From Candidatus Woesearchaeota archaeon (lineage in GTDB: Archaea; Nanobdellota; Nanobdellia; Woesearchaeales; UBA10216): a DNA stretch of 64,000 nucleotides. Positions within the stretch are counted from its first letter, which is position 1. Every line of letters begins with the position of its first letter. Both the position numbers and the translations under genes were made by a program. The stretch is from NCBI GenBank assembly GCA_016180085.1, contig JACPBX010000003.1, positions 74,655 to 138,654 of the forward strand, read 5' to 3'. This document shows, piece after piece, positions 1 to 64,000 of this stretch. A model generated the notes under the pieces. The model made no database searches. It was given only the letters and a program-made list of their open reading frames with translations, and was not told where the DNA came from.

Positions 1-474
1 TTCTGAATTGTCGCAATCGTAATAGACCGTTGCGTTCACGTCACTTTTCTGAATATTTGACGTATCAACTCCACTACAGCCGTCACATACTCTTTGCGGG
101 ACATCAACTCCTTCCTTGCAATTCGCTTCGATATCGCAACTGGCTTTATTGGCATCGTTCATGTTTTGGGGAATTGAGAAAGAATCACAATCATTTACCC
201 CACAACTCGAACCACAGCCATTCGAATCGTAATAGCAGTTGTCGAATGTTCCGTCATTGTTCCAGTCTAGGCAAACAAAGTCGGCAGAGGCACCAGCAAT
301 ACCGTTCACTTCAAAGGCTATGTCATCATCAGTCCAAATAACACCATCATCTAACCCTGCCCCATTCACAGCCCAATCATCATAATAGTCAATTATAGGT
401 AAAGCCACTGCAAAAAGTGGCAATAGTAACATAAGCAAAGAAAAGTTCAAAATACTAAAGGCTGCCTTGTTCAT
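1..474 (-). CDS. Partial (C-terminus beyond window start) secreted/membrane-anchored hypothetical protein, Asp/Cys/Gly/Asn-rich with N-terminal hydrophobic signal/anchor (MNKAAFSILNFSLLMLLLPLFAVALP...)
   Basis: Minus-strand frame open from ATG at 474..472 to position 1 with no stop (checked codon by codon); not in ORF track because it has no stop in the window; the opposing 30..341 + ORF is low-complexity and is rejected. Confidence 0.4.
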   Translation of the reverse strand, partial: MNKAAFSILNFSLLMLLLPLFAVALPIIDYYDDWAVNGAGLDDGVIWTDDDIAFEVNGIAGASADFVCLDWNNDGTFDNCYYDSNGCGSSCGVNDCDSFSIPQNMNDANKASCDIEANCKEGVDVPQRVCDGCSGVDTSNIQKSDVNATVYYDCDNSE

Positions 475-475
475 T

Positions 476-1132
476 TCATTCACTTGTGCGGTTAATGCTT
501 TCTCTATGGACTTTCATCCTTTCCCACCGAGCAAACGTCCCTTTTTTGATGCACTCATTAGCTGAGCAGGAATCACATTCTTCAACCTGGCCGTAATCTG
601 TGCCGTTACAATAAAGCCAATGCAGGTTTCCATCAACGCATTCGTAATGGTCGGCAAGGCTGCATTCATGATCAGAGCCTACGTAGAATGTATCTATGTT
701 GGAATTAATAACGCCATCTAAGTCTTTGAAATTTCCTCTATGCCTAGTAAGCCATCCAGAAACGTAACTCGTTCCACCAGAAGCAAGGTAAACATCCTCC
801 CCATTTACCTTTAAATGGGTGCCTTGCTGAGTTACAGGTTCAATAAGCTCTACTGAAAGCTCATGTTTTTCAGGTCCCGTCAATTTTTCAAAAACCTGTG
901 ATGTTCTGTTCATTGACAGAAGAACACCGGTAACGTGTTTAACTCTCTCTTCATAAGCGATATGTGATAAGCTCTTTTCTCCCGTCGCTAACCTGTTCAC
1001 GATTTCTTGGATTTCAGTAGCATTCGCAAAAACAAGATAGCTGAGAAAAGTCAAGCTAACTACAAGCGCAATCAAAAGAACAAATAATTGTTTTTTAACT
1101 TTAACCGCCCCATTTAAATATGGCTGCTTCAA
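476..1132 (-). CDS. Hypothetical membrane-anchored protein, N-terminal TM helix, Cys-rich C-terminal domain
   Basis: 218-aa ORF; hydrophobic N-terminus LFVLLIALVVSLTFLSYLVF; C-terminal CxxC-rich segment; no family recognised. Confidence 0.45.
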   Translation of the reverse strand: MKQPYLNGAVKVKKQLFVLLIALVVSLTFLSYLVFANATEIQEIVNRLATGEKSLSHIAYEERVKHVTGVLLSMNRTSQVFEKLTGPEKHELSVELIEPVTQQGTHLKVNGEDVYLASGGTSYVSGWLTRHRGNFKDLDGVINSNIDTFYVGSDHECSLADHYECVDGNLHWLYCNGTDYGQVEECDSCSANECIKKGTFARWERMKVHRESINRTSE

Positions 1133-1270
1133 CAGCCAAATCCCAACTTCAAGCTAACCGACAATGTTGACTATTTAAACCTTTGCGTGGCTTCCGGAAG
1201 TTTTCCGACGAGAAATGGAAGTTTTTCAAAGCATTTCCGTAGTTTTTTGGCTGCTGGTGATTCGTCTTAG

Positions 1271-2380
1271 CTACGGCTTAAAGCTGCGCACCGCAGCTGC
1301 AACAGCCTCAATCTCTTCGTTTGTGAGTTCAGGGAACATTGGGAGCGATAGCACCTCTGCGGCTGCTTTTTCCGCAACAGGGTATCTTTGGCTGTTGTAT
1401 TCTGAGTAGGCCTTTTGCTTGTGTATGGGTATCGGATAGTGTATCAGCGTGTCTATTCCTTTTGCCTTCAAATGCTGCTGGAGCCTGTCCCTCTGTTTGC
1501 TCCTTATTACGTAAAGGTAATATGCGTGTTTTCCGTATTTGGCCTCCATTGGCATTATCACATCAGCCTTGGAAAGTGCGCTGTTGTATTCAGTTGCTAT
1601 TTGCCTTTTTTTCTCCACCCACCTGTCAAGGTGCTTCAGCTTTACGAGCAGGATGGCTGCCTGCAGCTCGTCGAGCCTGCTGTTGAAGCCTTTGGTTATG
1701 TGCTCGTATTTCTTCTTCTCCCCGTAGTTCCTTAACAGGAAAGAGTTCTCGGCAATCTCGCCGTTGTTCGTGACTATAGCCCCGGCGTCTCCATATGCCC
1801 CAAGGTTTTTCGTCGGGTAGAAGCTGTAGCAGGCAACATCGCCAAGAACTTCCCTTTTGCCCTTGTATTCTGCGCCGTGGCTCTGGGCAGCGTCTTCCAC
1901 AACTATTATGTTGCGTTTCTCGGCTATCTCCATTATGGGGCCCATATCTGCGTATTGGCCATACATGTGCACCGGAATAACGGCTTTTGTTTTTGCAGTT
2001 ATTGCTGCCTCTATTTTCTCAGGGTCTATGCAGTAAGTGTCTTCCCTGGCGTCCACAAATACCGGCTTTGCGCCGCAGTAGCTTGCTGCGAGGGCGGTTG
2101 CTATGAATGTGTGCGCAGGCACTATCACCTCATCACCTGGACCTACGCCTGCTGCCCTGAGCGCTATGTGCAGTGCCTCTGTGCCTGAGCCCACGCTTAT
2201 GCACTGTTTCGCTTTGGCATACTTTGCGAAGGCTTTTTCGAATTCCTCAACCTTCTCTCCTAGTATGAACCTGCCTTTTTCCAGCACTTCGCTTATTGCA
2301 GCGTCTATCTCGCGCTTTATGCTGTGGTATTGCCTTTTCAGGTCCAGAAACGGCACAAATACAGACTCATGTTTTCTCAT
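1271..2380 (-). CDS. DegT/DnrJ/EryC1/StrS-family PLP-dependent NDP-sugar aminotransferase (or E1-like dehydratase)
   Basis: 369 aa; family-typical layout (FLDLKRQY..., GxGDEVIVPAHTF..., AKPVFVD..., YSFYPTKNLGAYGDAG); 4-nt overlap with upstream acetyltransferase gene. Confidence 0.85.
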   Translation of the reverse strand: MRKHESVFVPFLDLKRQYHSIKREIDAAISEVLEKGRFILGEKVEEFEKAFAKYAKAKQCISVGSGTEALHIALRAAGVGPGDEVIVPAHTFIATALAASYCGAKPVFVDAREDTYCIDPEKIEAAITAKTKAVIPVHMYGQYADMGPIMEIAEKRNIIVVEDAAQSHGAEYKGKREVLGDVACYSFYPTKNLGAYGDAGAIVTNNGEIAENSFLLRNYGEKKKYEHITKGFNSRLDELQAAILLVKLKHLDRWVEKKRQIATEYNSALSKADVIMPMEAKYGKHAYYLYVIRSKQRDRLQQHLKAKGIDTLIHYPIPIHKQKAYSEYNSQRYPVAEKAAAEVLSLPMFPELTNEEIEAVAAAVRSFKP

Positions 2381-3006
2381 TTGCTTTTGCCGTTTTTGTG
2401 TTTTTCGTACACCGGCTTTCCATATTCGTCTTTTAGGCCGTATATGCTGCAGACAGGCTTTGCCGGGTTTCCGAAGGCTACGGTCTCCTTTGGTATGTCT
2501 TTTGTGACCACGCTTCCGCTGCCAACAAGCGCCCTTTCGCCAATTGTCACGCCAGGCAAAATCGTCACGTTGGCCCCTATTTGCGCCCCTTTTTTTATCC
2601 TGGGTCCGTCCTTTCCGGCAATTTCAGGCGTGCTTAGCCTGCTGCCTGGGTATTTGTCGTTGGTTGTCACTGTGCCTGGCCCTATGAACACGCCATCCTC
2701 TATGGCTGTGCCCTGGGCTATGTAGCAGTTGCAGTGCACCTTTACGTTATCCCCGATTTTGCAGCCATAATCCACAACAGAGTTGTTCCACAGCCTGAAA
2801 TTTTTTCCTATGGCGTTCTCTTCCCTTATTACAGAGTTGTGGCCTATTATCAGCCCATCGCCTATCTTCACGCCCTCATACACGATGCTGCTGCTTAGAA
2901 ATTTTGCGTTCTTCCCTATCCGGGCTGTTTTGTCTTTTACGCTTCTCAGGCTTTTTTCACCTATGGCTGCGTTGCTGCCGATTTTCCATGTAGGGTCAGT
3001 TTTCAT
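2377..3006 (-). CDS. Hexapeptide-repeat (left-handed beta-helix) sugar N-acetyltransferase, PglD/WbpD/NeuD-like
   Basis: 209 aa with repeated [LIV]G-x4 hexapeptides (IGDGLIIGHNSVI, IGDNVKVH, IGANVTILPGVTIG); located between epimerase and aminotransferase genes. Confidence 0.8.
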   Translation of the reverse strand: MKTDPTWKIGSNAAIGEKSLRSVKDKTARIGKNAKFLSSSIVYEGVKIGDGLIIGHNSVIREENAIGKNFRLWNNSVVDYGCKIGDNVKVHCNCYIAQGTAIEDGVFIGPGTVTTNDKYPGSRLSTPEIAGKDGPRIKKGAQIGANVTILPGVTIGERALVGSGSVVTKDIPKETVAFGNPAKPVCSIYGLKDEYGKPVYEKHKNGKSK

Positions 3007-3022
3007 TTCCTTGCTACCAAGG

Positions 3023-4015
3023 CTACCAGTAATGGTGCCTGTTTTGCCTATAAAAAGTGATTGTTGCCTTTATGCCCTGTGCCAGGGCTGTTTTTGGCTT
3101 CCATTGCAGCAGCTTTTTTATTTTAGTGATGTCTGCAACAAAGTTTCCCGGCTCAAGTTGTTTTGTTTCGTTTGGGTATGGGATGAATTTGTAGCTTCCG
3201 CTTCCATTTGCTTTTATCACTTCCTTTGCAAGCTCGGCAAAGCTTGTGCCTTTTCCTGTTGCCACGTTGAGCACTTCGCCAGCCGATTTCCCGTTCTCGG
3301 CTGCTGCCATGGTTGCTATGAAAGCGTCGCAGCAGTCTTCAACGTAAAGGTAATCCCTCAGCGTTTTCCCGTCGCCCATGACTGTTATGGGCATGCCTTC
3401 CATGGCAAGCCTTATGAACCAGTTTACCACGCCGTACGGCTTCCGCATCTGGTGCCTTGGGCCGTATGTGTTCGTTATCCTGAGGCAGCAGGTTTTTATG
3501 CCGTGAAGCCTGTTGTACATGAGCATCATCTGCTCTGCCGCCAGGCTTGTTATGGCGTACATCCCAAGCGGCTTTGTGGGGAATTCCTCTGTTACAGGAA
3601 GCCCTCCAGCAGCCCCGTACTGCGCCCTTGTGCCTGAGTAAATAATCGTTGCTGTGTCGTTGTTTTTCCTGCATTCCTCGAGTAGCGTCAGTGTCCCGTT
3701 GCACCTTATGTCCAGGTCCTCAAAAGGCAGCTCCACGCTCCTGTGGTGGTCCACTTGCCCTGCAAGGTGGAAGATGACGTCCTTCCCTTTAACAGCCTCT
3801 GCAACTATTTTCTTATCCCTGACATCACCGGTTATGACCTTTATTTTATCCTTGACTTTCTGGATGTTGAATTCGTTGCCTCCCAAGCCGGGTATCAGCG
3901 CGTCAATTACTGTTACATCTGCGCCGAGCTTTGCCAGCTGCATTGCCAGGCTGCTTCCTATGAAGCCCAGGCCGCCTGTTATCAGGGCCTTTTTGCCTTT
4001 GAGGCTTTTTTGCAT
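3023..4015 (-). CDS. NAD-dependent epimerase/dehydratase (extended SDR; UDP-sugar 4-epimerase-like)
   Basis: 330 aa; N-terminal Rossmann motif ALITGGLGFIGSSL; YxxxK region; typical length. Confidence 0.8.
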   Translation of the reverse strand: MQKSLKGKKALITGGLGFIGSSLAMQLAKLGADVTVIDALIPGLGGNEFNIQKVKDKIKVITGDVRDKKIVAEAVKGKDVIFHLAGQVDHHRSVELPFEDLDIRCNGTLTLLEECRKNNDTATIIYSGTRAQYGAAGGLPVTEEFPTKPLGMYAITSLAAEQMMLMYNRLHGIKTCCLRITNTYGPRHQMRKPYGVVNWFIRLAMEGMPITVMGDGKTLRDYLYVEDCCDAFIATMAAAENGKSAGEVLNVATGKGTSFAELAKEVIKANGSGSYKFIPYPNETKQLEPGNFVADITKIKKLLQWKPKTALAQGIKATITFYRQNRHHYW

Positions 4016-4018
4016 GCC

Positions 4019-5164
4019 CTATTGCACCCTTGCAGGATTTTTAAACGTTGCCCTGATTGCAGTGTTCAGCTTTTTCCCAAGGCTTTGCCATGTGAAGTCT
4101 GCCAGCATTTTCCTGTAATTCACCTTTTCCATGCCCAACGCAGCTTCAATCTTTGTTGCCATGTCGCCAGCGTCATTCGGCCTGCAAATAAGCTGCTCAT
4201 AGCCCTTCAGCACCTTGCGCATCTCTCCCACGTCTGTGCACACGATTGGCTTGTCAAGCGCCATGTAGTCCATGAGCTTGTATGGCGTGTACATGACCCT
4301 TGTGAATTCGTTGTCTTCATAAGCAACAACCAGCACGTCTGAGGCGTTGAGGTAATATAGCAGCGCTTTGTATGGCACAGAGGCAACTGTGATTATCCTT
4401 CCGCCCGAGGCATCCGCGGCCCTTGAGTATTTGTTTTTCACTTCATTCCCGATGAGCATCAGCATGGCATTTTTGTTTCTCTCCCTGACGGTGTTGAATG
4501 CCTTTATGAGCGTGTCTATTCCTGCGCCCCTTACCCCTCCGCTGTATGTTATTATCTTGTCATTCAGTGGCAGGTCGGTTAGTTTCCTGCATTCTTCCTG
4601 AGGCAGCGGCTTGTACAGCTGCAGGTCTATCCCGTTTGGTATTGTAACTACAGGCCCTCGCCCTTTCCTTGCCTTAAGCGCCGCATGCGCAAGGATATTG
4701 CTCGCGCACGTCACCATGCTGCTTTTCCTCATTACGTGGTTATTTACAAGCCTGCTGGCAAGCTTCTGGATAATGCCTGTTTTCAGCAGCGGGAAATTGC
4801 CGAACTCGTATGTTTCGTAGTTGTCCCTCACGTCATAGACAACCGGCCTTTTTTTCGCTGCAGCAATTGCAACCAGCCCCAAAAGCGGGTGCGAGGTTGC
4901 AACTATAATCTCGTTTTCAGCCGCCATCCTTTTTGCGGCAGCAAGGAAATTTGTTATGCTCGCTATGGCGAAAGGGCATATCTCGACCTTCATTCCGTTG
5001 AGTTTCTTTGTAGCCTTTTCTTTCTTGGCTTGGTCGGCGCACAGGATTGTTACCTGGTGGCCGAGCCTTTGCAGCTCTGACGCCAGCCTGACTTCCCTCC
5101 CGAAGTTCTCCTCTATCTGGTCCTTGCCGGAGGAGAACCTTTTCATCACGACGAGTATTTTCAT
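4019..5164 (-). CDS. Glycosyltransferase, GT-B fold (group 1/GT4-like)
   Basis: 381 aa; C-terminal Glycos_transf_1-like segment (...YKLMDYMALDKPIVCTDVGE...). Confidence 0.65.
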   Translation of the reverse strand: MKILVVMKRFSSGKDQIEENFGREVRLASELQRLGHQVTILCADQAKKEKATKKLNGMKVEICPFAIASITNFLAAAKRMAAENEIIVATSHPLLGLVAIAAAKKRPVVYDVRDNYETYEFGNFPLLKTGIIQKLASRLVNNHVMRKSSMVTCASNILAHAALKARKGRGPVVTIPNGIDLQLYKPLPQEECRKLTDLPLNDKIITYSGGVRGAGIDTLIKAFNTVRERNKNAMLMLIGNEVKNKYSRAADASGGRIITVASVPYKALLYYLNASDVLVVAYEDNEFTRVMYTPYKLMDYMALDKPIVCTDVGEMRKVLKGYEQLICRPNDAGDMATKIEAALGMEKVNYRKMLADFTWQSLGKKLNTAIRATFKNPARVQ

Positions 5165-5228
5165 ATTCTCACATTCTCATGTGGCGGTTGTGTGCCAGAA
5201 TCGTATTTAAAGGTTTGGTAGAACGGGT

Positions 5229-5510
5229 CTAATGGTTCTTTTCTGCCTTCCCTGTTGTTTTGCCGTAATGGTACTTCATAAGTATCAGAGTGATATTTAA
5301 CGCAATGCCTGCTATGTTTGCGGCTATTATGACTATATCTTTCTTGCTGATGCCGTAACTAAGCCAAAGGCTCATTCCCAAAGTAAGCGATGCGTTCATC
5401 AGGTATGATAAGTCCCCGAGGTGTTTTGTTTTGTAGCCCTTTATTATCTGCGGCACAAAGCCGAATGTCGTTAGTATTCCGGCTGCAAACCCGACGATTT
5501 CCCAGTTCAT
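5229..5510 (-). CDS. SemiSWEET-type PQ-loop mini sugar transporter (3 TM)
   Basis: 93 aa; VGFAAGILTTFGFVPQIIKGYKTK...LGMSLWLSYGI closely resembles bacterial SemiSWEETs (e.g. Bradyrhizobium IGFAAATCTTVAYAPQFIKVLKTR...LGLALWLIYGL); ATG at 5510..5508 overlaps the upstream dehydratase stop (ATGA coupling). Confidence 0.7.
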   Translation of the reverse strand: MNWEIVGFAAGILTTFGFVPQIIKGYKTKHLGDLSYLMNASLTLGMSLWLSYGISKKDIVIIAANIAGIALNITLILMKYHYGKTTGKAEKNH

Positions 5511-6493
5511 TCTTCTTCCAGCTTTTTAATAAAATCTCTGTACCACTGCACCGTTTCCTTCAACCCTTCGTCAAGCTTAAACCTTGGTTTCCATCCAAGC
5601 ACTTTTCCGGCCTTTGTCCAGTCAAGGTATTGCTCCTGAAGCTCGTTTTTCGCCTCGTTGAGTATTTGTGGCTCCAGGTTTTTCCCGGCAGCAGCAATAA
5701 TTTTTTTTACCAGTTCCAACACACTAACCGGCTGCTCAGTCCCGAAGTTGAATGCCTCGCCAGCCACTTCTTCCTTGTCAAGCTGCTCTGCAAGCGTAAT
5801 GTAGGCGGCCACAACGTCAAGGACGTAAATGTAATCCCGTATTGGAGTGCCATCGCTGCGGATTATCGGGCTTTCATTGTTCAGCACGGCCTTTATCGTG
5901 CCGGGGATTATCCTGCTCCAGTTCAAATCCCCCCCGCCATAGATGTTGCCGCATCTTGTAACGGCAACCGGCAGGCCGTAAGTCTTTGCGTATGCCCTTG
6001 CAAGCATGTCTGTGCAGCTCTTCGACACTTCGTAAGGGGTTAATCCGTTCAGGCAGAAGTCTTCCATGTACGGCAGCTTTTCATGCTTCCCATATGCCTT
6101 GTCGCTTGACGCAACCACGGTTCTTTTTACGCCGAGCTGCCTGCATGCCTCGAGCACGTTCCATGTTCCTTTTATGTTTGTCTCGAAAGTTTGCAGCGGG
6201 GATTTGTTTGCCACTCCAACTATAGCCTGGGCAGCCAGGTGGAAGCAAACCTCTGCGCCGGTCTCTTTCATCGCCTTCTCAACAGCATTGTAGTCCTCTA
6301 TGGTTCCCTTGACCGTGTTAACCTGGTCAGCTACTCCAATGAACTCAAGGCTTGAGCCCTTGACTGGGTCACGGATTATGCATGTGACGTTTGCTTCCTT
6401 TTTCACGAGGTCGCTGACAAGCCAGCTTCCCACAAAGCCATTCCCGCCTGTTACGAACACGTTCCTGTCTTTCCAGTCAAAAGTCATTTTCAT
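5507..6493 (-). CDS. rfbG: CDP-glucose 4,6-dehydratase (RfbG/DdhB-like)
   Basis: Start moved to internal MKMTFDWKDRNVFVTGGNGFVGSWL (ATG 6493..6491), 7 nt downstream of the rfbF stop; the track's N-terminal extension (MTASGS...RRGRCGNKNK) overlaps rfbF and is low complexity; extended SDR with YxxxK. Confidence 0.75.
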   Translation of the reverse strand: MKMTFDWKDRNVFVTGGNGFVGSWLVSDLVKKEANVTCIIRDPVKGSSLEFIGVADQVNTVKGTIEDYNAVEKAMKETGAEVCFHLAAQAIVGVANKSPLQTFETNIKGTWNVLEACRQLGVKRTVVASSDKAYGKHEKLPYMEDFCLNGLTPYEVSKSCTDMLARAYAKTYGLPVAVTRCGNIYGGGDLNWSRIIPGTIKAVLNNESPIIRSDGTPIRDYIYVLDVVAAYITLAEQLDKEEVAGEAFNFGTEQPVSVLELVKKIIAAAGKNLEPQILNEAKNELQEQYLDWTKAGKVLGWKPRFKLDEGLKETVQWYRDFIKKLEEE

Positions 6494-6500
6494 CTTGTTT

Positions 6501-7265
6501 TTATTTCCACACCTTCCACGGCGCCCCTTTTTCCCACAGCTCGTTGAAGCTCTGGTAATCCTTGAACGTGTCCATGCACTGCCAGAAGCCGTCAAACTGG
6601 TAAGCCGCTATTTCTTTTTTTGCAGCCAGTGTTTCAAACGGCTTCTGCTCGAGGATGTCATTCTCTCCAAGGCAGCTGAAAATCTCTTTCTTGAAAACAA
6701 AAAAACCGCCGTTTATCCAGTAGTCGAGCTTCGGCTTCTCCTTGAAGCTCGTTACCGAGCTGTCGTCAATTTCGACTATGCCGAACTGGGAGTATGGCCT
6801 AAGGCAGGTTATCGTGGCTATTTTTCCTTTCTTCTTATGGAATTCCAGAAGCTCCGGTATGTTTATGTCCGCCAAGCCATCGCCGTATGTTGCGAAGAAG
6901 TCCTCGCCTGCAGGTATGTATTTTTCTATTTTCTTAAGCCTGCCGCCTGTGTTTGTTTCAGTTCCCGTATCTGCGAATGTGATGTTCCAGTCCTCTTCGT
7001 CGCTTGCGTGGGTTACCCTTTTCTTCTCTTTCAGGTTCATTGTAAAGTCTGCTGCCTTCCACTCTTCTTCGATGAAGTATTTTTTTATCATGTCGCCCTT
7101 ATAGCCGAGGCAGAGGATAAAGTCCTTATAGCCGTAATGAGCATAAGTCTTCATTATGTGCCACAGTATCGGCTTGTCACCGATTGGAGCCAGCGGCTTT
7201 GGTATCTCTTCAGGGTATTCCCTGAACCTTGTCCCCTTCCCTCCGCACAATATGACGACTTTCAT
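6501..7265 (-). CDS. rfbF: Glucose-1-phosphate cytidylyltransferase (RfbF/DdhA-like)
   Basis: 254 aa; MKVVILCGGKGTRFREYPEEIPKPLAPIGDKPILWHIMKTYAHYG... is characteristic of RfbF. Confidence 0.85.
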   Translation of the reverse strand: MKVVILCGGKGTRFREYPEEIPKPLAPIGDKPILWHIMKTYAHYGYKDFILCLGYKGDMIKKYFIEEEWKAADFTMNLKEKKRVTHASDEEDWNITFADTGTETNTGGRLKKIEKYIPAGEDFFATYGDGLADINIPELLEFHKKKGKIATITCLRPYSQFGIVEIDDSSVTSFKEKPKLDYWINGGFFVFKKEIFSCLGENDILEQKPFETLAAKKEIAAYQFDGFWQCMDTFKDYQSFNELWEKGAPWKVWK

Positions 7266-7277
7266 CTTTTTGATTTT

Positions 7278-8168
7278 TTATTTCTTAATCATGTCCGCTA
7301 TGAAGCCGAACGTTACAATCTGGACTCCCACGCTCATGAGCAGCACGCTCAGTATCAAGCTCGGTATGTGGCCAACGATGCCTGTTGTGAAGTAGAAGTA
7401 GAGCAGCCTCAGCCCCAGGGCAAAGCCAGCAGCAAAGACCAGCCCTCCAATCATGCCAAAAAACCTTATTGGTTCATAATCGCGGTAGATGCGCAGGATG
7501 TTTATCCACGCCCTTGCAGCGTATTCGAACGGGTTTCGTATGAGCCTGCTTTTCCCTTTTCTCTCTGAAAAATAAACGGGCACCTCAGCAATCCTGAATT
7601 TGTTCTTTACTGCCTTGATTACCTGCTCCTGCGTGTAGGTGTGGTTTGAGATTATGTCTATCTTTTCGGCAACTTCCCTGGTGAATGCCCTGAACCCTGT
7701 CTGGGCGTCTGATATCCTTGCCTTGGCTATCTGGGAAACCACTTTTGAGAACGCCTTGTTCCCGAGCTTTTTTATGAGCGGCATCTTTTCTATTGTGCCC
7801 TTGAACCTTGAGCCAAGCACGAAGTCGTTCCCTTCCTCGATTTTCTTCAGAAGCAATGGTATTTCCTCTGCCTTGTACTGGCCGTCAGCGTCAATGTGCA
7901 CAATGGCTTCTGCCTCGGGCTTTAGCTTCAGGAACTGCTGTATCTCTGTCCTGAATGTTTCAGCAAGGCCGTAGTTTTTCGGGTGGGAGTAAACAACAGC
8001 GCCCTCGCCTTTTGCAGCCTCGGCTGTTTTGTCTGTTGAGCCATCGTCCACAACCAGCACCCTGTAGACGTAGCTGCGGTGCTTTCCTAGGACTTCCTTT
8101 ATGTTCCTTATTACATGGGCTATTGTTGCCTCTTCATTGTATGCTGGTATGCTGACAACTACGTTCAT
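7278..8168 (-). CDS. GT2 polyprenyl-phosphate sugar synthase-like glycosyltransferase with C-terminal TM helices (Dpm1/GtrB/ArnC-like)
   Basis: Start moved to MNVVVSIPAYNEE (ATG 8168..8166, verified); VVDDGSTD, DADGQ motifs; C-terminal membrane span; G5 run upstream. Confidence 0.75.
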   Translation of the reverse strand: MNVVVSIPAYNEEATIAHVIRNIKEVLGKHRSYVYRVLVVDDGSTDKTAEAAKGEGAVVYSHPKNYGLAETFRTEIQQFLKLKPEAEAIVHIDADGQYKAEEIPLLLKKIEEGNDFVLGSRFKGTIEKMPLIKKLGNKAFSKVVSQIAKARISDAQTGFRAFTREVAEKIDIISNHTYTQEQVIKAVKNKFRIAEVPVYFSERKGKSRLIRNPFEYAARAWINILRIYRDYEPIRFFGMIGGLVFAAGFALGLRLLYFYFTTGIVGHIPSLILSVLLMSVGVQIVTFGFIADMIKK

Positions 8169-8285
8169 TTGTTTTTTCCCCCTGCTTCCCCCTCGGTTTC
8201 CACTCCCGGCGGTCTTGATTTTGGCTTTAAATATGTTTCCATCCCTCAAAACTTTTTTATATGGGCTTTTTCCGTGTCTGCAATC

Positions 8286-8990
8286 ATGGTTTCGGTTTCG
8301 GTCATTGTCCCGCTTTATAACGAGGAGCGCCGTTCTACGGGCTTCCTTGCAAGCCTGCTGGCGTTTTGCAGGAAAGGGCTGAAGGATTATGAGATCATTC
8401 TTGTCAATGATGGCTCAGTGGACAATACGCTGGCTATTTTGAGCAACTTGGCGAAGCTGGATAAGCGTGTCAGGGTCGTGAGCTATGTCCAGAACAGGGG
8501 CAAGGGCCATGCCGTGAGGGAGGGCGTTTTTGCCTCCAAAGGAGAAAAGGTTCTTTTCATTGATGCTGACGGCTCCATTGTGCCTGATGAAATCCCTGCG
8601 ATGCTGAAGAACCTTGACGATTATGATGTTGTTGTCGGCACCAGGGCAAGCGCGCAGTCCAATGTTACCCAGCCTTTTCTGAGGAAGTTTATTGGCACCA
8701 GCTTCAACCGCTACGTCAACCTGCTTTACAGGATTAATGTCAGGGACACACTGTGCGGCTTTAAGGGCTTCAGGAGGAATGCTGCTATGGCGTTGTTCAG
8801 GAACCTGATTTCTGAGCGCTGGGTGTTTGATGTTGAGCTTTTTTTCAGGATAAGGAAGATGAATCTGCGCCTCTGCCAGCAGCCAATTACCTGGGTGCAC
8901 AAGGCCGGCAGCAGGTTCAAGGTTTACGACCCTGCCAAGATGGCCCTGGAGCTTCTCAAACTCAGGATTCAGCTCATGTTTTCTTCCTAG
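8286..8990 (+). CDS. GT2 glycosyltransferase (Dpm1-like, soluble)
   Basis: Start moved to MVSVSVIVPLYNEE (ATG 8286 verified); LVNDGSVDNT, IDADGS motifs; divergent from 8168 gene across a 117-bp promoter region. Confidence 0.75.
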   Translation: MVSVSVIVPLYNEERRSTGFLASLLAFCRKGLKDYEIILVNDGSVDNTLAILSNLAKLDKRVRVVSYVQNRGKGHAVREGVFASKGEKVLFIDADGSIVPDEIPAMLKNLDDYDVVVGTRASAQSNVTQPFLRKFIGTSFNRYVNLLYRINVRDTLCGFKGFRRNAAMALFRNLISERWVFDVELFFRIRKMNLRLCQQPITWVHKAGSRFKVYDPAKMALELLKLRIQLMFSS

Positions 8991-9069
8991 GCCGGCAGAG
9001 CATTCCTGACCGCAACCTTTATAAAATTCCGCAAGGTAGCTTTTTTTATGAATTGCGTGGCTGGTTTTT

Positions 9070-9723
9070 ATGGCTGAGATTGACCTTCTTGACCGCTATC
9101 CGAGGACTAAGCGCAATCCTGACGAGAGGGCAGCCTCCCTCACTGATGAGGACAGGAGGGTTGCGAAGCAGTTCGGCAGCGAGTATTTTGACGGGCCCAG
9201 GAACAGGGGCTATGGCGGCTACAGGTACGATGGGAGGTGGGTTCCTGTTGTCAAGCGCTTTGCGGAGCACTACAACCTGACCGGCAGCAGCAGGGTGCTT
9301 GATGTTGGCTGTGCCAAGGGATTCATGCTTCACGACTTCAGGCAGGTTATTCCTGGCATCACGGTTGCAGGCATTGACATTTCGCAATACGCCATTGACA
9401 ATTCCATGGAGGACGTCAGGCCTTTCCTAAAGGTTGGAAATGCAAAAGACCTCTCAATGTTTGGCGACAAGTCGTTTGACCTTGTCATCTCAATTAACAC
9501 AATCCACAACCTGAAGCTTGAGGAGTGCAAGAAGGCTTTGAAAGAGATTCAGCGTGTTGGAAAGCGTGCCTTCATTACCATGGATGCCTGGCGCACTCCC
9601 GAAGAGGAAGTCAGGATGAAGAAGTGGAACATTACAGCAGAGACTTTCATGCACGTTGACGACTGGAAGAGGCTTTTCAATGAAGTCGGGTATACTGGCG
9701 ACTACTACTGGTTTATTCCTTAG
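9070..9723 (+). CDS. Class I SAM-dependent methyltransferase
   Basis: 217 aa; motif I VLDVGCAKG, post-I GIDIS, D-rich loop DLVISINTIHN; TTTATAAA box about 45 nt upstream. Confidence 0.7.
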   Translation: MAEIDLLDRYPRTKRNPDERAASLTDEDRRVAKQFGSEYFDGPRNRGYGGYRYDGRWVPVVKRFAEHYNLTGSSRVLDVGCAKGFMLHDFRQVIPGITVAGIDISQYAIDNSMEDVRPFLKVGNAKDLSMFGDKSFDLVISINTIHNLKLEECKKALKEIQRVGKRAFITMDAWRTPEEEVRMKKWNITAETFMHVDDWKRLFNEVGYTGDYYWFIP

Positions 9724-10776
9724 ATGAGGTTAAGCAAGAAAATGAGAATCAGGGCAGCAGTTCTTTACGGGCAGCACAAGCCTATGGTGGTAGAGGAGCT
9801 TGAAACTCCGGAGCTTGGCAGGGGCCAGGTTCTGGTGAAGGTCCTTTACAGCGGAATCTGCCAGACCCAGCTTAACGAGCTTAAGGGCGTCAAGGGCCCT
9901 GACAGCTTCCTGCCCCACCTGCTTGGCCATGAGGCATCTGGCATCGTTCAGGACATTGGCGGGGGCGTTACCAAGGTTAAGCCTGGTGATTATGTGGTGC
10001 TTTCATGGATGAAAGGGTCAGGGCTTGAAGTTCCTTCTTCGCAATACTCGCTTGGCGGGAAAAAGATAAATGCCGGAGCAGTCACGACTTTTCAAACGCA
10101 TTCTGTTGTTTCAGAAAACCGCATCACAAAAATTCCTGAAAAAGTGCCTGCCGACGTTGCCGCCCTTCTGGGCTGTGCAGTTCCTACAGGTGCGGGGATG
10201 GTCAGGAACACTCTTAAGGCCCAGCCCGGCAGCACTCTTGCGGTCTTTGGCTTGGGAGGAGTGGGCCTCAGTGCAGTGCTTTATGCCGCTTCGGTTGGCT
10301 GCGGAAAGATTATTGGCATTGACATCAGGAAGCAAAAGCTCGGCCTGGCGATGAAGCTGGGCGCAACCCACGCAATAGACGGCTCCGAAGGCAATGTGCT
10401 TGAGAAGATTCGGGAACTCACGCAGGGGCAGGGCGTTGATTTTGCAATAGAGTCCTCAGGCGTAAGGGAGGTCATGGAGCTTTCATTTGAGGCCATAAGG
10501 AATGGTGGCACTGCGGTCCTTGCAGGCAACATCAGGAAGGGAGAGAAAGTGGGCATTGACCCTTACGGCCTGATTTTTGGGAAGAAAATACTTGGGACGC
10601 ATGGAGGAGAAACCCATACTGACGAGGACATCCCGTTCTATGCCGGGCAGTACCTTGCCGGGAAGCTTAAGCTCGAAAAGCTCATCACCCACGTTTTCAC
10701 CCTTGACAAGGTCAATGACGCCTTTGCAGAGCTTGGCAAGGGAAACGTCGGCAGGGCTTTGCTAAGGCTGCACTGA
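9724..10776 (+). CDS. Zinc-binding alcohol/sugar dehydrogenase (MDR superfamily)
   Basis: 350 aa; GICQTQ...GHEASG (zinc ligands), GxGxxG Rossmann (VFGLGGVGL); alternative start at MRIRAAV (9742). Confidence 0.8.
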   Translation: MRLSKKMRIRAAVLYGQHKPMVVEELETPELGRGQVLVKVLYSGICQTQLNELKGVKGPDSFLPHLLGHEASGIVQDIGGGVTKVKPGDYVVLSWMKGSGLEVPSSQYSLGGKKINAGAVTTFQTHSVVSENRITKIPEKVPADVAALLGCAVPTGAGMVRNTLKAQPGSTLAVFGLGGVGLSAVLYAASVGCGKIIGIDIRKQKLGLAMKLGATHAIDGSEGNVLEKIRELTQGQGVDFAIESSGVREVMELSFEAIRNGGTAVLAGNIRKGEKVGIDPYGLIFGKKILGTHGGETHTDEDIPFYAGQYLAGKLKLEKLITHVFTLDKVNDAFAELGKGNVGRALLRLH

Positions 10777-11415
10777 GAAGTCGCTGATGCTTATGCCTGT
10801 GAAGCTGTCAACGGTTTTGTCTGCGATTGAAATGTTCTGGTCTTTTGTGTGCTCTGTGAGCAGGGCTATGCACATCATGCCTGCATTTTTTGCTGCCAGG
10901 ATGCCTGATTCAGAGTCTTCTATGACAGCGCACTCGCCCGGCTTCAGCCTGAGCCTTCCCGCAGTCTCGAGGTAAATGTCCGGCGCAGGCTTGGTTTTTG
11001 CCACGTCTGAGCCCGTGACCACTATTGCGAATGTTTTTTCCAGCTTTAGGAAGCTCAGGACATTCTGGACCTTTGTTTTTGAGCTGCTTGATGCAAGTGC
11101 AATCGCGTAATTGCTTGCCTTGAGTTTTGCCACGAGCTCGTGGAAGCCGGGATTTGGCTGAAGGTTGAGCTCCGCCATGGCGCTTTTCAGGTGCTCTTCG
11201 CGCTTTGCCACGAGTTCTTCAAGATTTGCTGTAATCCCGTGCTGCTTCAGGATTTCGTCGTAAATCTGCTTTCCGGGCTTGCCCGTGTGCCTCAGGTATT
11301 CCTCTTTGCCGATGTTCAGCCCAACGCTGCCCAGCACCTTTGAGTCGGCAACGAAGTTGAGCTGTGCAGTGTCTACAACCACTCCGTCCATGTCAAAGAT
11401 TACAGCTTTTATCAT
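10762..11415 (-). CDS. HAD-superfamily hydrolase, subfamily IA (beta-phosphoglucomutase/sugar-phosphatase-like)
   Basis: 217 aa; motif I AVIFDMDGVVVDT, motif II ALASSSSK, motif III/IV KPAPDIY...EDSESG. Confidence 0.8.
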   Translation of the reverse strand: MIKAVIFDMDGVVVDTAQLNFVADSKVLGSVGLNIGKEEYLRHTGKPGKQIYDEILKQHGITANLEELVAKREEHLKSAMAELNLQPNPGFHELVAKLKASNYAIALASSSSKTKVQNVLSFLKLEKTFAIVVTGSDVAKTKPAPDIYLETAGRLRLKPGECAVIEDSESGILAAKNAGMMCIALLTEHTKDQNISIADKTVDSFTGISISDFSVQP

Positions 11416-11563
11416 GTTAATCCCCTCTTTCCTTTCCTCTCAGGTTTCTGCGGCAATAAAGGGCAATATATAGAGGACTTTGAATAACCGCTCATATTTA
11501 ATTTTTGTTTAAAGTCCTCTCAGCGTATCGCTGAGGGATGTCAGCTCTAAGCTGACATTCTCT

Positions 11564-11605
11564 TAGACAACTTTGCTATACGACGGGGTTAATCAAAGTT
11601 GTCTA
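11564..11605. promoter_or_regulatory. Perfect 12-bp inverted repeat TAGACAACTTTG-N18-CAAAGTTGTCTA followed by TATAAAT; candidate operator / divergent-promoter element
   Basis: Read directly from sequence (arms at 11564-11575 and 11594-11605); lies in the 260-bp non-coding gap between divergent HAD and aminotransferase genes; two shorter hairpins (ctcagcg-tat-cgctgag at about 11517-11533 and tcagc-tctaa-gctga at about 11541-11555) lie just upstream. Confidence 0.4.
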
Positions 11606-11678
11606 TAAATCTTATTTTGCATGCTTGCAACCTGTTTCACTCCCTAACTATCGAAAACTTTAAGTAAGGCTGCTCTGG

Positions 11679-12800
11679 ATGCTTTTGCTATTCACTATGG
11701 CAAACATGAAAAAACTCTTTATTCCCGGGCCGGTTCAGGTGGACAGGCGGGTTCTCGAGGAAATGGCCCGCCCTATGATGCATCACCGTTCTGCTGAATG
11801 CGTTGCTCTAATCAGGGAAATAAACGGGCTGCTGTCAGAGCTCCTTGGGACAAAGGACAGCATATTTCTCCTCACAAGCTCTGCTACCGGCGCCATGGAG
11901 GCCTGCATAAGGAGCTGCGTCATAAGCAGGGTGCTGTGCATTGCCAACGGCGAGTTCGGAAGGCGATGGCATTCTGTGGCAGTTTCAAACGGTAAGGATG
12001 CCAGGCTGCTGGACTTTGGCGATGGCGCGCTGGTTGACTACGGCGCTGTGGCTGATGAGCTGAGGAAAGGCGATTTTGATGCTGTGACCTTCATAATTAA
12101 TGAGACGTCAACAGGCATGGAGAACGACTCAAAGGCGCTGAAAGCAGCTGTCCAGGCTGCTTCAGGGGATGCCGCAAAGGACATTATAATATTGGCAGAT
12201 GGAGTTTCTGCTGTCTTTGGGACAAAGGTTGACATGGCTGACTATGATGCGCTGCTTTTTGCAACGCAGAAATCCCTTGCGCTGCCTCCGGGCATGTCCA
12301 TAATAATTGCGAACAGCCGGGCAATTGGCCGTGCCAAGCTGGTCAAGGGCAGGGGCTACTACTTCGACTTCCTTCTCCTCAAGAAGAGGAGCGATGAGAA
12401 CATGACAACAACAACGCCTGCCCTGCCGATTCTTTATGCCCTGAGGTACAGGCTGCAGGAGATTGGGAAGCAGGGGATTGGCAGCTACATTAACAGGCAT
12501 AAAGCCATGGCCGAGCTTGTCCGCAGCAGAATCAGGGGCATGGGCTTCAGGCTTTTCGTGCCAAGCAGCTACTCAAATACTGTTACTGTCATTTCAAATA
12601 ACCTTGGCGTTGATACTGAAGGGCTGATAAGGCTTCTTTCTGAAAAGGGCTATGTCATTGAAAACGGCTACGGCCCATTGAAGAACAAGACTTTCAGGAT
12701 AAGCCACATGGGCGATATAACCCCTGCTGATACAGGGGAGCTGCTTGCCGAGATGGAGAAAATCGTGAAATCGCAGCTGTCAGCCAGCAGCTTGCCGTGA
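11679..12800 (+). CDS. Class V aminotransferase (AGXT/SGAT/archaeal-SerC family)
   Basis: 373 aa; N-terminal LFIPGPVQV...MMHHRSAEC signature of the class V/AGXT family; true start probably MANMKK/MKK (11700/11706); 4-nt overlap with the downstream kinase gene. Confidence 0.8.
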   Translation: MLLLFTMANMKKLFIPGPVQVDRRVLEEMARPMMHHRSAECVALIREINGLLSELLGTKDSIFLLTSSATGAMEACIRSCVISRVLCIANGEFGRRWHSVAVSNGKDARLLDFGDGALVDYGAVADELRKGDFDAVTFIINETSTGMENDSKALKAAVQAASGDAAKDIIILADGVSAVFGTKVDMADYDALLFATQKSLALPPGMSIIIANSRAIGRAKLVKGRGYYFDFLLLKKRSDENMTTTTPALPILYALRYRLQEIGKQGIGSYINRHKAMAELVRSRIRGMGFRLFVPSSYSNTVTVISNNLGVDTEGLIRLLSEKGYVIENGYGPLKNKTFRISHMGDITPADTGELLAEMEKIVKSQLSASSLP

Positions 12801-13888
12801 ACGGGAATGATGGAAAAGTGGGAAAGGCCAGGGTTTTTGCACCGGCAACAACAGCCAATGTCGGCCCGGGCTTTGACATCTTTGGCGTTGCACTTGATGG
12901 CGTAGGCGATATTGTCGAAGCTGACTTGTCTGATTCTTTCAGTGGTGTAAGGCTGGCGGAGGTTGCTGTCGGTTCAGACAGCGAAAGCTTAAAGGACCTT
13001 CCAATGGATGAGGCAAATCTCGTTTTTCCCGTTGCAAAGGCAGTGTATGATGCGGCTTGCAAAGCTGGCCGCAAAGACACCGGCGTTGAGGTAAGGCTGA
13101 TTAAGAGGATGGGAATAGGCACAGGGCTCGGCAGCAGCGGCTCAAGCTCTGTTGCTGCTGCCGTTGCAGTTAATGAGGCTTTGGGCGGGGTTTTTGCCCG
13201 TGACAGCCCCGAGATGCTTGCTGCTGTCCTGGAAGGCGAATTTGTTGCCTGCGGCTCCAGGCACGCTGATAATGTTTTCCCTGGCCTTCTTGGCGGCTTT
13301 GTCTTCATCGAGGACCCAGCCTCATTCAGGTTCAGGAAGTTTGACGTTGGCAGAGACGTGTTTTTTGTAGTTGTTACGCCTGAAATTGTCGTCAGCACAA
13401 AGGAAGCAAGGGATGCATTAAGGGCTTCGCCATACAACATCGGTGAGCTTGTAAGCCTTTCCAGCTCAGTGGTTAGGCAATACCTTGACTCGGGCAGCCG
13501 CAGCTCAGGCAGTATTCCTGCTTCAGTTGTTGGCACTGGCTCGGCTGATGTTGTTTCAGCTTACCTGGAGGGAACGGTTGAGGTTCTAACAGGCCTGATT
13601 GGCAATGATGCTGAGCTGCTTGGCAGGGGCACGCTGAAAGATGGCATTGTTACCCCAATAAGGGCAGGGCTTATTCCGGGCTATTACGATGTCAAGAAGG
13701 CCGCCCTTGAGGCTGGCGCAAAGGGGTTTTCAATTTCTGGCTCAGGCCCTTCTGTTTTTGCAGTGGCTTATGAGGAAGATGCTGAGGCTGTAAAGAAAGC
13801 CATGATTGGCAGGTTTGAGGGCCTGGGCAAAAGGGCGAGCGGCATCATCTCAGCCGTAAACAACAAAGGCGCCTGCCCGGTTGAGTGA
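12797..13888 (+). CDS. GHMP-family kinase, homoserine-kinase (ThrB)-like
   Basis: 363 aa; N-terminal APATTANVGPGFDIFGVAL (ThrB-type motif 1) and GIGTGLGSSGSSSVAAAVA (GHMP ATP-binding motif 2). Confidence 0.75.
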   Translation: MNGNDGKVGKARVFAPATTANVGPGFDIFGVALDGVGDIVEADLSDSFSGVRLAEVAVGSDSESLKDLPMDEANLVFPVAKAVYDAACKAGRKDTGVEVRLIKRMGIGTGLGSSGSSSVAAAVAVNEALGGVFARDSPEMLAAVLEGEFVACGSRHADNVFPGLLGGFVFIEDPASFRFRKFDVGRDVFFVVVTPEIVVSTKEARDALRASPYNIGELVSLSSSVVRQYLDSGSRSSGSIPASVVGTGSADVVSAYLEGTVEVLTGLIGNDAELLGRGTLKDGIVTPIRAGLIPGYYDVKKAALEAGAKGFSISGSGPSVFAVAYEEDAEAVKKAMIGRFEGLGKRASGIISAVNNKGACPVE

Positions 13889-13936
13889 TTTTATTTTGGA
13901 GAAATTATTTAAAGGAGCGTTTCAGGCAGCCTTTCC

Positions 13937-15184
13937 TTGTTGGAAGTGGAATGCATGATTGATGTTGGCAGGTTCAGGAACATACAATATGGGAAAAGGA
14001 CAAGGTGCATGGCTTGCGGGGCAGCTGTTGGCAAGCCGCTGATAAGCCTGCCTGATTTTCCTTTGAGCGAGATTTACACGGACCGCCCTGTTAAGGAGAA
14101 AGCAGGATTTGTTGACCAGGAGTTCTGCCTTTGCAAAAGCTGCGGCCATGGCCAGCTGCTTAACATAATCCCGCCGGAGCTCCTTTACTTTGGCAGCAGC
14201 TACTTTTTCAGGACTTCGCAGAGCAGGACTGCTGTGCCAGCTGTTGACTTCTTTCTCGACTTTGTCGAGGGCGTTCTTAAAAGCAGGGCTTACGATACCA
14301 TTGCTGACATTGGCTGCAACGACTTGTACATGCTGAAGAAGCTTGACGCTAAGGCAAAAAGGCTTTTGGGGATTGACCCTGTCCTCGCAGGAAGGGAGAA
14401 GGAGCTTTCTGAGGGGAAGACCGTTGTCATTGGGGACTTGTTTGAGAATGCTGTTGCCAATCACAACGTATCTTTCGATAAGGACCTTGTGCTTAGCAGC
14501 CACACCCTGGAGCACGTGAAGGACCCTAAGTGGCTTGTCAAGACTGTGCTTGACAGTTCAACAGATAACACGCTGTTCGGTTTCCAGTTCCCGGGTTTCG
14601 AGAGCCTGGTGAGGGATGCAAGGTTTGATCAGGTGTTCCACCAGCACTATAACTATTTCACTTTGAAGTCAGTCGTCCGCATGCTTACGGACCTGGGCGC
14701 AGAGCTTGTTGCTTACAAGGTGAACCCTTACCACTGGGGTGCGCTGATGATAGTGTTCAGGAAAAACCCCTCAGGCTCAACAGCCTGGCACAAGAGGTTT
14801 GAGCATGATGCTGTGCAGCTCACTGATGAGGCAGTCCTCTCGCAGTACCGGGTTTTTCAGGATGCCATGAAGCTGGCAGGTGAGCGCCTTTCAGCGTGGA
14901 AGGGCAGCACGGTTTACGGCTACGGCGCAGCAAACATGCTTCCCGTCCTGAGCTACCACATGAAGAACGACCTTTCCTGCCTTCAGGCTGTATTGGATGA
15001 TGATGAGCGCAAGCAGGGCATGCACTACATCAACCTTCCTGTTGCCATAAAGTCCCCTTCTGTTGTTAAGGACTTCAAGGATGTTGTGCTGTTCCTTACA
15101 GCCATTGACAATTCCAGGATACTTGTGCCAAAGCTTATCTCGCTCGCACCAAAGAAAATTATCCTTCCCCTTAACATTGTGTAG
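13937..15184 (+). CDS. NDP-hexose C-methyltransferase (TylCIII family; Zn-ribbon + Methyltransf_13/14)
   Basis: 415 aa; N-terminal CMAC...CKSCGHGQL Zn-ribbon, SAM motif DIGCNDLYML, C-terminal C-methyltransferase domain. Confidence 0.75.
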   Translation: MLEVECMIDVGRFRNIQYGKRTRCMACGAAVGKPLISLPDFPLSEIYTDRPVKEKAGFVDQEFCLCKSCGHGQLLNIIPPELLYFGSSYFFRTSQSRTAVPAVDFFLDFVEGVLKSRAYDTIADIGCNDLYMLKKLDAKAKRLLGIDPVLAGREKELSEGKTVVIGDLFENAVANHNVSFDKDLVLSSHTLEHVKDPKWLVKTVLDSSTDNTLFGFQFPGFESLVRDARFDQVFHQHYNYFTLKSVVRMLTDLGAELVAYKVNPYHWGALMIVFRKNPSGSTAWHKRFEHDAVQLTDEAVLSQYRVFQDAMKLAGERLSAWKGSTVYGYGAANMLPVLSYHMKNDLSCLQAVLDDDERKQGMHYINLPVAIKSPSVVKDFKDVVLFLTAIDNSRILVPKLISLAPKKIILPLNIV

Positions 15185-15322
15185 CCATTATGCAGCGCTA
15201 TGTGATTCTCCTCCATAAAATTTCGGGCTATGACGGTAAGAGGGGGTAAAATTTATATACTCTCACGGATTCGGGACAGCTTCCGGAAAACAGCTGCGTG
15301 TTTGCAGCAGTCTTGAAGGGGG

Positions 15323-16117
15323 TTGTTTTTTATGGATTTTGGTCTGACTGGCAAGAAAGCCTTGGTTACTGCAGCGAGCCGCGGCATTGGCGCGTCCATT
15401 GCAATAAACCTGGCAAAGGAAGGCGCGCTGGTTGCTATTACAGCGAGGAGCGAGCCTGACCTTAAGGAAGTCATTGCAAAGATGGGCGGCGAAGGTAAAG
15501 GCCATTACATGGTTGTTGCTGACCTGACTGCCGAGGACGGCCCGAAGAAAGTTTTTGACAAGGTTCTGAAGGATTTTGGCTCCCCTGACATTCTTGTCAA
15601 CAACCTTGGCGATACGCTTGAGCTCCGAGACCCTTTTATCCCAATCAGTGACTGGAGAAAAATCATAAGGCTCAACCTTGAGGTCGCCATTGAGCTGAAC
15701 AATCTTGTTATTCCGCATATGGAGCAGAGGAAATGGGGCAGGATAGTTAATGTTTTGTCAACAGCATCTTACGAGAACAACGGGCCTGTCCCTTACTGCA
15801 CTGCCAAGGCTGCCTTCTCGGCTTATACGAGAAGCATGGCCAGGGTTTTGGCAAAGACAGGCATTGTTATGTCCGGCATTGTGCCTGGCGCTATTTTCAC
15901 AGAGGGCGGTGCCTGGGACATTGCCATGAAGACAAGGCCTGAGCACATCCGCAAATACCTGGAGGAAAGGCTCCCCCTGGGCAGGTTTGGCGAGCCTGAT
16001 GACATAGGTACCATGGCTGTTGTGCTGTGCTCAGAGCAGGCAAAGTTCTGCCAGGGCTCCATTTTCCCTGTTGATGGCGGCCAGAGCAGGCACTATTTTC
16101 GGGCTGCCACTGATTAA
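15323..16117 (+). CDS. Short-chain dehydrogenase/reductase (FabG-like ketoreductase)
   Basis: 264 aa; ALVTAASRGIGASIA (TGxxxGIG), NNLG, YCTAKAA (YxxxK). Confidence 0.85.
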   Translation: MFFMDFGLTGKKALVTAASRGIGASIAINLAKEGALVAITARSEPDLKEVIAKMGGEGKGHYMVVADLTAEDGPKKVFDKVLKDFGSPDILVNNLGDTLELRDPFIPISDWRKIIRLNLEVAIELNNLVIPHMEQRKWGRIVNVLSTASYENNGPVPYCTAKAAFSAYTRSMARVLAKTGIVMSGIVPGAIFTEGGAWDIAMKTRPEHIRKYLEERLPLGRFGEPDDIGTMAVVLCSEQAKFCQGSIFPVDGGQSRHYFRAATD

Positions 16118-16118
16118 A

Positions 16119-17918
16119 ATGAAGCTGTCTGACTATGTTGTGGAGTTTTTGGTTGAGCAGGGCATAAGGCACGTTTTTCTAGTTTCAGGAGGGGCGGTTG
16201 CGCACCTTGTTGATTCAGCAGCAAGAAACCCCAGAATGACTTACGTGTGCCCTGAGCATGAGCAGAACGCAGGCTCTGCTGCTGATGCCTATGCGAGGAT
16301 AACGGGGAAGATGGGTGCCGTGTTCACGACGAGCGGGCCTGGCGCCACCAACCTTGTGACGAGCGTTTGCAACTCATATTTTGACTCAATCCCTGTTATT
16401 TTCATCACAGGCCAGGTTGCGACATTCCGCATAAGGCCCAGCGAGAGGCTTCGCCAGAAGGGCTTTCAGGAAACCGATGTTATTTCCATATTTAAGTCAA
16501 TCACCAAATACTCGATACAGCTCAGGAAAGCAGAGGACATCAAGTTCGTCCTTCAGGAAGCTGTCCATGCAGCCACGTCAGGGAGGATGGGTCCTGTCCT
16601 TGTTGATATTCCTGATGATTTGCAAAGGGTCGAGATTGACCCTGAAAAGCTTCGGGATTTTAAGCCTTTGGCTGCCCAGGCAGGTGCAGTAAACCCGGCA
16701 AATGACCTGTCAGCTGTTAAGGATGTCTTTGCAGCCATAAGGTCTGCGAAAAGGCCTGTGCTTATCCTCGGCGCGGGCATCAGGCTTTCAGGCACAGTTC
16801 CTGAAGCCCTGAAGTTTGCCGAGCATTTCCGCATTCCGTTCCTTTTGACGTGGGGCGCTATGGACATGGTTGAGCACGGCTATGAGCTTAACATGGGCGG
16901 TGTTGGCGTTTGCGGCCCAAGAGGAGGTAATTTTGCAGCCCAGACGTCAGACCTTGTTGTTGCGCTTGGCACAAGGCTTTCCCAGATGATTACAGGCGGC
17001 AAGCAAAACCTTTTCGCTCCCTATGCGAAAAAAATCATGGTTGACGTTGATGCTGAGGAGCTTAACAAGTTCTCGCCAAGCGATGTTGTCCTTGACGTGA
17101 AAATCAGCTGTGGCCTCAGGGATTTTTTTGCAGAATGCGAAAGGCTTTACAGCGGCACCGGCCCTGCCGAAAAGGGCAGGCTGAAGGAGTGGAGGCAGCA
17201 AATCAATGAGTGGAGAATGAAATACCCAATCTGTCCCGGGTCAAACTACGGCAGGAAGGAAAGGGTTGATGCATACGTTTTTATCAGGGAGCTGTCAAAG
17301 GCAGCCAAGGAAGGTGATGTCATTTTCACCGATGCAGGCGGCAACCTGAGCCAGACCATGCAGGCCTTCGAAGTGAAAAAAGGCCAGCGCCTCATCTCAG
17401 CCTGGAACCACTCGCCCATGGGCTATGCGCTTCCTGCAGCCATTGGCGCTGCGTTTGCAATCGGCCAAGGCAGCGGCAAGGACATCCTGTGCATCATCGG
17501 CGATGGCGGCATTATGATGTGCCTTGAGGAGCTTGCGGTTATTGCCAAGCACAACCTTCCAATAAAAATTTTCGTTTTTAACAACCATGGCCATGCAATC
17601 CAGAAGCAGACCATCGATACCTGGCTTAACTCGCATTACGTGGCTGTTGACGAGTCTTCCGGCCTTGCTTTCGCTGATTTTGACAAAATCGGCCCGGCCT
17701 TCGGGCTTCCGGCTGTTGCCATAAGAAACCACGAAGAGCTTAAGGCAAAGCTTGGCAAGGTCCTTGGCGCCAAGGGCCCTGTGCTGTGCAATGTTGAGAT
17801 TGCTGTAGACCAGAGGATTGTTCCGATGCTCAGGTTTGGCGCAGGCATTGAGGACCTGGACCCAAAACTGCCTAAGGAAGAGGTTGAGGCAATCATGGCT
17901 GTTGGCAGGAAAAGGTAA
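16119..17918 (+). CDS. Thiamine-pyrophosphate-dependent enzyme of the acetolactate-synthase/benzoylformate-decarboxylase family (YerE-like candidate)
   Basis: Start moved to MKLSDYVVEFLVEQGIRHVF (ATG 16119, 1 nt after the SDR stop); N-terminal Pyr domain, central domain, C-terminal PP domain with GDGG...N TPP-binding motif (IIGDGGIMMCLEEL...FNN). Confidence 0.8.
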   Translation: MKLSDYVVEFLVEQGIRHVFLVSGGAVAHLVDSAARNPRMTYVCPEHEQNAGSAADAYARITGKMGAVFTTSGPGATNLVTSVCNSYFDSIPVIFITGQVATFRIRPSERLRQKGFQETDVISIFKSITKYSIQLRKAEDIKFVLQEAVHAATSGRMGPVLVDIPDDLQRVEIDPEKLRDFKPLAAQAGAVNPANDLSAVKDVFAAIRSAKRPVLILGAGIRLSGTVPEALKFAEHFRIPFLLTWGAMDMVEHGYELNMGGVGVCGPRGGNFAAQTSDLVVALGTRLSQMITGGKQNLFAPYAKKIMVDVDAEELNKFSPSDVVLDVKISCGLRDFFAECERLYSGTGPAEKGRLKEWRQQINEWRMKYPICPGSNYGRKERVDAYVFIRELSKAAKEGDVIFTDAGGNLSQTMQAFEVKKGQRLISAWNHSPMGYALPAAIGAAFAIGQGSGKDILCIIGDGGIMMCLEELAVIAKHNLPIKIFVFNNHGHAIQKQTIDTWLNSHYVAVDESSGLAFADFDKIGPAFGLPAVAIRNHEELKAKLGKVLGAKGPVLCNVEIAVDQRIVPMLRFGAGIEDLDPKLPKEEVEAIMAVGRKR

Positions 17919-17923
17919 GAAAA

Positions 17924-18967
17924 ATGGGAAATGAAGACGTTATTTCAGCAGTGAAATCAAAGTATCCGCTTTCCAGGCTCAAGGAGATGCTTGAGGGCCT
18001 TGGAAGTGTTAAGGCGATGGTGGTGGGCGATACCATAATTGACGAGTATCACTTCACAATCCCGAAGGGCAGGGCCACGAAGGACCCTATTTTGTCCGTT
18101 GACTACATCAACCACGAGGTTTATGCCGGCGGCATTTTGGCAATTGCCAACCATGTCAGCAACTTTGTTGGCAGCGTTACGTGCGTAACGCTTCTGGGTA
18201 ATAAGGACGACAGGAAGGGCTTTGTTGAAGGCTCGCTTAACAGGAACGTTACCCTGAAATCCTTTATGAAGGAGAACTCACCTACAACTGTTAAAAAGCG
18301 CTATCTGAACTATCTTCGCAACGAAAAGCTGTTTAAGGTTGAGTACATTAACGACAGGCCCATATCTGAAAAGCTTGAGGCTGAACTGATAGCTTTCCTT
18401 AATGTTGAGCTGCCCAGGCACGACCTTGTCCTGGTCGGTGACTTTGGCCACGGCATGATAACCCCGGCAATTATTGAGGTATTGGAGAAAAAGGCGAAAT
18501 ACCTTTGTGTCAATGCGCAGAGCAACAGCTCAAACCTGGGCTTCAACTTTGTGACAAGGTATCATTTGCCCGCTTTTGTGACAATGGACGTCCAGGAGCT
18601 CCAGTACGCTGTTGGCGACAGGTTCAGCCCCATGCCTGTCCTTATTCAGAAGCTGCACGAAAAGGCAGGCTTTAACAAGTTCCTCGTGACTATGGGCAAG
18701 GATGGCGCTGGCTTCTTCAGCAGCGGCAGGCTTTCTTTTTTCCCTGCCTTTGTGACAAGGCCTCAGGACACTGTCGGGGCTGGCGACGCTGTCTTTTCCA
18801 TCGCATCCCTTTTCTCCTACAGCAGCCATGATGAGCTGATTCCCTTCATTGCCAACTGCGTGGGAGGGATTGCTGTTTCGTACATGGGCAACAAGGAGTT
18901 CATAACCAGGAACGCGCTTGTCAGCTTTGTTGAAGAAGTGTATAATGGCAATACGAAGGTGCGGTGA
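17924..18967 (+). CDS. hldE: PfkB-family sugar kinase, HldE/RfaE domain-I-like (heptose 7-phosphate 1-kinase candidate)
   Basis: 347 aa; N-terminal AMVVGDTIIDEY, C-terminal DTVGAGDAV (PfkB motifs); co-occurs with gmhA and an adenylyltransferase-GmhB fusion. Confidence 0.7.
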   Translation: MGNEDVISAVKSKYPLSRLKEMLEGLGSVKAMVVGDTIIDEYHFTIPKGRATKDPILSVDYINHEVYAGGILAIANHVSNFVGSVTCVTLLGNKDDRKGFVEGSLNRNVTLKSFMKENSPTTVKKRYLNYLRNEKLFKVEYINDRPISEKLEAELIAFLNVELPRHDLVLVGDFGHGMITPAIIEVLEKKAKYLCVNAQSNSSNLGFNFVTRYHLPAFVTMDVQELQYAVGDRFSPMPVLIQKLHEKAGFNKFLVTMGKDGAGFFSSGRLSFFPAFVTRPQDTVGAGDAVFSIASLFSYSSHDELIPFIANCVGGIAVSYMGNKEFITRNALVSFVEEVYNGNTKVR

Positions 18968-18991
18968 TTATAGCGCTTATCGCTTACTTCG

Positions 18992-20140
18992 TCATCTTTC
19001 CATTACCTTGTCAAACTCGTTCTTCAGCTCTTCATAGCTTTTGTCTGTGACGTCGATGAATGCAGCATTGGCGTTCCGTGCCATGCCGGCGTCGTCTTCG
19101 CTGTTGCCGATAACGGCTGCCTTGTCAAACTCCTTTATGTTCTTGCCCAGCTGCTGTAAGGCCTGCAGCAGCATCTCGGGGCTCGGCTTCCTTTTTGTTT
19201 TCTTTTTTACAAAATCCGGGTTGAAATTAGCTTCTTTCTGTAAGGCGGCATAGTCCGCATCAGCGTCTGGGCAGTATTGCCAGTTGTTTATTATAACACC
19301 TTTTCTTCTCAATAATTCATGAATGTGCTTGTTTACAGCTTCAACTTTTTCCGCATCAAAATAGCCCCTGGCAACTCCCTGCTGATTTGAAATAACGACC
19401 CTGACAGTGTCGTACTTTGTCTGTATGTAGATGAGCAAGTCAACAACTTCTTTCTTTAGCTTTATCTGATCTCTCCAGTTAGAGTCTTTGCCCAGAAAAT
19501 TAACCTTCTCCACCAATGTGCCGTCCCTGTCAATCACCAGCAGCACTTTTTCGCTCTTTGCATTTTCCTGTATGTGCCTGATGATGGCCGTTGTTGACAT
19601 TTTCTGGTCTGTGGTATACTTTATTTCGCCGCCAACAGCCTTTATCGCTTCTCTCTCGGAAGTGATTCCTGGTGTTGTCTTTTCAGCAAAATCGGGCCCT
19701 TTTATGTAATAGGCAGGTTTTAGCATTTTAATCAGGTCGGTTGCTTTCTCAAAGTCGCTGACAATCACGTAGTCAACATACCGGATGCTTGCAACTGAAT
19801 AAGCCCTTAATGCCTCTGAGAAGATTGGCCTGCCGCTGCCTTTCCTGGCTGCCACAAACCTGTCTGCGGTTACTGCAACAAAAAGGCAGTCGCAAAGCTT
19901 TTTTGCTGATTCCAGGTGCTTTATGTGACCTGGATGAAGAAGGTCAAAGCCGCCGTTGCAAAGCCCGGCTTTCCTTCCCTGCTTCCTCAGCTCCTCGCTT
20001 TTTTCCACAGCCTCGGCAAGGCTTATGACCTTGTCGGACCTGTAGTTTTTGGGTGAGTCTTCCTTTATCATCTGCAATGCAGCCCTATTTGCCGCCTCCG
20101 CCTCCTGCAAGCTTTTTAACCTTCCTGATAATTGCTTCAA
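18992..20140 (-). CDS. Bifunctional cytidylyl/adenylyltransferase (HldE domain-II-like) fused to D,D-heptose-1,7-bisphosphate phosphatase (GmhB-like HAD)
   Basis: N-terminal CNGGFDLLHPGHIKHLESAKKL...LFVAV (HIGH-type nucleotidyltransferase, like HldE-II/TagD); C-terminal LLVIDRDGTL...ISNQQGVARGYF...YCP...RKPSPEML...GNSEDDAGMARNA matches GmhB; start may be the internal ATG at 20071, which would remove the 56-nt overlap with the next gene. Confidence 0.7.
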   Translation of the reverse strand: MKQLSGRLKSLQEAEAANRAALQMIKEDSPKNYRSDKVISLAEAVEKSEELRKQGRKAGLCNGGFDLLHPGHIKHLESAKKLCDCLFVAVTADRFVAARKGSGRPIFSEALRAYSVASIRYVDYVIVSDFEKATDLIKMLKPAYYIKGPDFAEKTTPGITSEREAIKAVGGEIKYTTDQKMSTTAIIRHIQENAKSEKVLLVIDRDGTLVEKVNFLGKDSNWRDQIKLKKEVVDLLIYIQTKYDTVRVVISNQQGVARGYFDAEKVEAVNKHIHELLRRKGVIINNWQYCPDADADYAALQKEANFNPDFVKKKTKRKPSPEMLLQALQQLGKNIKEFDKAAVIGNSEDDAGMARNANAAFIDVTDKSYEELKNEFDKVMER

Positions 20141-20822
20141 GCCAGACTTCGGCGAATAGTTTGGGTATGAAGGCCGTTACCCCTAATATGTTTTTCGCCC
20201 TGAACATCTTTGAGCTGGGCTTCGGCGCTATGTTGACTGGTATTTCCTCATAGCTGTGGCCCCGGCGGAGCAGCCTTACAAGTATTTCCGCCTGGAAGGC
20301 GTAGCTGTTGGTTGTTATCCTTGCCTGCCTTGCGAGGCTTGTTTCATAGCACACCATCCCGAGATAATATTTCAGCCTCAGCCCGAAGAGCACGTTGAGT
20401 GTTGTTGTGAACATTGTTGATATCAGCCTTCTGTCTACTGGCCTTGTTTCCCTGTTGGCAACATATGCTACGATGATGTCTTTTTCGCCAACGTGCTGCA
20501 GGAATGCCTTCACTGATTCGGGTGGTATGCCGCCGCTGCCAGGCAGAATCATGATGTACTTTTTGGCTGCAGCTGTAAGCCCTGCGCGGTAGCTGTAGCC
20601 GACGTTCATGTTTTTCCTGTTGTGGATGACCCTTATCCTGTGGTTTTCCCTTGCAAGCCGGTCTGCCATCTCTGGCGTTTTGTCAGTGCTTCCGTCATCA
20701 AGGATTATTAGTTCGTAGTCGTTGAACACGCTGCCGACAGCTTCAATGATGTTCCTGACCGCTGCTGAAAGGTTTCTTTCCTCGTTATATGCAGAGATTA
20801 GGATGGTTATTGACCTTTCCAT
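20085..20822 (-). CDS. GT2 glycosyltransferase (Dpm1-like)
   Basis: Start taken at MERSITILISAYNEE; ILDDGSTDKT motif. Confidence 0.75.
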   Translation of the reverse strand: MERSITILISAYNEERNLSAAVRNIIEAVGSVFNDYELIILDDGSTDKTPEMADRLARENHRIRVIHNRKNMNVGYSYRAGLTAAAKKYIMILPGSGGIPPESVKAFLQHVGEKDIIVAYVANRETRPVDRRLISTMFTTTLNVLFGLRLKYYLGMVCYETSLARQARITTNSYAFQAEILVRLLRRGHSYEEIPVNIAPKPSSKMFRAKNILGVTAFIPKLFAEVWLEAIIRKVKKLAGGGGGK

Positions 20823-20862
20823 GCTGTCATGCTCCCACATAGCTATGTTATTAATTAAGCTG

Positions 20863-21993
20863 TTAGAATGGCCCCGTGAAGCTCGGGTCTGGCACGTCGG
20901 GCTTGGCAGGCAGCTTCTGCCTCTCTGACTCGGCTATGGCTTTCGCCTGCCCTTCCGGCACATTTGCCAGCTCGCACACCTCTTTTATTATGTCGATGTG
21001 CGATGGATAATAATGCTTGCTCAACGCATGGCTCGTTGGTGTCGGGATGTCCGGCAGCGTCACCCTTTTTGGCGCTGCTTTCAGCCTGCCAAACAAGGAT
21101 TTGTTTTCGCTGACCCTCGCTATGATATCGCCTGCAAGCCCGCCTGAGTAGTAGCCTGAGTCGATGACAAGGAGCTTGCCTGTTTTTTCAACGCTCTGCC
21201 TGATTGTTTCGAAGTCCAGAGGCTTTATCGTCCTTAAGTCTATGATTTCAGGGCTTACTTTCCCGGCCAGTGCATTTGCCGCTTTCATAGCCTGAACAGT
21301 CATGTAAGAGCTTGTTACGATTGTCACGTCTTTTCCTTCCCTGAGCACCTTTGCCTTTCCAATGGGCACTGTGTATGGCTTTTCAGGCACATACCCTGTT
21401 ATGTTGTGCAGCCACCTGTGCTCTATGAATATGACTGGGTTGTTGTCCTTTACGCTTGCGATGAGAAGCCCTTTTGCATCATAGGCGTTGCTTGGCATCA
21501 CGACTTTCAGCCCAGGCGCATGTGCCAGAATGGCTTGCAGGTTTTGCGAATGCTGGGCTCCCTGCCCCCAGCCCTGCCCTATTATTGCCCTTATGACCAT
21601 TGGCACGCTCAGCCTGCCTCCAAACATGTAGTGCCATTTCGCTGCATTGTTTACAATCTGGTCCATGGCAAGGAGGATGAAGTCGAGCCTTTGGTGCACC
21701 ATAATCGGCCTTAGGCCTTTCAGTGCTGCCCCTATGCACACCCCTGTGAGGCCGTTTTCCGATACCGGCATGTCAAGCACCCTGTTTTTGCCGTGCTTTT
21801 CCCGGAGCCCTGTTGTTGTGCCAAAGATGTGCTTCGGGTCAGGCACGCCTTCGCCTATTACGAACACAGAGCTGTCCATCTGCATGCACTGGTCTGTTGC
21901 TTCCAGCACTGCCTCTGCGTAGGTTATCTTTCTCTTCCTTTCATCTTTAGCAGCTTCAGCCGTTGTTTCCATTTTTTCCATTTCCATCAGCAT
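20863..21993 (-). CDS. Pyruvate/2-oxoacid dehydrogenase E1 component beta-subunit-like (transketolase Pyr + C-terminal domains)
   Basis: 376 aa; IGEGV...G, AEN(GL)TGVCIGAAL, HSQN...PGLKVV characteristic of E1-beta; no E2/E3 genes nearby. Confidence 0.8.
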   Translation of the reverse strand: MLMEMEKMETTAEAAKDERKRKITYAEAVLEATDQCMQMDSSVFVIGEGVPDPKHIFGTTTGLREKHGKNRVLDMPVSENGLTGVCIGAALKGLRPIMVHQRLDFILLAMDQIVNNAAKWHYMFGGRLSVPMVIRAIIGQGWGQGAQHSQNLQAILAHAPGLKVVMPSNAYDAKGLLIASVKDNNPVIFIEHRWLHNITGYVPEKPYTVPIGKAKVLREGKDVTIVTSSYMTVQAMKAANALAGKVSPEIIDLRTIKPLDFETIRQSVEKTGKLLVIDSGYYSGGLAGDIIARVSENKSLFGRLKAAPKRVTLPDIPTPTSHALSKHYYPSHIDIIKEVCELANVPEGQAKAIAESERQKLPAKPDVPDPSFTGPF

Positions 21994-22994
21994 TAGTCAG
22001 CGTAAAGGTTGTCTGCCAGGGTTTCCTTTGCAGGGAAAGGGCTCTCCTTTGCGAACCTGAATGCCTCGTTCACTTCTTTCTTTACAGTTTCGTCAATTGC
22101 CTCAAGCTCCTTTTCCGTTGAAACCCTTTTGCCGAGCAGGGTTTCCCTGAGTTTTTTGATTGGGTCTTTTTCCTTCCATTCTGCTATTTCCTGTGCTGTC
22201 CTGTAGCCGAGCTTTGAGTCATCGTTTGGGCCGACGTGCTCAAGCCACCTGTATGTTGCAAACTCAAGGAACGCCGGTCCGGCTCCTGACCGCGCATGCT
22301 CAACCGCTTTTTTCGCTGCTGTGTAGACTGCAATGGCGTCGTTGCCATCCGCTTTGAAAACTGCTATGCCCTGTGCTTTTGCGAGCTGCGTTATTTCGCG
22401 CTCAGGCTGCCTTTCCCTTATGTGCGTCTGGCTTGCGTAGAGGTTGTTTTCGCAGGCAAACAGCACAGGCAGCCTGTGCAGTGCTGCGAAGTTCGTTGCC
22501 TCGTGGAACGCCCCCCCCTCAACAGCCGAATCGCCAAAGAAAGCAACCGAAATTGCGTTCTTCTTTTGCATCCTCGCTGCGAGCGCAGCTCCTACAGCAA
22601 CTGGTATCGTCCCTCCAACCAATGGAGTTGAGGCAACAAAATTTGCTGCCAGGTCAATCAGGTGCATTGAGCCTCCCCTGCCTTTTGCGCAGCCGGTTTC
22701 CTTTCCGTATAGTTCTGCAATCATGGCTTTCAGGCTGCCTCCCTTTGCAAGGTAATGGCCATGAGCCCTGTGGTTGGAGAATGCGCTGTCTTCACTCGTC
22801 AGGTTTTGGCACACGCCCGCAGGCACTGCCTCCTGGCCTATGCAGAGGTGCACCGGGCATCTCATTTCCTGCTCTGGGTAAAGCTCGGCTATCCTTTCCT
22901 CTGTTCTCCTTATCAGGAGCATCGAGCTGTAAAGTCCAAGAAGTATGTTATTGTCAGGCAGATTTTCCATTTTTTCATCATCAGCGTTTTCCAT
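21993..22994 (-). CDS. Pyruvate/2-oxoacid dehydrogenase E1 component alpha-subunit-like (TPP-binding)
   Basis: 333 aa; GQEAV, HRAHGH, FFGDSAVEGGAFHEA...CENNLYA (GDG-x25-NN TPP motif); the beta-subunit gene start (21993) overlaps its first base by 1 nt. Confidence 0.8.
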   Translation of the reverse strand: MENADDEKMENLPDNNILLGLYSSMLLIRRTEERIAELYPEQEMRCPVHLCIGQEAVPAGVCQNLTSEDSAFSNHRAHGHYLAKGGSLKAMIAELYGKETGCAKGRGGSMHLIDLAANFVASTPLVGGTIPVAVGAALAARMQKKNAISVAFFGDSAVEGGAFHEATNFAALHRLPVLFACENNLYASQTHIRERQPEREITQLAKAQGIAVFKADGNDAIAVYTAAKKAVEHARSGAGPAFLEFATYRWLEHVGPNDDSKLGYRTAQEIAEWKEKDPIKKLRETLLGKRVSTEKELEAIDETVKKEVNEAFRFAKESPFPAKETLADNLYAD

Positions 22995-23102
22995 CGTTTT
23001 TCGGGGTTTCGTGGCAGCCGTTGCCTTTAAAAACTTTTTTGAGGTTTGGGGTTTTTGGAATATGGAATAAATTTAAATAATGCATGAGCCGCGCTGCAGC
23101 CA

Positions 23103-25406
23103 ATGGGGTTTGTTCCGGTTTTCGTGTTTTTGGCATGCACCTGGGGCCTTGGGTTCTCTGTCCTGAGGCTCGCCAGGGCTGGGGAGCAGGATAGCTTTCT
23201 TGAGCGCAACGTCATGAGGATAGGCATAGGCCTGTCATCCTTTGTCGTGCTTGGAGTGATATTTAACGCTCTTGGAATCCCCCTGGACTACAGGGTTTTC
23301 CTTGTTTTTTCCGGGTTGATGCCCGCCTACGAGCTTCTGGTAAGGAAGGGCTTCAGGAAAACAAAGGCAACGCCATCAGCAAACTCGCAGGAAAAAACAG
23401 GCGGAAAGGCAGGCATGAAGCTGAAGCTATCTGACATCAACGCTGTTGTTGTCCTGGTGATATTTGCCGCAACACTCATCATGTATCTGTCAGGAGCGTT
23501 CAGGTACCCATATCTTGAGGATGACGACCCGTGGGGGCACGCGTCTGCTGTAAAGTACGTGTCTGTGGAGAAGACAGCCAATGACCCGGCTACGCTTGAT
23601 TTCCATTACATGGACCCGTATCCTCCGGGCTATGACATGGTATTGGGCATTCTGAATCAGGTTTCGTCATCAACAGCATGGACACTGAAGTTCTTCAATG
23701 CGCTTTTCATCTCCCTTAGCATCATGTTCTTTTATTTCTTCACAAAGGAGTTCTTTGGCAACAGGAACAAGGCGCTCTTCGCGGCCTTTGTGCTTGCGTC
23801 AGTGCCTGCCTACCTGAGTCATTTCATATGGGCGCCTGCGCTTGCAATGGCTGTTTTTTCCCAGGCAATGTATTCGTTGGAGATGTTAAAGCATGACAGG
23901 AAGTGGTGGGCTGTTGCAGGCGTCTGCTTTGCAGCAATATTGCTCTCGCATCCAACCCATGCAGTCAAGCTGACAGGGCTTGTGCTGATATATGTTGGCG
24001 TGAAGGCTGTTGCCAACCTTACGTTCAGCACAAAATCTCTGCCTTTGCTGCTGCGTCAGCTGCAGCCGAGCCTCGGCAATTTTGCCGCAGTTGCTTTTGG
24101 TGTTTTCCTGTCCTTGTTCTGGTGGGCAGCCAAGTGGAAAGGCTTTTTCGGCGTGGCAAGGGGAAGCTTCAGGGCAGGGAGCGAGGCTGTAACAGGGGCT
24201 GTTGGAAGCTCAGGCAGCATGCTTGCAAAGCTCCTTTCGCTGCCGGCAAGAATCTTCAACGCAGAAAGCGGCACAGCAACAAGGGTCTATCTGCTGAGGG
24301 ATTTCGCGGTTGTCCAGGGCAACAACATGATAAACAATCCCGTGGGGCTGGGCTTTTTTGCCTTCGTGCTGATGGTTGCAGGGATTGTTTCTGCTGCTTC
24401 AAAAATTGTAATGCATTTGCCAAAGAGGAAAGCCGCAATAGCTGCGGCAGCTGCGGCGGTTATAGTCCTGGCTGTGATTATAGCTTCAAACACTTATGAA
24501 TACCAGACAAACCTGTACGAGACCGGGTCTAGGTTTGCACAGTTTCTGCAGTCGCCGCCAAGCTATGCAAGCGTGTTTCTCATGTCGCTGATGTTAAGCT
24601 CATTGGCGGTCGCTTTTGTTCTTTCAATTGCTGCCATAATTATTTTGAGGCGGAAATCCCACAGCCAAGGCGACCAAGGCGACCAGGAGAATCAGCAAAA
24701 CTGGCAAAGCAGCCTTGTTATAGCAGCGATACTGCTGGGTTGGCTGCTTTTTACATTTTTGGGCGTGAACAGCCGGACGTTCAACCTGCCTGTGGGGCTT
24801 TTTGCATTCAGGTTCTGGATGATTTTTGCCATACCTGCTGCAATGCTGGCTGCCGAGGGGCTTTTTTCCATGCTGGGGCTGGTTAAGGCGCTGAAGCTTG
24901 ATGCCGCAACAGCAACAACAGTGAAACTGGCAATAATAGCTGTTGTTGTCGCGGGAGTGCTTTTCACTTCTGCGAAGCAGAAGTATGACACAAACACTAG
25001 CTGCTGGCCATCCGGTGCGTTCTGGAGCGGGGAGTTTGTGCTTGAGCCAGGCTCTAACTGCCCGGTCCAGGCAGAGCTGCTGTCCTACCAGTGGCTGAAG
25101 ACCCTGCCTGCAGGGACAAAGGTGTTTACTTTTTCCAACCCTGACCAGGTGATAGGGTTTGACAAGTACTCGTGCGGGTGGTGTGCGCCGGAATATGGCA
25201 TGCGGCAGAGGTTCTACAATGTCACAGCATCAGAACTAAACAGCTTCATGGCCGAGAACAGTTACGAATACCTTATTCTGGGAGGAATTGAAGCCAGGAA
25301 CTACGGTCTGAACAGGACAGTCCAGCTCATAAACGAGTTTGCTGAGTCAAGGCTCTTTACTGTTGCCTACAACGGCCAGTCAGCGGTGGTGTTCAGGACA
25401 GCATGA
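23103..25406 (+). CDS. Large polytopic membrane protein, GT-C-fold glycosyltransferase candidate
   Basis: 767 aa, more than 12 predicted TM segments; periplasmic-loop acidic motif YLEDDDPWGH; large C-terminal soluble domain; 4-nt overlap with the next GT-C gene. Confidence 0.55.
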   Translation: MGFVPVFVFLACTWGLGFSVLRLARAGEQDSFLERNVMRIGIGLSSFVVLGVIFNALGIPLDYRVFLVFSGLMPAYELLVRKGFRKTKATPSANSQEKTGGKAGMKLKLSDINAVVVLVIFAATLIMYLSGAFRYPYLEDDDPWGHASAVKYVSVEKTANDPATLDFHYMDPYPPGYDMVLGILNQVSSSTAWTLKFFNALFISLSIMFFYFFTKEFFGNRNKALFAAFVLASVPAYLSHFIWAPALAMAVFSQAMYSLEMLKHDRKWWAVAGVCFAAILLSHPTHAVKLTGLVLIYVGVKAVANLTFSTKSLPLLLRQLQPSLGNFAAVAFGVFLSLFWWAAKWKGFFGVARGSFRAGSEAVTGAVGSSGSMLAKLLSLPARIFNAESGTATRVYLLRDFAVVQGNNMINNPVGLGFFAFVLMVAGIVSAASKIVMHLPKRKAAIAAAAAAVIVLAVIIASNTYEYQTNLYETGSRFAQFLQSPPSYASVFLMSLMLSSLAVAFVLSIAAIIILRRKSHSQGDQGDQENQQNWQSSLVIAAILLGWLLFTFLGVNSRTFNLPVGLFAFRFWMIFAIPAAMLAAEGLFSMLGLVKALKLDAATATTVKLAIIAVVVAGVLFTSAKQKYDTNTSCWPSGAFWSGEFVLEPGSNCPVQAELLSYQWLKTLPAGTKVFTFSNPDQVIGFDKYSCGWCAPEYGMRQRFYNVTASELNSFMAENSYEYLILGGIEARNYGLNRTVQLINEFAESRLFTVAYNGQSAVVFRTA

Positions 25407-26950
25407 ATAAGCTGTATAAGTTATCAAGATTGTTTGGAAACGACAGCTATGCAAAGCTGGCCCTGGCAGTTATAATAATAGGGGCTATAGTGAGGTTCTC
25501 TCTTGCAGCGCTTAGCCATCCTGCCGGTGACAGCTGCTGGCACCTTTCGGTTGCGAGGTTTATCGCCGAAAACGGCAGGATACCGCTTCTTGAGCCGTTC
25601 GGCATAACAGACAGGCAGGTGTTTACAGCCCCTCCCCTGTTTCACCTGATTGCTGCAGCTGTTTACAAGGTTTTCAGCCTGGTAAGCATACCTGCTGCCG
25701 AGCTAGCATACAAGCTCGTCTCTCCGCTATTCGGCGCATTAACGCTGCCTGTGGTTTTCCTGCTTGGCAGGAAGCTGTACAATCCAAAAATTGCGTTCTG
25801 GGCCACGTTCTTCCTGGCGTTCCTGCCGCTGCACATGAACTCCAGCGTTGTGTCGTTTGTTGATTCGCTCACCACTTTGCTTGCTGCTCTGGCTGTTTAT
25901 TTCCTTGTTTCAAGAAGGGTGCTGGCCGCAGCCGTTTTCCTGGGCCTCGGCCTGGCTGCAAAGCAGACCATGATAGCCCTGGTGCCTGTGTTTTTCCTGG
26001 CCCTGGCAGTTTTTTACAGGAAAAACCTGAAAGCCCTCATAGCAAAGTCATTGGCCTCAGCGCTCATAGCCGCAGTGATAGGGCTGCCGTGGCTTATCAG
26101 GAATTACGTGCTGCTCAAAAATCCTGTCTGGCCTTTCCTTTACAAGCTGATAGGAGGCACAGTAGCTCCGGAAGTGGCGGAAGGGTTTTCAGCAGCCTAC
26201 CTGTTCTCAGCTGGCCATGCCCTGAGGTTTTTCCTTGAGCTTATGGGAGCTCCTCTTGGAAGCCTCGGTGCTGTGGCATTTTTGAAGCTGCCGTTTGCTG
26301 GCGCAGTCAGTGTAATGCTTGCAGTATGGCTTGCGCTGGTGATTATTTTTTCCGTGCCTGTTATTGCCGGAGTCCTTGCCAGGGGTGTAAAGCACCGCTG
26401 GCTGCTTTATGCATGGATGGCGGCATTCCTGCTGGTAACCATGGTTTACATAATCAACGTAGGCATGGGGTCTGCAAGGTTTTTCCTTGCATCAGCGCCG
26501 GCACTCGCGATTATATGGGCAGTCGGGATTGACAGGATACTCGGCAAGGCAGGCAGCATTCAAGGCATTGAAGGGATGCGCAGGCTTAGTGTAACAGCAC
26601 TTGTAATTATGGTGGTTGTAGGCAGTGTTGTTGCATTTGCTGCTGTTGAGGCTGCAAAAACAATTACCGGTGCCAATGAGTGGGCAAAGTACGAAGAGGA
26701 CTTCAGCTGGATAAGGCAGAACACGCCCCAAAAAGCGCTCATAGGATACAGGGGGCAGTGCATGAGCTACAACGTGCACCGCTTCTCGAACTTCAAGCTC
26801 GACAAGGTTGACTACCTATGGGTAAACCAGGGCTTCAGGCTTGAGCCTATAAGCATTTTGGAGCCGCAACTGCTTGGGCAGGTTCAGGGTAATTTCACCA
26901 AGGTCTACGATAACAGCGCAACAGGGACCGTGATTTACAAGAGAAAATAG
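25403..26950 (+). CDS. GT-C-fold membrane glycosyltransferase (GT39/GT83 ArnT/PMT-like)
   Basis: 515 aa; first-loop motif HPAGDSCWHLSVARFIAENGRIP matches the D-x-x-x-H...AR...G...P signature of ArnT/PMT_2-family enzymes; multiple TMs. Confidence 0.65.
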   Translation: MNKLYKLSRLFGNDSYAKLALAVIIIGAIVRFSLAALSHPAGDSCWHLSVARFIAENGRIPLLEPFGITDRQVFTAPPLFHLIAAAVYKVFSLVSIPAAELAYKLVSPLFGALTLPVVFLLGRKLYNPKIAFWATFFLAFLPLHMNSSVVSFVDSLTTLLAALAVYFLVSRRVLAAAVFLGLGLAAKQTMIALVPVFFLALAVFYRKNLKALIAKSLASALIAAVIGLPWLIRNYVLLKNPVWPFLYKLIGGTVAPEVAEGFSAAYLFSAGHALRFFLELMGAPLGSLGAVAFLKLPFAGAVSVMLAVWLALVIIFSVPVIAGVLARGVKHRWLLYAWMAAFLLVTMVYIINVGMGSARFFLASAPALAIIWAVGIDRILGKAGSIQGIEGMRRLSVTALVIMVVVGSVVAFAAVEAAKTITGANEWAKYEEDFSWIRQNTPQKALIGYRGQCMSYNVHRFSNFKLDKVDYLWVNQGFRLEPISILEPQLLGQVQGNFTKVYDNSATGTVIYKRK

Positions 26951-26952
26951 GC

Positions 26953-27909
26953 CTAATCTTTCCCGCCTTTCACGCTTCTCGCTATCCTGTCAAGCCATTC
27001 AATGATTTCGTAGCCGCTGTCAATGCCTGTGAGAGGCTTATTCCCGTTTCTGATGCAGCTGATGAAGTGCTCAACCTCGTTCCTCAAGGGCTCTTTGGCT
27101 GTGACTGGAGGCAAATGTTGGGATGGAAAGAGCCTTAGCTTCTCTTTCTCTTCAACATCGTCAAAGACAGCTACGGCCTTGTCACCGACTACGGTCATGA
27201 GCCGCGTCTTTTTGGCTCCAAACCACGTTGTTATCAGCGTTGCTGAAAGGCCGCTCTCAAACCTTACAGTGGCTGCTGTGAAATCGTCAAAGCCGCTTTT
27301 TGCGTCAGATTTCGCACCAGAAACAGCTATGCTTTTCCCGCCAGCCTCCACAATTTTTCCCGGGCTGAGCAGGAATTGGATTAGGGAAAGCTGGTGGGGT
27401 GCAGCATCCCAGAAGCTGCCAATGTCTTTCCTTACAGGGAAGCACATGTGCTCGCCAACAACGTATCTGGCCTTCCCCAGGCCTCCATCGCCTATCAGCT
27501 TTTTCAGGAAGCGGACATAGTCGTTGTAGACGTACTGGTGCCCAACCATAAAAGTTGAGCTGCCCTTCCTGACAATTGCCCTGAGCTGTTTTGCTTCCGC
27601 AAGGCTTGTGGCCATGGGCTTCTCGACAAGGACGTGCTTGCCATGCTCCAGCGCCTCAGCCACAAAAGCGAGGTGGGTTGATGGGGGGGTTGCGATGACA
27701 ACGCAGTCAACATCCCTGTTCCTGAGTACAAGCGAGGCATTTGTGGTGGCAACTGCGGATTTGGGAATCGCATCCTTAATCCCGGCAAGCGACTCATTAG
27801 TCCTTGTGGCAACAGCTGAAAGAACAGCGTCAGGAATGCTTTGGAGAAGTTTGACATAGTTCCTGCCAAAATAGCCAACGCCAATCAAGCCAAAGCGCAG
27901 AGGTTTCAT
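26953..27909 (-). CDS. Gfo/Idh/MocA-family NAD(P)-dependent sugar oxidoreductase
   Basis: 318 aa; N-terminal FGLIGVGYFG Rossmann, EKP motif (VLVEKPMA), typical length. Confidence 0.85.
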   Translation of the reverse strand: MKPLRFGLIGVGYFGRNYVKLLQSIPDAVLSAVATRTNESLAGIKDAIPKSAVATTNASLVLRNRDVDCVVIATPPSTHLAFVAEALEHGKHVLVEKPMATSLAEAKQLRAIVRKGSSTFMVGHQYVYNDYVRFLKKLIGDGGLGKARYVVGEHMCFPVRKDIGSFWDAAPHQLSLIQFLLSPGKIVEAGGKSIAVSGAKSDAKSGFDDFTAATVRFESGLSATLITTWFGAKKTRLMTVVGDKAVAVFDDVEEKEKLRLFPSQHLPPVTAKEPLRNEVEHFISCIRNGNKPLTGIDSGYEIIEWLDRIARSVKGGKD

Positions 27910-27915
27910 TTTGAG

Positions 27916-30219
27916 TCAGCCGGCGTTATCCCGCAGCCAGGCGGCTGTCCTCAGCAGCCCTGCTTTGAGGCTGACCTTGGGTGAATAGCCAACCTCATTC
28001 TTAATCTTGGAAAGGTCAGGGCATCTTCTCCTTGGCTCGTCCTGCGGATAGTTTGCAGGGTAGCTTATCAGCTTTACGTGGACTTTGTTGCTGAAGACCT
28101 CTCCGGCTATTGTTTCTGCAAGGGCAAGCATGTTGATTTCCTCAGCGTCATTGCCAACATTGTAGACCTGGCCAGCCCTCCCGAGGAGCAGGACCTTGAA
28201 AAAGCCTGTGACTGCATCTGTTATGTAGCAGAATGCCCTTGTCTGGTTGCCCTTGTCATAAACAGTCAGCTCCCTGCCCTGAAGTCCCAGGCTCAGCATT
28301 GTTGGTATTACCCTGTAATCCGTGCTTTTCATGCCGGGGCCGTAAACGTTAAACGGCCTGACAATCCTTGCCGGGGTTTTGTGGACGCTGTAATGGGCCA
28401 TGCACATTGTTTCCCCCATGCGCTTTGATTCGTCATAGCAGGACCTCTCGCCGATTGAGGAAACATTGCCTTTGTACGTTTCCGGAGTTGGGATAAAGTT
28501 CGGGTCAGGGTCTCCGTAAATCTCGCTTGAGCTGAAGTACAGGAGGGCATTCACTTTTTTCTGCCCGGCCAGCTCAAGCGCGTTTTTAACCCCAAATATG
28601 GTTCCTTCTATTGTTTCTATGGGGTAGCGCTTGTAATATATGGGTGAGGCGACTCCTGCAGCACTGATTATGTAGTCTATGGGCTCCTCAATGGCAGCAG
28701 GAAATCTGACATCGTGCTTTACAAACTTTATGTGCTTGCTGTTGATTTCCTTCAGCATGTTGTTCCTGGAGTTCTGGCCTGTGATGTGGATGTCCAGGGA
28801 GATGACTTTGCACGGCTTCGCAAGAAACTTTCTGTTGAGGAGGTCAATTGTGGCAACAATGCAGCTGCCTATAAAGCCAGAGCCCCCTGTAATCAGGACA
28901 GTGCTTCCTTCGAGCATGCCAAGCATCCTGGCATCTTCCTTTATTGCCCCTGCAATTGTATCCAGGTCCTGCTCGACAATGCCATTGATAACCTGCGGCT
29001 CCGGAACAGGAATGATAAAGTTGCTGAAATCAGCGCACTTCTTCATTATCGGCTCGGCAAAGTTCCAGGCAAGTATGAGGATGTAGTCCGGCCTGTGCTT
29101 GTAAAGCTCGTCGAACGCAACAACAGGAATGTGCGTGCCCGGGGTGTGCATGCCCTGTTTCCACGGGCTGTCGTCAACAATGTAGTCAAGCACTTCGGGG
29201 CCAATCTGGAAATAATTGAGAAGCGTGTTGCCTTTTGCAGGTGCCCCATAGCCTACAATCTTCTTGCTCCTGGACTTCAGCTCTTTCAGCAGCTCTTTCA
29301 GTTTTACCTTGTTCTGCTCAATCTTCTTCGCGAACTCAGCGTACGTTGCCGCTTTTGAAAGGTGCCTGGCATCTTCCATTTCCGTGAACTTTCCCACAGA
29401 TTCCTCAATCTTGTATGGGCCGCCGGATTTCTGGGCGAACACCCTGAGAGAGCCGCCATGGGTGTCTGTTTCAGAAACATCAAACACCTCCATGCCAAGG
29501 CGGTGCAGCAATTTTGAGGCTGTCTTTGCAGTGAAATACGAGAGGTGCTCATGATAGATTAGGTCAAACAGGTTTTTTTCCAGCAGCTCGTAAAGGTAGT
29601 AGACCTCAATGATAAAAACGCCGTCGTCAGCAAGAAGCTCCTTTACGCCGCTGACAAAGCCATCAAGGTCATCAACGTGGGAGAAGACGCTCGTTGCTGT
29701 TATGGCTTTTGCCTTGCCATACTTTCTGGCAATGTCCTTGGCAATTATGGGTGTGAAAAAAACAGGCAATGTCTCGATGCCGCTTTTGGTTGCCATTGCA
29801 GCTATCTTCTCTGCCGGGTCAATGCCCAGAACCTTCATTCCCTTCTCTTTGAACGGGCGAAGCAATACCCCGTCGTTGCTGCCAACATCAACTACAAGGG
29901 AACTTGGCTTCAGCTTGAAGCGCTTAATAACCGTGTCTGCGAGGTCCCTGAAATGCTGCACAAAGACCGGGGAGGTTGAGGAAACGTAAACATAATCCCT
30001 GAAGAGGAGCTCTGGGGAAACAACGCTGGTAAGCTGGACAAAGCCGCAGTCGCTGCAGAAGGAAAGCCCAAGGGGGAAAAACTGCTCACTATCAGTCGGG
30101 CTCTTGATGAAGGCGTTGGCAGGCGGGGTGGAGCCCAAAGACAGCACATTAGCCAGCTTCCTGCCTGTGCATACCCTGCAGAATGTTTTTTCCTGTACAG
30201 ATTCAGCCATAAAAAACAC
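27916..30219 (-). CDS. Fusion protein: N-terminal TylCIII-type sugar C-methyltransferase + C-terminal UDP-glucuronate decarboxylase (UXS/ArnA-Cterm)-like extended SDR
   Basis: 767 aa; residues 1-400: CRVC...CSDCGF Zn-ribbon + DVGSNDG SAM motif + C-MT C-terminal domain; residues 410-767: LITGGSGFIGS, SSSEIYGDP, CYDESKRMGE (UXS YxxxK region). Confidence 0.75.
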   Translation of the reverse strand: MFFMAESVQEKTFCRVCTGRKLANVLSLGSTPPANAFIKSPTDSEQFFPLGLSFCSDCGFVQLTSVVSPELLFRDYVYVSSTSPVFVQHFRDLADTVIKRFKLKPSSLVVDVGSNDGVLLRPFKEKGMKVLGIDPAEKIAAMATKSGIETLPVFFTPIIAKDIARKYGKAKAITATSVFSHVDDLDGFVSGVKELLADDGVFIIEVYYLYELLEKNLFDLIYHEHLSYFTAKTASKLLHRLGMEVFDVSETDTHGGSLRVFAQKSGGPYKIEESVGKFTEMEDARHLSKAATYAEFAKKIEQNKVKLKELLKELKSRSKKIVGYGAPAKGNTLLNYFQIGPEVLDYIVDDSPWKQGMHTPGTHIPVVAFDELYKHRPDYILILAWNFAEPIMKKCADFSNFIIPVPEPQVINGIVEQDLDTIAGAIKEDARMLGMLEGSTVLITGGSGFIGSCIVATIDLLNRKFLAKPCKVISLDIHITGQNSRNNMLKEINSKHIKFVKHDVRFPAAIEEPIDYIISAAGVASPIYYKRYPIETIEGTIFGVKNALELAGQKKVNALLYFSSSEIYGDPDPNFIPTPETYKGNVSSIGERSCYDESKRMGETMCMAHYSVHKTPARIVRPFNVYGPGMKSTDYRVIPTMLSLGLQGRELTVYDKGNQTRAFCYITDAVTGFFKVLLLGRAGQVYNVGNDAEEINMLALAETIAGEVFSNKVHVKLISYPANYPQDEPRRRCPDLSKIKNEVGYSPKVSLKAGLLRTAAWLRDNAG

Positions 30220-30256
30220 CAGACCTTGCCAATTGCGTATTGCGCGTTATAGCGTG

Positions 30257-30649
30257 CTATATCAGCCTTACCCTGACAGTGTCTTCCTCATAAGCCCGCT
30301 GCGACCTTGACTCGGTGGCGAGAGCCAGAAAAACAGAGTCCTCAACGAACCTCATGGCATGCACAGTCATGGGATGGCTTAGGACCATGTCGCCGGCCTC
30401 AATCACCACTGACTCCTTCTTGCCCTTGAGATTTCCATTGCTGTCAACCGGCTGCTCGGTGTACTCCATTTTGCCTGACAGGAGGTATGCGTAATGCCAG
30501 TCCTTCTTGTGGTAGTGGTTTGCGCGGACAGAGCCTTTCCTGCAGGTTATGAGCAGCACGCTTCTTATCACGGTTTTGCCGTCATCCAGTATTTTGGAAA
30601 TTTCCCCCCTTTCGTCAGCAAACTCAGGCCTGATTCTGAACACTTCCAA
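30257..30649 (-). CDS. Cupin-fold sugar-nucleotide isomerase/epimerase (FdtA/WxcM-C-terminal-like)
   Basis: 130 aa; RANHYHKK resembles the RGxHAHK motif of 3,4-ketoisomerases; the track start is TTG (30649); GTG at 30643 is an alternative. Confidence 0.5.
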   Translation of the reverse strand: MEVFRIRPEFADERGEISKILDDGKTVIRSVLLITCRKGSVRANHYHKKDWHYAYLLSGKMEYTEQPVDSNGNLKGKKESVVIEAGDMVLSHPMTVHAMRFVEDSVFLALATESRSQRAYEEDTVRVRLI

Positions 30650-30855
30650 CGCAGCTCACCGAATCTGGCAGAAAAGCAGGGCGTATTTAAAGTTTTGCGA
30701 ATTTAAGGCTCTGTCCTGAATCTTCAGTTTTGCGTGCTGCCGTGGTGTTTAGCAACACTCCCTTTCTCCCTCCTTCGCCTAAGCGTGGAGGGAGGAAAGT
30801 GACCTTGCGTAGCAAGGCACGGTAGCTAAAACGACTTTTAGGACAGAGTCCGAAT
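30650..30855. other. Highly structured 200-nt intergenic element (candidate small ncRNA or complex terminator/leader)
   Basis: Outer inverted repeat ctctgtcc (30709-30716) / ggacagag (30841-30848); GC-rich extended hairpin ctccctcc-tt-cgc-ctaa-gcg-t-ggagggag (30766-30794); further hairpins gctgccgtg/cacggtagc, gtgtt-tagc-aacac, ccttgc-gta-gcaagg; two TTTAAA boxes at 30686-30703. Confidence 0.35.
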
Positions 30856-31572
30856 CTAATCGAAGAATCTATATTTCAGCAGGTACCAGATGCTGATTAA
30901 GCCGTCCTTCATGCCGATTTTCTTTCCTGCGCCATACCCTCGGTGGCGGAAGTGGATGGGGACTTCAACAAACACCTTTCCCTTCTTTTTCAGCTTAATC
31001 ATCATTTCAAGGTCAAAAACAAAGCGGTTGGCCTTCATGCTGACTTCTTTTAAGTCGCTGAGCCGCATGAGCTTGTAGCACGGGTAAATGTCGGTCAGGT
31101 TATGGCTGAAGAGGAAATTCCAAAGCCACTTTATGGCCATGTTGCCGACGTAGTTCATGAAAAGGACGTTCTTTCTTTTGCCGAAAAGGTGCTGCTTCCT
31201 GCCCAGGAAGCGGGAGCCTATGACGACATCGGCAAGGCCTGATTCCATCAGTGGCAGCATATACCTGAAATCAGCAGGCTCGTATTCCAAATCGGCATCG
31301 TGGAAGACAATGTAATCGCCAGTGGCATGCTTTATGCCTTCTTTCAGGGCTGCGCCCTTGCCCGTGTTTCTTTGCAGAAAAACAGCCTTGACCCCATGAA
31401 TTTTCCTTATCAGGTCAGAAGTCCCGTCACTGGAGCCATCGTCAACGACAATTATTTCCCTGCCGTAATCGCCTATGTCAACCCCTTTGGTGTGCTCGAC
31501 TGCCTCAACAATGGTGTTCCTTTCATTGTATGCGGGAATGACTATGGACAATTTTTTTTGCGATTCTGCCAT
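30856..31572 (-). CDS. GT2 glycosyltransferase (Dpm1-like)
   Basis: 238 aa; LSIVIPAYNE, VVDDGSSDGT, HDADLEY motifs. Confidence 0.8.
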   Translation of the reverse strand: MAESQKKLSIVIPAYNERNTIVEAVEHTKGVDIGDYGREIIVVDDGSSDGTSDLIRKIHGVKAVFLQRNTGKGAALKEGIKHATGDYIVFHDADLEYEPADFRYMLPLMESGLADVVIGSRFLGRKQHLFGKRKNVLFMNYVGNMAIKWLWNFLFSHNLTDIYPCYKLMRLSDLKEVSMKANRFVFDLEMMIKLKKKGKVFVEVPIHFRHRGYGAGKKIGMKDGLISIWYLLKYRFFD

Positions 31573-31779
31573 TGGAAGCCAGCCGCAGACCGAGATTTAT
31601 AAAGTTTACTTCAGCCTCAACATGTTCAAAGCATTAAGTTTATAAAAACTTCAGGCTGCACGTGCAGGAATGGGAAAAGTCAAACTGGCAGCTGCCCTGC
31701 TGTGGATGATAGCAATATTTCTGGCATACTACTGGCTGAAAACATCTGAAATAATAGCCTTTTATCTGGGGGGATAAGC

Positions 31780-33693
31780 GTGGCTCTGCTGGTTATGGCC
31801 CTAAGCCTTCTGATGCTTGCTGTCTTTCTCACGGTAGCTTTTGCCTCTGGCCGGAAGCTGCTTGCATTGTTCCGGGCCGATTTCAATTTTAGCAAGGCCG
31901 AGGAATTCTTAATCAGCGTTGCCCTGGGGGCAGGGCTCCTGATGAACGCCACAATCCTGCTCGGAGTTTTTAAGGTTCTGTACAAGGAAGCCTACATCTT
32001 AATAGCTCTGGCAGTTTTGGTGCTGTGCTTCAGGGAGGTAAGGCGCCTCTGGCAGCTGGCAATGTCTTTTGCCATTCATTTGAGGCAGGTGCTGAAGCCA
32101 ATGAAGCCAAGCGTTGCAGGGTTCCTGACATTGTCCTTCCTGTTCTTTGCGCTGATAAACTTCATACCTGCACTGACTCCTGCTTACGAGTTTGACTCGA
32201 TGGGTTACCACATGGCGTTTGCAAAGGTGTATGCCGGCAGCCACAGCCTTGTTTACCAGCCAAGCCAGTTCTACAGCACCATGCCGCAGGGCATGACCAT
32301 GCTTTATACGATATCAGAGCTTTTCTCAGCGCCAAACCTTTCCCCTCTCATAGCTTACTCGTTCGGCATCCTTGCAAGCCTTGCCATATATGCGCTTGTC
32401 AGGAAAAACCATTCGGAAACAGCGGCAACAGCAGGGGCGCTGCTGTTTTTCACAATGCCTGCCGTGATTGAAAGGCTGCCGCAAACAATGGTTGACATAA
32501 GCGTTGCATACTTCTTCCTGGCTGCAGTAATTGTCCTTTTCAAGTATGCCAGCGAAACCGATAACCGGAAGAGAATTCTGCTGGTGCTGCTGTGCGGCGC
32601 GCTGGTGGGGTTAGCAGCATCCATAAAGCTTACAGGCTTTTTTGTGGCTGCTGCCTTTGTTATTGGAATGGTGCTGTCACGACTCCTGTACGGGAAGGAA
32701 GTCGGATTAAAAGAAAAATCAATCCGAACAGCTGTTGAAATTGCCGTATTCCTTGCTGTTGTGCTGCTGCTTGCAACCCCCTGGCTTGTAAGAAGCTATG
32801 CTTACACAGGCAACCCGGTTTACCCCCTGGCTTACGGCGTCTTCGGAGGGAAGTACCTTTTGCCCTCGCTTGGCACAGCGTATGAAACATATCACAGCAA
32901 TGTCGGCCTTGATAAAAGCATTGCCAGCGTACTTCTTGTGCTTTGGAACATGACATTCAGAAGCGCGGCATTCGGCACAGTAATAGGCATCACGCCGTTT
33001 TTGATGATGCTCCTGCCTCTGGCAGCCCTGTTTTTCAAAGACATTGTGGACTTTAAGAAGTGGCTTGTGCTGTTTGCTATGGGTGCAGCCGTAATCATGA
33101 TAACCTTTTTTGTTCACCCTGTGCTTAGGTACATGTTTGCCGGGCTTGCGCTTCTGAGCGCAGCGGCCGCATTAACGATGGAACCTATGCTGAGGCACAG
33201 GCTGCTAAAGGCAGCAATAGTCCTTATGCTTGCCTTCTCGCTTGCGTTCAGCGCAGCCATATGGTATGGCATAAACGCAAAAAGCGTTTTATACATCGTT
33301 TCTGGGGAGAGCGAAAGCCAGTACTACGGGAAGCTTACCGACCACAACGCCTATGGCGCAGCAGCATGGATAGCTTCCAACACACAGCCGGATGCAGTGG
33401 TGCTCCTGTTCAACGAGCCAAGAGGATACTTCCTTGACAGGGCGTATGTGGTCAGCTCGCCCTTCCAAAACTATATAGACTATTGGAGCATGAATGGCAG
33501 CGAAGGGCTGCTGGCAAGGCTGGAGGAGCTCAGGATAAGCCACATACTAATAAACGATGCGCTGCCTGACACGTACGGCAAGGCAGCCAACGGCACTCAC
33601 GCCATTGAGCTCATGCGCAATCTCACAGAGGATGCTGGCAAGTCAGTGCAGGTTTACAATAAAAGCAATGTCAGGGTGTACGAGCTGAAATAA
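31780..33693 (+). CDS. Large polytopic membrane protein, GT-C-like candidate
   Basis: 637 aa; GTG start at 31780 preceded by GGGGGGAT (alternative ATG at 31795); more than 12 TMs; loop motif YEFDSMGYHMAFAKVYAG. Confidence 0.5.
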   Translation: MALLVMALSLLMLAVFLTVAFASGRKLLALFRADFNFSKAEEFLISVALGAGLLMNATILLGVFKVLYKEAYILIALAVLVLCFREVRRLWQLAMSFAIHLRQVLKPMKPSVAGFLTLSFLFFALINFIPALTPAYEFDSMGYHMAFAKVYAGSHSLVYQPSQFYSTMPQGMTMLYTISELFSAPNLSPLIAYSFGILASLAIYALVRKNHSETAATAGALLFFTMPAVIERLPQTMVDISVAYFFLAAVIVLFKYASETDNRKRILLVLLCGALVGLAASIKLTGFFVAAAFVIGMVLSRLLYGKEVGLKEKSIRTAVEIAVFLAVVLLLATPWLVRSYAYTGNPVYPLAYGVFGGKYLLPSLGTAYETYHSNVGLDKSIASVLLVLWNMTFRSAAFGTVIGITPFLMMLLPLAALFFKDIVDFKKWLVLFAMGAAVIMITFFVHPVLRYMFAGLALLSAAAALTMEPMLRHRLLKAAIVLMLAFSLAFSAAIWYGINAKSVLYIVSGESESQYYGKLTDHNAYGAAAWIASNTQPDAVVLLFNEPRGYFLDRAYVVSSPFQNYIDYWSMNGSEGLLARLEELRISHILINDALPDTYGKAANGTHAIELMRNLTEDAGKSVQVYNKSNVRVYELK

Positions 33694-33694
33694 A

Positions 33695-34048
33695 ATGAAC
33701 GCAATAGCCATTTTCCTCATGCTTCTGTTCACTGTGTTCTCAACAGCTGGCCAGTACTTCTACAAGCTTGGCGCAAGCTCACTGAGCCTTGAGCCTCTGG
33801 CTCTTATCACGAACTACCCTGTCATTATTGGCTTGTTTTTTTACTTTGTTGCGGCAGTGCTGCTCACGTATGCTTTGAAGAAGGCCGAGCTTTCAGTGGT
33901 TTATCCTTTTATAGGCATGGGCTATGTCTGGGTTGCTTTGCTGGCGTTCTTCTTTTTCGGCGAGCAGCTCATGCTGGTTAACTGGCTGGGCATCGGCCTT
34001 ATAGTGGCTGGCGTCAGCTTTGTCGGTTATGGTGCTGAGCATGGTTAG
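33695..34048 (+). CDS. Small multidrug-resistance-fold membrane protein, ArnE/EamA-like (4 TM) - lipid-linked sugar flippase subunit candidate
   Basis: 117 aa, 4 hydrophobic helices, paired with the following paralogous gene. Confidence 0.55.
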   Translation: MNAIAIFLMLLFTVFSTAGQYFYKLGASSLSLEPLALITNYPVIIGLFFYFVAAVLLTYALKKAELSVVYPFIGMGYVWVALLAFFFFGEQLMLVNWLGIGLIVAGVSFVGYGAEHG

Positions 34049-34412
34049 CGAGCTTATCGTTGCAGGGATTGTGGCTGGCTTTACAGTTGTTGCGGCTTTT
34101 GGCGCCCTCTTTTTCAAGAGGGGCTCTGCAAAATTTGCATTGTCGCTTAATCCCCTGAAGCTTGCAGCCGGCATCCTGGGTAACACAAACCTCCTCATTG
34201 GCGTTTTTCTTTACGCAGCGCCCACCCCCGTTTACCTCTGGGCGCTGAAGAATGCAGACCTCTCGTTGATTTACCCTGTCAACTCGCTTACCTACATCTG
34301 GGTTTCCCTGCTTTCTGTCAGGTTTCTTGGCGAGAGGATGAACAGGTTCAAGTGGCTCGGCGTTGCCTGCATAGTCCTTGGCGTAAGCATTCTGGCTTAT
34401 TCGGCTGTTTGA
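34029..34412 (+). CDS. Second SMR-fold membrane protein, ArnF-like partner subunit
   Basis: Track start is TTG at 34020; first ATG at 34029 (overlaps the previous gene by 20 nt); 4 TM. Confidence 0.5.
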   Translation: MVLSMVSELIVAGIVAGFTVVAAFGALFFKRGSAKFALSLNPLKLAAGILGNTNLLIGVFLYAAPTPVYLWALKNADLSLIYPVNSLTYIWVSLLSVRFLGERMNRFKWLGVACIVLGVSILAYSAV

Positions 34413-34419
34413 ATCAGAA

Positions 34420-35436
34420 CTACTTCAGCCTTAATTCATGCATTCTTTTTATGTTGTGGTACATTGGGTTGTTCAGCGGGTCCTTGAGCAGACCTTTCCT
34501 GAATGCATCCGTGAGGGTTTCGATGGCATCCTCAACAGTGTATCGGGCAGTGAAGCCGAGAGCCTTCAGTATCTTGTCTGAGTTTATGTGGTAGGACCTG
34601 TTGTCGTTGGTTGGCACAACTTCAAGCTCTACCTCTTTGCCGAGCGCCTTCTCAACAACCTTCTTTGCAAGCATCGCTATCTCTGTTACCTTCATGTTCT
34701 GGTAGCCCACGTTAAAGGTCTGGTGCCTCAGTTTTTCCCATGGAGCTGCAAGCAAAAGCTCGTATGCCCTTACCATGTCTTTGATGTTTATGTTGGGCCT
34801 TAGCTGGCTTCCGCCAAATATCTTTATCTTTCTGTTAACAAGGGCGTTTATCGTAAGTATGTTGACCACAAGGTCCAGCCTGAGCCTTGGCGCATACCCG
34901 CACACTGTTGCCGGCCTTATCGTTACCCACTCAATGTCTTCCCCTTCCTCTTTCAGCACCTTCTCGCAGTCTGCCTTGTATTTTGAGTAGTCGGTCAGGG
35001 GCTCCAGCATGGCTTCTTCAACCACGTTCTTCTCTGATTTCAGTCCGTAAACGCTGGAAGTGCTTGCATAAATCAGCCTTTTGGCTCTGTTAACCCTTGC
35101 TGCCTCAACTACGTTATAGAATGCGTCGAAGTTGATTGACTTTCCAAGTTCAGGATTGAGCTCGAAGCTTGGGTCGTTGGAGATGCACGCGAGGTGGATT
35201 ATTGCATCACAATCTTTTGCTGCCGCCACTATTTTTTCTTTTTCCCTTATGTCGCCTTTTATCTCGGTCAGCTTTTTGTCTTTAATGCCCTTAAACACAT
35301 CGCCGTAGATGTAGAGGTCGTAAACAACAACCTCATAGCCTTTTGCCAGGAGGCTTGGCACGAGCGCTGAGCCGACGTAGCCGGCACCGCCAGTGATGAA
35401 TACTTTTTTTATGCCAGCATGGTTAATGTTTACCAC
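34420..35436 (-). CDS. NAD-dependent epimerase/dehydratase (extended SDR)
   Basis: Track start 35535 overlaps the upstream gene by 113 nt; GTG at 35436 preceded by GGAAAGGAGAAAG (SD-like) chosen as start; KVFITGGAGYVGSAL Rossmann; YSKYK (YxxxK). Confidence 0.65.
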   Translation of the reverse strand: MVNINHAGIKKVFITGGAGYVGSALVPSLLAKGYEVVVYDLYIYGDVFKGIKDKKLTEIKGDIREKEKIVAAAKDCDAIIHLACISNDPSFELNPELGKSINFDAFYNVVEAARVNRAKRLIYASTSSVYGLKSEKNVVEEAMLEPLTDYSKYKADCEKVLKEEGEDIEWVTIRPATVCGYAPRLRLDLVVNILTINALVNRKIKIFGGSQLRPNINIKDMVRAYELLLAAPWEKLRHQTFNVGYQNMKVTEIAMLAKKVVEKALGKEVELEVVPTNDNRSYHINSDKILKALGFTARYTVEDAIETLTDAFRKGLLKDPLNNPMYHNIKRMHELRLK

Positions 35437-36487
35437 CTTTCTCCTTTCCCAGGTACTCGAACCATTTTTCGGTTGCCTGCCCGATTGATTTTTCGTCCCA
35501 AAGCGGAGCAGCTTTCCAGTAATCAATGTTGTCAATCATAATCTTCACCCCTTCTTCAAATGAAACCTCAGGCTTCCACTTGAGCAGCTTTGTTGCCTTT
35601 GCTATGTCCGCGTGGGTGCTTTCAGGCTCACCCGGCCGTTTTGGAATGTGCATAGTCTTCCCGTCTTTTCCGCCTATGAGCTTTGCCAGGTAGTTCACTG
35701 ACTGGGGTTTGCCTGTGCCTATGTTGATTATCTCCCCAACCACATCGGATTCTGCAGCAATCAGCGTGGCTTTTGCAACGTCAGTTACGAATGTGAAGTC
35801 CCTTGTCTGGGTTCCGTCTCCGACTATTGTCAGGGGCTTGCCGTGAAGCTTTTGCGCGAGGAACACTTTGAACACTGCCCCGTATGTGTCGTTTGTCCTC
35901 GCCCTTGTCCCATACACGTTAAAGTACCTCAATGATATTACGGGGAGGCCGTAGAGCCTGTGCCAGAACATCGTGCAAAGCTCTCCAACGTACTTTGTGA
36001 ACGCGTAAGGGTATTGCGGCCTTATCTCAGCAGTCTCGGGCGTAGGGTACTGGTCCGGTATGCCGTAGCATGACGACGACGCGGCATATATGAATTTTCT
36101 GGCGCCGTATTTTCTTGAAGCTTCCAGCGCCCGTATTGTGCCTGTGACGTTTGCCTCGTGGTACTTCAGGGGCTGTTCAATGGAAGGCACTATGTCTGCG
36201 AGCGCTGCCATGTGGAAGACGTAGGTTGCGTCCTTGAATGTTGAGTCGTTAAACTCCTTTGCGAGGTCTATCCTGTGGAACTCGTAGTCCGGATTGCCTT
36301 TGAACAGGTCGATGTTGTCCTGCTGGCCGTTGGACATGTCGTCTATGGCAATGACGTGGAAGCCCTTGCTGAGCAGCAGCTCCACCATGTGTGAGCCGAT
36401 AAAGCCTGCGCCTCCTGTGACAACAGCTCTCTTTTTGTCCTTCTTCATAGGATTAGGATAACTGCGGGCTTTCTTAAAATTTTCCAT
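35423..36487 (-). CDS. NAD-dependent epimerase/dehydratase (UDP-sugar 4-epimerase/dehydratase-like)
   Basis: 354 aa; AVVTGGAGFIGSHMV; YAFTKYVGE (YxxxK). Confidence 0.8.
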   Translation of the reverse strand: MENFKKARSYPNPMKKDKKRAVVTGGAGFIGSHMVELLLSKGFHVIAIDDMSNGQQDNIDLFKGNPDYEFHRIDLAKEFNDSTFKDATYVFHMAALADIVPSIEQPLKYHEANVTGTIRALEASRKYGARKFIYAASSSCYGIPDQYPTPETAEIRPQYPYAFTKYVGELCTMFWHRLYGLPVISLRYFNVYGTRARTNDTYGAVFKVFLAQKLHGKPLTIVGDGTQTRDFTFVTDVAKATLIAAESDVVGEIINIGTGKPQSVNYLAKLIGGKDGKTMHIPKRPGEPESTHADIAKATKLLKWKPEVSFEEGVKIMIDNIDYWKAAPLWDEKSIGQATEKWFEYLGKEKGGKH

Positions 36488-37092
36488 TACTGTCTGCCGT
36501 GCTGGGAAGATTCAGAATGTTCCTGTATCTTCTTCTGGAGGTAGTAAGTTACCAGGTGGTGCAGCATGTCGTGGCAGTCTTCAACCCTGCCGTAGTTGTT
36601 TGATCTGACGTGGACATGGTGGTCAACTATGTTTTTCAGTTTCCCGCCGTCAAAGCCGAGGAAGGCTATTGTTTTTGCCTTGAATTTTTTTGCCAGCTCG
36701 ACTGCCTTAATGACGTTTGGCGAGTTGCCGCTGCCGGTCAGCGCAATAACAACATCCCCTTCATTCACGTAGTGGTTGAGCTGCTGCGAGAAAACGTCGT
36801 CGTAGGAAAGGTCGTTTGCGAATGCCGTCATAGTTGCAACGTTGTCTGTCAGGGACATGACCCTGAAGCGCTTTTCCAGGTGGTCGTAGACCCTCTGGAG
36901 CGTGCCTTTTGCTATGTCGCAGGCGAAATGCGATGCTGTTGCCGCGCTTCCTCCATTTCCGAATATGAATATCTGCTTGTCGTTCTTCCACGCATCGAAA
37001 AGCACGTCAACTACCTTCGTCACGTCTTCGGGCTTTATTGTGTCTATTTCTTTTTTCAGCTGTTCGATGTATGCTTTGACGAATTCAACCAT
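36487..37092 (-). CDS. gmhA: Sedoheptulose-7-phosphate isomerase (GmhA, SIS domain)
   Basis: 201 aa; FIFGNGGSAATASHFACD, LTGSGNSPNV SIS motifs typical of GmhA. Confidence 0.8.
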   Translation of the reverse strand: MVEFVKAYIEQLKKEIDTIKPEDVTKVVDVLFDAWKNDKQIFIFGNGGSAATASHFACDIAKGTLQRVYDHLEKRFRVMSLTDNVATMTAFANDLSYDDVFSQQLNHYVNEGDVVIALTGSGNSPNVIKAVELAKKFKAKTIAFLGFDGGKLKNIVDHHVHVRSNNYGRVEDCHDMLHHLVTYYLQKKIQEHSESSQHGRQ

Positions 37093-37136
37093 TTTTTGTC
37101 AGGCAGCCGGCAGAAAAGGTGCATATAAAAATTTTG

Positions 37137-38015
37137 TCATAGCCTTAGCCGCTGCGCTTTTCTGCTCGTTTCTTCCCAGTTTACCAGTGGTGCCATGAAG
37201 TCAGAGTGGCAGTGTGTTGCCAGTGAAGGCATGCTTCCAACCAGCTTCCTTTTTGGGGTGGCGAACCAGAATTGCTTTATTCCCTGCACAAAATGCCAGG
37301 CGTTCTGCTCCCAGTTTGGGTAGAGGTAGCCTAAGAAAAGCACAGCATTGACCAGTTTCCTGAAAGTGCCATCCCGCTTTTCAACCCCCAAGCTGAAGAG
37401 CCAGAACTTCCACCAGTCCTTCATGAATGCCTCTGTCCTTCCTCCCCAGGTCATTGTTGCTGAGGAGACTGTGCGCCAGTGGTTGTATTTGCCAACATAA
37501 ACCCGTGCCTCTTTCATGCCTTCTGTGCGTATGTTCGCATACCTGTCCGGGTGGTCGTAAAGGGTTGCGTAGTCTGCATTTTTCATGGTGTTTAAGGCGT
37601 CAAGCATTGAGACGAAGGCGTTGTCAAGGTAAAGGTAGTCGTCCTCCCCGAAGTAGATATAGCCTGTGTCCTGCTTCCTTGCAAGCCCGTATATGAACCT
37701 GCATGACTCGATGTTTCCCTTGCCTCCTGTGTCGAAAATCTTGCCGTATTTTTTCATTAGCGCGAGCCTGTCTTGCGGAATGGGTGAGTCGTTGCAGAAA
37801 TAGAACGTTTTTTTGCACTCATTGCTGCTTAGCCTGTTTGCGGCGTTAAGGAAGCTTTTGAGGCAGGCAAGCTTCGAGAAGTATGGCGGCCTTTTCTTCC
37901 TCAGCATCTGCTCCCTGCTTTCATCTCCTACTGAGCGGTAAATGAATGTTATCGATTGCATCCAGGCATGCAAGCTGGCTGCTGTTAAATATCTTTCGTT
38001 GCCATGCGATAGCAC
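37137..38015 (-). CDS. Hypothetical protein (possible novel GT-A-like glycosyltransferase)
   Basis: 292 aa, soluble; contains a DxD-like GEDDYLY and DHPDRY; no recognised family. Confidence 0.45.
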   Translation of the reverse strand: MLSHGNERYLTAASLHAWMQSITFIYRSVGDESREQMLRKKRPPYFSKLACLKSFLNAANRLSSNECKKTFYFCNDSPIPQDRLALMKKYGKIFDTGGKGNIESCRFIYGLARKQDTGYIYFGEDDYLYLDNAFVSMLDALNTMKNADYATLYDHPDRYANIRTEGMKEARVYVGKYNHWRTVSSATMTWGGRTEAFMKDWWKFWLFSLGVEKRDGTFRKLVNAVLFLGYLYPNWEQNAWHFVQGIKQFWFATPKRKLVGSMPSLATHCHSDFMAPLVNWEETSRKAQRLRL

Positions 38016-38061
38016 GCGACAGAAACATTTAAAAACCTTCTGCCAGCAGCTCCTTTCCTGT

Positions 38062-39051
38062 ATGGCGAAGTTTAGGGTTCTGATTACGGGGGGAGCGGGC
38101 TTTATAGGCCATCATCTGGTTGAGGGAGTTCTGAAGGAAACAGATTGGGAAATCGTAATCATGGACCGGCTGGATGTTTCCGGAAGCCTGGAAAGGTTAA
38201 GGGATATATCCATCTGGGAAAGGGAAAAGCACCGGGTCAAGTTTATCTGGTGGGACTTAAAAGCGCCTGTTAACCAGATTGCAGCAAACCAGATAGGCAA
38301 GCTGGATTATATCTGGCATCTTGCTGCTTCAAGCCATGTAGATCGCAGCATTCAGGACCCATTGTCATTTGTAATGGACAACGTTGTTGGAACGTGCAAT
38401 ATCCTGAACTTTGCCAGGGAAATTAAGGGCTTAAAGCTGTTCATTTACTTCTCCACTGATGAAGTTTTCGGGCCTGCTCCGGAAGGGGTTCTCTATAAGG
38501 AATGGGACAGGTACAAGTCAGGAAACCCTTATGCTGCCACCAAGGCAGGGGCAGAGGAATTATGCGTGGCATTTGAAAACACCTATAAGCTTCCGATTAT
38601 TGTGACCCATACTATGAATTGTTTTGGAGAGCGCCAGCATCCCGAAAAGTTTATCCCGATGTGCATCAGGAAAATCCTGAATGGCGAAACCGTGACAATC
38701 CATTCGGATAAAACCAAAACAAAGTCCGGCTCAAGGTTCTATATACATGCCAGAAATGTTGGCGAGGCATTGCTGTTCCTTACCAAAAAATGCCAAATCG
38801 GGGAGAAATACAACCTGGTTGGGGAAAGGGAAGTTTCAAATCTTGATTTGGCGAAGTTTATAGCCAAGGTAGTCGGGAAAGAGCTGAAGTATGAGATGGT
38901 GGATTTTCATTCTTCCAGGCCCGGGCATGATTTAAGGTATGCGTTGGATGGCACAAAATTAAAGGAACTGGGCTTTGAATATCCTAAAACGTTTGAAGAA
39001 TCCATGGCAAAAACAGTTAAGTGGACCTTGGAACACAAGGAATGGCTTTAA
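38062..39051 (+). CDS. dTDP-glucose (NDP-hexose) 4,6-dehydratase, RmlB-like
   Basis: Start moved to MAKFRVLITGGAGFIGHHL (ATG 38062 verified); STDEVFG, YAATKAGAE, RPGHDLRYALD motifs. Confidence 0.8.
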   Translation: MAKFRVLITGGAGFIGHHLVEGVLKETDWEIVIMDRLDVSGSLERLRDISIWEREKHRVKFIWWDLKAPVNQIAANQIGKLDYIWHLAASSHVDRSIQDPLSFVMDNVVGTCNILNFAREIKGLKLFIYFSTDEVFGPAPEGVLYKEWDRYKSGNPYAATKAGAEELCVAFENTYKLPIIVTHTMNCFGERQHPEKFIPMCIRKILNGETVTIHSDKTKTKSGSRFYIHARNVGEALLFLTKKCQIGEKYNLVGEREVSNLDLAKFIAKVVGKELKYEMVDFHSSRPGHDLRYALDGTKLKELGFEYPKTFEESMAKTVKWTLEHKEWL

Positions 39052-39075
39052 ACAAGTGTGCAATTCTCTGATGTA

Positions 39076-40542
39076 TTACTTTCTTCCCGTTATTCTTCCA
39101 AGCATAGTTTTTGTAAGGTTCAGCTCATCCTTCCCTATGCCTTTCAGCATTGCGAGCACTGAGAAGTAGGCTGCCGCTGCGATTGGCACAACCATCAGGA
39201 GATGAAGCTGCTTAAGCGAGGTTATCACAGCTGCCATTGCTGCGGCAGCTATTAGCGGCTTGTACAGGAGCCTTGGAAGGCTGAGGCCGTAGCCGTTTTT
39301 CGTGCAGTAATAGTAAAGCATCACTACAGCAATAAGCTGTGTTGCGACTGCTGCTGCCGCTGCTCCGATGTAGCTGTACTTCGGTATCAGGAAAAGGTTT
39401 AGCGCGATGTTCACGCCAGCATACGCTGCTGTGACTCCTGTGAATATGTGCTGTTTGTTGATTGCGTTCATCAGGAAGCCCATGAGGTAGTGCAGGAATA
39501 TGAGAGCCTCAGCCCAGATAAGGAGCCTCAGGACAGTAATTGATGCCGTGAAGCCGGGGCCGTAAAAAAGAAGTATGACCCTGTCCGCAATGAGGGTGAG
39601 GCCTATGGCAGAGGGTATTGCTGCAACAAGTAAGTAGTAGAATGTTTTTTCATACAGCGCCTTAACAGACCCTTTTGCCTGGGCGTGCAGCCTGCTCATC
39701 GTGGGAAATGATGCAGTGACTATGACCAGGGGTATGAGCCTCAGCGCTTCTGTTATCTTGTAGGCTGCGCCATACCACCCTGTTGCGGCGAATCCCTGCA
39801 TGGCGCTGAGCATTATCGTGTCTGCCCTTTGGTAAACCATTCTCAGGAAGCCCGCTGCCCAGAACTGCATTGAGTTTCTGACTATGTGCAGCACAACTGC
39901 CTTGTCAAACCTTGGCGCGAAGCTGAAGAACTTTTTCCTGACAATGTATGCGTTCGTGGCGAATGCCGCAAGCTGTGAAACTATGTATGCGAGTATAACG
40001 TACTTGAGGCCGTATCCTGAAACCAGCAGCCAGAGTCCTGCGCCTGTGAACAGCAGCCTTTCGAAAATCAGCAGCCCGGAATAGTACGAGCCTTTCTCAT
40101 GTGACATGAAAACGCTCCTGAACGGCTCTGTCGCGAAGTTCAGCGCCATGCCCACTGTTGCCATGACTGTTATTAGGAGTGTTTCAGGCGTTATGAAATT
40201 CAGGAAGAACGCCGCTGTTGCCGCTAATGTGCCTATGGCGAGTGCAAGCGGCGCCATCATGAGGCGCAGCCCCAGCACGTTGCTCAGGTAAGAGCTTGCC
40301 AGTGCCCTGTTCTTGGCCATCTCCCTGTTGATGTACATCGGTATGCCAAGGTCGATAAAGTTCAGTATGAGGTCTATGAATGCAAATGCGAAGGCGTAGG
40401 CGCCCAGCCCGATATTGCCAAGGTATCGCGCTATTGCAAATACTAACAGAAGAGAAAGGGCTCTGGTTGTTACCTCTCCCACGAACAGGAAGCCGGTATT
40501 GCCAATTACTATTTCGGAGTCTGTCCTGTGTTGCTCAGCCAT
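39076..40542 (-). CDS. Wzx-type oligosaccharide flippase (MOP superfamily polysaccharide biosynthesis protein)
   Basis: About 488 aa from ATG 40542 (verified; overlaps the upstream methyltransferase stop by 8 nt); 12-14 TMs. Confidence 0.7.
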   Translation of the reverse strand: MAEQHRTDSEIVIGNTGFLFVGEVTTRALSLLLVFAIARYLGNIGLGAYAFAFAFIDLILNFIDLGIPMYINREMAKNRALASSYLSNVLGLRLMMAPLALAIGTLAATAAFFLNFITPETLLITVMATVGMALNFATEPFRSVFMSHEKGSYYSGLLIFERLLFTGAGLWLLVSGYGLKYVILAYIVSQLAAFATNAYIVRKKFFSFAPRFDKAVVLHIVRNSMQFWAAGFLRMVYQRADTIMLSAMQGFAATGWYGAAYKITEALRLIPLVIVTASFPTMSRLHAQAKGSVKALYEKTFYYLLVAAIPSAIGLTLIADRVILLFYGPGFTASITVLRLLIWAEALIFLHYLMGFLMNAINKQHIFTGVTAAYAGVNIALNLFLIPKYSYIGAAAAAVATQLIAVVMLYYYCTKNGYGLSLPRLLYKPLIAAAAMAAVITSLKQLHLLMVVPIAAAAYFSVLAMLKGIGKDELNLTKTMLGRITGRK

Positions 40543-41302
40543 TTTTATCGCTGTTTTCCGTTTTCTTTTTCCTGCCATTCAGCTTTATTTCCTTTTTTGC
40601 ATTTTTGGCCAATGTTTCTTTTACGCACAGCAGCTGGAAGGCGTATTCCGGATGGTTTCCTGTGAACAGCTGCGTTAAGTCTGAAAGCAGGCTCCAGGCA
40701 AATTTAGGCTTTAGCCTTATCGCAGCATAAGCCCCCCTTAGGGGTTTCCAGCCGTTGATGCCTGTGACTTTGTAGCCAAGCCTTTTCATCTCTTCTGCGT
40801 TCCATCCTGACTTGTGAAGCTGCCACGGGTTGCTCTCAAACTCGCCTTGCGGCAGGAAGCCGTTTGGCGTGAACACAATCACTTTTTCCCTTGCAATTTT
40901 TTCCATCATTGCCAAAAGCCTTAGTCCCTCCTCTTTGGTTAGGTGCTCTATGGCGTCTGAGGCAAGCACGCAGTCGAAAGAGTTCGGCTTGAATTTTCTT
41001 CCTATTTCGAGTATGTCCATCTTATAATACCTGTCGTGTATGCCTTCTGCCTTGCTTTTCCTGATGCTTGGCTCAAACGCGTCCACGCCAACGCAGTATG
41101 GTTTATTGGAGAAATGCCTGACTGGTGAGTTCTCCCCGCAGCCAACATCAAGCAGTGTATAGGCGGCATTCGGCCGCCTATACGCATCGGCTTTTGCCGA
41201 TGCTGTTTTGCAGCCTCCAACTGCTTTTTCAAGCTCTTTTGGGTAGTCCGGGAATATTTTCCTGTATATCGACTTAGCGATGCTGTTGTGCAGGTTTACC
41301 AT
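40535..41302 (-). CDS. Class I SAM-dependent methyltransferase
   Basis: Start moved to MVNLHNS (ATG 41302..41300 verified), overlapping the upstream GT2 by 7 nt; LLDVGCGEN motif I. Confidence 0.7.
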   Translation of the reverse strand: MVNLHNSIAKSIYRKIFPDYPKELEKAVGGCKTASAKADAYRRPNAAYTLLDVGCGENSPVRHFSNKPYCVGVDAFEPSIRKSKAEGIHDRYYKMDILEIGRKFKPNSFDCVLASDAIEHLTKEEGLRLLAMMEKIAREKVIVFTPNGFLPQGEFESNPWQLHKSGWNAEEMKRLGYKVTGINGWKPLRGAYAAIRLKPKFAWSLLSDLTQLFTGNHPEYAFQLLCVKETLAKNAKKEIKLNGRKKKTENSDKNG

Positions 41303-42216
41303 GGCATCTTTCCGGAAAGGCTTTTCCTGTACATAATGCCTTGAATAAAGCCCAAAATTGCGGCTTTCGCGGCTGCGCTGTCCCTCTTCAGCAGCTTGTA
41401 CGCTACAAGGGCTGCCAGCTCTGCAAGGTAAAAGGCGGCGAAGCTTGGCCAATGGCACCATCTTGCATTCTTCCGCATGAATATTAGCCTGTTTCTCATA
41501 TTTTGCCTTATCATGAGCGGGCTCCCCTTCCTGATTGATGCGGACACCTTATGCCATATTTTTGAGGCTGGCACGACTTTTATGCCGTAGCCCTGCCTTT
41601 TTGCCCTTGTGCAGAAGTCAGCCTCTTCATAGTAGAGGAAGAAGTATGCGTCCAGGACTCCGATTTTTTCAAATACTTCCCTTCTCACAAGCATTGCGCA
41701 TCCTGAGCCGTAATCTGTATCTGTGACTTCTTTGAACTGGCCTTTGTCAATCTCGTTGAGGTGCTGGTGCCTTGCATCCCCATGCCAGAAGTTGAACGAA
41801 GCTCCGGCATACCAGACCCTTTTTGGCTCGTCATAATAGTATATTAGCGGCGACACTATGCCTGCCCGCTTGTCCCTTTCAGCTTCGGCAACGAGGTGGC
41901 CGAGGAACTCCTGATGGACTACAGTGTCATTGTTCAGCAGCAGGATATAGTCTGCCTTATCCTCAAGCGCGCGCCTTATCCCGACGTTGTTGCCTTCTGC
42001 GAAGCCGAGGTTTTTGCTGTTCTCTATCAGCGTGAAGCTAAAGCCTTTTTTCCTGAGCGCCTTCAGCTTTGGCGCATCATTTGCCGAGCCGTTGTCAACC
42101 ACAACAATTTTGAAATTTTGGTAGCTTATCTTTTCCAGCGACTCAAGGCAGTCTTTTGTCAGATCGTAGTTGTTCCAGTTCAGCAGAATTATGCTGACAA
42201 GCGGCTTTCGCATCAT
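41296..42216 (-). CDS. GT2 glycosyltransferase (WbbL/rhamnosyltransferase-like)
   Basis: 306 aa; VSIILLNWNN, VVVDNGSAND, NNDT motifs. Confidence 0.8.
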   Translation of the reverse strand: MMRKPLVSIILLNWNNYDLTKDCLESLEKISYQNFKIVVVDNGSANDAPKLKALRKKGFSFTLIENSKNLGFAEGNNVGIRRALEDKADYILLLNNDTVVHQEFLGHLVAEAERDKRAGIVSPLIYYYDEPKRVWYAGASFNFWHGDARHQHLNEIDKGQFKEVTDTDYGSGCAMLVRREVFEKIGVLDAYFFLYYEEADFCTRAKRQGYGIKVVPASKIWHKVSASIRKGSPLMIRQNMRNRLIFMRKNARWCHWPSFAAFYLAELAALVAYKLLKRDSAAAKAAILGFIQGIMYRKSLSGKMPW

Positions 42217-42261
42217 GCCAATAAAAATTTCGGCTTGTTTTTAATGCTTTCCTTGATACTG

Positions 42262-43653
42262 TCAAGACCCGATTAGGGCCCTGATGAGGGTTCCCGGTAT
42301 CTCTGAAAGGGGCACTTTTGATGTGACCTCCTTCAGCATTACAGCGAGCATGTTCACGAAGTTAGCAGCCACAAGTATGGCTACTGCCGCATAGACCGGC
42401 TTCATCCCGGCTTTTATCCTTGCAATCCTGATGAGCTCTGCTGTTCCAAGGGCGAAGAAGACACTCATCCCAAGCAAAAATCTCAGCCCGTAGCCGTTTA
42501 GCCATGCCGACCAGCTCGTGGTCAGCAACAGCTGTGCTGCAACAGGCACGAGGAAGTACCATGCCGCTCCCTTTATCCTTTTTGCAAACAGGAACAGCCC
42601 CACCATTGAGAGCGGCAGGAGAGGCACCCTCCACAGGCCTGCCTCTGTCGAAAGCAACAGTGGCAGCAGCTGCGGAGCTGTCCACTGGTAGAAATTGTAT
42701 TTGACTGAGCTGGCGTAGGTGTTCACAATGTAGCTTCCGTACATTTCTTTCCACAGGAGCATCTGCGGGAAGATCATTCCAAGGAAGCCAATGCCAAGCA
42801 GGCCAGAGTTAATGACGGTTTTCCTTAAGTTGGCAAAGCTGAGTTTTCCCGCCAGGCTTTTGAGCAGCTCGAGTCCGGGCAAAAACCCTATCAGCGCGTC
42901 CTGCTGCCTGATAAGGTAAACAAGCCCAAGGAGCACTCCAAGAAGCAGCCATTGCAGCTTTGTCCTTTTCCCCAGCCCCAGCGTGGTGTACCAGATGTAC
43001 ACAAACAATGTGACTGTAAGCATTGAGTTGATGTGTGACATGCTTGGCTCAATGCTCTGGTACCAGAAAAAGGCTGTTCCGTACCAAACCGCGACAGTGG
43101 CAAGCAGGGCTGTTTTTTTCTCGAACCATTTTCTGCATAGCTTGTAAATCAGCAATGCCCCCAGAAGCCCGTAAACAAGGCTTGCAATGCCAATGCCCGC
43201 CTCATACAGGAAGCCAAAGCCATCTGCCCTTACATGGAGTCCGGCAATGTTCAAAAGCAGCGCAAGCGCATGCGCGGCCAAAAAGAAGGGGGCCCACATT
43301 ATGGCATTTCCTATCAGGTAAATATTCTCCAGGTAACCTTTTTTTGTTTTCACTGATGGAATATTCTCAACCCTCTGGATGGCTGAGAACTTGCTGTAAG
43401 TGGTGTTATAATAAGTCCATTCGTTAGTGAAATTGATGTCCTTGTCAATTACCATTGACCTCAGGTATGAGTAATAGCCCCTGCCGTCATTATATACGAC
43501 AAACCCCGTTACCATATAATGAAGAATCATTATCACAGCAACAGGCACCAAAAACACCAGCATAAGCTTGGTTTCAGCGCTTATTCTCCCCATGCGCATG
43601 AACACCTCCGGATTATTTAAAAAGTTTTTTCTCACAGAAAGATATTTAAACAA
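42262..43653 (-). CDS. Polytopic integral membrane protein (polymerase/GT-C-like), hypothetical
   Basis: 463 aa, more than 10 TMs, no recognised motif. Confidence 0.45.
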   Translation of the reverse strand: MFKYLSVRKNFLNNPEVFMRMGRISAETKLMLVFLVPVAVIMILHYMVTGFVVYNDGRGYYSYLRSMVIDKDINFTNEWTYYNTTYSKFSAIQRVENIPSVKTKKGYLENIYLIGNAIMWAPFFLAAHALALLLNIAGLHVRADGFGFLYEAGIGIASLVYGLLGALLIYKLCRKWFEKKTALLATVAVWYGTAFFWYQSIEPSMSHINSMLTVTLFVYIWYTTLGLGKRTKLQWLLLGVLLGLVYLIRQQDALIGFLPGLELLKSLAGKLSFANLRKTVINSGLLGIGFLGMIFPQMLLWKEMYGSYIVNTYASSVKYNFYQWTAPQLLPLLLSTEAGLWRVPLLPLSMVGLFLFAKRIKGAAWYFLVPVAAQLLLTTSWSAWLNGYGLRFLLGMSVFFALGTAELIRIARIKAGMKPVYAAVAILVAANFVNMLAVMLKEVTSKVPLSEIPGTLIRALIGS

Positions 43654-43674
43654 TCTGTCAGAGGCTTTTTTATC

Positions 43675-44379
43675 ATGAAGCTGTCAATTATTATGCCGGT
43701 TTATAACGAAGCCCGCTATATAGATAAAATCCTTGCCAAGATTTTTTCAGTGGAGCTCGGTAATGTGGAAAAGGAAATAATAGTTGTTGACGATTTTTCA
43801 ACTGATGGCAGCCGCGAAAAGCTTGCAGAACTTGCCAAAGCCAAGCATGAGGACGTGAGGGTTGTTCTTCATGACAGGAACAAAGGCAAGGGCAGTGCCC
43901 TGAGGACAGGGCTGGCTTATTCTACCGGCGATATTGTGCTTTTTCAGGATGCTGACCTTGAATATGACCCCCAGGATTATGAAAAGCTCATTCAGCCCAT
44001 TATTGAAAACCGCGCTGATGTTGTTTACGGCTCGCGTTTCCTTGGCTCGACATGGCGCAATAAGCTTGCGTTGCCAACCCACTTTTTGGGAAACAAGATT
44101 TTAAGCCTTCTCACAACCCTCTTTTACCGGAAGTGGATCAGTGACATGGAAACAGGGTATAAGGTTTTCAGGAGCAGCGTTATAAAGGGCCTTAGCCTGA
44201 CTGCCCGGCGTTTTGAGATTGAGCCGGAGATAACTGCAAAGCTTTTAAAAAAGAACGTCAGGCTGTGTGAAGTGCCGGTTAGCTATTCTGCCCGCAAGTT
44301 TAGCGAGGGAAAGAAGATTACGTGGAAGGATGGCGTTAAGGCTGCATGGTGGCTGGTGAAGTGCAGGTTTAAGGGTTGA
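43675..44379 (+). CDS. GT2 glycosyltransferase (Dpm1-like)
   Basis: 234 aa; LSIIMPVYNE, VVDDFSTDGS, QDADLEYDP; TTTAAA box about 35 nt upstream. Confidence 0.8.
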   Translation: MKLSIIMPVYNEARYIDKILAKIFSVELGNVEKEIIVVDDFSTDGSREKLAELAKAKHEDVRVVLHDRNKGKGSALRTGLAYSTGDIVLFQDADLEYDPQDYEKLIQPIIENRADVVYGSRFLGSTWRNKLALPTHFLGNKILSLLTTLFYRKWISDMETGYKVFRSSVIKGLSLTARRFEIEPEITAKLLKKNVRLCEVPVSYSARKFSEGKKITWKDGVKAAWWLVKCRFKG

Positions 44380-44399
44380 GGTGCTGGGGTCTTCTGCAA

Positions 44400-45128
44400 A
44401 TGGCAACGCGTTACTCTGACGCAGGGTATGAAATCATTGACTGCATACACGTGGCTCAGCGCTTTGTCAGCTGGATGTACGCCGTGGTAAGGCCCCATCT
44501 TTACGGGAACATCCTGGAAATAGGTTCGGGAAGAGGCACATACTCTGAGAGGCTTACAAGGGATTTTCCCGGCAGTAAGCTGATTTTTTCCGACATAGAT
44601 CCCGATTATGTCAGGCAGTTAAGGCAAAAGTTCCGGTCAAACAAGGATGTGACTGTGCTTCTGCTTGACATGGGGAAGCCCGCTGATTACGGGAAAATCC
44701 GCCAGAGGGTCGACTCTGTTTTCGCTTTAAACGTCCTTGAGCATATTAAAGACGATGTCGCAGCTTTGAAGCACATTTATGGCATTCTGCCAAAAAACGG
44801 CAGATGCGTTATCTTAGTCCCAGCCCATAAGATGCTTTACAACACAATTGATGTTGCACTCCGCCACTACCGCCGTTATTCGAAAAGAGAGGTCGTGGAA
44901 AAGGCGAAGCTGGCGAATTTCCGTATCAGGCACTTGTCCTATTTCAATTTCGTGGCAGTGCTTGGCTGGTTTGTTAATGGCAATCTGATGAGGAAAAAAG
45001 TTTTCAGCTATACCGGCATGCAAACGCTTAATGCCCTGGTCCCTGTGCTGCAGTTCATTGAAAAGCACATTTTGAGGAATAGCTTCGGGATTTCCATACT
45101 TGCCGTGCTTGAAAAGCCTGGCGATTAA
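44400..45128 (+). CDS. Class I SAM-dependent methyltransferase
   Basis: Track start 44376 is TTG; first ATG at 44400; ILEIGSGRG motif I. Confidence 0.7.
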   Translation: MATRYSDAGYEIIDCIHVAQRFVSWMYAVVRPHLYGNILEIGSGRGTYSERLTRDFPGSKLIFSDIDPDYVRQLRQKFRSNKDVTVLLLDMGKPADYGKIRQRVDSVFALNVLEHIKDDVAALKHIYGILPKNGRCVILVPAHKMLYNTIDVALRHYRRYSKREVVEKAKLANFRIRHLSYFNFVAVLGWFVNGNLMRKKVFSYTGMQTLNALVPVLQFIEKHILRNSFGISILAVLEKPGD

Positions 45129-46270
45129 GTTGGGGAGGATTCTTCTGCAAGATCATCTGCAATTTTCTCTGCCAGTTCCGCCTTCCTTCTTTTTTCCTCT
45201 TCAATCACGCCATGGGTCTCGTAATATTCCTGCAGCGTTTCATCGTAAATTTCAGCATGCCTTTTTGCGATTTTTTCAAGGTTGGCATCCTGCCGGTATT
45301 TTTCCACTCCTCTCTGGTAAATGCCGTAGCTGCTGTGCACCTTCCTTATCCCGGCTGCTATCGCTTTTGGGCTGCGTGGCTCAACAACAACCCCGCATCT
45401 GAACTCTTTCACTATTTCTGCAAGTGCGCCTACGTCACTAACCACAACCGGTATTCCATAGGCAAACGCATTATGCAGTGTTCCTGACTGGTAAGGCGCC
45501 CAGATATAGGGGAAAACCATTATGTCTGCCTTATCAAGGTATTTCAGTTTCTCATTTTCAGGCACCCACCTTATGTCGAGCCTTACATTGCCCAGCTTGT
45601 TCTCTGAAGCGCTTTCCCTCAGCAGATTTTCGTAGTCTGCCGTTACTGCCTTTCCTGCAATAGTAAGGTTGAAGCCTGGCAGCTCATTCATCGCCCTTAT
45701 GAGGTATTCAGCTCCCTTGCCGTGGCTGAGCATTCCGAATAGCAGAATGTTTTTGCCTTTGGTGATGTGCATTGGCATAAGCTTTGTGATGAGGTGGTGG
45801 TAAACTGCATATGCCTGCTTTTTCTTGTACTTTAGCTGCAGGAACTCCTTCTGCTGCCTTGTGTGCGCTATGGCTGCAGACGCTTTTTTTGTTATCCACT
45901 TCTGCAGGAAGGACAGCGCTTTTTCCTTTAGCGTTTCTGTTGCTGTATGCACCTCATGGAACGTCACCACAACCGGGACTTTTTGGCTTAGCGCCACGAG
46001 GAGGTTGAGGTTCAGCGTCAGCTTTCCGAAATGGGGTGCTATGTATTGTATGTGCAGCAGGTCAAGCTTCTCTTCTTCGGCTATCCGCTTCAGCTGCGAT
46101 TTCAAGGAGAACGACTTGAAATCAATCCTGTGGTGCGCTGTTGTTGACTCCCTGTCCCCAATCTTTACTACTGTGATGCCCGCCTCTTCAAGCCCCTCGC
46201 ACAGGGCCGCAGAGTAAAGCGCTATGCCGTCCTGCTGCTCAGGGTATTTGCTTACCATTCCGATTTTCAT
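45125..46270 (-). CDS. Glycosyltransferase, GT-B fold (group 1/GT4-like)
   Basis: 381 aa; C-terminal ...FAYGIPVVVSDVGALAEIV... Glycos_transf_1-like. Confidence 0.7.
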   Translation of the reverse strand: MKIGMVSKYPEQQDGIALYSAALCEGLEEAGITVVKIGDRESTTAHHRIDFKSFSLKSQLKRIAEEEKLDLLHIQYIAPHFGKLTLNLNLLVALSQKVPVVVTFHEVHTATETLKEKALSFLQKWITKKASAAIAHTRQQKEFLQLKYKKKQAYAVYHHLITKLMPMHITKGKNILLFGMLSHGKGAEYLIRAMNELPGFNLTIAGKAVTADYENLLRESASENKLGNVRLDIRWVPENEKLKYLDKADIMVFPYIWAPYQSGTLHNAFAYGIPVVVSDVGALAEIVKEFRCGVVVEPRSPKAIAAGIRKVHSSYGIYQRGVEKYRQDANLEKIAKRHAEIYDETLQEYYETHGVIEEEKRRKAELAEKIADDLAEESSPT

Positions 46271-46316
46271 TTTTGGTTTCCCTTGCTTTCCCCTTTTCCC
46301 CTGCCTTTTCCGCTTT

Positions 46317-48377
46317 CTAGCACTGCTTTAAAAGCGTTCTGCCTTTGTCGCCAAGTGCTTTGCCGAGGTCTACCCTCACAGCAGCAGCTGTTGATGTTTT
46401 GAAGTAGCTGTCCAGCCTGCACAGCCCTTCGCCGTAGCTGCTGCCTTTTTTGAACAGCGCATAAGAGTCTTCCAGCGCCACAAGGCCGTAGTTGCTGTTG
46501 TCTAAAAATTTGGCAACAAATGCCGTGTATTGTTCAGCGTTATAAGTCGGCCCTGCCATGCTTAAGTCCATTATCACGTATTCAACGTCGCCAGTGCCGC
46601 TGCCATAATCGCTGTTGTTTCCAGCGGTTCCATTCCCTTTCCCGAACATCAGCCTGATAAACGGGTTAGGGAACATGTAAGCCTCTTTCCTGTGGGCCAG
46701 GTGCGGCAGCATCTGCGGGTCTGCTGATACAGAAGCAGCATCCGGAATCTCTTTCAGCAGCTTGTTTCCAACTGCGGCGTGCTGGCTTGGCGCAAAGTCT
46801 TTTACGTCGTATAGCGTTGAAAATGGCCCGTATGCAAATGCTGCTGCAATCGTTGAAACCAGCACAAATGCCGAGACTGCAACCCTGCTGTTGTATAGCT
46901 TTAGCATTGCCGGTAGCTTTGCCAGGCGCTGTGCCCCTGCTATCGTTGCCATATATAAGAACGGTATCAGTTCCGCATTGTACTGGTAGATGAGTGCTGT
47001 GGTTATGTCCTGCCCCCTCAGGAAGTTTATGGTGAAAAATGGTGCCCCAAGCAGCAGGTAAGGAAAGCCAAGCAGTGCAACAGCCGCCCCTCCCAGGGGA
47101 AGCAGCAGCAGCGCAGCATAAGAGAATGTGTCAGCCGAGAGCAGCCTGCCTATCAGCAGCTGCGGGTGCAGTATGGCATTCCTTGCAGCCTCCGGCAGGC
47201 TGTTGCCCAGGTAGCTGTACCAGGACACATAGCCATACCCCTGGCCGCTCGAGAAGTGAGGCAGCAGCACTCCGAAGTTGAGCGCCAGCCAGGCAATCCC
47301 TGCAGCAGCCATTGCGCTTCCGATAAACTTTTTCTTCTGGAGCACGAAAATATAGGCCCCGAATGCAACCAGGGCAAGTGGAAGGTGCTCCTTGCTCATT
47401 CCGGTGAGAACCAGCATGGCAGCAGCAGGAAGATATTTCCTCGCTTCAACGAAATAAATCGCGAACAGCAGCAGCGGTGTTGCCAGAGCTTCAGGGTGGA
47501 AATCAAACAGGTTCATGTACTGCAGCGAAGGGTACAAGAGGTAAGAGAAAGCGATCACTGCAGCGGCTGCCGCATTTAGCCGCTTTTTAGCCAGCCAGTA
47601 AACAGGAAATGCCCCAAGGGCTAAAGCCAGTGATTGCAGCACAAGGAGGGCATCTGGCATTGGCAAAAGCTTGTAGAGTGGTGAGAAAATAAATAGTATG
47701 GGGTGCAGGTGGTCGCCGAGCAGCACGAGGCCTCTTACAGTGTTAAAAAAGCCAGGGCCATAGCCCTGTGAGTATCCCCACATGGTCTGGTCGAATATTG
47801 CAAGGTCGAAAGCAGTTGTGTTGAAGCTGTTGTGCTTCATAACCGAAACGATGGAGAAGAACAGGAAGTAAGAAACGACCGAAGCAACAACGGCAAGCCC
47901 GATTATTTTTTTAATGGTCTCGCTGTTAAGGGTTTCCTCAAGGCTTTTCGGGAATAAAACCGCCTTGCCTGCAATGTTTGCAGCTATCGCAATGCCGAAT
48001 GCCATTGCTACAGGTATGTTTCCCAAATTGCCGTACCTTCCGGTGTCAATTCCTGCTGCAGCTGTGGCTATTTTCGCGATTAGCGGGAGAAGCATTGGCA
48101 GGTATGTGAGGGAGTCAAGGAAAAGGGTTTTGTGCAATGCCCCTCCGAATCCCCTTCCAAAACCATCCCTGCCAAAAAAAGCTGCGGCAGCAGCAGAATA
48201 CGCCATCCATGATGCAAAAAATATTGCGGCAACAGCAAGAAAGCTGAAGGCCTTAAGTACGGACACCTGCACAGCTGCTGCCGCTGCCCCGATTACGAGA
48301 AGCGAGAAGGCCAGGTGCGCCATTCTCATTTCGCCCTTGGCAACAGCTCCGAGGTACTTAGCACTCAACATAGTCAA
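46317..48377 (-). CDS. DUF2079-family polytopic membrane protein
   Basis: 686 aa; LLGDHLHPILF matches the GDHFHP signature of DUF2079. Confidence 0.55.
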   Translation of the reverse strand: MTMLSAKYLGAVAKGEMRMAHLAFSLLVIGAAAAAVQVSVLKAFSFLAVAAIFFASWMAYSAAAAAFFGRDGFGRGFGGALHKTLFLDSLTYLPMLLPLIAKIATAAAGIDTGRYGNLGNIPVAMAFGIAIAANIAGKAVLFPKSLEETLNSETIKKIIGLAVVASVVSYFLFFSIVSVMKHNSFNTTAFDLAIFDQTMWGYSQGYGPGFFNTVRGLVLLGDHLHPILFIFSPLYKLLPMPDALLVLQSLALALGAFPVYWLAKKRLNAAAAAVIAFSYLLYPSLQYMNLFDFHPEALATPLLLFAIYFVEARKYLPAAAMLVLTGMSKEHLPLALVAFGAYIFVLQKKKFIGSAMAAAGIAWLALNFGVLLPHFSSGQGYGYVSWYSYLGNSLPEAARNAILHPQLLIGRLLSADTFSYAALLLLPLGGAAVALLGFPYLLLGAPFFTINFLRGQDITTALIYQYNAELIPFLYMATIAGAQRLAKLPAMLKLYNSRVAVSAFVLVSTIAAAFAYGPFSTLYDVKDFAPSQHAAVGNKLLKEIPDAASVSADPQMLPHLAHRKEAYMFPNPFIRLMFGKGNGTAGNNSDYGSGTGDVEYVIMDLSMAGPTYNAEQYTAFVAKFLDNSNYGLVALEDSYALFKKGSSYGEGLCRLDSYFKTSTAAAVRVDLGKALGDKGRTLLKQC

Positions 48378-49122
48378 CTTTTGCCCTTTTCCTGTTATGG
48401 GTTATTTTGTAAGCAGCGAATGCCAGCAGGTTTCTCAGGTAATTGATGTATTCTGTGAATGTCAGCTTGCTTTTCCCGTAAAACCTGTTTCTGAACACGT
48501 AGGGCACTTCGCACACTTTGCGGTAATTTCCCTTCACAAGGACTTCCAGCCCGATTTTGTAGCCTTTGGCGTTCAGGCTTATTCCATCAATTACGCCTTT
48601 TCTGAGGAAGAACAGCCCGCTCATTGTGTCTTTCACTGGCGTTAACGGCTTTGCCAGCAGGGTTGCAACCTTGCTCACTATCCTTCGGTGGAACGGCCAT
48701 ACCTCAACACCACCGCCCTTCACATACCTGCTTCCAACGGCAATGTCCGCCTTGCCGTTGAGCAGCGGCGTTATAAGCCTTGGCAGGACCTCTGCCGGAT
48801 GGCTGCGGTCAGCGTCCATTGCTCCCAGGATTTTGCTTTTCGATTCCTCAAAGCCCTTTATTACTGCAGAAGCCAGCCCGAGTTTTCCAGTGCGGTGGAT
48901 GACCTTTACGTTGTATTTTTTTGCCAGCCCCTCAGCTACGCCTCCTGTGCCGTCCGGGGAGTTGTCATCCACGATAACGACTTCAATATCCGCGTTCAGC
49001 CCGCTGCAGCTTCTGAAAATCTCCGGCACCAGTTTCTCGATGTTGCCGCGCTCGTTGAACGTCGGTATCACAATTGATACTTCTGTTTTCCTTGCTGTTT
49101 TTCTGCCCATTTTCCTGCCCAT
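48358..49122 (-). CDS. GT2 dolichyl/polyprenyl-phosphate sugar synthase (Dpm1-like)
   Basis: 254 aa; VSIVIPTFNE, VVDDNSPDGT, MDADRSHP. Confidence 0.8.
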   Translation of the reverse strand: MGRKMGRKTARKTEVSIVIPTFNERGNIEKLVPEIFRSCSGLNADIEVVIVDDNSPDGTGGVAEGLAKKYNVKVIHRTGKLGLASAVIKGFEESKSKILGAMDADRSHPAEVLPRLITPLLNGKADIAVGSRYVKGGGVEVWPFHRRIVSKVATLLAKPLTPVKDTMSGLFFLRKGVIDGISLNAKGYKIGLEVLVKGNYRKVCEVPYVFRNRFYGKSKLTFTEYINYLRNLLAFAAYKITHNRKRAKVDYVEC

Positions 49123-49223
49123 CTATTGCGGGATTGAATGCGCAGCGTATTTAAAAATATGGTTGTTTTGCAGCCGGCACACCGCAGCATAGTTTTTTAT
49201 AGTGCACGTGCTCCTTCCTTTTT

Positions 49224-50054
49224 ATGGATGGCAGTGTTCGTTACGTTTACAGGTCGGGCAGGCTGGAAGCGGAAGCAGAATCCATCTCTGGGCTGCGGCA
49301 GCGTCTTTCAAAAGCTCCAGCCACTGCATGGAAAAGGTCTGTTTCCATTATAGTTCCAACCTACAACGAATCCGGCAACATAGGCAGATTGGTTGAGGCA
49401 CTGGCTTCAAGCCTGAAAAGCACTGGCAGTTCTGATTTTGAAATAGTTGTTGTTGATGACGATTCAAGGGATAAGACGCCTGAGGTAATTGACCGGTATG
49501 CTGCTGCAGGGAAAGTTTCCGCCATCCACCGCTACGGCATAAGGGGAATATTCTCCGCCATAATGGACGGCGTAAAAATGGCAAGGAGCGGTACTGTTGT
49601 CATAATGGATGCTGATTTTTCCCATCCGCCATCAAAGGTCCCTGAGCTTCTTCGCAGGATGGGCGAAGGCGGCTTTGACATGGTTTCAGGCTCTCGGTTC
49701 AAGAAAGGCGGCGGGATTGAAGCGCCCTTTTTCAGGAAATCCGCAACTGTCCTGTTTAATTTTATAATCCGCTTCGTTATGGGCAGCAGCATAACCGACT
49801 GGACCGGCGGGTTTCACGCTGCCAAAAGGGAAAAGCTTCTGGGCCTTGATTTCCGCTACCGCGCCAAGTGGGGTGAGTTTGACCTCGAGATGCTTTACAG
49901 GGCAAAGAGGGCAGGCCTTAAAATTGCCGAGGTCCCGTTCATTTACAACTTCAGGGAAGAGGGCCAGTCAAAGTCTGCCGAGCGCTTCAGTTTCCTGCTT
50001 GGTTACGCTTGGCTTTATGGCAAAAGGGCATTCCAGCTTCGGTTTTTGGATTGA
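49224..50054 (+). CDS. GT2 glycosyltransferase (Dpm1-like)
   Basis: 276 aa; VSIIVPTYNE, VVDDDSRDKT, MDADFSHPP; divergent from the 49122 gene across a 100-bp region. Confidence 0.7.
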   Translation: MDGSVRYVYRSGRLEAEAESISGLRQRLSKAPATAWKRSVSIIVPTYNESGNIGRLVEALASSLKSTGSSDFEIVVVDDDSRDKTPEVIDRYAAAGKVSAIHRYGIRGIFSAIMDGVKMARSGTVVIMDADFSHPPSKVPELLRRMGEGGFDMVSGSRFKKGGGIEAPFFRKSATVLFNFIIRFVMGSSITDWTGGFHAAKREKLLGLDFRYRAKWGEFDLEMLYRAKRAGLKIAEVPFIYNFREEGQSKSAERFSFLLGYAWLYGKRAFQLRFLD

Positions 50055-50142
50055 ACCTTTTTTCGAAAAAGGGTCATGCAGCTGCGGTTTTTGCCGTAAA
50101 CCATCGTAAACTATTTAAGCCAAATGGTGAGCTTCTGCCGGA

Positions 50143-51360
50143 ATGGTGTCTGGGTTTGCCAAGAGGCTGCTGCTGTTCGTTGCCATTGTCCTTCTTTGTT
50201 TACTGGCTCTTGAGTTTGCCAGCAGGCTTCTCTTCCCCCAGTACAGCGAAACTGTAAGCTATGATGACCGCTACCTCTATAAGTACCTTCCCCACGCTGA
50301 GCGGGTCTTTGTAAACCCTCTTGAGAGCGATGGCAAGCACCACCTTCTTAAGGTTAACAGCTTTGGCTTCCGTGATGAGGAATTCAGTGCTGAGAAAAAG
50401 GGCAAGGTGAGGATTATTGTCTATGGCGACTCGTTCATTGCAGGCGACTTCTTCGACCTGAATGCAACATTTGCCAAGGAGCTCGAGTCTGTGCTGAATA
50501 AGGCGAATAAAGACGTGGGCAGGGCTGGTGTTGAGGTGCTGAATGGCGGCGTTACAGGCTACGGCCCTGACCAGGTAAGCCTGCGCATGGAGGATGAGAT
50601 TGGCTTGTTTAATCCGGATGCAGTCATAGTTTCCATTTTTGTTGGTAATGACTTTGGGGATAACATCCGCGATAAGATATACCGGCTGGATGCATCAGGC
50701 AACGCAGTTCTGAATAACTATTTCCTGAGCCCTTCAATGAAAGCCAAAAAAGCCATATACCAGCGTTCCCACCTTATCAGGGTTCTGCTTGCGTTGTCTG
50801 ACACCCTAAGATGGTCTTCCGCGAGCAGCATGGAACTGTCTTACAGCCAGAACCTTGCCAAGAACAGGGAGGAGTGCACTGATTTTGTTGTGAACATGAG
50901 CAATGTTGTCACGAACCTGTTTGCTGACACGTTTGATGTGGACATTTCAGTGGAGCCTGAGAGCCCCTGTGTTGAGTATAAGATGAATCTGATGGCCGGC
51001 ATCATCAGGCGGATGAAGGAAGTGGCTGATGCGAAAGGCGTCCACCTGCTTTTGCTGGTTATTCCTTCAAAATACGAAGTGGAAGAGCCTGACTTCAGCG
51101 AGGCTGTTGCTTCTTTGAATGCTTCACTGAATCTGAACAATGCTGGCTATGACAGGGAGTCCCGTTACCTGTTCCTTGACAATGTTGCCAGGGCAAGCAA
51201 CATCTCTTACGTTGACCTCTTCCCCATTTTCCTTGAGCGCTCCAGAGCCGAGCAATTATTCTGGGAGAATGGAGGCCATTGGAACGTGGCTGGCCAGAGC
51301 CTTGCGGTTCAGCTGGTAAAAGAAGAGCTTATGCTGAGCAATTTAAGCTGGTTAAGCTGA
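50143..51360 (+). CDS. SGNH/GDSL-family hydrolase, N-terminal membrane anchor (glycan O-acetylation or esterase candidate)
   Basis: 405 aa; block I VYGDSF, block V-like GGHWN. Confidence 0.55.
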   Translation: MVSGFAKRLLLFVAIVLLCLLALEFASRLLFPQYSETVSYDDRYLYKYLPHAERVFVNPLESDGKHHLLKVNSFGFRDEEFSAEKKGKVRIIVYGDSFIAGDFFDLNATFAKELESVLNKANKDVGRAGVEVLNGGVTGYGPDQVSLRMEDEIGLFNPDAVIVSIFVGNDFGDNIRDKIYRLDASGNAVLNNYFLSPSMKAKKAIYQRSHLIRVLLALSDTLRWSSASSMELSYSQNLAKNREECTDFVVNMSNVVTNLFADTFDVDISVEPESPCVEYKMNLMAGIIRRMKEVADAKGVHLLLLVIPSKYEVEEPDFSEAVASLNASLNLNNAGYDRESRYLFLDNVARASNISYVDLFPIFLERSRAEQLFWENGGHWNVAGQSLAVQLVKEELMLSNLSWLS

Positions 51361-51406
51361 TTGGGAAACTGAAAGATTTTTAAATCCGGGGGAGTGCGTT
51401 CTGCAT

Positions 51407-52552
51407 ATGGGTAATGGGCGTAGTGGGCAGAGTGGGCAGCCTGTCAGGCGAATTCCGGTCTCAGAGCCGTCCCTGTCAGGCAATGAGGAAAAGTATGTTC
51501 TTGAATGCATCAGTACTAACTGGATTAGCTCACTTGGGAAATTTATCCCGGAATTTGAAGGAGGTTTTGCAGGGTTTTGCGGCAGCAAATACGGCGTTGC
51601 TGTGATGAACGGCACTGTGGCCCTGCAGCTTGCCCTTGCGGCATTGGGCATCAAAGAGGGCGATGAGGTAATCATTCCTGACTTAACCTTTGTTGCAACA
51701 GCCAATGCTGTCCGCTACCTGGGCGCAAAGCCGGTGTTTGTCGACTCAGAGCCTGCCACGTGGAATATTGATGCCGGCAAGATTGAGTCTGCTGTCACAA
51801 AAAAGACTAAAGCCATCATTCCAGTCCACCTTTATGGCCATCCATGTGACATGGATGTTATTATGGAAGTGGCCGAAAAGCATAGCCTGTCTGTTATTGA
51901 AGATGCTGCCGAAGCCCACGGGGCGGAGTACAAGGGCAAGAGGGTTGGCTCAATCGGCAGCATAGGGTGTTTCTCTTTTTACGGCAACAAGATAATTACC
52001 ACAGGTGAAGGCGGAATGTGCGTAACCAGTGATGCCAAGCTGGCTGAGAGAATGCATTTTCTTAAAGACCACGCCATGGACAAGGTTAGGAAATACTGGC
52101 ATCCCGAGCTTGGCTACAATTTCCGCATGACAAACATCCAGGCAGCTGTTGGCGTTGCGCAGCTTGAGCAGATTGACAAGTTCATTGCTGCAAAAATAAG
52201 AAATGCAAAGCTTTATCGCACCCTGCTGCAAAACGTTAAAGGCCTGGCATTTCAGCCACAGATGACCTGGGCAAAAAGCGTTTACTGGATGCATTCTGTT
52301 CTGGTTGATGAGAAGGAATTCGGCTGCAGCCGCGATGCCCTGATTTTGGGGCTGAAGGAAAAGGGTGTTGACTCAAGGCCGTTCTTTTGCCCGATGCACC
52401 AGCTTCCGCCTTACAAGGGCAGCGGCTCTGACAAGGATTTTCCTGTTGCCGCGCAGCTTTCCCGGGCAGGCATTAACCTTCCTTCCTCTGTAAGGCTTTC
52501 CGAGTCAGACATCAGGTTTGTCTGTGACGCTATCAGGAGCATCCAAAAATGA
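51407..52552 (+). CDS. DegT/DnrJ/EryC1-family PLP-dependent NDP-sugar aminotransferase
   Basis: 381 aa; very similar architecture to the 1271-2380 gene (GDEVIIPDLTFVATANA, AKPVFVD, FSFYGNKIITTGEGG). Confidence 0.85.
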   Translation: MGNGRSGQSGQPVRRIPVSEPSLSGNEEKYVLECISTNWISSLGKFIPEFEGGFAGFCGSKYGVAVMNGTVALQLALAALGIKEGDEVIIPDLTFVATANAVRYLGAKPVFVDSEPATWNIDAGKIESAVTKKTKAIIPVHLYGHPCDMDVIMEVAEKHSLSVIEDAAEAHGAEYKGKRVGSIGSIGCFSFYGNKIITTGEGGMCVTSDAKLAERMHFLKDHAMDKVRKYWHPELGYNFRMTNIQAAVGVAQLEQIDKFIAAKIRNAKLYRTLLQNVKGLAFQPQMTWAKSVYWMHSVLVDEKEFGCSRDALILGLKEKGVDSRPFFCPMHQLPPYKGSGSDKDFPVAAQLSRAGINLPSSVRLSESDIRFVCDAIRSIQK

Positions 52553-52992
52553 GAAAAGCGCTTGATTCTGTTGAGATGTTCTTTTCCTATTTTGTGCCCT
52601 CGCCCCTGAAGAGGTATTATTTCCTGGCTGCCAGTTACTTCATCTTTGTCTTTGGCGGCCTTATCGGCTGGCTTATTCTCATAGGCTCCGAGCAGTTCCT
52701 GCTTGGCTTTGGAATATGGAAAGGCATTGGATACGGCATTGGGCTTGTGCTGGCAATACTTTTCACGTTCGCCTATCACCGCCACGTTACTTTCGGGGTG
52801 AAGTCAGAAACCAAGGAACGCTTTGCAAAGTTTGCACCGCTCCAGGTTTTCATTGCAGCTGCCAACTGGCTGTTGTTTGTGGCAGCAACCCATTACTTCG
52901 GCTTTCCTGATGTGCAGGCAAGCTTTGTGATAACCTTTGTTTTGTCGCTTGTCAACTTCGCAGCGAATAAGCTGTTTATTTTCATCAAATGA
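52549..52992 (+). CDS. GtrA-family membrane protein (polyprenol-linked sugar translocation)
   Basis: 147 aa, 4 TM; C-terminal NFAANKLFIF typical of GtrA; ATGA overlap with the aminotransferase gene. Confidence 0.7.
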   Translation: MRKALDSVEMFFSYFVPSPLKRYYFLAASYFIFVFGGLIGWLILIGSEQFLLGFGIWKGIGYGIGLVLAILFTFAYHRHVTFGVKSETKERFAKFAPLQVFIAAANWLLFVAATHYFGFPDVQASFVITFVLSLVNFAANKLFIFIK

Positions 52993-53028
52993 ACAAAAAA
53001 TGAGCGAAAGGTCCAGAACTGATTAAGA

Positions 53029-53781
53029 ATGAAGACTCTGCTGAAGGGATATTTCAAATACCTGTACAGTTCTGTAACAAGGCGTTACATGAAAGCCCTT
53101 TTTCTGCTTCTGGAAAAGAACCCCGAAGCTGTCCTCGTTGATGCAGGGTGCTGGAGTGGCGGCAATACTGCCGATTATGGAAAAGCGGTTGGCACAACAA
53201 GGCTGATAGGGCTGGAGCTTGTGCGTAGTGCTGCAAAAAAAGCGATGGAAAAAGGCATTAGTGTCCTTATTGCCGACCTCAACAGGAAAATCCCTATGAA
53301 GCCTGCAACAGCTGACGTGGTTGTAGCCAATCACGTAATAGAGCACCTTTACAACGTTGACGGCTTTGCAGGGGAGCTTTACCGCATCCTGAAGCCAAAC
53401 GGTTACGTTCTGGTTGGCACTCCGAACCTTGCAAGCTGGCACAACCTGTTTGCGCTGCTTATCGGGAAGCAGCCTTACAGCGGGCCAACCGTAAAGCTGC
53501 AGTCAGCCGATGGCGGTATGGTCTCTGAAATGAAAAGCGAAAAGAAGGAATGCCTGTTATCAGAAGTTGAAAACAAGGCAGAGGGAGAGCACGCCCTTGG
53601 CCATATCGTCGTGATGACTTACAAAACACTTGTGAGCCTGCTTAAGTCAAAGGGCTTCATAATAGAGGAATCACGCTGCTTTGGCTACCATCCCTTCCCT
53701 CCTTTTATTGCAAATGTTCTGGCAAGGCTTGACAAAAGCCATTCCCATTACGTTTTGGTGAAGGCGAGAAAGCCTGGTTAG
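53029..53781 (+). CDS. Class I SAM-dependent methyltransferase (Methyltransf_11-like)
   Basis: 250 aa; LVDAGCWSG motif I, VVVANHVIEH. Confidence 0.75.
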   Translation: MKTLLKGYFKYLYSSVTRRYMKALFLLLEKNPEAVLVDAGCWSGGNTADYGKAVGTTRLIGLELVRSAAKKAMEKGISVLIADLNRKIPMKPATADVVVANHVIEHLYNVDGFAGELYRILKPNGYVLVGTPNLASWHNLFALLIGKQPYSGPTVKLQSADGGMVSEMKSEKKECLLSEVENKAEGEHALGHIVVMTYKTLVSLLKSKGFIIEESRCFGYHPFPPFIANVLARLDKSHSHYVLVKARKPG

Positions 53782-53828
53782 CGACGCTTTGCAAATATTT
53801 ATAAGTCTCGTTTATTGGCACTGGGTGG

Positions 53829-55640
53829 ATGGGGGAGAGTAAGGATGAGGAAGGGGTCAGTGTAAATGCTGCCTCGGTTGGTCCGGCTGGCTCCGGTGCT
53901 GGCCTCAGTAGTCTCCGTGTAAGTCCTAAGGTTCTCACTGTTGCAGCCGTTGCAGCGCTCTTTATTGTTTCGCTTTATCTCTGGACTCTGCCTTTCCGGG
54001 AGAACAGGCTGCCTTTTGGAGAGGGCGATTCAGCTTGGCACTTCGCTATTGGCGATGAGATATCATCATCTGATAAGGCAACCTTCAGGCTTCCTTACTA
54101 TGTTGGGGTGTGGTATTATGGCTTCAACAGAATCCTGGGGCCTTTCGCCCTGGAATACCCTCCCCCAAACCATGTCAACTACGCCCTGATGCAGTTTTTT
54201 GGGGGTGAGCGCTTCATTCCTGTCTTCATTTACAGGGCAGTGGCAAGCTTCCTTGGCGTGTTTTCCGTTTTTTTCCTTTTGTCAAGGCTTTTTGGCGTGT
54301 TGCCTGCTTTCATTGCAGGGCTGGGCCTGGTCTTCTCTTTTAGGGAGCAGATGATCTTCCTCTGGGGGCAGCAGCCCACCCTTGTATCCCTGATAATTAT
54401 GCCTGTCGTGCTTTACTCGTGGTATAGCTATTTGGTCTCTTATTACGCAGCAGGCGAAAGGGGTGAAAGAAGGGTTTACCTTTATCTCGCCTTTGCCCTT
54501 CTTGCTTCCCAGTTCATGCTGCACATTCAGGGCTTCCTTGCAAGCCTGTTGGTTCTCGGCATTTTTACTGCAGTGATGGCTGCGAAGTTCAGGAAGCTTC
54601 CTGTTTCTAGGAGCAACCTTGTCCCCTTTGCTGCTGCTTTGGTGGCTTTCTCAGCTGTCGTTGCCCCTTTCGCCCCGATTTACTTGGGAGCGCCTTCTGA
54701 TGTTCCACCGGTTTCATCGGTTGAAAGGCTGATGCAGTGGAACATTCCACACAACCTTGTTTCCGGCAGCTTCCCTGAGCCTTTCGTGCTTTTTTCACAT
54801 GAGTATGCGTTTCCTGTCAGGCTTTTCCTTTTTGCGGGAATACTGCTGCTTATTGCAAGGGCATTTCTCATCAGGCCCAATTACAGGGAGCTGATGCTTG
54901 TCAGCTGGCTTGCTGGGCTGTACATCATTTTCCACCTTGATGTTTTTGGCATACTTGACCAGGGCAGGGTCGCCAGGATGCAGGTGATAGAACCCGCATT
55001 GTTCTTCTCACTGGCTGCCTTAAGCGTTGTATGGCTTCCGCAGACCGTTTCCTCTATTCTGAAGCTGGGCGCCAGGTTTGTTCCTGCTGCAAATGCAGCG
55101 AAATACATCCTTGCCGCTGTCCTGGTTCTTGCTTTGTTAGGCGGCGGGTGGAGTTCCACTCAGGCAAGGCTGAAGGGCGCTTACGGCGGCCTTGAAAGGA
55201 TTACGCCTCTCCAGGCAGAGTTTGCAGCTGGAGTCCTTCATTCGCTTCCGGAAAAAGCATTCATCTACGACCCTGTTCTGCCGAATGTTGGCAGCTTTTC
55301 TTACACCACCTGGCGCTATCCGAAGATGAGGTGGATGCTGGCCATCAGCCAGCGTTATGTGGGCAGGGATTTCCCTGATGAGTTTCCGCATAAAATTGCC
55401 GACCCGAGCGAGGTTTATGTCCTGTTTGACTACTCTGACCTTGCCCTTCTGGCATCCTCTTCGGACCAGGGCACCAAGCAGCTTGGGCTGGCCTTGGCCA
55501 ATGAGCTGCAGGCTGTTGAGCTTCGCCTGTTCAACAACAGCATTCCATTGTATGATGGCAATAACATGCGCCTTTACAAGTACCCTTACGAACGCCTTAC
55601 CAACAGCAGCATTAGCAGTTCGGAGGCAGCTTCAGCATGA
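53829..55640 (+). CDS. Polytopic membrane protein, GT-C-like candidate
   Basis: 603 aa; loop motif GEGDSAWHFAIGDEI parallels AGDSCWHLSVARFI of the 25403 gene. Confidence 0.5.
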   Translation: MGESKDEEGVSVNAASVGPAGSGAGLSSLRVSPKVLTVAAVAALFIVSLYLWTLPFRENRLPFGEGDSAWHFAIGDEISSSDKATFRLPYYVGVWYYGFNRILGPFALEYPPPNHVNYALMQFFGGERFIPVFIYRAVASFLGVFSVFFLLSRLFGVLPAFIAGLGLVFSFREQMIFLWGQQPTLVSLIIMPVVLYSWYSYLVSYYAAGERGERRVYLYLAFALLASQFMLHIQGFLASLLVLGIFTAVMAAKFRKLPVSRSNLVPFAAALVAFSAVVAPFAPIYLGAPSDVPPVSSVERLMQWNIPHNLVSGSFPEPFVLFSHEYAFPVRLFLFAGILLLIARAFLIRPNYRELMLVSWLAGLYIIFHLDVFGILDQGRVARMQVIEPALFFSLAALSVVWLPQTVSSILKLGARFVPAANAAKYILAAVLVLALLGGGWSSTQARLKGAYGGLERITPLQAEFAAGVLHSLPEKAFIYDPVLPNVGSFSYTTWRYPKMRWMLAISQRYVGRDFPDEFPHKIADPSEVYVLFDYSDLALLASSSDQGTKQLGLALANELQAVELRLFNNSIPLYDGNNMRLYKYPYERLTNSSISSSEAASA

Positions 55641-55987
55641 CTGGCATCAGGGTTAATCAGCAAGGCGTTGCATGGCTTTTTGCCCTGGCAGCCATAGCTG
55701 TGGCCGCATTTGCCCTCTTGGGCATTGCCGGCTTTCGCACAATTCTTGCGATTGCAGTTTTGTTTGTCATTCCCCCTTTGCTTATCCTGAAAAATGCCAA
55801 TTTGGATATTGAAGAAAAAATATTCTTTTCCCTGTTTATTGGGATTGGCATGTTTCCTTTGCTTGCATGGGCGGTTAACCAGGTCCTGCCATCATTGAGG
55901 CTTTCGGTCATTGCGGCTTTTGCCCTTGTTGTTGCTGGCTTTTTCGCGCCCAGAATTTTGAGGAAAGGGCAAGCGAGAGCGCAATGA
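55637..55987 (+). CDS. Small hydrophobic membrane protein, hypothetical
   Basis: 116 aa, 3-4 TMs; ATGA overlap with the upstream gene; its 3' end overlaps a convergent minus-strand ORF by 80 nt. Confidence 0.35.
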   Translation: MTGIRVNQQGVAWLFALAAIAVAAFALLGIAGFRTILAIAVLFVIPPLLILKNANLDIEEKIFFSLFIGIGMFPLLAWAVNQVLPSLRLSVIAAFALVVAGFFAPRILRKGQARAQ

Positions 55988-56315
55988 CTGCAGCTGGGAG
56001 CAGTATTGTCTGGTTCTGTATTTTCAGCCCTGCAAGCCCCAGGTAATAGCTTGCTACTCCGCTTACCGCCATGGCAGCAACAGTGCCTGCAACAGTCCTT
56101 TCCACAAAGCCAAGCTTTTCCCTCCAGTAAAAGGTCAGTGCGTAGCCTGGAATCACAAACAGCCAGAAGAGGGATGCTGTTGTTTTTACTACTTCAATCA
56201 GCCCTTCTTTGTAGTAGGCTATCTTGAAAATGATTGTCGCAGCAATGAACGCAGCAACGGCAAATTTCGCTTCCCTTTTTAGCTCAGCCAGGCCGTAGTC
56301 AGGCAATGCAGTCAC
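55908..56315 (-). CDS. Small membrane protein, hypothetical
   Basis: 135 aa, 4 TMs; 17-nt overlap with the upstream 56299-58044 gene suggests co-transcription. Confidence 0.35.
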   Translation of the reverse strand: MTALPDYGLAELKREAKFAVAAFIAATIIFKIAYYKEGLIEVVKTTASLFWLFVIPGYALTFYWREKLGFVERTVAGTVAAMAVSGVASYYLGLAGLKIQNQTILLPAAVIALSLALSSKFWARKSQQQQGQKPQ

Positions 56316-58044
56316 CCCCGATGCCGTTGTTCCTGAGCACAGTCAGGTACTGGTTTTCATATTCGGCGCTCATGTTTGCATTGAGGAACTGTTGTATCAG
56401 GTAAAGGCTTGCCTGCTGCAGCGCAGGCTGTGGTGAAGACCTGTCTATCAGGTAATAGTCTGCGCTGCAAATGTCCACAGGGCCCCTGATTACGGTGTCC
56501 TGCGTGTGCTGCCCGAAGCTGAACAGGCCTTTCCTGTACGGCAGGCCTGAGCCGCTGTCTGAGGTATAAGTTACTGTCAGCATTCTGTCAAACTTTCCTG
56601 TAGTGATGAGCTTATTTATGGCCTCTGCAAACTCCGGTATGTCAAGGAAGTAGTTTTTTCTTTCAGTGTTGTATAGAACAGATGTCTGGCTGTACATCAG
56701 GCTAAATGGGACATACACTGTTGCCTCCTTTGGCGTGTTGTCCGCAATCCACCTCATCGCTTCCCAGTGCTCCTTCGTCATGCCGCCGCCTGATGTTGGC
56801 TCATAGTAAACAGCCAGGACAGCTGCGCCCAGCAATGCTGTGATTGCAGCTGCAGCAATAAACATGTTAAACTTTTTCAGGACAGGGCTTAGGAACAGCC
56901 GCACCAGCTGGTAGATGCCAAACCCTGCGAGAGGCGCGAGTGTTATTGGCCAGAAAAGCCTTGTCTGGAATGACCTGAGCCCGAATCCCGCATAAGTTCC
57001 CAGGCCGGCCAGTAGCATGTAGCCCGAAAAAAGCAGCGCCAAAAGCTTCGGGCTTGAAAATACCCTTTCAAGCTCGTCCCTTTTTTGCAGGACAAACAGC
57101 ACAGCAAAAACAAGCCCTGCAATGATTGCAATCAGCATAAACCCGAAAGTAGTCGGGAAAACAGTGGCTGCCGGGAAGCTTGCACTTACGGTTTCAACAT
57201 TGAAGCGGTAGCCTTGCATTTTTAGCCAGATGCCTATGAACAGCGGCCAGAAATAAAGCGTGGGTATTATCGCCAGGATGAGGCCTGTAAGGATTTTCCT
57301 GTTCTCCTGGAAGAAAATCTTCAGCCCTGCAAGCTTGTGTTTTGCTAAATTTGCTGCCAAAAGCACAGCAAAGGCTGCAGAAAGCAGTATGCCTAAAAAA
57401 AGCGTTTCTGACGTGTGCGTCATTATCGTTCCTGCGAGCGGCATTGCCAGCAGAAGGTAGCCCCTCGGCAGCTCGAGCTTGGTCAGCGCCCAGGCTGTTG
57501 TTGCCAAAAAAAGGCTTGAGAATGCAAAGGGCATTTGCCCGAAAGTCGCCATGCCAAGAAACGGCTTTCCTGTTGCTGCGAACAGTGTTAGTGGCAGAGC
57601 AAGCATGCCGACATGCCTGCCCAGGCTTTTGGCAATGTGGTAGGCCACAAGTGCCGCAAGTGCAAGGGCCAGGCCTATGACAAGCATCAGCGAATCATAA
57701 CTTGCCTGTCCGCTAAGGTTTGACAAAAGAGCTGTTACGTGGTAAGTTACCGGCGGGTAAAACCCGAGCACATCCTTGAGCCCGGCCATCATGTACGGCG
57801 CTTCTGCCCTGTACTGCCCCATCTGCTTTATGGCTTCAGCCCTTGCCTGGTGCTGGTAGGAATCGCTTGCCCCATACCCAACAGGATAGTCATGGTTTAT
57901 TTTGTGCCCTGAAGCGGTTCCAACCCCAAGAAAAAGTATTGCAGTGAAGAACGCAGCAAGGATGGCAACCTCAATAAGGCCTTCTACCCCTTTCGCGTTG
58001 CCTGCCGTATTGCCTGCTTCTCCTGCTTTTTCCTCTTCAGCCAT
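56299..58044 (-). CDS. Polytopic membrane protein, GT-C-like candidate
   Basis: 581 aa; loop motif YGASDSYQHQARAE (D-x-x-x-H...AR). Confidence 0.5.
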   Translation of the reverse strand: MAEEEKAGEAGNTAGNAKGVEGLIEVAILAAFFTAILFLGVGTASGHKINHDYPVGYGASDSYQHQARAEAIKQMGQYRAEAPYMMAGLKDVLGFYPPVTYHVTALLSNLSGQASYDSLMLVIGLALALAALVAYHIAKSLGRHVGMLALPLTLFAATGKPFLGMATFGQMPFAFSSLFLATTAWALTKLELPRGYLLLAMPLAGTIMTHTSETLFLGILLSAAFAVLLAANLAKHKLAGLKIFFQENRKILTGLILAIIPTLYFWPLFIGIWLKMQGYRFNVETVSASFPAATVFPTTFGFMLIAIIAGLVFAVLFVLQKRDELERVFSSPKLLALLFSGYMLLAGLGTYAGFGLRSFQTRLFWPITLAPLAGFGIYQLVRLFLSPVLKKFNMFIAAAAITALLGAAVLAVYYEPTSGGGMTKEHWEAMRWIADNTPKEATVYVPFSLMYSQTSVLYNTERKNYFLDIPEFAEAINKLITTGKFDRMLTVTYTSDSGSGLPYRKGLFSFGQHTQDTVIRGPVDICSADYYLIDRSSPQPALQQASLYLIQQFLNANMSAEYENQYLTVLRNNGIGGDCIA

Positions 58045-58094
58045 TGGGCGAAAGTGTGAATGGCAGGATTATAAAGCTTTTGCCGCCATTTGCG

Positions 58095-60500
58095 TCACTT
58101 GCCTGCGCTTTTAACAATCTTGACTGTGGCAGCAGCGAACTCATTCACTTTCCCTTTTTCCACAAGGATTCCCTTCTTTAGCACCTCAGGGTGTGAGCCA
58201 ATCCTGAACGCAATTGCAGGCTTTCCGACAGCGTTTGCCTCGCAATTATGTATTGCACCTTGTAACGTTGTATAACTTCGGTCTTTGCTTACTTCTATGT
58301 TGCAAACAGGACCATTGTAGGCCTTGTCCTGTATGCGGCGGATTTGGGTGTAGAAGTACCTGTCATCAAGCCAGTAACGGTTATGTGCCCCTCGGGCTTT
58401 ATTAGTTTGGCACCTTTCTCCCAGGATGTTGCAAAAAGCATGTTTGTATTGTCCGGTCACGCTTAAATTGTACTCTATGCCTTTATCTCCCCTGTTGGCA
58501 ACATGAATATTGCAACCAATTCCTAATCGGAAAAGCACGTCCCGTATCTGTTCCGCTAATTTTTGTGAAGCTGTGCTAAATGAAACAATCGTATTGCCTT
58601 TGGCATCGTTGAAAACGCAGCCGTCTCCTCTCCACAACCCCTTGACAAGCTCTTTTAGTTTATGTGGTGGCAGCCTAAGGAACTCGGCAGGAATCTGTTT
58701 GTTTTTAGCACCAGTCTCTCCTAAAGCTGAGAAAAGCCTGTTGAGCAGTTGTGAGGTGAAGAATATGCGGCAGCCGTTCTTTTTTATCTCACGATAACCT
58801 TCTATATCAAAAATTCTTTTTACCAGTGTTAAGACGTCATTTTGGTATGTTTGCTCGCCTGCATGAAACGAAAAGATTAGTGTTGATTTTGTCTTTGAAG
58901 CGTGTCCTTCAGACAGGTAGTAGCCAAACAAGCGAAGGAAGTCACCATTAACTCTTACTTTGGTTGGTACAGAAATTTTTGCTCGTGGAACGTACCTCGC
59001 CTTTTTTAAATAAGCGCTGATTAAGAAACGTTTGGATAGGCTTAGTTGGTTGGGAATATTATTTAGGTAGCGATATATTGCATTCTTACTTAGGCGCAAT
59101 TTTTTCCCGATCGCTTCGTAGGTTTCTTTACCACGTTCGGTCTTCCTGCTGTATCTATAAAAAAGCCTGTCGTTTCCCTCAATTGTGCCGGGCAAATACC
59201 GTTTTAGATTTAAATATGTCTTATCAACTATTTTGTTGTTATACGGGTAAATAAGTACATCCTTCTCATTTAATTGTTCTGCTTCTATCCATTCAGGCCG
59301 ATACAGCAAATGGTACTTTTTTAAGCACTTATGATTTGGTTTGCAAGTTCTGTTTGACTTGCACATCTTTGTTCGTAGCGCATAAATCCTGTGCTCTGGA
59401 GTTATTTCGAGCGGTATGTTACAGCCATACACCCTGATGCTTTTTAACTTTCCTCTGTAAGCTCTTCTTGAGACAGCAGTAATAAGTTCTTCTCTGCCAA
59501 GGTGTGTAGTTACCTTATCTCCTGCTTTAAGGTTGCCTATTGCAGTATAGCCGTCATAGCATTTAATCAGGGATTTTGGCGTAAGACAAAGTGGAATATT
59601 GAACCCTTCCCACATGCTTGCAGTCACATATGCATCGCATGCGCCGTAGTAAGCTGGCAGTTCTTTGTCAGCAACAAATCCCGTGAATGCCACTCCTCCG
59701 ATTTCCGCAGCCGTTTTTTGCAGCTGCCTTGAATATTTCGGAAAGGTATGCTTTCCGACAACAACCAGGGTTGCGGCAGGGATTTTCTCTTTTACCAGCT
59801 TAAACGCCTGAAGCAGCAGGTGAACTCCTTTATGGGGTGATATCCTTCCAACGTATAACAGCACCGGCTTCCTCAGGTTGTGTTTTTTCACAACCGCAGC
59901 AATCTCTTTTTTATATTTCGCAGCCGCATTTTTATTGAACCTTTTTGTGTCTATCTTCACATACTTGACCTGGCTGTTGAGGCCGGTTTCCTTTTTCAGC
60001 TCGCTGCCGCAGAACTTGCTTATCGATATTGCCGCATCAGCATTCTTAACGGTTATTTTTGTGAATGCAGCGAATATCTTCATGTAAACCCTCTCAAAAA
60101 ACCCGTCAAAAAGCTGCGGGTAGGCAACTCCAACATCATAATAAACGTATTTCAGCCTCTGCCCCATTCTTTTCCTTGCCAGCATCGCAGGCAATGTCAT
60201 CGGGTAAAGAAAGCTGATTGCCTTATCAAACCCGCTCAGCCTGTTGACAATTCTTATTACCTTCGCAGCATCAAGGAAGAAGAGTAATCTGTAAATTCTC
60301 TCCAGCAGCGGCTGCTTTGGCATTCCCAGCACTTCAACAGCTATGCCTTTCTTTTGCAGCTGCAGCGTATCAAAATCGGTTTTGAAAGTTATTACTGTAA
60401 CATCATTCTTGCCTGCTGCCAGCTCTGTCGCTTCATTGTAAACTACCCTGTCAGGACCGGAGAACTTCGAGAAGGTTGGAGTGAGTATTGCGATGTTCAT
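58095..60500 (-). CDS. GT4 (group 1) glycosyltransferase interrupted by a 448-aa intein; extein = residues 1-304 + 753-801 (353 aa)
   Basis: ATG 60500..60498 verified; extein junction ...SMWEGFNIPL | CEANAVGKPAIAF... reconstitutes the GT4 E-X7-E motif (compare EGFGYTAAEAAAMGKPIVAS in the 62955 gene). Confidence 0.85.
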   Translation of the reverse strand: MNIAILTPTFSKFSGPDRVVYNEATELAAGKNDVTVITFKTDFDTLQLQKKGIAVEVLGMPKQPLLERIYRLLFFLDAAKVIRIVNRLSGFDKAISFLYPMTLPAMLARKRMGQRLKYVYYDVGVAYPQLFDGFFERVYMKIFAAFTKITVKNADAAISISKFCGSELKKETGLNSQVKYVKIDTKRFNKNAAAKYKKEIAAVVKKHNLRKPVLLYVGRISPHKGVHLLLQAFKLVKEKIPAATLVVVGKHTFPKYSRQLQKTAAEIGGVAFTGFVADKELPAYYGACDAYVTASMWEGFNIPLCLTPKSLIKCYDGYTAIGNLKAGDKVTTHLGREELITAVSRRAYRGKLKSIRVYGCNIPLEITPEHRIYALRTKMCKSNRTCKPNHKCLKKYHLLYRPEWIEAEQLNEKDVLIYPYNNKIVDKTYLNLKRYLPGTIEGNDRLFYRYSRKTERGKETYEAIGKKLRLSKNAIYRYLNNIPNQLSLSKRFLISAYLKKARYVPRAKISVPTKVRVNGDFLRLFGYYLSEGHASKTKSTLIFSFHAGEQTYQNDVLTLVKRIFDIEGYREIKKNGCRIFFTSQLLNRLFSALGETGAKNKQIPAEFLRLPPHKLKELVKGLWRGDGCVFNDAKGNTIVSFSTASQKLAEQIRDVLFRLGIGCNIHVANRGDKGIEYNLSVTGQYKHAFCNILGERCQTNKARGAHNRYWLDDRYFYTQIRRIQDKAYNGPVCNIEVSKDRSYTTLQGAIHNCEANAVGKPAIAFRIGSHPEVLKKGILVEKGKVNEFAAATVKIVKSAGK
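58245..59588 (-). mobile_element. Class-1 intein with nested LAGLIDADG homing endonuclease
   Basis: Block A CLTPKSLIKCYDG (Cys1 codon 59588..59586 verified as TGT), block B LEITPEHRIYAL, LAGLIDADG motifs LRLFGYYLSEGHA and LVKGLWRGDGCV, block F VCNIEVSKDRSY, block G GAIHN followed by the +1 Cys. Confidence 0.8.
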
Positions 60501-60524
60501 GGCTTTGCACCGGTTTCTGCTATT

Positions 60525-61445
60525 TTAAAACGTTTTCGGTGCCGGCATTACTTCCTGCTTGGCAAGGTCTTCCAAAGTAACATTTCTCAGGTAATTCCTG
60601 ATTTCGCCGTCAGAAGCGCCGGCCTTCAGTTTGACATCCACAGAGTCTCCTACCATGTAGGCAACCTGCAGCGTTCTTTCTATCCCTCTGTTGTTCAGGT
60701 ACACGAACGGCCCTGACAGAGCTATGCTGAAGCCAAGCATAGGACTGAAGTACGAGAGCATGACTGCCACAAAGTCCAACAACAAATTTCTTCTATTTAT
60801 TACCTCTTCCGGTGTGGGGCGCGCACCCAGAAGCAGGTTTTTCTCGTGAACGGGCATATACCTGTTAATGCCGTATCGTATGAAGCGCGGATCATTGAGA
60901 GCCTGTGCGACGCGTACGGTTGAAAAGTTGTCGGCTATTCTGCTCACTAGGGCTGCACCAGCCGAAAGCAGCAAAAGTCTTCTGGTGGAAGAGGGTTTTC
61001 GCGCACGATAAACGTCCCATAAAGTTGAGTATGTCCTCGCTAAAATCCTTCCTGATTGCGGAGTTTTTTCTGAAAATTGTCTTGGCGGCAGTTTCTTATC
61101 TCTTCTCATGGTAAGCTCTGCCCCAACTATCGCCCCAGTGTAGAGGGTGGCTCCTATCACCCTATCATAATAATCAAAATCTTCTATTCTGCTCAGCAGT
61201 CTTCGGGCGGCAACTATTATTCTCGGTGCATACTTTGCGGCAGGGCTCTCTTCTCCTTTGAGCTGCGCAATCTCCTGTTCCCTTTCCCCGCTCTCCAGTA
61301 AATCTCCCCGGGCTGCTGCTAATGCCGCCAGCCCGCCAAACGAAACATATATCCAAGCCCTTCTTACAAATTCTCTTCTGGTAATCAGGGCGTTCTCAAT
61401 CTCGTCTGCGGCTTTTTTGGTTACATCATCCAATGGCATACGCAC
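60525..61445 (-). CDS. Hypothetical exported protein with twin-arginine (Tat) signal peptide
   Basis: 306 aa; TRREFVRRAWIYVSFGGLAALAAA resembles the S/T-R-R-x-F-L-K + h-region Tat consensus. Confidence 0.45.
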   Translation of the reverse strand: MRMPLDDVTKKAADEIENALITRREFVRRAWIYVSFGGLAALAAARGDLLESGEREQEIAQLKGEESPAAKYAPRIIVAARRLLSRIEDFDYYDRVIGATLYTGAIVGAELTMRRDKKLPPRQFSEKTPQSGRILARTYSTLWDVYRARKPSSTRRLLLLSAGAALVSRIADNFSTVRVAQALNDPRFIRYGINRYMPVHEKNLLLGARPTPEEVINRRNLLLDFVAVMLSYFSPMLGFSIALSGPFVYLNNRGIERTLQVAYMVGDSVDVKLKAGASDGEIRNYLRNVTLEDLAKQEVMPAPKTF

Positions 61446-61500
61446 TGCTAATTCGCAATCGTTTATAAGTTTTTTGTAGAATTACCTCTGAATAGTAGTG

Positions 61501-61875
61501 TCACTTTTTGAGTATCTCGTCAACCTTCTTCTCTATCCTGTCCAGCTTTTTAGAGATATCATTCCAGGCGTCAATCACTATTTCGTGCGGCGGCTTGGGC
61601 CTTAAATGCAGTGGCACTGGCTTATGCCCGCGTAAAAAATCCAAAATCCTCTTGTCTTTCAGAAAGTAATACTTTTTGCCTTCCTTCCACTCGCTTTCTA
61701 CCAAGCCGATTTCTTCCAATAAGTTAAGGTGAAAATCCACTGTTTGCGGTTTTTTACTGACCTCTGCAGAAATCTCGCTTAGGTACTTTTCTTTTTTCGC
61801 CAGGCTAATCAGTATTCCCCTTCTTATGTCCGAAGAGAGAGCTTTGTGGAATATCTCGTCATGCAAAGGAGGCAT
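61501..61875 (-). CDS. Winged-helix transcription regulator (ArsR/SmtB-like HTH)
   Basis: 124 aa; SDIRRGILISLAKKEKYLSEISAEVSKKPQTVDFHLNLLEEIGLV has helix-turn-helix/wing character. Confidence 0.6.
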   Translation of the reverse strand: MPPLHDEIFHKALSSDIRRGILISLAKKEKYLSEISAEVSKKPQTVDFHLNLLEEIGLVESEWKEGKKYYFLKDKRILDFLRGHKPVPLHLRPKPPHEIVIDAWNDISKKLDRIEKKVDEILKK

Positions 61876-62007
61876 AGTGCTGTTTGACTTCGATATTACT
61901 ATTAAAACCTTTTCATTCTATTTTACTAGAAAAGTCGAAACATTTATATACTTGCCCTACTTTCCACTATACTAGGAAACCCGAAAGAGTTTCTGTGGAG
62001 GTAAAAA

Positions 62008-62316
62008 ATGACAACTGTTGATGAATGCGTAAGGATGGCTCAAGAAGCCCAAGGCGATAATGCCTACGTAGCTGTCTTCATGCACTACAGGAGCGCGGTT
62101 GAAGAAGCGGGATACAGCTCAAATGCCGCACCTGTGCTATTGGCTGCGGTGCAATATGCGCAGGGGTTAAAGAAGGGCATGGACCGCACAGCTGTAGCAG
62201 CTTGGGGAACTAAAGCCATGACTATGATGGCTTTAAATCCGGATTTGGAGGGAGTAATAGGCAAGGAAATCACAAAACTCCAAGCAAAGGGTGATGCAAA
62301 TGCCGCCTCACCATGA
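62008..62316 (+). CDS. Hypothetical small soluble protein
   Basis: 102 aa; perfect SD GGAGGT 8 nt upstream of the ATG; TTTATATAC box about 60 nt upstream. Confidence 0.45.
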   Translation: MTTVDECVRMAQEAQGDNAYVAVFMHYRSAVEEAGYSSNAAPVLLAAVQYAQGLKKGMDRTAVAAWGTKAMTMMALNPDLEGVIGKEITKLQAKGDANAASP

Positions 62317-62530
62317 TTTCGCCATGCCGCCGCACGCATTGCCTGTAAGGCTGGAAAACAGAATAAAATTCCTCTTTGCCAGCTTTATCATCTCGTCATT
62401 GTTTACACTTACTTTTGCCTCGGTGCTAAAGTTTTTCGGCATACCAGTTAACGTCATAATTCCGTCAAGCGCTCCAATATGGATTGGGACATTGACCATC
62501 GGCTATATGGTTCAAGTAGAAAATAATTAA
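62291..62530 (+). CDS. Hypothetical small membrane protein
   Basis: 79 aa, one or two TMs; overlaps the end of the previous ORF. Confidence 0.3.
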   Translation: MMQMPPHHDFAMPPHALPVRLENRIKFLFASFIISSLFTLTFASVLKFFGIPVNVIIPSSAPIWIGTLTIGYMVQVENN

Positions 62531-62551
62531 AGTGAAACTGAGGTGAGAAAA

Positions 62552-62674
62552 ATGCCAAGACTACCGCACGAGTTTAATGAAAGGCACTATGAACGGCTGC
62601 CTCATGAAGAAATCTTAGAAAGACTCGATAGAATTGAAGGCATGTTGAGGAGGATGGAGGATAAATCAAGGTAA
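62552..62674 (+). CDS. Putative 40-aa small protein (MPRLPHEFNERHYERLPHEEILERLDRIEGMLRRMEDKSR)
   Basis: Not in ORF track (too short); ATG 62552 preceded by GAGGTGA 7 nt upstream; T-rich tract after the stop. Confidence 0.3.
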   Translation: MPRLPHEFNERHYERLPHEEILERLDRIEGMLRRMEDKSR

Positions 62675-62929
62675 TTTATTTTTTTTCTTTTCCACGGCAG
62701 CCTTGAACATGCGTGCTTCCCTTTTAATGTCTATCATGTCAAATATCTTTATTTTTGGGATGAGGGGCAGCAGCATGAGCACGAACAGCAGGGCTATGAG
62801 GTATCTTGCGAAGAAGTCTGACTGGAGGGGGTATAGGTTGAAGATGTAAATGCCAAGTATCAGCAGTATGAGCAGTAGCAGCGCGAAATAAAGGGCTATT
62901 GCTATCTTACTGCCTCTTTTTTTTGGCAT
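62666..62929 (-). CDS. Small membrane protein, hypothetical
   Basis: 87 aa, 2 TMs (IAIALYFALLLLILLILGIYIF..., LIALLFVLMLLPLIP). Confidence 0.4.
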   Translation of the reverse strand: MPKKRGSKIAIALYFALLLLILLILGIYIFNLYPLQSDFFARYLIALLFVLMLLPLIPKIKIFDMIDIKREARMFKAAVEKKKNKLP

Positions 62930-62954
62930 GTTGCCCTACTCTGTTGCTGCGTTT

Positions 62955-64000
62955 TTAAAGCTTTTTGTATAGCAGCCCCGTGTAAGCGGACAGGTAATTT
63001 CTCACGTTTTCCTCAATCGTGAACTTTCTCAGCTTTGTCCTGTGGCACTTGCCATGAAACATGCCCACAACAGCATCTGCTATCTCCATGCTGTTATTTG
63101 GCTCAACAAGGATGTGCTTTCCGCTGACAACTTCGGGCAATGATGTGGTGTTGCTTGCGACGATTGGCTTTCCCATAGCAGCCGCTTCAGCAGCAGTGTA
63201 GCCAAACCCTTCGCTTATTGATGGCACAACAACGCAGTCTGCCGCCTTTATGTAGCTTGGCAGTTCGGAATGGGCGACAGGCTCAACGTTTATTATTCTG
63301 CCCTCAAGTTGCAGTTTTTTTATCAGTTGCATCAGCTGCGAATATTTTTTCGCGTATTGTTTGTCGCGGCTTAGCAGCAGCATCATTCTCGCATTTGGAA
63401 TTTTTTGGCTTATATCCTTCATCGCAGTTATTGCATGCTCGATTCCCTTGCTTGTGCCCGGCCTTCCGTAAACGAGCAGCACATAATTTCCCAAGTCGCC
63501 TTTGGCGACTGGGCCCAATCGTGCTTTTGCACGATTTGGGTTCTGCAGCGAGTATTTTTTCCTTATCTTTTCGCCGCTGTATTTTTTAGGGTTAAAGTGC
63601 CCATAATCTACGCCGTTGTATATGGTGATGGCGTTTTTCTTCCCTATCCTCAATAGTTGTTGCCGTGTTGAGTTTGAGACTGCAACGTACTTATCGACGG
63701 CAGGAAGCAGGTAGAGGAATCTTTCGAACATGTCGTGAAGGAAAACCTTGACTGGGTTAAAGTCCGTGTACTCCCTCCATTTACCGACCCATACCTCATG
63801 AACAGTCACAATGAGGGGCTTTCGTGCAAATTTTGCAGCCACCCATGCGGGAAAGAAGCCGTTAAAGGTTGTTGTGTGCACGATGTCCGCTTTTTTGGCA
63901 GAGGCAATGGCAGCCGGTATAGAAAAAAACGTGAACAGCTCCCTGCTTCCGAAGCAGCTCACCCTTTTCACTTTCACCCCATTGATTGTTTCCTCTGCAG
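62955..64000 (-). CDS. GT4 glycosyltransferase, N-terminus truncated by the window end
   Basis: Canonical EGFGYTAAEAAAMGKPIVAS (E-X7-E); the frame remains open upstream of the track's GTG start (63977) to position 64000. Confidence 0.8.
   Translation of the reverse strand, partial: AEETINGVKVKRVSCFGSRELFTFFSIPAAIASAKKADIVHTTTFNGFFPAWVAAKFARKPLIVTVHEVWVGKWREYTDFNPVKVFLHDMFERFLYLLPAVDKYVAVSNSTRQQLLRIGKKNAITIYNGVDYGHFNPKKYSGEKIRKKYSLQNPNRAKARLGPVAKGDLGNYVLLVYGRPGTSKGIEHAITAMKDISQKIPNARMMLLLSRDKQYAKKYSQLMQLIKKLQLEGRIINVEPVAHSELPSYIKAADCVVVPSISEGFGYTAAEAAAMGKPIVASNTTSLPEVVSGKHILVEPNNSMEIADAVVGMFHGKCHRTKLRKFTIEENVRNYLSAYTGLLYKKL

Follow-up and report, generated by a model that had tools for sequence, protein, structure and literature searches.

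A SemiSWEET gene held in a conserved surface-glycan gene block of Woesearchaeota-like DPANN archaea

The SemiSWEET gene and its operon

The window analysed here, a 64,000-nt stretch of DNA from a Candidatus Woesearchaeota archaeon, carries close to one end a run of minus-strand genes for the synthesis and transfer of sugars. The initial annotation had described an operon of glycosyltransferase, aminotransferase and cytidylyltransferase genes on this strand, and the profile matches bear this out. Listed by ascending coordinate, and thus from the last gene of the run to the first, the features are as follows.

1271..2380 (-): DegT/DnrJ/EryC1 sugar aminotransferase (425.9 bits)
2377..3006 (-): sugar N-acetyltransferase-like protein with hexapeptide repeats (101 bits for the NeuD/PglB/VioB family, under the cut-off)
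3023..4015 (-): second SDR, NDP-sugar epimerase/reductase-like (profile matches)
4019..5164 (-): GT4 glycosyltransferase, the next gene after the SemiSWEET (profile matches, synteny)
5204..5211 (-): TTTAAATA, resembling an archaeal TATA box, within the 64-nt spacer and some 40 nt ahead of the GT4 ATG (word count)
5229..5510 (-): SemiSWEET CDS, 93 aa, three TM helices, PQ motif P20-Q21, pocket T14/W49/N65 (HMM matches, homologue alignment, AF2 model, hydropathy)
5507..5510 (-): ATGA overlap of the SDR stop and the SemiSWEET start, predicted to couple their translation (junction sequence)
5507..6493 (-): CDP-glucose 4,6-dehydratase-like SDR, 328 aa from ATG 6493 (Epimerase and GDP_Man_Dehyd domains; TIGR02622)
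6501..7265 (-): glucose-1-phosphate cytidylyltransferase, RfbF-like (TIGR02623, 299.9 bits, cut-off 300.25; Pfam NTP_transferase)
7278..8171 (-): AglJ/DPMS/ArnC-like GT2 that opens the block and carries two TM helices at its C terminus (Glycos_transf_2)

The short ORF at the centre of this run encodes 93 aa (MNWEIVGFAAGILTTFGFVPQIIKGYKTKHLGDLSYLMNASLTLGMSLWLSYGISKKDIVIIAANIAGIALNITLILMKYHYGKTTGKAEKNH). The initial annotation had noted that its start codon shares bases with the stop of the preceding dehydratase-like gene, and the junction indeed reads ...GAA GAA TGA / ATG AAC TGG, with ATGA common to stop and start. The label rfbG given to that upstream gene was slightly overstated: TIGR02622 (RfbG) is its best-scoring model and the cytidylyltransferase adjoins it, but the score of 231.3 bits lies under the equivalog cut-off of 278.45, so that on profile scores the SDR is properly called RfbG-like, or CDP-glucose-4,6-dehydratase-like, only. 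Judging from its orthologs, it most likely starts at ATG 6493 rather than at the listed TTG 6595. The GT2, whose orthologs begin at MNVVVSIPAYNEE, scores 159.7 bits against AglJ (TIGR04182), 125.9 against the Dol-P hexose transferase model NF041391 and 72 against ArnC, all under the cut-offs; its lipid acceptor is presumably polyprenyl- or dolichyl-phosphate.

Because the organism is archaeal, a bacterial sigma-70 promoter and terminator scan was set aside, and promoters were checked by counting TATA-like words. The window has 12 copies of TTTAAATA where 1.8 would be expected; several of them lie just upstream of gene starts, and the copy before the GT4 gene is a possible internal promoter. 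Its position in the spacer means that the SemiSWEET may close a transcription unit separate from that of the GT4. Elsewhere in the window lie a GtrA gene (52549-52992), a gene for a half-EamA (ArnE/F-like) protein (34029-34412), a Wzx gene and three PMT_2 GT-C genes, the nearest of which is about 20 kb from the SemiSWEET.

Family, fold and functional residues

The assignment of the 93-aa protein to the SemiSWEET/PQ-loop family, made from sequence motifs in the initial annotation, is confirmed by three family HMMs above their curated cut-offs and by a structural match. The two Pfam models proposed for the check both scored above gathering, MtN3_slv (PF03083) with 41.3 bits (gathering 23.7, E 1.6e-10) and PQ-loop (PF04193) with 31.8 bits (gathering 22), and the NCBIfam model SemiSWEET_2 (NF037968) gave 82.6 bits (cut-off 80, E 1.6e-23). 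All Pfam domain matches above threshold belong to the MtN3/PQ-loop clan, with none to GtrA (PF04138) or the EamA-like flippase families; a match to LAB_N was sub-threshold, at 17 bits. Sequence matches to solved SemiSWEETs have E values of 3.6e-14 to 1e-9, and NCBI already names an identical protein "SemiSWEET transporter [Candidatus Woesearchaeota archaeon]". Purifying selection acts on the gene: comparison with nine orthologs gives dN/dS of 0.10-0.22 at saturated dS. A check of the 150 best out of 10,375 family representatives showed no SemiSWEET domain fused to an enzyme, whether a glycosyltransferase or another, but only tandem duplicates of 188-248 aa. The window gene is thus a genuine SemiSWEET of a known family, in a kind of context that has been partly published.

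Three TM helices had been expected, and both lines of evidence agree: hydropathy gives three peaks (residues 5-19, 34-54 and 59-78), and the AF2 monomer model (pLDDT 89.2) has three helices and superimposes in Foldseek on 4RNG with a TM-score of 0.94 (rmsd 1.1 Å) and on 4QNC with 0.90. The K/R-rich loop 1 and C-tail indicate a predicted N-out/C-in orientation. Like TySemiSWEET (4RNG), LbSemiSWEET (4QNC) and BjSemiSWEET (9KAX), with which it shares 33-38% identity, the window protein is a triple-helix bundle of about 90 aa with the PQ motif in TM1, a Trp/Asn/Thr pocket and an Asp-Ser-Met/Phe gate. In LbSemiSWEET glucose is coordinated, or the gates formed, by T13, F17, P19-Q20, D32, S34, M37, W48, Y51 and N64 (PMC5972207). 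The window residues T14, W49 and N65 align with the pocket residues T13, W48 and N64, and F18, P20-Q21, D33, S35 and M38 with the gate residues F17, P19-Q20, D32, S34 and M37; Y51 is kept too, as Y52, whereas Pro59 of LbSemiSWEET is a valine in the window protein. The solved proteins further differ in that the window SemiSWEET is archaeal (DPANN), its substrate is predicted, and its gene is coupled inside a biosynthetic glycan operon instead of standing free or beside catabolic genes.

Across 28 homologs P20, Q21, D33, S35, W49 and N65 do not vary, and at least 90% keep T14, so that the known pocket and gate residues are invariant or nearly so inside the operon and outside it alike. Since they are kept regardless of operon context, there is no sign of an altered pocket. 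By family membership, the window protein would form a parallel homodimer with a single translocation path and would mediate facilitated diffusion of a mono- or disaccharide. Only three SemiSWEETs (Bj, Lb and Ec) have been assayed to date, and one of them moves its test sugar 'unusually slowly' (PMC5972207), so that little is established about what the family carries physiologically.

Conservation of the gene block

The survey of related genomes that had been suggested for SemiSWEET-rfbFG synteny gave a positive result. The survey, which included a search with an alignment of the 13 closest sequences, found the block, in the order Dol-P-hexosyltransferase-like GT2, Glc-1-P cytidylyltransferase, SDR, SemiSWEET and GT4, in 14 loci, where the SemiSWEETs are 60-87% identical to the window protein. 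These loci cover all homologs of at least 60% identity but one. L102, a 60% homolog, adjoins a RIO-kinase-like gene. The GT4 gene directly follows the SemiSWEET in all 14, even where the upstream genes differ; the GT2 heads the block in nine of the 10 loci with enough upstream sequence; and a flippase-like LPG_synthase_TM gene (PF03706) comes right after the GT4 in 9 of the 14. The SDR-SemiSWEET-GT4 order has outlasted synonymous saturation; it also persists where a PMT gene has been inserted (L003) and where other genes have taken the upstream places (L001 and L021). The 4-nt overlap of the SDR and SemiSWEET genes recurs in L002, L017, L019 and L095, and at least five block loci have it overall. 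The spacer between SemiSWEET and GT4 is more variable: 64 nt in the window, 10-12 nt in L003 and L023, and 218-228 nt in L001 and L002.

Homologs below 60% identity mostly lie outside the block, and about 110 more distant archaeal ones (Thaumarchaeota, Thermoplasmata and Methanomassiliicoccales) have no glycan neighbours. Independent associations with glycan clusters occur in other gene orders (L012/L106, L026 and L061); in L026 the order is GT2, SemiSWEET and HAD, followed by a 914-aa protein with 10 TM helices. We considered a 'KTKHL' loop motif as diagnostic for the operon clade and dropped it, since homologs in Nitrosotenuis that lack the block carry it. A GT4-anchored look for substitutes of the SemiSWEET led to homologs of at most 40% identity in other clusters (with Wzx or a 727-739-aa membrane protein), which are probably non-orthologous and uninformative.

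Among Woesearchaeota-like DPANN archaea, then, one clade has the SemiSWEET as a fixed and coupled member of a surface-glycan operon. What is new here is the conserved SDR-SemiSWEET-GT4 synteny; the family itself was already known. SemiSWEETs have been seen beside genes for a Glc-1-P nucleotidyltransferase and a 4,6-dehydratase (RmlA/RmlB, in Omnitrophica WOR_2, A0A0S8IN18), a clustering much like that in the window, and beside GlgC and other genes of polysaccharide or glycogen synthesis (Jia et al. 2018, PMC5972207). These published cases are single bacterial examples that involve dTDP or ADP sugars and came with no conservation analysis, whereas the window pathway is CDP-linked and archaeal, has a Dol-P-GT-like GT2 at its head and recurs, start/stop overlap included, across 14 loci. 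On our reading, the theme common to the published contexts and the window block is the consumption of glucose-1-phosphate.

Possible roles of the operon SemiSWEET

The initial annotation had suggested either dedicated sugar import feeding the pathway or the translocation of a small lipid-linked or modified sugar, and the data here are compatible with both. The reading that we favour, though tentatively, is that of a hexose uniporter of the canonical, homodimeric kind, expressed together with the CDP-sugar pathway that it supplies. The SemiSWEET would pair into a parallel homodimer and, by alternating access, let sugar pass down its gradient; the sugar taken up in this way, a free hexose such as glucose or one related to it, would feed the CDP-sugar pathway. 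Sugar uptake would fit a small-genome DPANN group that is likely to draw sugars from its surroundings; DPANN genomes averaged about 1 Mb in one survey, and SemiSWEETs of these archaea have been interpreted as sugar-uptake systems (PMC10936187). For the window SemiSWEET we infer substrate, direction of transport and pathway supply alike. Every known pocket and gate residue is kept, an observation in favour of free-sugar binding.

Against a role in uptake, importers are unusual inside biosynthetic glycan operons, and all other genes of the block act on nucleotide- or lipid-linked sugars. Wherever block loci had their genes listed or searched, they showed no glucokinase, phosphoglucomutase or anomeric sugar kinase, so free glucose cannot reach CDP-glucose through the operon genes alone. 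The only nearby salvage candidate in the window is a beta-phosphoglucomutase-family HAD gene, below cut-off, 5 kb away and outside the operon; the look for salvage enzymes around the gene otherwise gave a ThrB-like kinase and an RfaE-like heptose kinase/adenylyltransferase, likewise outside the operon. Close homologs are also present in Nitrosopumilaceae. These are autotrophs, and growth-related sugar import is therefore not obvious for the homologs there.

That no salvage kinase turned up in the operon loci looked at is among the points that could speak for lipid-linked sugar as the cargo. The SemiSWEET dimer would in that case bind the sugar head of a Dol-P monosaccharide made by the GT2 and help it across the membrane for an outward-facing GT-C, taking the role of GtrA or ArnE/ArnF as a half-size prokaryotic counterpart of MPDU1; we regard this as unlikely, if worth serious thought. 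The GT2 with its C-terminal TM helices (AglJ/Dol-P-hexose synthase/ArnC-like) stands at the head of most blocks, and together with the DegT aminotransferase, N-acyltransferase and SDR of the operon it makes up a gene set that parallels the Arn pathway. The operon also resembles GtrA and ArnE/ArnF systems in combining a small multi-pass membrane protein with a GtrB/ArnC-like GT2, an aminotransferase and an acyltransferase and, in some loci, a PMT_2/ArnT-like GT-C; of a three-component glycosylation system, the block would hold the polyprenyl-phosphate GT2, given its presumed lipid acceptor, and the small membrane protein. A PMT/PMT_2 GT-C gene directly adjoins the SemiSWEET in L003 and L022 and a GT-C gene lies within 6.5 kb in L095, a 9-TM protein of 595 aa, probably a GT-C, is found nearby in L018, and the gene order in L026 and the three PMT_2 genes of the window point the same way. 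However, most other block loci showed no GT-C within 7-8 kb, and the tightest neighbours of the SemiSWEET are the soluble SDR and GT4, not GT2 or GT-C. Other proteins could move the lipid-linked sugar, namely the product of the PF03706 gene that follows the GT4 in most block loci and the GtrA, half-EamA and Wzx proteins of the window; GtrA and the half-EamA protein are encoded away from the block, and neither GtrA (PF04138, 4 TM) nor ArnE/F (EamA/DMT-like) has sequence or fold kinship to SemiSWEETs, for which flipping is hypothetical.

More specifically, the operon SemiSWEET could be a scramblase of Dol-P monosaccharide that acts through the Trp/Asn pocket, as a single-repeat counterpart of MPDU1, which we consider rather doubtful. 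Eukaryotic PQ-loop relatives from the same Pfam clan, whose PF04193 model the window protein matches above threshold, act on glycolipids or lipids: CLPTM1L scrambles GlcN-PI in vitro (PMC9169118), MPDU1 is required for the use of Dol-P-Man and Dol-P-Glc (PMC9169118, PMC3281891), and Any1 is reported as a scramblase (PMC11893163). These proteins are only very distantly similar and have 7-8 TM helices in two repeats, whereas the window protein, far from the seven-TM, two-repeat architecture of MPDU1, is one 93-aa repeat with the free-sugar pocket of the SWEETs. Its pocket and gate are the same as in the assayed free-sugar SemiSWEETs and in homologs without a glycan context. Both the lack of enzyme fusions among the 150 best representatives and the failure of our literature search to find a published proposal of a lipid-linked-sugar role for a SemiSWEET count against translocation. 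LgmD/LAB_N/PF07578 was considered as a possible precedent for an MtN3-clan flippase; a literature search gave only unrelated papers, and it is not used as evidence here.

Two further explanations give the gene's location less meaning or a different one. The SemiSWEET might be an ordinary housekeeping uniporter whose place in the operon reflects one ancestral insertion, retained in one clade and functionally neutral, as the confinement of the block to a single clade of sequences at least 60% identical, the glycan-free neighbourhoods of the distant archaeal homologs and the RIO-kinase-like neighbour of the 60% homolog would allow. We think this improbable in view of a gene order that outlives saturation, insertion and upstream replacement, of the overlap kept in at least five loci, and of the independent links to glycan clusters, including the published Omnitrophica case. 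The constant presence of GT4 as the next gene, with a spacer of just 10-12 nt in two loci, raises the idea that the SemiSWEET partners GT4, either by anchoring or recruiting it (or the SDR) at the membrane or by exporting a soluble glycoside that it makes. To us this is very improbable: the long spacers of L001 and L002 and the TATA-like box in that of the window mean that the two genes are not always co-translated, the 150 best family representatives include no fusion of this kind, GT4 homologs at or below 40% identity work without a SemiSWEET neighbour, and the presence of sugar-tailoring genes speaks for a surface glycan as the product, not a soluble one.

No transporters smaller than SemiSWEETs are known. 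The conserved and coupled place in the operon offers a defined setting, an archaeal Dol-P/CDP-sugar glycan pathway, for asking what a SemiSWEET moves. Hexose import, if true, would show that genome-reduced DPANN archaea couple the scavenging of sugars to the building of a surface glycan. Translocation of a Dol-P sugar would bear on the identity of archaeal lipid-linked-sugar flippases and on how MPDU1 works, a member of the same clan whose gene underlies a human congenital glycosylation disorder. Were the SemiSWEET a scramblase, this would be the first lipid-linked substrate for a member of its family and would provide a simple, testable model for the action of MPDU1 and for the flipping of Dol-P sugars in archaea.

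Identity of the SemiSWEET protein and its operon

All the features that the initial annotation had described for the small gene at 5229-5510 (minus strand) are present: its ORF encodes 93 aa (MNWEIVGFAAGILTTFGFVPQIIKGYKTKHLGDLSYLMNASLTLGMSLWLSYGISKKDIVIIAANIAGIALNITLILMKYHYGKTTGKAEKNH), the hydropathy profile has three hydrophobic peaks (residues 5-19, 34-54 and 59-78), and the start codon overlaps the stop codon of the upstream SDR gene. At this junction (coding strand, ...GAAGAATGAACTGG), ATGA is common to both genes, the SDR ending in GAA GAA TGA and the SemiSWEET beginning with ATG AAC TGG. The proposed membership of the PQ-loop/MtN3 families is confirmed by curated Pfam and NCBIfam cut-offs, which are exceeded for MtN3_slv (41.3 bits versus a gathering threshold of 23.7), PQ-loop (31.8 versus 22) and SemiSWEET_2 (82.6 versus 80). 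The three-TM topology likewise holds, with the three hydropathy peaks and an AlphaFold2 model of three helices (28 homologs as input, mean pLDDT 89.2). In phmmer searches of PDB sequences, the protein matched TySemiSWEET (4RNG, E 3.6e-14), LbSemiSWEET (4QNC, E 1.5e-12), BjSemiSWEET (9KAX, E 2.7e-12) and EcSemiSWEET (4X5M, E 1.2e-9), while Foldseek placed 4RNG (target TM-score 0.94, rmsd 1.1 Å) and 4QNC (0.90, 1.1 Å) at the top of the PDB, with eukaryotic SWEETs, cystinosin and the mitochondrial pyruvate carrier far lower.

The pocket and gate residues of LbSemiSWEET (T13, F17, P19-Q20, D32, S34, M37, W48, Y51 and N64; PMC5972207) all have aligned counterparts here (T14, F18, P20-Q21, D33, S35, M38, W49, Y52 and N65), and G7, A10, P20, Q21, T28, D33, S35, G45, W49, Y52, G53 and N65 are invariant in the 28-homolog alignment. 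The protein has all the in-silico sequence and structural hallmarks of SemiSWEETs, which establishes its family, its fold and its intact pocket and gates. The identification is real and correct, and the protein is a member of a known family; an identical sequence (P0001), auto-annotated at NCBI as 'SemiSWEET transporter [Candidatus Woesearchaeota archaeon]', shows that the host is a DPANN archaeon and that the family had already been assigned. A Lys-rich first loop and a Lys-rich C-tail indicate a likely N-out/C-in orientation and, by analogy with its family, the protein would act as a parallel homodimer in alternating-access sugar uniport. Among the best-scoring family representatives, several proteins of 188-248 aa with two SemiSWEET-like stretches (P0075-P0080, P0089, P0103 and P0144) look like tandem duplications, i.e. 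putative prokaryotic SWEET-like fusions.

The SemiSWEET lies in a series of minus-strand genes:

7278-8171, minus: GT2 with two C-terminal TM helices (AglJ 159.7, haloarchaeal Dol-P hexose transferase 125.9, PpgS 114.4 and ArnC 72.3 bits, every one below its equivalog cut-off)
6501-7265, minus: glucose-1-phosphate cytidylyltransferase (TIGR02623, 299.9 bits versus a cut-off of 300.25)
5507-6493, minus: SDR, best match CDP-glucose 4,6-dehydratase
5229-5510, minus: SemiSWEET
4019-5164, minus: GT4, after a 64-nt spacer
3023-4015, minus: second SDR
2377-3006, minus: hexapeptide acetyltransferase
1271-2380, minus: DegT aminotransferase

Spacers of 12 and 7 nt separate the three leading genes. The SDR had been named rfbG; CDP-glucose 4,6-dehydratase is indeed its best match, but since its score (231 bits) falls under the equivalog cut-off of 278, it is best called CDP-glucose-4,6-dehydratase-like. 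Judging by what is known of such enzymes, the operon would make an N-acetylated CDP-linked 4-amino-4,6-dideoxyhexose for a dolichol-linked surface glycan. Two plus-strand ORFs, at 5390-6043 (217 aa, over SemiSWEET and SDR) and 6300-7568 (422 aa, over cytidylyltransferase and GT2), were rejected as genes, being shadow ORFs of the minus-strand genes.

Conservation of the gene order

Our sample comprised the contexts of protein-search homologs, 79 loci (one genome per species), 80 metagenome loci and GT4-anchored loci, with window proteins serving as phmmer queries (E ≤ 1e-5) to class the neighbours. The survey of related genomes that had been called for reveals a conserved arrangement: among ~125 distinct archaeal SemiSWEETs, all sequences of ≥60% identity except that of locus L102 lie between SDR and GT4 (window, L001/L016, L002, L003/L022, L017-L021, L023, L095, L100, L101, L103 and L104). 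Of the 10 loci of sufficient extent, 9 have an AglJ-like GT2 and a cytidylyltransferase upstream; the exception is L001, in which the SDR follows a PIN-domain gene. The 4-nt ATGA overlap recurs in L002, L017, L019 and L095, and gaps of 10 and 22 nt separate the two genes in L001 and L023, respectively.

This arrangement survives rearrangement. In L003/L022, a gene for a 624-aa PMT/PMT_2 GT-C enzyme is inserted divergently between SDR and SemiSWEET, and the latter heads a GT4 sub-operon with a 10-nt spacer; in L021 (6195-7773), cytidylyltransferase and dehydratase give way to two ORFs, one ATPase-like (412 aa) and one of 90 aa, and SemiSWEET-GT4 is kept. Compared pairwise with nine orthologs, the SemiSWEET gene has dN/dS values of 0.10-0.22; its synonymous sites are saturated or nearly so. 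Both the conserved operon position and purifying selection are established. The 90-aa ORF family of L021 also occurs upstream of the SDR in L002 (2679-2951).

A six-TM LPG_synthase_TM gene (PF03706, 'flippase-like', ~310 aa) lies directly 3′ of GT4 in 9 of 14 block loci (L017-L020, L023, L095, L101, L103 and L104; e.g. L095:8098-9009), in some cases overlapping GT4, as in L095. A convergent second GT4 and a 9-TM GT-C-like protein often come next. In window-type loci (window, L001, L002, L003 and L021) the PF03706 gene is absent, and genes for SDR, ATP-grasp, HAD, acetyltransferase and DegT proteins are present in its stead.

Below 60% identity the association is lost, and no glycan-type neighbours were found for the Nitrosopelagicus/Nitrosotenuis, Thermoplasmata and Methanomassiliicoccales homologs. 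The few exceptions lie in glycan clusters with other gene orders:

L012/L106: SDR, 112-aa ORF, SemiSWEET, in a cluster with GT2, hexapeptide transferase, PIG-L, WbqC and DegT
L026: DegT, oxidoreductase, acetyltransferase, GT2, SemiSWEET, HAD and a 914-aa 10-TM protein, with UbiA and PF03706 upstream
L061: acetyltransferase, SemiSWEET, HAD; further on, NTP-transferase, DegT and Wzx

Homologs also occur on contigs labelled 'uncultured Methanosarcinales archaeon' (binchicken co-assembly bins), in a Woesearchaeota-type block at 60-64% identity in L018 and L019 and as the homolog only in L027 and L094; these may reflect mis-binning or lateral transfer.

The glycosylation island and its candidate promoters

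Beyond the SemiSWEET operon, the window (mostly 20000-58000) is a large glycosylation island:

16074-17918: thiamine-diphosphate enzyme of the acetolactate-synthase family (379 bits, below cut-off), amid sugar genes
17924-18967, plus: RfaE-domain-I-like sugar kinase
18992-20071, minus: fusion of an RfaE-domain-II-like nucleotidyltransferase and a GmhB/histidinol-phosphatase-like HAD
23103-25406: DUF6541 13-TM membrane protein
25403-26950, 31795-33693 and 42262-43599: three PMT_2 GT-C enzymes
34029-34412: half-size EamA/ArnE-F-like protein
39076-40578: Wzx-like flippase
46317-48371: DUF2079 membrane protein, overlapping the next ORF
48358-49122: 254-aa ORF with an N-terminus resembling the window GT2s
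52549-52992: GtrA protein

Two 7-9-TM proteins (53829-55640 and 56299-58044) have no Pfam match. The thiamine-diphosphate enzyme adjoins a 409-aa protein (no NCBIfam match) and a short-chain SDR, and we take this stretch (13955-18967) to be reminiscent of YerE-type branched-chain sugar synthesis. The RfaE-like kinase and the nucleotidyltransferase/HAD fusion suggest a putative pathway for heptose or a related NDP-sugar. At 11679-13888, amid glycan genes, a class-V-like aminotransferase adjoins a GHMP kinase scoring above the cut-off of the homoserine-kinase model NF002288 (246 versus 194 bits). The G+C content of 58001-62000 is 0.43-0.46, compared with ~0.50 elsewhere in the window, and this stretch, which contains an 801-aa ORF with a glycosyltransferase-like N-terminus (58095-60500), may have been laterally acquired.

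Where 1.8 copies of the word TTTAAATA would be expected, the window contains 12, a count reached in 0 of 100 shuffles. One copy (5204-5211, minus) lies in the SemiSWEET-GT4 spacer, ~40 nt 5′ of the GT4 ATG, and other sites include 1172-1179 (minus), 23072-23079 (plus), 43614-43621 (minus) and 49148-49155 (minus). With several copies 25-45 nt upstream of predicted gene starts, at the distance expected for archaeal TATA boxes, we read it as a candidate TATA-like box. If the spacer copy is such a box, the SemiSWEET is probably the last gene of a GT2-RfbF-RfbG-like-SemiSWEET unit; the sites would let the transcription units of the island be mapped.

Possible roles of the operon-encoded SemiSWEET

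We tentatively favour a canonical hexose uniporter, expressed together with the pathway that it feeds: the homodimer would carry hexose across the membrane by alternating access, supplying that pathway. Its pocket is identical to those of the free-sugar SemiSWEETs that have been assayed and of homologs that lie in no glycan cluster, and enzymes consuming glucose-1-phosphate are common to the published and present contexts. Genomes in the host's group are reportedly small (mean about 1 Mb; PMC10936187), and sugar scavenging by the organism is therefore likely. Against uniport, the block loci examined yielded no hexokinase, phosphoglucomutase or sugar-1-kinase, and all other block genes act on nucleotide-linked or lipid-linked sugars.

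In the main alternative, which we consider rather unlikely, the SemiSWEET would translocate the Dol-P-sugar made by the operon GT2. The gene set resembles three-component systems (GtrB/ArnC-type GT2, small membrane protein and GT-C) and, given its aminotransferase, acyltransferase and SDR, also the Arn pathway; GT-C genes adjoin the SemiSWEET or lie nearby in L003/L022, L095 and L018, but none was seen within 7-8 kb in most block loci. Eukaryotic PQ-loop-clan relatives work on glycolipids: GlcN-PI is scrambled in vitro by CLPTM1L, MPDU1 is needed before Dol-P-Man and Dol-P-Glc can be used, and Any1 is reportedly a scramblase (PMC9169118, PMC3281891, PMC11893163). The window SemiSWEET belongs neither to the GtrA or ArnE/F flippases nor to the MPDU1-type two-repeat proteins, any resemblance being only positional or clan-level. 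Against translocation, other flippase candidates are at hand, namely the PF03706 protein encoded right after GT4 in 9 of 14 block loci and the GtrA, EamA-half and Wzx candidates elsewhere in the window, and no enzyme fusions occur among the best 150 of 10,375 SemiSWEET-family representatives. That the location is neutral and simply inherited, as the single-clade origin of the block might imply, appears improbable given its persistence through rearrangements and synonymous-site saturation; a role as partner of GT4, as anchor or exporter, we consider highly improbable.

A survey of 1,922 prokaryotic SemiSWEETs noted that, 'curiously', some adjoin sugar-synthesis genes (Jia et al. 2018; PMC5972207), so this kind of association is already known, anecdotally, and SemiSWEETs have been counted among DPANN uptake systems (PMC10936187). 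Our literature search found no paper tying a SemiSWEET to lipid-linked sugar flipping and, as far as could be found, no description exists of the conservation and coupling of the association in a DPANN clade or of its link there with a Dol-P glycosyltransferase-like GT2. What is added here is a robustly conserved, translationally coupled SemiSWEET position in a Woesearchaeota-type Dol-P/CDP-sugar glycan operon. Conservatively read as a uniporter, the protein is ordinary; a role with lipid-linked sugars, if true, would be notable and is cheaply testable.

Follow-up and report, generated by a model that had tools for sequence, protein, structure and literature searches.

A HAD-IA phosphatase, a class V aminotransferase (AT) and a ThrB-family GHMP kinase form a recurring unit in the glycan clusters of four Woesearchaeota loci. 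One copy lies in the window, as we call the whole stretch of 64,000 nucleotides analysed here, and the others are in loci L001, L003 and L008. In each copy the phosphatase gene is divergent from the AT gene, and we write the unit HAD(-)/AT/kinase. It appears to be inserted into a conserved operon that would modify nucleotide sugars by means of thiamine-dependent enzymes forming C-C bonds. We propose that the cassette makes a phospho- or hydroxy-2-oxo acid from a hydroxy-amino acid for the adjoining carboligase chemistry, and that the phosphate is later removed. This reading is tentative and we give it a probability of roughly one in three.

A conserved cassette in a glycan island

The source contig belongs to a Candidatus Woesearchaeota (DPANN) and the window is, over its whole length, a glycan island. 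Glycosyltransferases, sugar-nucleotide enzymes, flippases and PMT-like membrane proteins account for nearly all the Pfam-matching ORFs scanned between positions 1 and 64000, in agreement with the setting proposed in the initial annotation. The four ORFs on which that annotation was centred (AT, kinase, C-methyltransferase and SDR) are present on the + strand at the positions given in Table 1. The overlap between the first two, described as ATGA at 12797, is actually GTGA: the kinase starts with GTG 12797-12799 and the AT stops with TGA 12798-12800. The tight spacing of the two genes, whose translational coupling was proposed there, is nevertheless kept in the other loci (overlap of the gene calls in L001 and L008, a gap of 46 nt in L003). 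As a second correction, the thiamine diphosphate (ThDP, also TPP) enzyme gene starts at 16119, one base past the SDR stop.

Table 1 Features of the window discussed in the text
Feature	Position	Strand	Evidence
CDP-glucose 4,6-dehydratase-like gene	5507-6595	-	TIGR02622, 231 bits (cut-off 278)
Glucose-1-phosphate cytidylyltransferase	6501-7265	-	TIGR02623, 299.9 bits (cut-off 300.25)
Class I SAM methyltransferase	9070-9723	+	Pfam, NCBIfam and PDB matches
Class-III-like Zn alcohol dehydrogenase (ZnADH)	9724-10776	+	Pfam, NCBIfam and PDB matches
HAD-IA phosphatase, divergent from AT	10762..11415	-	Pfam HAD_2, 123 bits
TATAAAT box, HAD/AT intergenic region (putative promoter)	11604..11610	+	Alignment of four intergenic regions
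Class V aminotransferase (AT), archaeal phosphoserine-aminotransferase lineage	11679-12800	+	Pfam Aminotran_5, 57 bits
GHMP kinase, ThrB family (homoserine-kinase type), long form	12797-13888	+	Pfam GHMP_kinases_N and _C
Sugar C-methyltransferase-like protein (TcaB9/TylC3 type)	13937-15184	+	Pfam Methyltransf_13/23/14, partly below cut-offs
Classical SDR ketoreductase	15323-16117	+	Pfam adh_short_C2, 150 bits
YerE/JanthE-like ThDP-dependent carboligase	16119-17918	+	Best PDB match 8rph (JanthE)
PfkB kinase (heptose-nucleotide gene)	17924-18967	+	rfaE_dom_I, 108 bits
HldC-like nucleotidyltransferase fused to GmhB-like phosphatase	18992-20140	-	rfaE_dom_II, 120 bits; histidinol-phosphatase domain, 94 bits
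Stand-alone E1 beta/alpha pair (alpha-ketoacid dehydrogenase E1 type)	20863..22994	-	Pfam E1_dh, Transket_pyr, Transketolase_C
GmhA-like SIS gene	36487-37092		

Identities across the cassette loci are 62-88% for HAD, 67-88% for AT and 56-83% for the kinase. Because AT and kinase recur with the divergent HAD in three other loci, their adjacency is not due to chance, and the earlier view that the pair is not in the island by accident is supported. The five-gene block that had been put forward (AT, kinase, C-methyltransferase, SDR and ThDP enzyme) is not the conserved unit, and it left out HAD, the constant third member. The C-methyltransferase is outside the cassette: it is present in the window, in L001 (the closest relative) and, without AT and kinase, in L099, while L003 and L008 lack it. 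In the PDB it matches only sugar 3-C-methyltransferases (TcaB9, KijD1-type and mycarose 3-C-methyltransferase; E ~6e-17), and it is 25% identical to the C-methyltransferase domain of ORF 27916-30219. Between HAD and AT, a T.TATAAAT.TT block is invariant in the four aligned intergenic regions; its TATAAAT box is likely the archaeal promoter of the AT-kinase operon.

The cassette is accessory and dispensable for the ThDP module. It is absent from the Woesearchaeota locus L099, which has the same gene order and a 79-80% identical ThDP enzyme, and from the Chlamydiales locus L101, a bacterial version of the module. In the unrelated locus L100, a class I AT of amino-acid type (aspartate-AT-like) is immediately upstream of a 64% identical ThDP gene. 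The methyltransferase and ZnADH genes at 9070..10776 are conserved partners of the module; the pair is also found in L001, L008, L099 and L100, and ZnADH also in L003. An SDR gene adjoins the ThDP gene in the window, L001, L003 and L099. By analogy with the YerE/YerF and ErwE/ErwF pairing, SDR is a candidate YerF-like reductase of the acyl branch (PMC9306805).

Family assignments of the cassette enzymes

The AT is 100% identical to NCBI protein P0121, annotated as Candidatus Woesearchaeota. Since this protein has 367 aa, the start codon is probably ATG 11697. The enzyme is of the class V AGXT-like archaeal type, unlike bacterial SerC, and NCBIfam SerC models give at most 51 bits, against cut-offs of about 400. 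In a neighbor-joining tree it nests inside a DPANN clade with P0125 (60%), P0126 (55%) and P0141 (47%). The genes of these three proteins are directly preceded by a fused SerB-SerA gene, and SerRS or SHMT genes also adjoin; this context designates them as phosphoserine aminotransferases (PSATs). Nesting in a clade whose other sampled members follow the SerB-SerA fusion suggests that the island AT is a recruited phosphoserine-type transaminase. The island ATs keep 75 of the 92 positions conserved in the sister clade, including the HRS motif.

The kinase passes the NCBI homoserine-kinase cut-offs (NF002288, 246 bits for a cut-off of 194; TIGR00191, 173 for 168) and matches homoserine kinases of the PDB (4p52, 188 bits; 1fwk, 115 bits). 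Its motifs TTANVGPGFD, RHADNV, STKEAR and PIRAG align with the homoserine kinases of M. jannaschii and Cytophaga. All 10 island homologues keep 47 of the 61 near-invariant ThrB columns. The kinase clade is marked by E286T, where the Glu that is replaced is 100% conserved in canonical ThrB, and by a 35-aa insertion (residues 224-258), so that specificity for homoserine is uncertain. Both features are common to the island kinase and to stand-alone DPANN homologues. Such long-form stand-alone kinases occur in other DPANN genomes, away from glycan loci. The conserved Arg289, beside the lost Glu, presumably binds a carboxylate. Overall, AT and kinase appear to keep the residues expected for free alpha-keto and alpha-amino acid substrates.

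HAD is best matched in the PDB by the sugar-phosphate phosphatase TM_1254, beta-PGM and CbbY. It scores 138 bits with the NCBIfam beta-PGM/YqaB subfamily model, under the cut-off of 153.

The ThDP enzymes and the proposed route

The enzyme first described as an ALS-like TPP enzyme is indeed of the ALS family, but it resembles YerE/JanthE carboligases more than true ALS. JanthE (8rph), a YerE-like enzyme from Janthinobacterium, gives 335-337 bits over the full length, whereas true ALS give at most 271 bits. The NCBIfam model of the ALS large subunit gives 379 bits, under its cut-off of 538, and no ALS small subunit or ilv gene is found among the window ORFs scanned. The L003 enzyme, 33% identical to that of the window, also has JanthE as best PDB match (310 bits, full length). 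YerE-like ThDP carboligases use 2-oxo acids as donors and install acyl branches onto keto sugars (PMC12247030). The donors preferred by ErwE are gamma-hydroxy 2-oxo acids, 4-hydroxy-2-oxobutanoate among them; the genes supplying the donor are clustered with it (PMC9306805, PMC12247030). In the cassette loci, the YerE-like gene, with JanthE as the best PDB match of its product, is at most 2 genes from the cassette in four cases out of four, a link based on gene position in loci of which three are closely related. A CDP-4-keto-6-deoxyhexose acceptor could possibly originate from the cytidylyltransferase and dehydratase-like genes at 5507..7265.

An amino-acid-derived input to glycan synthesis, already suggested in the initial annotation, is the best reading of the cassette, because the pair is conserved in glycan clusters, no thrC, serA or serB is found nearby in any of the four cassette loci, and free-acid residues are kept. 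From there we infer the substrates, the sequence of reactions and the connection with the ThDP enzyme as follows. The ThrB-type kinase would take a free L-hydroxy-amino acid and phosphorylate its side-chain hydroxyl. Judging by the family, we guess at L-homoserine; serine, threonine and 4-hydroxythreonine are other candidates. The AT would then convert the phospho-amino acid into the matching phospho-2-oxo acid, e.g. 4-phosphooxy-2-oxobutanoate. The YerE/JanthE-like enzyme would decarboxylate the 2-oxo acid and join the acyl-anion equivalent so formed to a sugar nucleotide bearing a keto (or aldehyde) group, and the resulting ketone would be reduced by SDR or ZnADH. HAD would strip off the phosphate, acting on the keto acid ahead of ligation or on the branch once it is in place. 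If so, ATP would be spent to turn an obtainable amino acid into a functionalised keto acid, from which a branched or chain-extended sugar could be built. Such a route would matter to a DPANN archaeon, whose own central metabolism is small. Against this proposal, 4-phosphooxy-2-oxobutanoate should be prone to phosphate elimination and is, to our knowledge, no known metabolite, and the proposal does not account for how a DPANN cell would come by homoserine.

At the sites matching the JanthE pocket, the ThDP enzymes carry the same residues whether or not they are linked to the cassette, so that nothing in the pocket indicates a fit to an unusual donor. They may use a common metabolite, for example pyruvate; alternatively, the cassette may just make good the lack of a precursor that is produced in other organisms in any case. 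One version of the latter, which we consider doubtful, is that the kinase has shifted to L-serine. Kinase and PSAT would then run the serine pathway backwards to 3-phosphohydroxypyruvate, or to hydroxypyruvate after HAD, compounds that bacteria get from SerA. The product would serve the ThDP enzymes as a donor of glycolaldehyde type, or else as a glycerate precursor. The AT differs very little from bona fide PSATs, making its native substrate pair the simplest assumption. The bacterial module without cassette and the unchanged pocket are as expected for an ordinary product, and the lost Glu beside Arg289 and the insertion leave room for altered specificity. However, the kinase is above the homoserine-kinase equivalog cut-offs and keeps the other substrate-site motifs, related DPANN genomes have SerB-SerA with PSAT, and we know of no described serine kinase in the ThrB family.

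Equally doubtful is the idea of the initial annotation that a phosphorylated substituent derived from an amino acid or amino alcohol stays on the glycan, via a nucleotide-activated intermediate (for example O-phosphohomoserine, or a phospho-amino-alcohol after decarboxylation). Campylobacter capsules offer precedents for amino-acid-derived phospho-substituents, and the kinase does occur together with nucleotidyltransferases. These are, however, explained as heptose and glucose-1-phosphate enzymes. Two observations argue for phosphate as a transient handle: the phosphatase is an invariant cassette member, and in the window we found no transferase of LicD, EptA or CDP-alcohol type, no ATP-grasp ligase and no dedicated nucleotidyltransferase that could attach a phospho-amino compound. 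No PLP decarboxylase was found there either. The YerE/JanthE-like character of the ThDP enzyme suggests that a 2-oxo-acid donor for C-C branching is supplied, and not a phospho-amino-alcohol.

It is less likely still that AT and kinase are the organism's own phosphoserine aminotransferase and homoserine kinase, serving serine and threonine metabolism and located in the island by happenstance. The equivalog scores of the kinase, the PSAT lineage of the AT and the stand-alone long-form kinases outside glycan loci would fit. Yet the three genes hold the same position in glycan operons even when kinase identity falls to 56%. No thrC, hom, asd, serA or serB is found among the window ORFs scanned or the genes called in related loci, and where threonine synthase is missing, a homoserine kinase serves no housekeeping purpose. 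In relatives, PSAT is in an overlapping operon with serB-serA, making duplication and recruitment more parsimonious than a relocation that kept the role.

Finally, the AT might aminate the ketone of the ThDP-installed acyl branch, as reported for kibdelomycin, with kinase and phosphatase acting on sugar hydroxyls; acyl-branch transamination is known (PMC12247030) and an AT adjoins the ThDP gene in L100 too, but this is very improbable, as the AT and kinase lineages use free alpha-amino and alpha-keto acids with most conserved positions kept, the sugar aminotransferases of the island are of DegT type and the L100 AT is an amino-acid enzyme. We take the Arg residues of AT and kinase to have carboxylate-binding roles.

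The E1 pair is found without E2 or E3. NCBIfam scores are 331 bits for PDH E1 alpha, below cut-off, and 320 bits for beta, against a cut-off of 321. The pair accompanies the ThDP gene in L003, L099, L100 and L101. By analogy with the "alpha-KADH2" C2-branching enzymes (PMC12247030), it is a candidate second ThDP sugar-branching enzyme.

Comparison with known systems

Like the alpha-KADH2 enzymes (KbDH of kibdelomycin, avilamycin-type), the window pair consists of stand-alone E1 alpha and beta subunits without E2 or E3 in a sugar cluster. The known examples are from actinomycete antibiotic clusters, whereas the window pair is in a cell-surface glycan island with a YerE-like enzyme. The 21 kb read of L008 do not contain this pair, which has therefore no evident link with the AT/kinase cassette.

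JanthE is the best structural-database match of both ThDP enzymes compared above. Its ThDP motif is CDG, instead of GDG in the window enzyme, and its pocket residues V121, Y268, P293, Y297 and K567 are replaced by F, C, M, G and M.

In bacterial vitamin B6 metabolism, SerC and ThrB act on C4 phospho-compounds (4-phosphohydroxy-L-threonine). Between them, the two enzymes deal with an O-phospho-amino acid of four carbons and with the corresponding 2-oxo acid, which puts the proposed chemistry within reach of the two families. The context differs, being glycan synthesis in the window, where no pdxA, pdxB or pdxJ is found among the ORFs scanned.

The yersiniose and erwiniose systems share with the window an ALS-family ThDP carboligase and an adjacent NAD(P)H reductase, in a surface-glycan cluster with CDP-hexose enzymes. 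They belong to a (myco)bacterium, whereas the window, known here from its genes, is from a DPANN archaeon, is tied to heptose-nucleotide genes and carries the E1 alpha/beta pair. As proposed for the window, the genes for the 2-oxo-acid donor of erwiniose, which encode the aldolase ErwI and the dehydrogenase ErwJ, lie close to that of the carboligase. Donor supply in erwiniose relies on an aldolase acting on pyruvate and an aldehyde; the putative supply in the window would start from an amino acid and rely on the kinase, the PSAT-type transaminase and the phosphatase.

Gene content of the glycan island

Pfam scans, which took in window ORFs of about 150 residues upward, indicate that the entire 64 kb is a surface-glycan island, in agreement with the initial annotation. 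About nine GT2 and five GT1/GT4 glycosyltransferases were detected in the window, together with PMT_2-type membrane proteins, one flippase, two DegT aminotransferases and seven epimerase/dehydratase-family genes. Heptose-nucleotide genes are represented by a GmhA-like SIS gene, a PfkB kinase and an HldC-GmhB fusion. The four ORFs first noticed there (class V aminotransferase, ThrB-like GHMP kinase, C-methyltransferase-like gene and SDR) were all recovered on the plus strand. The likely aminotransferase start was placed at 11697, because the identical NCBI protein, P0121, has 367 residues. The aminotransferase and kinase genes do overlap, through GTGA and not the ATGA originally reported.

Coordinates of the features discussed, in the window or in the locus named (L002, L004, L006, L009, L010 and L098, DPANN or DPANN-type contigs; L099, a Woesearchaeota locus)
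Sequence	Feature	Coordinates	Strand	Remark
Window	HAD-IA phosphatase	10762-11415	-	
Window	insert in HAD/aminotransferase spacer	11455-11605		about 145 bp
Window	insert hairpin 1	11472-11487/11505-11520		16-nt arms
Window	insert hairpin 2	11538-11546/11550-11558		9-nt arms
Window	insert hairpin 3	11564-11575/11594-11605		perfect 12-nt arms
Window	class V aminotransferase	11679-12800	+	
Window	GHMP kinase	12797-13888	+	
Window	C-methyltransferase-like gene	13937-15184	+	
Window	SDR	15323-16117	+	
Window	ALS-family TPP gene	16119-17918		after SDR
Window	TPP/E1 module	9070-22994		
Window	antisense ORF	6300-7568	+	422 aa
Window	antisense ORF	12694-13536	-	280 aa
Window	C-methyltransferase/epimerase fusion	27916-30219	-	767 aa
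Window	GT1/GT4 glycosyltransferase	58095-60500	-	801 aa
L002	long-form ThrB-like kinase	10001-11050		
L004	long-form ThrB-like kinase	10001-11074		
L006	long-form ThrB-like kinase	10001-11146		
L009	compact serine operon	5673-8316		
L010	compact serine operon	8478-11080		
L098	compact serine operon	2979-5626		
L099	TPP enzyme (P0244)	10001-11770		

The three Pfam domains of TcaB9/TylC3-type sugar C-methyltransferases (Zn ribbon, SAM methyltransferase, C-terminal) were detected in the C-methyltransferase-like gene, two of them under their gathering scores (31.2 versus 31.3; 19.6 versus 23.5). Its PDB matches are sugar 3-C-methyltransferases only (E 6e-17 to 3e-14). The island also encodes a fusion of a strong sugar C-methyltransferase (Methyltransf_13/23/14; 179 bits for Methyltransf_14) with an NAD-dependent epimerase/dehydratase domain, and the two methyltransferases are 25% identical. 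Candidate C-C bond-forming sugar enzymes in the island thus number four: these two, the YerE-like enzyme and the E1 pair described below.

Some further features were observed. In one long glycosyltransferase, the Glycos_transf_1 match is broken at residue 304 and then resumes; the insert carries Hint_2 (305-368) and LAGLIDADG_3 (617-694) matches and resembles an intein that contains a homing endonuclease. Two long antisense ORFs are most likely not genes. One overlaps the kinase gene and its translation is rich in Ser, Thr, Pro and Ala. The other overlaps the glucose-1-phosphate cytidylyltransferase and part of the CDP-glucose dehydratase-like gene, and a Pfam scan of it gave no match.

A recurring phosphatase/aminotransferase/kinase cassette

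The aminotransferase/kinase pair was found in three further loci: L001, L008 (a 143-kb Woesearchaeota contig) and L003 (a JGI metagenome), with kinase identities to the window of 83%, 69% and 56%, respectively. In all three, the kinase gene directly follows that of the aminotransferase and a divergent HAD-IA phosphatase gene lies just upstream. A TATAAAT box in the spacer between phosphatase and aminotransferase is invariant in the four loci. L001 has the same gene order as the window, and it is the only one of the other three to share the C-methyltransferase-like gene. Therefore, the five-gene block that had been proposed, running from the aminotransferase to the TPP gene, is not the conserved unit; what recurs is the divergent phosphatase with the aminotransferase and the kinase. 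This positional evidence comes from four loci, three of which are closely related.

L099, a Woesearchaeota locus whose TPP enzyme is 79-80% identical, has the order methyltransferase, zinc-dependent alcohol dehydrogenase (ZnADH), C-methyltransferase, ..., SDR, TPP enzyme, ..., PfkB, HldC-GmhB, ..., E1, with no gene between the ZnADH and the C-methyltransferase. It is collinear yet lacks the three genes, which therefore behave like an accessory cassette added to an operon that already existed. The cassette is optional, being absent from L099 and from the Chlamydiales locus L101.

The 263-bp intergenic region between phosphatase and aminotransferase gave no Rfam match to a known RNA or riboswitch (E up to 1). 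In the window, this spacer contains an insert with three hairpins that is absent from the three other loci. This insert may represent a small element, either mobile or regulatory.

Family assignment of the kinase and the aminotransferase

The kinase exceeds the cut-offs of both NCBIfam homoserine kinase equivalogs (NF002288, 246.4 bits versus 194; TIGR00191, 172.9 versus 168.25), whereas the GHMP families next in rank (IspE, archaeal shikimate kinase, mevalonate kinase) stay at or below 37 bits. Its alignment with solved homoserine kinases spans the full length, apart from a 35-residue insertion at 224-258. Together with nine close homologues, it keeps 47 of the 61 near-invariant ThrB columns (at least 95% conserved among 102 canonical ThrBs), including N21, D27, E148, H156, D158, N159, T201 and R289. 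Motif comparison shows that the N-terminal ANxGxGFD motif, HADN, STKEAR, the Arg of PxR and the Glu that would bind Mg are retained; the roles assumed for these residues, as for the substrate and phosphate motifs, follow the M. jannaschii structures. In E286T, a Glu present in all 102 canonical ThrBs is replaced, and several other positions differ. Since stand-alone homologues on other DPANN contigs, outside glycan loci, show these differences and the insertion as well, the kinase belongs to a DPANN-specific long form of the ThrB family. Its substrate would by default be homoserine, a specificity that is not certain.

Stand-alone long-form kinases (349-389 aa) occur in three DPANN-type contigs, with the same insertion and the same E-to-T change and no amino-acid or glycan genes nearby. 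Organisms of this type are thought to lack threonine biosynthesis. Neither thrC, hom nor asd was found among the scanned window ORFs or the called genes of L001, L003 and L008. A search of a genome collection holding neither the source MAG nor its relatives returned only Cytophagales ThrB, at 35-38% identity. A metagenome search with the island-kinase alignment kept 80 loci, all at 39% identity or less and none an island member, because the conserved patterns also fit canonical ThrB.

The aminotransferase lies under every NCBIfam equivalog cut-off. Its best hits are BhcA (145 bits versus 650) and PhnW-AepZ (137 versus 361), and bacterial SerC models (TIGR01364-6, NF003764) give at best 50.7 bits versus 401.65. 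In a neighbour-joining tree, the island aminotransferases form one clade, sister to P0125 (60% identity), within a clade that also holds P0126 (55%) and P0141 (47%). The genes of these three outgroup proteins each directly follow and overlap a fused HAD/2-hydroxyacid dehydrogenase (SerB-SerA) gene and adjoin that of seryl-tRNA synthetase or SHMT. By context, they are archaeal class V phosphoserine aminotransferases (PSATs), AGXT-like enzymes which we take to be of the MJ0959 type. The island enzymes keep 75 of the 92 positions conserved in the PSAT clade, with only three fixed changes. This retention and the placement in the tree make the aminotransferase a recruited, little-changed PSAT. In the four loci, serA and serB are not its neighbours; it is flanked by the phosphatase and the ThrB-like kinase, amid glycan genes.

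A compact serine operon was also observed in three DPANN contigs (L009, L010 and L098). One gene codes for a protein of about 505-520 aa that joins a phosphoserine phosphatase (HAD) domain to a 3-phosphoglycerate dehydrogenase-like one; this gene overlaps the start of the class V PSAT gene, with seryl-tRNA synthetase or SHMT adjoining.

Thiamine-dependent enzymes and a possible donor route

The window TPP enzyme, identical (100%) to NCBI protein P0241, had been described as ALS-like. In a PDB search, it scored 335-337 bits with JanthE (8rph), a YerE-like ThDP enzyme, versus 271 for the best ALS and 252 for PpYerE (5ahk). The NCBIfam ALS equivalog gave 379 bits, under its cut-off of 538. Judged by these match scores, the enzyme appears closer to YerE-like carboligases than to acetolactate synthases. 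No ALS small subunit or ilv gene (ilvN, ilvC, ilvD) was found among the scanned window ORFs. The SDR lies immediately upstream, and the window also holds a glucose-1-phosphate cytidylyltransferase and a number of dehydratase/epimerase genes, one of which is CDP-glucose 4,6-dehydratase-like. In L003, the TPP enzyme beside the cassette is only 33% identical to that of the window and is still JanthE-like (310 bits versus 256 for ALS). In all four loci, a YerE-like enzyme is encoded within two genes of the cassette.

YerE-like enzymes decarboxylate a 2-oxo acid and use a keto sugar nucleotide as acceptor of the acyl unit, after which a reductase (YerF/ErwF) acts; genes that make the donor cluster with those of the carboligases (PMC9306805, PMC12247030). 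Pyruvate is not accepted by ErwE, whose preferred donors are gamma-hydroxy 2-oxo acids, 4-hydroxy-2-oxobutanoate among them (PMC9306805, PMC12247030). A stand-alone E1 alpha/beta pair is present in the window as well, accompanied by neither E2 nor E3; E1-type enzymes are the other kind known to put C2 branches on sugars (PMC12247030).

Relatives of the window TPP enzyme (55-66% identity) were found in Chlamydiales, Omnitrophota, Marinimicrobia and CPR bacteria. In L101 and the metagenome contig L100, both bacterial-type contexts, it again occurs with E1 alpha/beta, a small methyltransferase, SDRs and epimerases, and its heptose-linked neighbours are SIS and HldE in L101 and a GT9 in L100. Of these two loci, only L100 has a ZnADH; there, an aspartate-aminotransferase-like amino-acid transaminase lies immediately upstream of the TPP gene. 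A module can be delineated in the window, L099, L100 and L101, made of a JanthE/YerE-like TPP enzyme, stand-alone E1 alpha/beta, a small MetW-like methyltransferase and SDRs, with a class-III-like ZnADH in most loci. It adjoins SIS/PfkB/HldC-GmhB genes, or GT9 in L100, and was seen in Woesearchaeota, in a MAG of Chlamydiales and in one further metagenome contig. The module resembles a pathway, shared by horizontal transfer, to a branched or extended heptose-related sugar.

A keto-acid donor used in ThDP-dependent sugar branching is the most likely output of the cassette, ahead of a phospho-amino substituent. The kinase would convert a hydroxy-amino acid, homoserine by family, into an O-phospho-amino acid, from which the PSAT-type aminotransferase would form a phospho-2-oxo acid. 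The YerE-like enzyme would decarboxylate the latter and couple the product with a sugar nucleotide of keto or aldehyde type. The new ketone would then be reduced by the SDR or the ZnADH, and the HAD phosphatase would remove the phosphate before or after coupling. We give this whole specific mechanism a probability of about one in three. It would explain the joint recruitment of a phosphate-dependent transaminase lineage, a kinase and a phosphatase, the position of the cassette next to 2-oxo-acid-consuming carboligases, why both enzymes keep features of free amino/keto acid enzymes, and why no enzyme attaching a phospho-amino compound was found. In the papers searchable, no connection of YerE-like enzymes to homoserine kinase or to PSAT was found.

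A serious rival is a version of this route starting from serine and giving 3-phosphohydroxypyruvate or hydroxypyruvate; the little-changed PSAT speaks for it, and the homoserine kinase scores of the kinase speak against it. Residues equivalent to the JanthE pocket are identical in TPP enzymes with and without the cassette, giving no sign of adaptation to it. This lowers confidence in a special donor, and the cassette may do no more than give an archaeon of poor metabolism a precursor which other hosts produce in any case. As a separate observation, the L099 TPP enzyme carries Y58C, G491C, H492Y and Q495M at positions otherwise 90-100% conserved; these deviations lie just past the ThDP-binding NN motif and suggest that the chemistry is changed there.

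The initial annotation had favoured an amino-acid-derived, possibly phosphorylated glycan substituent over housekeeping metabolism. Being conserved inside glycan loci, the pair does appear to be part of glycan synthesis and is not obviously housekeeping. The phosphorylated substituent is less likely than a keto-acid donor: the cassette includes a phosphatase, and its phosphate is probably transient. Phosphonate biosynthesis, considered in view of the PhnW-AepZ hit and of B12-radical SAM genes in L001, was rejected: neither PEP mutase nor phosphonopyruvate decarboxylase turned up in the scanned window ORFs, and the aminotransferase falls in the PSAT clade.

We tentatively propose, as a broader and somewhat less probable reading than the mechanism itself, that DPANN archaea use ThDP enzymes of YerE-like and E1 type to build surface sugars with acyl branches or extended chains. 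Some of them would feed this pathway by an undescribed route in which a homoserine-type kinase, a recruited PSAT and a phosphatase turn an amino acid into a phospho- or hydroxy-2-oxo-acid donor, the phosphate serving as a recognition handle for the transaminase and as a thermodynamic drive. The surface glycans of DPANN archaea are essentially uncharacterised and probably mediate host contact. In a reduced genome, the labels "homoserine kinase" and "alanine--glyoxylate aminotransferase" should not be taken as evidence of amino-acid biosynthesis. For biocatalysis, the route, if true, would offer a natural kinase/transaminase/carboligase cascade from amino acids to functionalised tertiary alcohols. 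Sugar branching by YerE-like and E1-type enzymes has so far been described for (myco)bacteria and actinomycete antibiotics; acyl-branched sugar biosynthesis would, if the proposal is right, extend to DPANN archaea. Beside pyruvate from central metabolism and keto acids made by aldolases, ATP-driven transamination of phosphate-tagged amino acids would be a third donor supply for sugar-branching ThDP enzymes.

Follow-up and report, generated by a model that had tools for sequence, protein, structure and literature searches.

Two ThDP-dependent enzymes of a Woesearchaeota glycan island belong to one conserved cassette that probably tailors an activated heptose

The two ThDP systems in a glycan island of a Candidatus Woesearchaeota MAG, an ALS-like enzyme and an E1 alpha/beta pair, are not independent of each other: neither is a housekeeping system, and both belong to one gene cassette, through which an activated heptose bound for the cell surface most likely gains carbon units. 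With a probability of roughly 0.55, they are the two ThDP-dependent carboligases of a single conserved, uncharacterised cassette tailoring nucleotide-activated heptose for a surface glycan. The 64-kb stretch of DNA that was analysed (the window) is a glycan island throughout, and its ThDP systems are a three-domain enzyme and an E1 beta/alpha pair (Table 1). The initial annotation had read the island as equipped to make branched-chain sugars; this reading is supported, while its product and reactions are what we infer.

Table 1. Features of the window discussed in the text, with positions in the window.
Feature	Coordinates	Strand	Basis
Class I SAM methyltransferase MT11	9070..9723	+	Pfam Methyltransf_11/25/31
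Zn-dependent alcohol dehydrogenase (Zn-ADH), candidate ketoreductase	9724..10776	+	Pfam ADH_N, ADH_zinc_N
HAD phosphatase, Woesearchaeota-specific sub-module	10762..11415	-	Pfam HAD_2
Class V aminotransferase	11679..12800	+	Pfam Aminotran_5; sub-threshold NCBIfam BhcA, PhnW/AepZ, SerC
GHMP kinase, homoserine-kinase-like	12797..13888	+	NF002288, 246 bits (cutoff 194)
Divergent sugar C-methyltransferase-like protein, TylC3-type architecture	13937..15184	+	Pfam Methyltransf_13/23/14
Classical SDR SDRb; YerF-like, candidate for reducing the new acyl branch	15323..16117	+	Pfam adh_short, 2.5e-40
ALS-like ThDP enzyme, decarboxylase superfamily; YerE/JanthE-like candidate carboligase	16119..17918	+	Pfam TPP domains; JanthE best PDB match
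Heptose-7-P-kinase-like PfkB gene	17924..18967	+	TIGR02198 rfaE_dom_I, 5.9e-31, below cutoff
Fusion of HldC-like nucleotidyltransferase and GmhB-like HAD phosphatase	18992..20140	-	Pfam CTP_transf_like, HAD
Small GT2 GT2c, candidate polyprenyl-phosphate sugar synthase	20085..20840	-	Pfam Glycos_transf_2; weak NCBIfam dolichyl-P hexose transferase, ArnC
E1 beta with family-specific C-terminal tail (376 aa)	20863..21993	-	Pfam Transket_pyr, Transketolase_C
E1 alpha, ThDP-binding	21993..22994	-	Pfam E1_dh, 2.7e-78
DUF6541 membrane protein, divergent from E1 alpha	23103-25406	+	Pfam
PMT_2 GT-C glycosyltransferase, divergent from E1 alpha	25403-26950	+	Pfam
Second, clear C-methyltransferase fused to extended SDR	27916-30219		Domain search
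Second small GT2 GT2d, polyprenyl-phosphate type	30856..31572	-	Pfam Glycos_transf_2, 6.4e-34
GT-C (PMT_2) conserved with the cassette in Woesearchaeota	31780..33693	+	Pfam PMT_2
Two small four-helix EamA/SMR-type membrane proteins, ArnE/ArnF-like candidate flippase pair	33695-34048, 34020-34412	+	Pfam Multi_Drug_Res, EamA
Extended SDR Epim3, candidate NDP-heptose C4-dehydrogenase making the keto acceptor	34420..35535	-	Pfam Epimerase
Extended SDR Epim4, NDP-sugar 4-epimerase-like	35423..36487	-	Best PDB matches UDP-hexose and UDP-GlcA 4-epimerases
GmhA-like sedoheptulose-7-phosphate isomerase	36487..37092	-	Pfam SIS_2; TIGR00441 gmhA, 4.7e-32, below cutoff

A genome scan queried with the ALS-like alignment yielded 50 species-level loci (orthologue identity 40-82%) in Woesearchaeota, Chlamydiota, Omnitrophota, Nitrospirales, CPR, Marinimicrobia, Verrucomicrobia and Proteobacteria, and co-occurrence was counted in the 26 of them whose flanks extend the full 10 kb. 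The E1 pair lies at most 10 kb from the ALS-like gene in 18 of these 26 loci, and in the remaining eight no E1 pair was found within this distance. A classical SDR (SDRb or an alternative 276-aa SDR) lies no further than 10 kb from the ALS-like gene in 23, mostly adjoining it, MT11 in 19, and a heptose-activation gene in at least 13. The recurring sub-orders are Epim3-E1a-E1b, MT11-ZnADH-GT2, and CMT-like-SDR-ALS or ALS-SDR. Where the E1 pair occurs without an ALS-like gene (cyanobacteria, Chloroflexota, Methanocellales, another archaeon, and a plasmid of the cultured Azospirillum oryzae), it is always found in the core HldE / SDR / SDR / E1a / E1b / SDR. Overall, the cassette is shared by DPANN archaea, Chlamydiae, Omnitrophota and Azospirillum. 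In two loci, L060 and L061, a split transketolase sits at the position of the ALS-like gene; thus, each of the three ThDP classes for which ketone acceptors are known (PMC12247030) occurs in the cassette family, and its second ThDP enzyme (ALS-like or split transketolase) appears to be interchangeable.

In the window the cassette is spread over ~28 kb on both strands, and the 276-aa SDR, a 228-aa MT, a third extended SDR and a radical-SAM protein, all common in other cassette loci, are absent from it. The initial annotation had missed that both ThDP systems form one cassette and that the sugar is likely a heptose, as well as the cassette parts at 9070-10776 and 30856-37092, the PfkB kinase-like gene and the HldC/GmhB-like fusion.

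The PfkB kinase-like gene, which begins 5 nt past the ALS-like stop, and the HldC/GmhB-like fusion (TIGR02199 rfaE_dom_II, 6.5e-35; GmhB equivalog, 1.4e-16; both below cutoff) are located between the two ThDP systems. HldE-like genes and the GmhA-like gene recur in the cassette loci; every one of these heptose-pathway assignments is under the NCBIfam cutoff. The orthologues of Epim3, whose true start is probably near 35436, are 38-82% identical and lie directly upstream of E1 alpha. Epim4 carries the motif SSSCYG and has orthologues (52-85% identical) in 13 loci; the TDE dehydratase dyad was not found in it. The closest solved relative of Epim3 is 6vo6/6vo8 (139 bits, the runner-up having 83; identity to 6VO6 ~36% by eye), which we take to be Cj1427, a GDP-heptose C4-dehydrogenase; this proximity would suggest a ring ketone as the acceptor. 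The function of Cj1427 as a GDP-heptose C4-dehydrogenase has been described (PMC10680097).

The nature of the acceptor distinguishes branching from chain extension. Were the C2 unit joined by one or both ThDP enzymes to an aldehyde instead, such as an open-chain sugar phosphate or a heptose oxidised at C7, the chemistry would be DXS-like and the product a linear deoxy-sugar of C9 or more, lacking a tertiary-alcohol branch. E1- and DXS-type enzymes normally favour aldehyde acceptors, E1 alpha has weak Pfam matches to DXP_synthase_N, the SDRs beside E1 are not 4,6-dehydratases, and some E1-only loci contain CTP_transf_3 (a CMP-ulosonic-acid-type cytidylyltransferase), a possible sign that the end product resembles a ketose or ulosonate. 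However, the window contains no CTP_transf_3 gene, Epim3 is nearest to a presumed C4-dehydrogenase that would yield a ring ketone (PMC10680097), and for both enzyme types the relatives characterised from sugar pathways act on ring ketones (PMC12247030). Chain extension is hence unlikely, and branching of a keto-heptose is the reading we prefer.

The genes around the ALS-like enzyme are consistent with tailoring. MT11 is its commonest companion (31 of 51 loci, orthologues 49-83% identical), usually in the order MT-ZnADH(-GT2), and the Zn-ADH, which passes no NCBIfam equivalog, has orthologues (39-91% identical) adjoining MT11 in 22 loci. The C-methyltransferase-like gene and the SDR form a fixed pair in 10 loci (32-63% identity), adjoining the ALS-like gene, and in the window SDRb stops 1 nt ahead of the ALS-like start. 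This agrees with the initial annotation, which had described a TPP enzyme directly after an SDR and a C-methyltransferase; both C-methyltransferases that it had counted are present, one clear and SDR-fused, the other divergent, with borderline Pfam scores (Methyltransf_13, 31.2 against a cutoff of 31.3; Methyltransf_14 weak, at or below the cutoff). The GHMP kinase gene is co-directional with the ALS-like operon, and its orthologue (69%) in the Woesearchaeota locus L007 immediately precedes the ALS-like gene, in the order aminotransferase-kinase-ALS-like. The HAD phosphatase is kept only in L007 (80% identity), beside the aminotransferase and the kinase. One may speculate that the aminotransferase is a source of the 2-oxo-acid donor. 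In several loci aminotransferases and a PanB-like enzyme adjoin the ALS-like gene; these variable neighbours fit the view that YerE-like enzymes receive functionalised 2-oxo-acid donors from the products of genes nearby (PMC9306805).

The aminotransferase, homoserine-kinase-like and PanB-like neighbours would also suit ThDP enzymes that leave the sugar untouched, if a small substituent derived from an acyloin, a diol or a 2-oxo acid were attached later, or one enzyme made the donor of the other. The partners indeed resemble acetoin/butanediol metabolism (the SDR matches BudC at 150 bits, below the NCBIfam cutoff; the Zn-ADH; an E1 of acetoin-dehydrogenase size), but no acetolactate decarboxylase, attaching ligase or acyltransferase is conserved in the cassette, E1ab is held between nucleotide-sugar SDRs in nearly all loci, and the ALS-like gene is paired with a TylC3-type C-methyltransferase-like gene, of a family acting on NDP-keto-sugars. 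We consider this reading improbable.

The carboligases themselves differ from their housekeeping relatives. TPP_enzyme_N, TPP_enzyme_M and TPP_enzyme_C were all found in the 599-aa ALS-like protein (Pfam, E-values from 2e-36 to 3e-28), whose start agrees with the public annotation of the contig (P0001, 599 aa, 100% identity), and the catalytic E48, G461-D462-G463 and N489 are invariant in the family. The top PDB match is JanthE (8rph; 335 bits vs 271 for AHAS), and JanthE outscores the E. coli and yeast AHAS for 27 of 27 family members. All IlvB/AHAS equivalogs of NCBIfam are under cutoff (TIGR00118, 379 bits, cutoff 538), and neither in the window nor in related loci does the ALS-like gene have a small subunit (IlvN) gene beside it. 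Unlike AHAS with its RFDDR acceptor arginine, the ALS-like protein has Met290 in place of the second Arg of this motif, and none of the 27 family members has Arg at this position. The initial annotation had considered a bona fide IlvB next to its small subunit as the contrary outcome; given the sub-cutoff models, the missing small subunit, Met290 and the closer JanthE, we reject this assignment.

The E1 alpha and E1 beta genes overlap by 1 nt; the public annotation places the E1 alpha start 8 codons downstream (P0121, 325 aa). E1 alpha contains the GDS...ENN ThDP/Mg motif and scores 331 with TIGR03182 (cutoff 394), E1 beta reaches 320.2 against a cutoff of 321, and all PDH equivalogs of NCBIfam are under cutoff. 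E1 beta keeps the cofactor Glu E79 and H148, equivalent to beta-His128 of Geobacillus stearothermophilus; all canonical catalytic residues being retained, lipoyl-dependent chemistry is compatible with the sequences. The canonical E1 beta C-terminus contacts E2. In the cassette family it is extended by a 36-aa tail, closing in VPDPSFTGPF and kept in 30 orthologues, which ends in FTGPF or FVGPY across the family; sampled plasmid-borne matches annotated as keto-acid dehydrogenase do not align to the tail, and G. stearothermophilus E1 beta is without it. No lipoyl/E2, E3 or ACT/IlvN domains were found with Pfam among ORFs of at least 150 aa in the whole window, nor were E2/E3 found beside the E1 pair in ~30 loci from more than 10 phyla. 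The pair is thus an orphan flanked by GT2 and GT-C genes, as had been noted initially, and its fixed order with nucleotide-sugar SDRs and heptose genes, together with its own tail, argues against a pyruvate or acetoin dehydrogenase. A true acetohydroxyacid synthase and a dehydrogenase E1 with E2/E3 elsewhere, in line with the top NCBIfam names (acetolactate synthase large subunit, PDH E1 alpha/beta), the near-cutoff E1 beta score and the canonical E1 residues, are largely refuted by the sub-cutoff equivalogs, the lack of IlvN, E2 and E3 nearby in the window and ~30 related loci, the replaced acceptor Arg, the conserved tail at the E2-contact end, and glycan-gene synteny over more than 10 phyla, among them metabolically minimal CPR and DPANN lineages.

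GT2c, immediately downstream of E1 beta in the window, has orthologues in 20 loci, where a pair of small membrane proteins and a GT-C come after it. GT2d lies upstream of a GT-C gene and the small-transporter genes, pointing away from them; in L007 and L008, orthologues of this GT-C (62-64% identical) neighbour GT2c and E1, and E1 alpha is adjoined by an EamA/SMR homologue in L007 and by an EamA-like pair in L060. The DUF6541 protein and its neighbouring PMT_2 GT-C have no orthologues in bacterial cassettes and hence are context rather than core. Delivery of the product via the GT2, small flippase and GT-C is the best reading. Branched sugars had been called highly unusual for a cell-surface glycan; this holds for the E1 type but goes too far for the YerE type, most of whose known cases come from LPS (PMC12247030).

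The genes, their intact cofactor motifs and their co-occurrence with the same partners across phyla are observed (step 0), and from there we infer a route of five steps. GmhA-, HldA-, GmhB- and HldC-like enzymes would make an NDP-heptose (step 1), which Epim4 and Epim3 would convert to an NDP-keto-heptose (step 2). E1 alpha/beta would decarboxylate pyruvate and transfer the C2 unit to the carbonyl, with reduction by an SDR or the Zn-ADH and methylation by MT11 (step 3). A second acyl unit would be attached by the YerE/JanthE-like enzyme, with a 2-oxo acid as donor that the adjoining aminotransferase and homoserine-kinase-like genes perhaps provide in this archaeon; like YerF, the adjoining SDR would reduce the product, which the C-methyltransferase-like enzyme may methylate (step 4). 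Finally, a small GT2 would place the sugar on a polyprenyl phosphate, the EamA/SMR pair would flip it, and the GT-C would transfer it outside the membrane (step 5).

The mode proposed for E1 alpha/beta is that of the E1-type enzymes of antibiotic pathways, AviB1/B2, AlmDI/DII and KbDH, AviB1/B2 being likened by description. For the ALS-like protein, the likeness to YerE is drawn via JanthE. JanthE, a YerE-like enzyme whose own physiological substrate is not established (PMC12188165), is the nearest characterised enzyme (30-35% identity), and it has in common with the ALS-like family an insertion of 6 residues behind GQV as well as the motif EDLxPxxP at the C-terminus.

The ALS-like gene, which encodes a ThDP enzyme of the acetolactate synthase type, and the gene pair for E1 alpha and E1 beta belong to one conserved cassette. 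Three ALS-like orthologues with 55-57% identity, from Chlamydiae, Omnitrophota and a groundwater bacterium, have the same neighbours: E1 alpha, E1 beta, an SDR, methyltransferases, a Zn-ADH, a 240-aa GT2, two small membrane proteins and a GT-C. A family-alignment scan with one genome per GTDB species yielded 50 ALS-like loci, in two further Woesearchaeota, Chlamydiota, Omnitrophota, Nitrospirales, Gottesman- and Andersenbacteria (CPR), Marinimicrobia, Verrucomicrobia, and Gamma- and Alphaproteobacteria. Recurring families were defined by tblastn and blastp searches with the window proteins and by all-against-all clustering; besides those listed in the table, GmhA-, HldE- and GmhB-like genes also recur. 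For the loci with complete 10-kb flanks (n = 26), we observed the E1 pair in 18, MT11 (a class I SAM methyltransferase) in 19 and a heptose-activation gene in at least 13, while a classical SDR lies within 10 kb of the ALS-like gene in 23, usually adjacent to it. As a genome typically has few E1 pairs, we estimate the chance of finding one within 10 kb of a given gene at approximately 1%. Several sub-modules have a fixed order, namely Epim3-E1a-E1b (Epim3 being an extended SDR), MT11-ZnADH-GT2, and CMT-like-SDR-ALS or ALS-SDR (CMT-like being a C-methyltransferase-like protein).

The window contains 13 of the recurring families, spread over approximately 28 kb, and thus the feature reaches well past 16119-22994. 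All gene calls of the initial annotation and the neighbours it named were confirmed by Pfam, and its coordinates hold for the ThDP genes but do not cover the whole cassette. It also omitted two heptose-activation-like genes, a PfkB kinase gene and an HldC-/GmhB-like fusion gene, both found by domain search between the two ThDP systems.

Positions of the cassette genes and associated features, with the number of loci (out of 51) in which a family recurs. Positions refer to the window unless another locus is named.
Feature	Position	Strand	Loci	Remarks
MT11	9070-9723		31/51	
276-aa SDR	absent from window		31/51	
E1 beta	20863-21993	-	26/51	Pfam
E1 alpha	21993-22994	-	25/51	Pfam; one-base overlap with E1 beta
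228-aa methyltransferase	absent from window		23/51	
Zn-ADH	9724-10776		22/51	
Epim3, extended SDR	34420-35535		21/51	
GT2c, small GT2	20085-20840		20/51	directly downstream of E1 beta; candidate for delivery, together with or instead of the GT2 at 30856-31572
Third extended SDR	absent from window		14/51	
Epim4, extended SDR	35423-36487		13/51	
CMT-like + SDRb pair	13937-16117		10/51	
CMT-like, divergent TylC3-type C-methyltransferase-like	13937-15184			upstream of ALS-like gene
SDRb, classical SDR	15323-16117			directly upstream of ALS-like gene
ALS-like, 599 aa	16119-17918	+		Pfam; three TPP_enzyme domains (_N, _M, _C)
PfkB kinase	17924-18967			5 nt after ALS-like stop; resembles heptose-7-phosphate kinase domain of HldE
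HldC-like nucleotidyltransferase + GmhB-like phosphatase fusion	18992-20140			
DUF6541 membrane protein + PMT_2 GT-C				divergent from E1 alpha
GmhA-like, SIS/gmhA match	36487-37092			below equivalog cutoff
HAD phosphatase + class V aminotransferase + GHMP kinase	10762-13888			directly upstream of ALS-like operon; L007: 6881-9868
Small GT2	30856-31572			candidate for delivery
GT-C	31780-33693			candidate for delivery
EamA/SMR pair	33695-34412			candidate for delivery
C-methyltransferase/SDR fusion, 767 aa	27916-30219	-		
Cupin, 130 aa	30257-30649	-		
GT4 split by intein, 801 aa	58095-60500	-		
Split transketolase (N- and C-terminal halves)	L060 13766-15525; L061 13647-15374			also in L016, L044, L049
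PanB homologue	L013 9753-10658			also in L024, L026
L062, E1ab/heptose core	197579-228646			Azospirillum oryzae KACC 14407 plasmid NZ_CP054615.1, 318 kb

In the related loci of the Omnitrophota type (L003, L005, L014, L022, L027) a radical-SAM gene (~300-320 aa) and a GT9 (heptosyltransferase)-like gene are situated upstream of Epim3-E1a-E1b in most cases, and L007, L008, L041 and L060 have a SPASM radical-SAM gene and a gene for a 300-aa epimerase after the second ThDP enzyme; none of these genes is present in the window.

By homology search, the ALS-like protein has a 100% identical counterpart at NCBI, on a 147.6-kb contig of Candidatus Woesearchaeota. The window as a whole is a glycan island, with ORFs of at least 150 aa encoding many GT2, GT4 and GT-C proteins, a Wzx-like flippase, DegT aminotransferases and extended SDRs. 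The cassette proteins share 50-65% identity with bacterial ones, a level compatible with transfer between domains. The G+C content is 0.43-0.46 at positions 1-2000 and 58001-64000, against approximately 0.50 across the island, and the drop may reflect island boundaries or different origins. Near the right end, a GT4 is split by an intein (Glycos_transf_1 ends at residue 304, followed by Hint_2 at 305-368 and LAGLIDADG_3 at 617-694); we know of no other inteins in glycosyltransferases. Elsewhere in the island, a full TylC3-type sugar C-methyltransferase (Methyltransf_13/23/14; 179 bits for Methyltransf_14) is fused to an extended SDR and adjoined by a cupin, possibly a keto-sugar isomerase or epimerase; the fusion and the cupin look like a separate C-methyl-sugar sub-pathway.

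For the ALS-like protein we aimed to distinguish between an IlvB-type acetohydroxyacid synthase (AHAS) and a YerE-like carboligase. In NCBIfam, it does not pass the IlvB model TIGR00118 (378.9 bits, cutoff 538.35), and the remaining AHAS equivalogs give 250-351 bits against cutoffs of 738-1084. An adjacent ilvH or ilvN would have pointed to the former alternative; no small subunit is encoded beside the ALS-like gene in the window or the related loci, there being no recurring small ORF family at this place in the 50 loci and no IlvN/IlvH-type subunit in the annotated loci L001-L006. Among solved structures, the ALS-like protein scores highest with 8RPH (335 bits, 34% identity), which is JanthE of Janthinobacterium, an aldehyde-ketone carboligase called "YerE-like" (PMC12188165). 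E. coli AHAS I scores 271 bits, and PpYerE (5AHK), with 251 bits, is below it. When the family members were compared with JanthE and with E. coli AHAS I and yeast AHAS, using sequences taken from the alignments, all 27 of 27 scored best to JanthE (287-353 bits versus 226-296 for AHAS). In the alignment, a six-residue insertion after the GQV motif and a C-terminal EDLxPxxP segment are common to the family and JanthE. The second arginine of the AHAS motif RFDDR (Arg276 in E. coli AHAS II), which presumably binds the carboxylate of the 2-keto-acid acceptor, is replaced by Met290, the family having M in 24, L in two, Q in one and R in none of the 27 members, and JanthE has Pro at this position. 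The cofactor residues E48, GDG461-463 and N489 are invariant across the family. Its members are 53-82% identical to each other across phyla and 30-35% identical to anything characterised. Thus, given the scores to JanthE, the shared insertion and tail, and the lost arginine, the family is, judging by sequence, a distinct and well-conserved lineage that appears to be nearer to one YerE-like enzyme, JanthE, than to AHAS. The context comprises the adjacent SDR in the window, with extended SDRs, heptose-activation and CMT-like genes co-occurring. A phosphonopyruvate or sulfopyruvate decarboxylase or Xsc was also considered and rejected, as there is no PEP mutase, the Xsc models score far below cutoff and the protein is of the 600-aa ALS type.

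The best solved matches of both E1 subunits are 2-oxo-acid dehydrogenase E1 proteins (e.g. 1W85, 1NI4; 197-241 bits). E1 alpha does not pass TIGR03182 (331.5 bits, cutoff 393.85), and E1 beta scores 320.2 against 321 with NF006667, a subfamily-type model, and 298.9 against 454 with NF008854. The cofactor-activating E79 of E1 beta, its H148 (corresponding to beta-His128 of G. stearothermophilus) and the GDS...ENN motif of E1 alpha are intact, and the subunits are predicted to form an active ThDP enzyme; we looked for a loss of the lipoyl-directed histidine in E1 beta, but H148 is kept. As these residues are common to all E1-fold enzymes, they do not discriminate between a carboligase and a dehydrogenase. 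In line with the initial description of the pair as an orphan, no E2 or E3 partners are found near it in the window or in any related locus annotated by Pfam or in its record, and a Pfam search of every ORF of at least 150 aa over the 64 kb yielded no lipoyl/E2, E3 or ACT/IlvN domains. The gene after E1 beta in the mapped loci is most often an SDR, a methyltransferase, a Zn-ADH or a GT2.

In all 30 orthologues examined, E1 beta extends 23-36 residues past the canonical end, and the extension terminates in a conserved (V/T)PDxxF(T/V)GP(F/Y) motif. Among the matches listed, the plasmid-borne E1 beta proteins annotated as keto-acid dehydrogenase subunits align only as far as approximately residues 330-349 of the window protein. 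In canonical E1 beta, as in G. stearothermophilus, the C terminus is part of the site for the peripheral-subunit-binding domain of E2. A conserved tail at this position would be consistent with an E1 whose docking to E2 has been lost.

The E1 pair also occurs without the ALS-like gene. Outside DPANN, E1 alpha has its closest homologues (55-60% identity) in Chloroflexota, Methanocellales, cyanobacteria and Omnitrophota. The order HldE-like / extended SDR / extended SDR / E1a / E1b / extended SDR is seen in Lusitaniella, a Chloroflexota MAG, a Methanocellales MAG and two further contigs, flanked by methyltransferases, Zn-ADH, DegT aminotransferases, radical-SAM enzymes and glycosyltransferases; none of these five loci has E2/E3 or an ALS-like gene. 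A protein search of PLSDB gave one match aligning to the very end of E1 beta, on a plasmid of the cultured bacterium Azospirillum oryzae KACC 14407. The order there is epimerase / SDR / PfkB (HldE-like) / SIS / SDR / E1 alpha / "transketolase C-terminal domain protein" / DegT / DegT / … / GT4 / GT4. This core adjoins carbamoyltransferase, radical-SAM, NUDIX and GT4 genes and is followed after a few kb by a lasso-peptide cluster.

In two E1 loci without the ALS-like gene (L060 and L061), a split transketolase is situated beside a CMT-like gene and an SDR, that is, in the position of the ALS-like gene in the window. Several ALS-bearing loci carry a split transketolase in addition, hence a third ThDP enzyme class belongs to the cassette family. 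The placement in L060 and L061 suggests that the second ThDP step is interchangeable, being performed by either an ALS-like enzyme or a split transketolase.

The domain-level matches for GmhA, HldA (rfaE_dom_I), the GmhB-like HAD and HldC (rfaE_dom_II) are all below the equivalog cutoffs; bifunctional HldE-like genes are present in the related E1-core loci. The best solved matches of Epim4 are 4-epimerases, and it has an SSSCYG motif. We considered Epim4 as a 4,6-dehydratase and rejected this, given the SSSCYG motif, the lack of a TDE dyad and the nearest solved structures. The best solved relative of Epim3 is 6VO6/6VO8 (139 bits versus 83 for the next one), and 6VO6 we take to be Cj1427, a GDP-heptose C4-dehydrogenase. 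Cj1427 makes GDP-4-keto-heptose without dehydration (PMC10680097). Epim3, which precedes E1 alpha almost everywhere, would provide the ring ketone.

The genes beside the ALS-like gene vary. The HAD / aminotransferase (PhnW/BhcA/SerC-like) / kinase trio is kept only in Woesearchaeota, and its GHMP kinase passes the homoserine-kinase cutoff. Three bacterial loci have a strong PanB homologue (ketopantoate hydroxymethyltransferase, 328 bits) immediately after the ALS-like gene, and in four others a class I/II aminotransferase precedes the ALS-like gene. These variable genes recall the scheme in which YerE-like enzymes receive functionalised 2-oxo acids as donors from the products of genes nearby (PMC9306805). 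The trio may supply a homoserine-derived 2-oxo-acid donor or, alternatively, an amino-alcohol phosphate decoration; 4-hydroxy-2-oxobutanoate as the homoserine-derived donor is a speculative and rather doubtful candidate. Among the candidates for delivery, the GT-C at 31780-33693 is conserved in L007 and L008, both from Woesearchaeota.

From these associations we infer the following route. The GmhA-like protein, the PfkB kinase and the HldC-/GmhB-like fusion would yield an NDP-heptose, from which Epim4 and Epim3 would form an NDP-keto-heptose with a ring ketone. The E1 pair would decarboxylate pyruvate and transfer the C2 unit to the ketone, followed by reduction and methylation, and the YerE/JanthE-like enzyme would add a second acyl unit, to be reduced by the adjacent SDR, as YerF or ErwF do (PMC9306805). 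Finally, a small GT2, the two EamA/SMR proteins and the GT-C would deliver the sugar, following the logic of ArnC/ArnEF/ArnT. The cassette would then represent a widespread pathway in which an activated heptose is converted to a keto-sugar and extended by two successive ThDP-dependent C-C bonds (by the E1 pair, then by a YerE-like enzyme or split transketolase) to a doubly branched or chain-extended C9-C11 surface sugar on a polyprenyl carrier, the FTGPF tail marking an E1 lineage outside dehydrogenase complexes. Its hosts would be DPANN archaea, CPR bacteria, Chlamydiae, Omnitrophota, cyanobacteria and Azospirillum. We assign this reading a probability of approximately 0.35.

Three alternatives were weighed against it. 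The carboligases could act at an aldehyde, extending the chain, and not at a ketone such as the one Epim3 would provide; this is possible but unlikely. Less probable still, the product could be a non-sugar acyloin, or one ThDP enzyme could feed the other, which is harder to reconcile with the tight embedding between nucleotide-sugar SDRs. Housekeeping functions, IlvB and a dehydrogenase E1, are essentially excluded. The core of the initial annotation, that the two ThDP systems may branch sugars, is supported, though its account of extent and context was incomplete and the claim that such sugars would be highly unusual for a surface glycan was overstated, as YerE-like enzymes mainly serve LPS.

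What appears new here is the presence of both ThDP types in one conserved cassette, its association with heptose-activation genes in place of deoxyhexose genes, the apparent interchange of the second ThDP enzyme with transketolase, the conserved E1 beta tail, and a spread that includes DPANN, methanogenic archaea and CPR bacteria. No description of the cassette was found in the searchable literature (queries on heptose + ALS + E1 and on YerE-like enzymes), and the loci of a 2024 survey may partly overlap with ours. That in silico survey, by Krug et al., reportedly covers approximately 200 YerE-like and 120 E1-type clusters, and JanthE is said to have been studied by Lanza et al. in the same year. 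The cassette joins ThDP types known from two separate settings, a few Gram-negative LPS pathways and actinomycete antibiotics, with transketolase, the third ketone-accepting type, in sister loci, and it occurs in ten or more bacterial and archaeal phyla, most of which are uncultured. If the proposed route is correct, DPANN, CPR, Chlamydiae and Omnitrophota would be expected to bear complex higher-carbon or branched heptoses on their surfaces, new ketone-accepting carboligases would become available for biocatalysis, and the Azospirillum oryzae KACC 14407 plasmid would be a tractable test system. The analysis also corrects routine annotation: some JGI/NCBI source annotations name the products of these genes acetolactate synthase or E1 of pyruvate dehydrogenase, and such labels could inflate metabolic reconstructions of reduced genomes.

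Among known systems, ArnC/ArnE-ArnF/ArnT and GtrA/GtrB/Gtr likewise combine a small GT2, a pair of small EamA/SMR proteins and a GT-C; the NCBIfam matches to such proteins are weak, and the likeness is one of arrangement. The AHAS enzymes (IlvB/IlvN, IlvI/IlvH) share the fold and cofactor motifs with the ALS-like protein (27-34% identity), including the FQE motif, whereas the ALS-like enzyme has no small subunit, Met for the second Arg of RFDDR, the six-residue insertion after GQV and another context. Similarly, the E1 subunits of pyruvate and acetoin dehydrogenases (G. stearothermophilus 1W85, human 1NI4) have the ThDP/Mg motif, the cofactor Glu and the active-site His in common with the window pair, which differs in having no E2/E3 nearby, an alpha subunit below cutoff and a beta subunit with the 23-36-residue extension. 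The capsular heptose pathway of Campylobacter jejuni (GmhA/HddA/GmhB/HddC, Cj1427, epimerases, reductases) likewise proceeds by heptose activation, SDR oxidation to the 4-keto form and tailoring, with no ThDP enzyme among those listed (PMC10680097); here the activation is of the HldE/HldA-HldC type (PfkB + cytidylyltransferase-like).

It is established that ThDP enzymes can attach acyl branches to sugars; YerE-like enzymes are described as serving mainly LPS and E1-type ones specialised antibiotics, as alternative solutions of Gram-negative and Gram-positive bacteria, respectively (PMC12247030, PMC4753412). In the aldgamycin, avilamycin, paulomycin and kibdelomycin pathways, E1-type enzymes decarboxylate pyruvate and transfer C2 onto a ketone (PMC12247030, PMC4753412). 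Like the window pair, AviB1/B2, AlmDI/DII, KbDH-alpha/beta and the paulomycin enzymes ("alpha-keto acid dehydrogenase 2") are heteromeric E1 pairs without E2/E3 among sugar-tailoring genes, followed by reductases, methyltransferases or aminotransferases (PMC12247030, PMC4753412). However, these known enzymes are encoded in antibiotic clusters of actinomycetes and have deoxyhexoses or pentoses as substrates, whereas the window E1 family is found in surface-glycan loci with heptose genes, in both bacteria and archaea.

YerE/YerF of Yersinia pseudotuberculosis (yersiniose A), ErwE, MyGE, PpYerE and JanthE are likewise three-domain ALS-type systems without a regulatory subunit, located in a surface-glycan locus with a reductase before or after and with neighbours that possibly supply 2-oxo-acids (PMC9306805, PMC12247030). 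Compared with JanthE, the ALS-like protein has the two indel and tail features in common but a canonical GDG instead of CDG, and it retains both an FQE motif as in AHAS and the Trp502 position. In contrast to the YerE systems, the sugar genes of the window are of the heptose type, with no ddh genes for CDP-3,6-dideoxy-4-keto-glucose, and the cassette pairs the ALS-like enzyme with a second ThDP system in hosts that include archaea and uncultured phyla.
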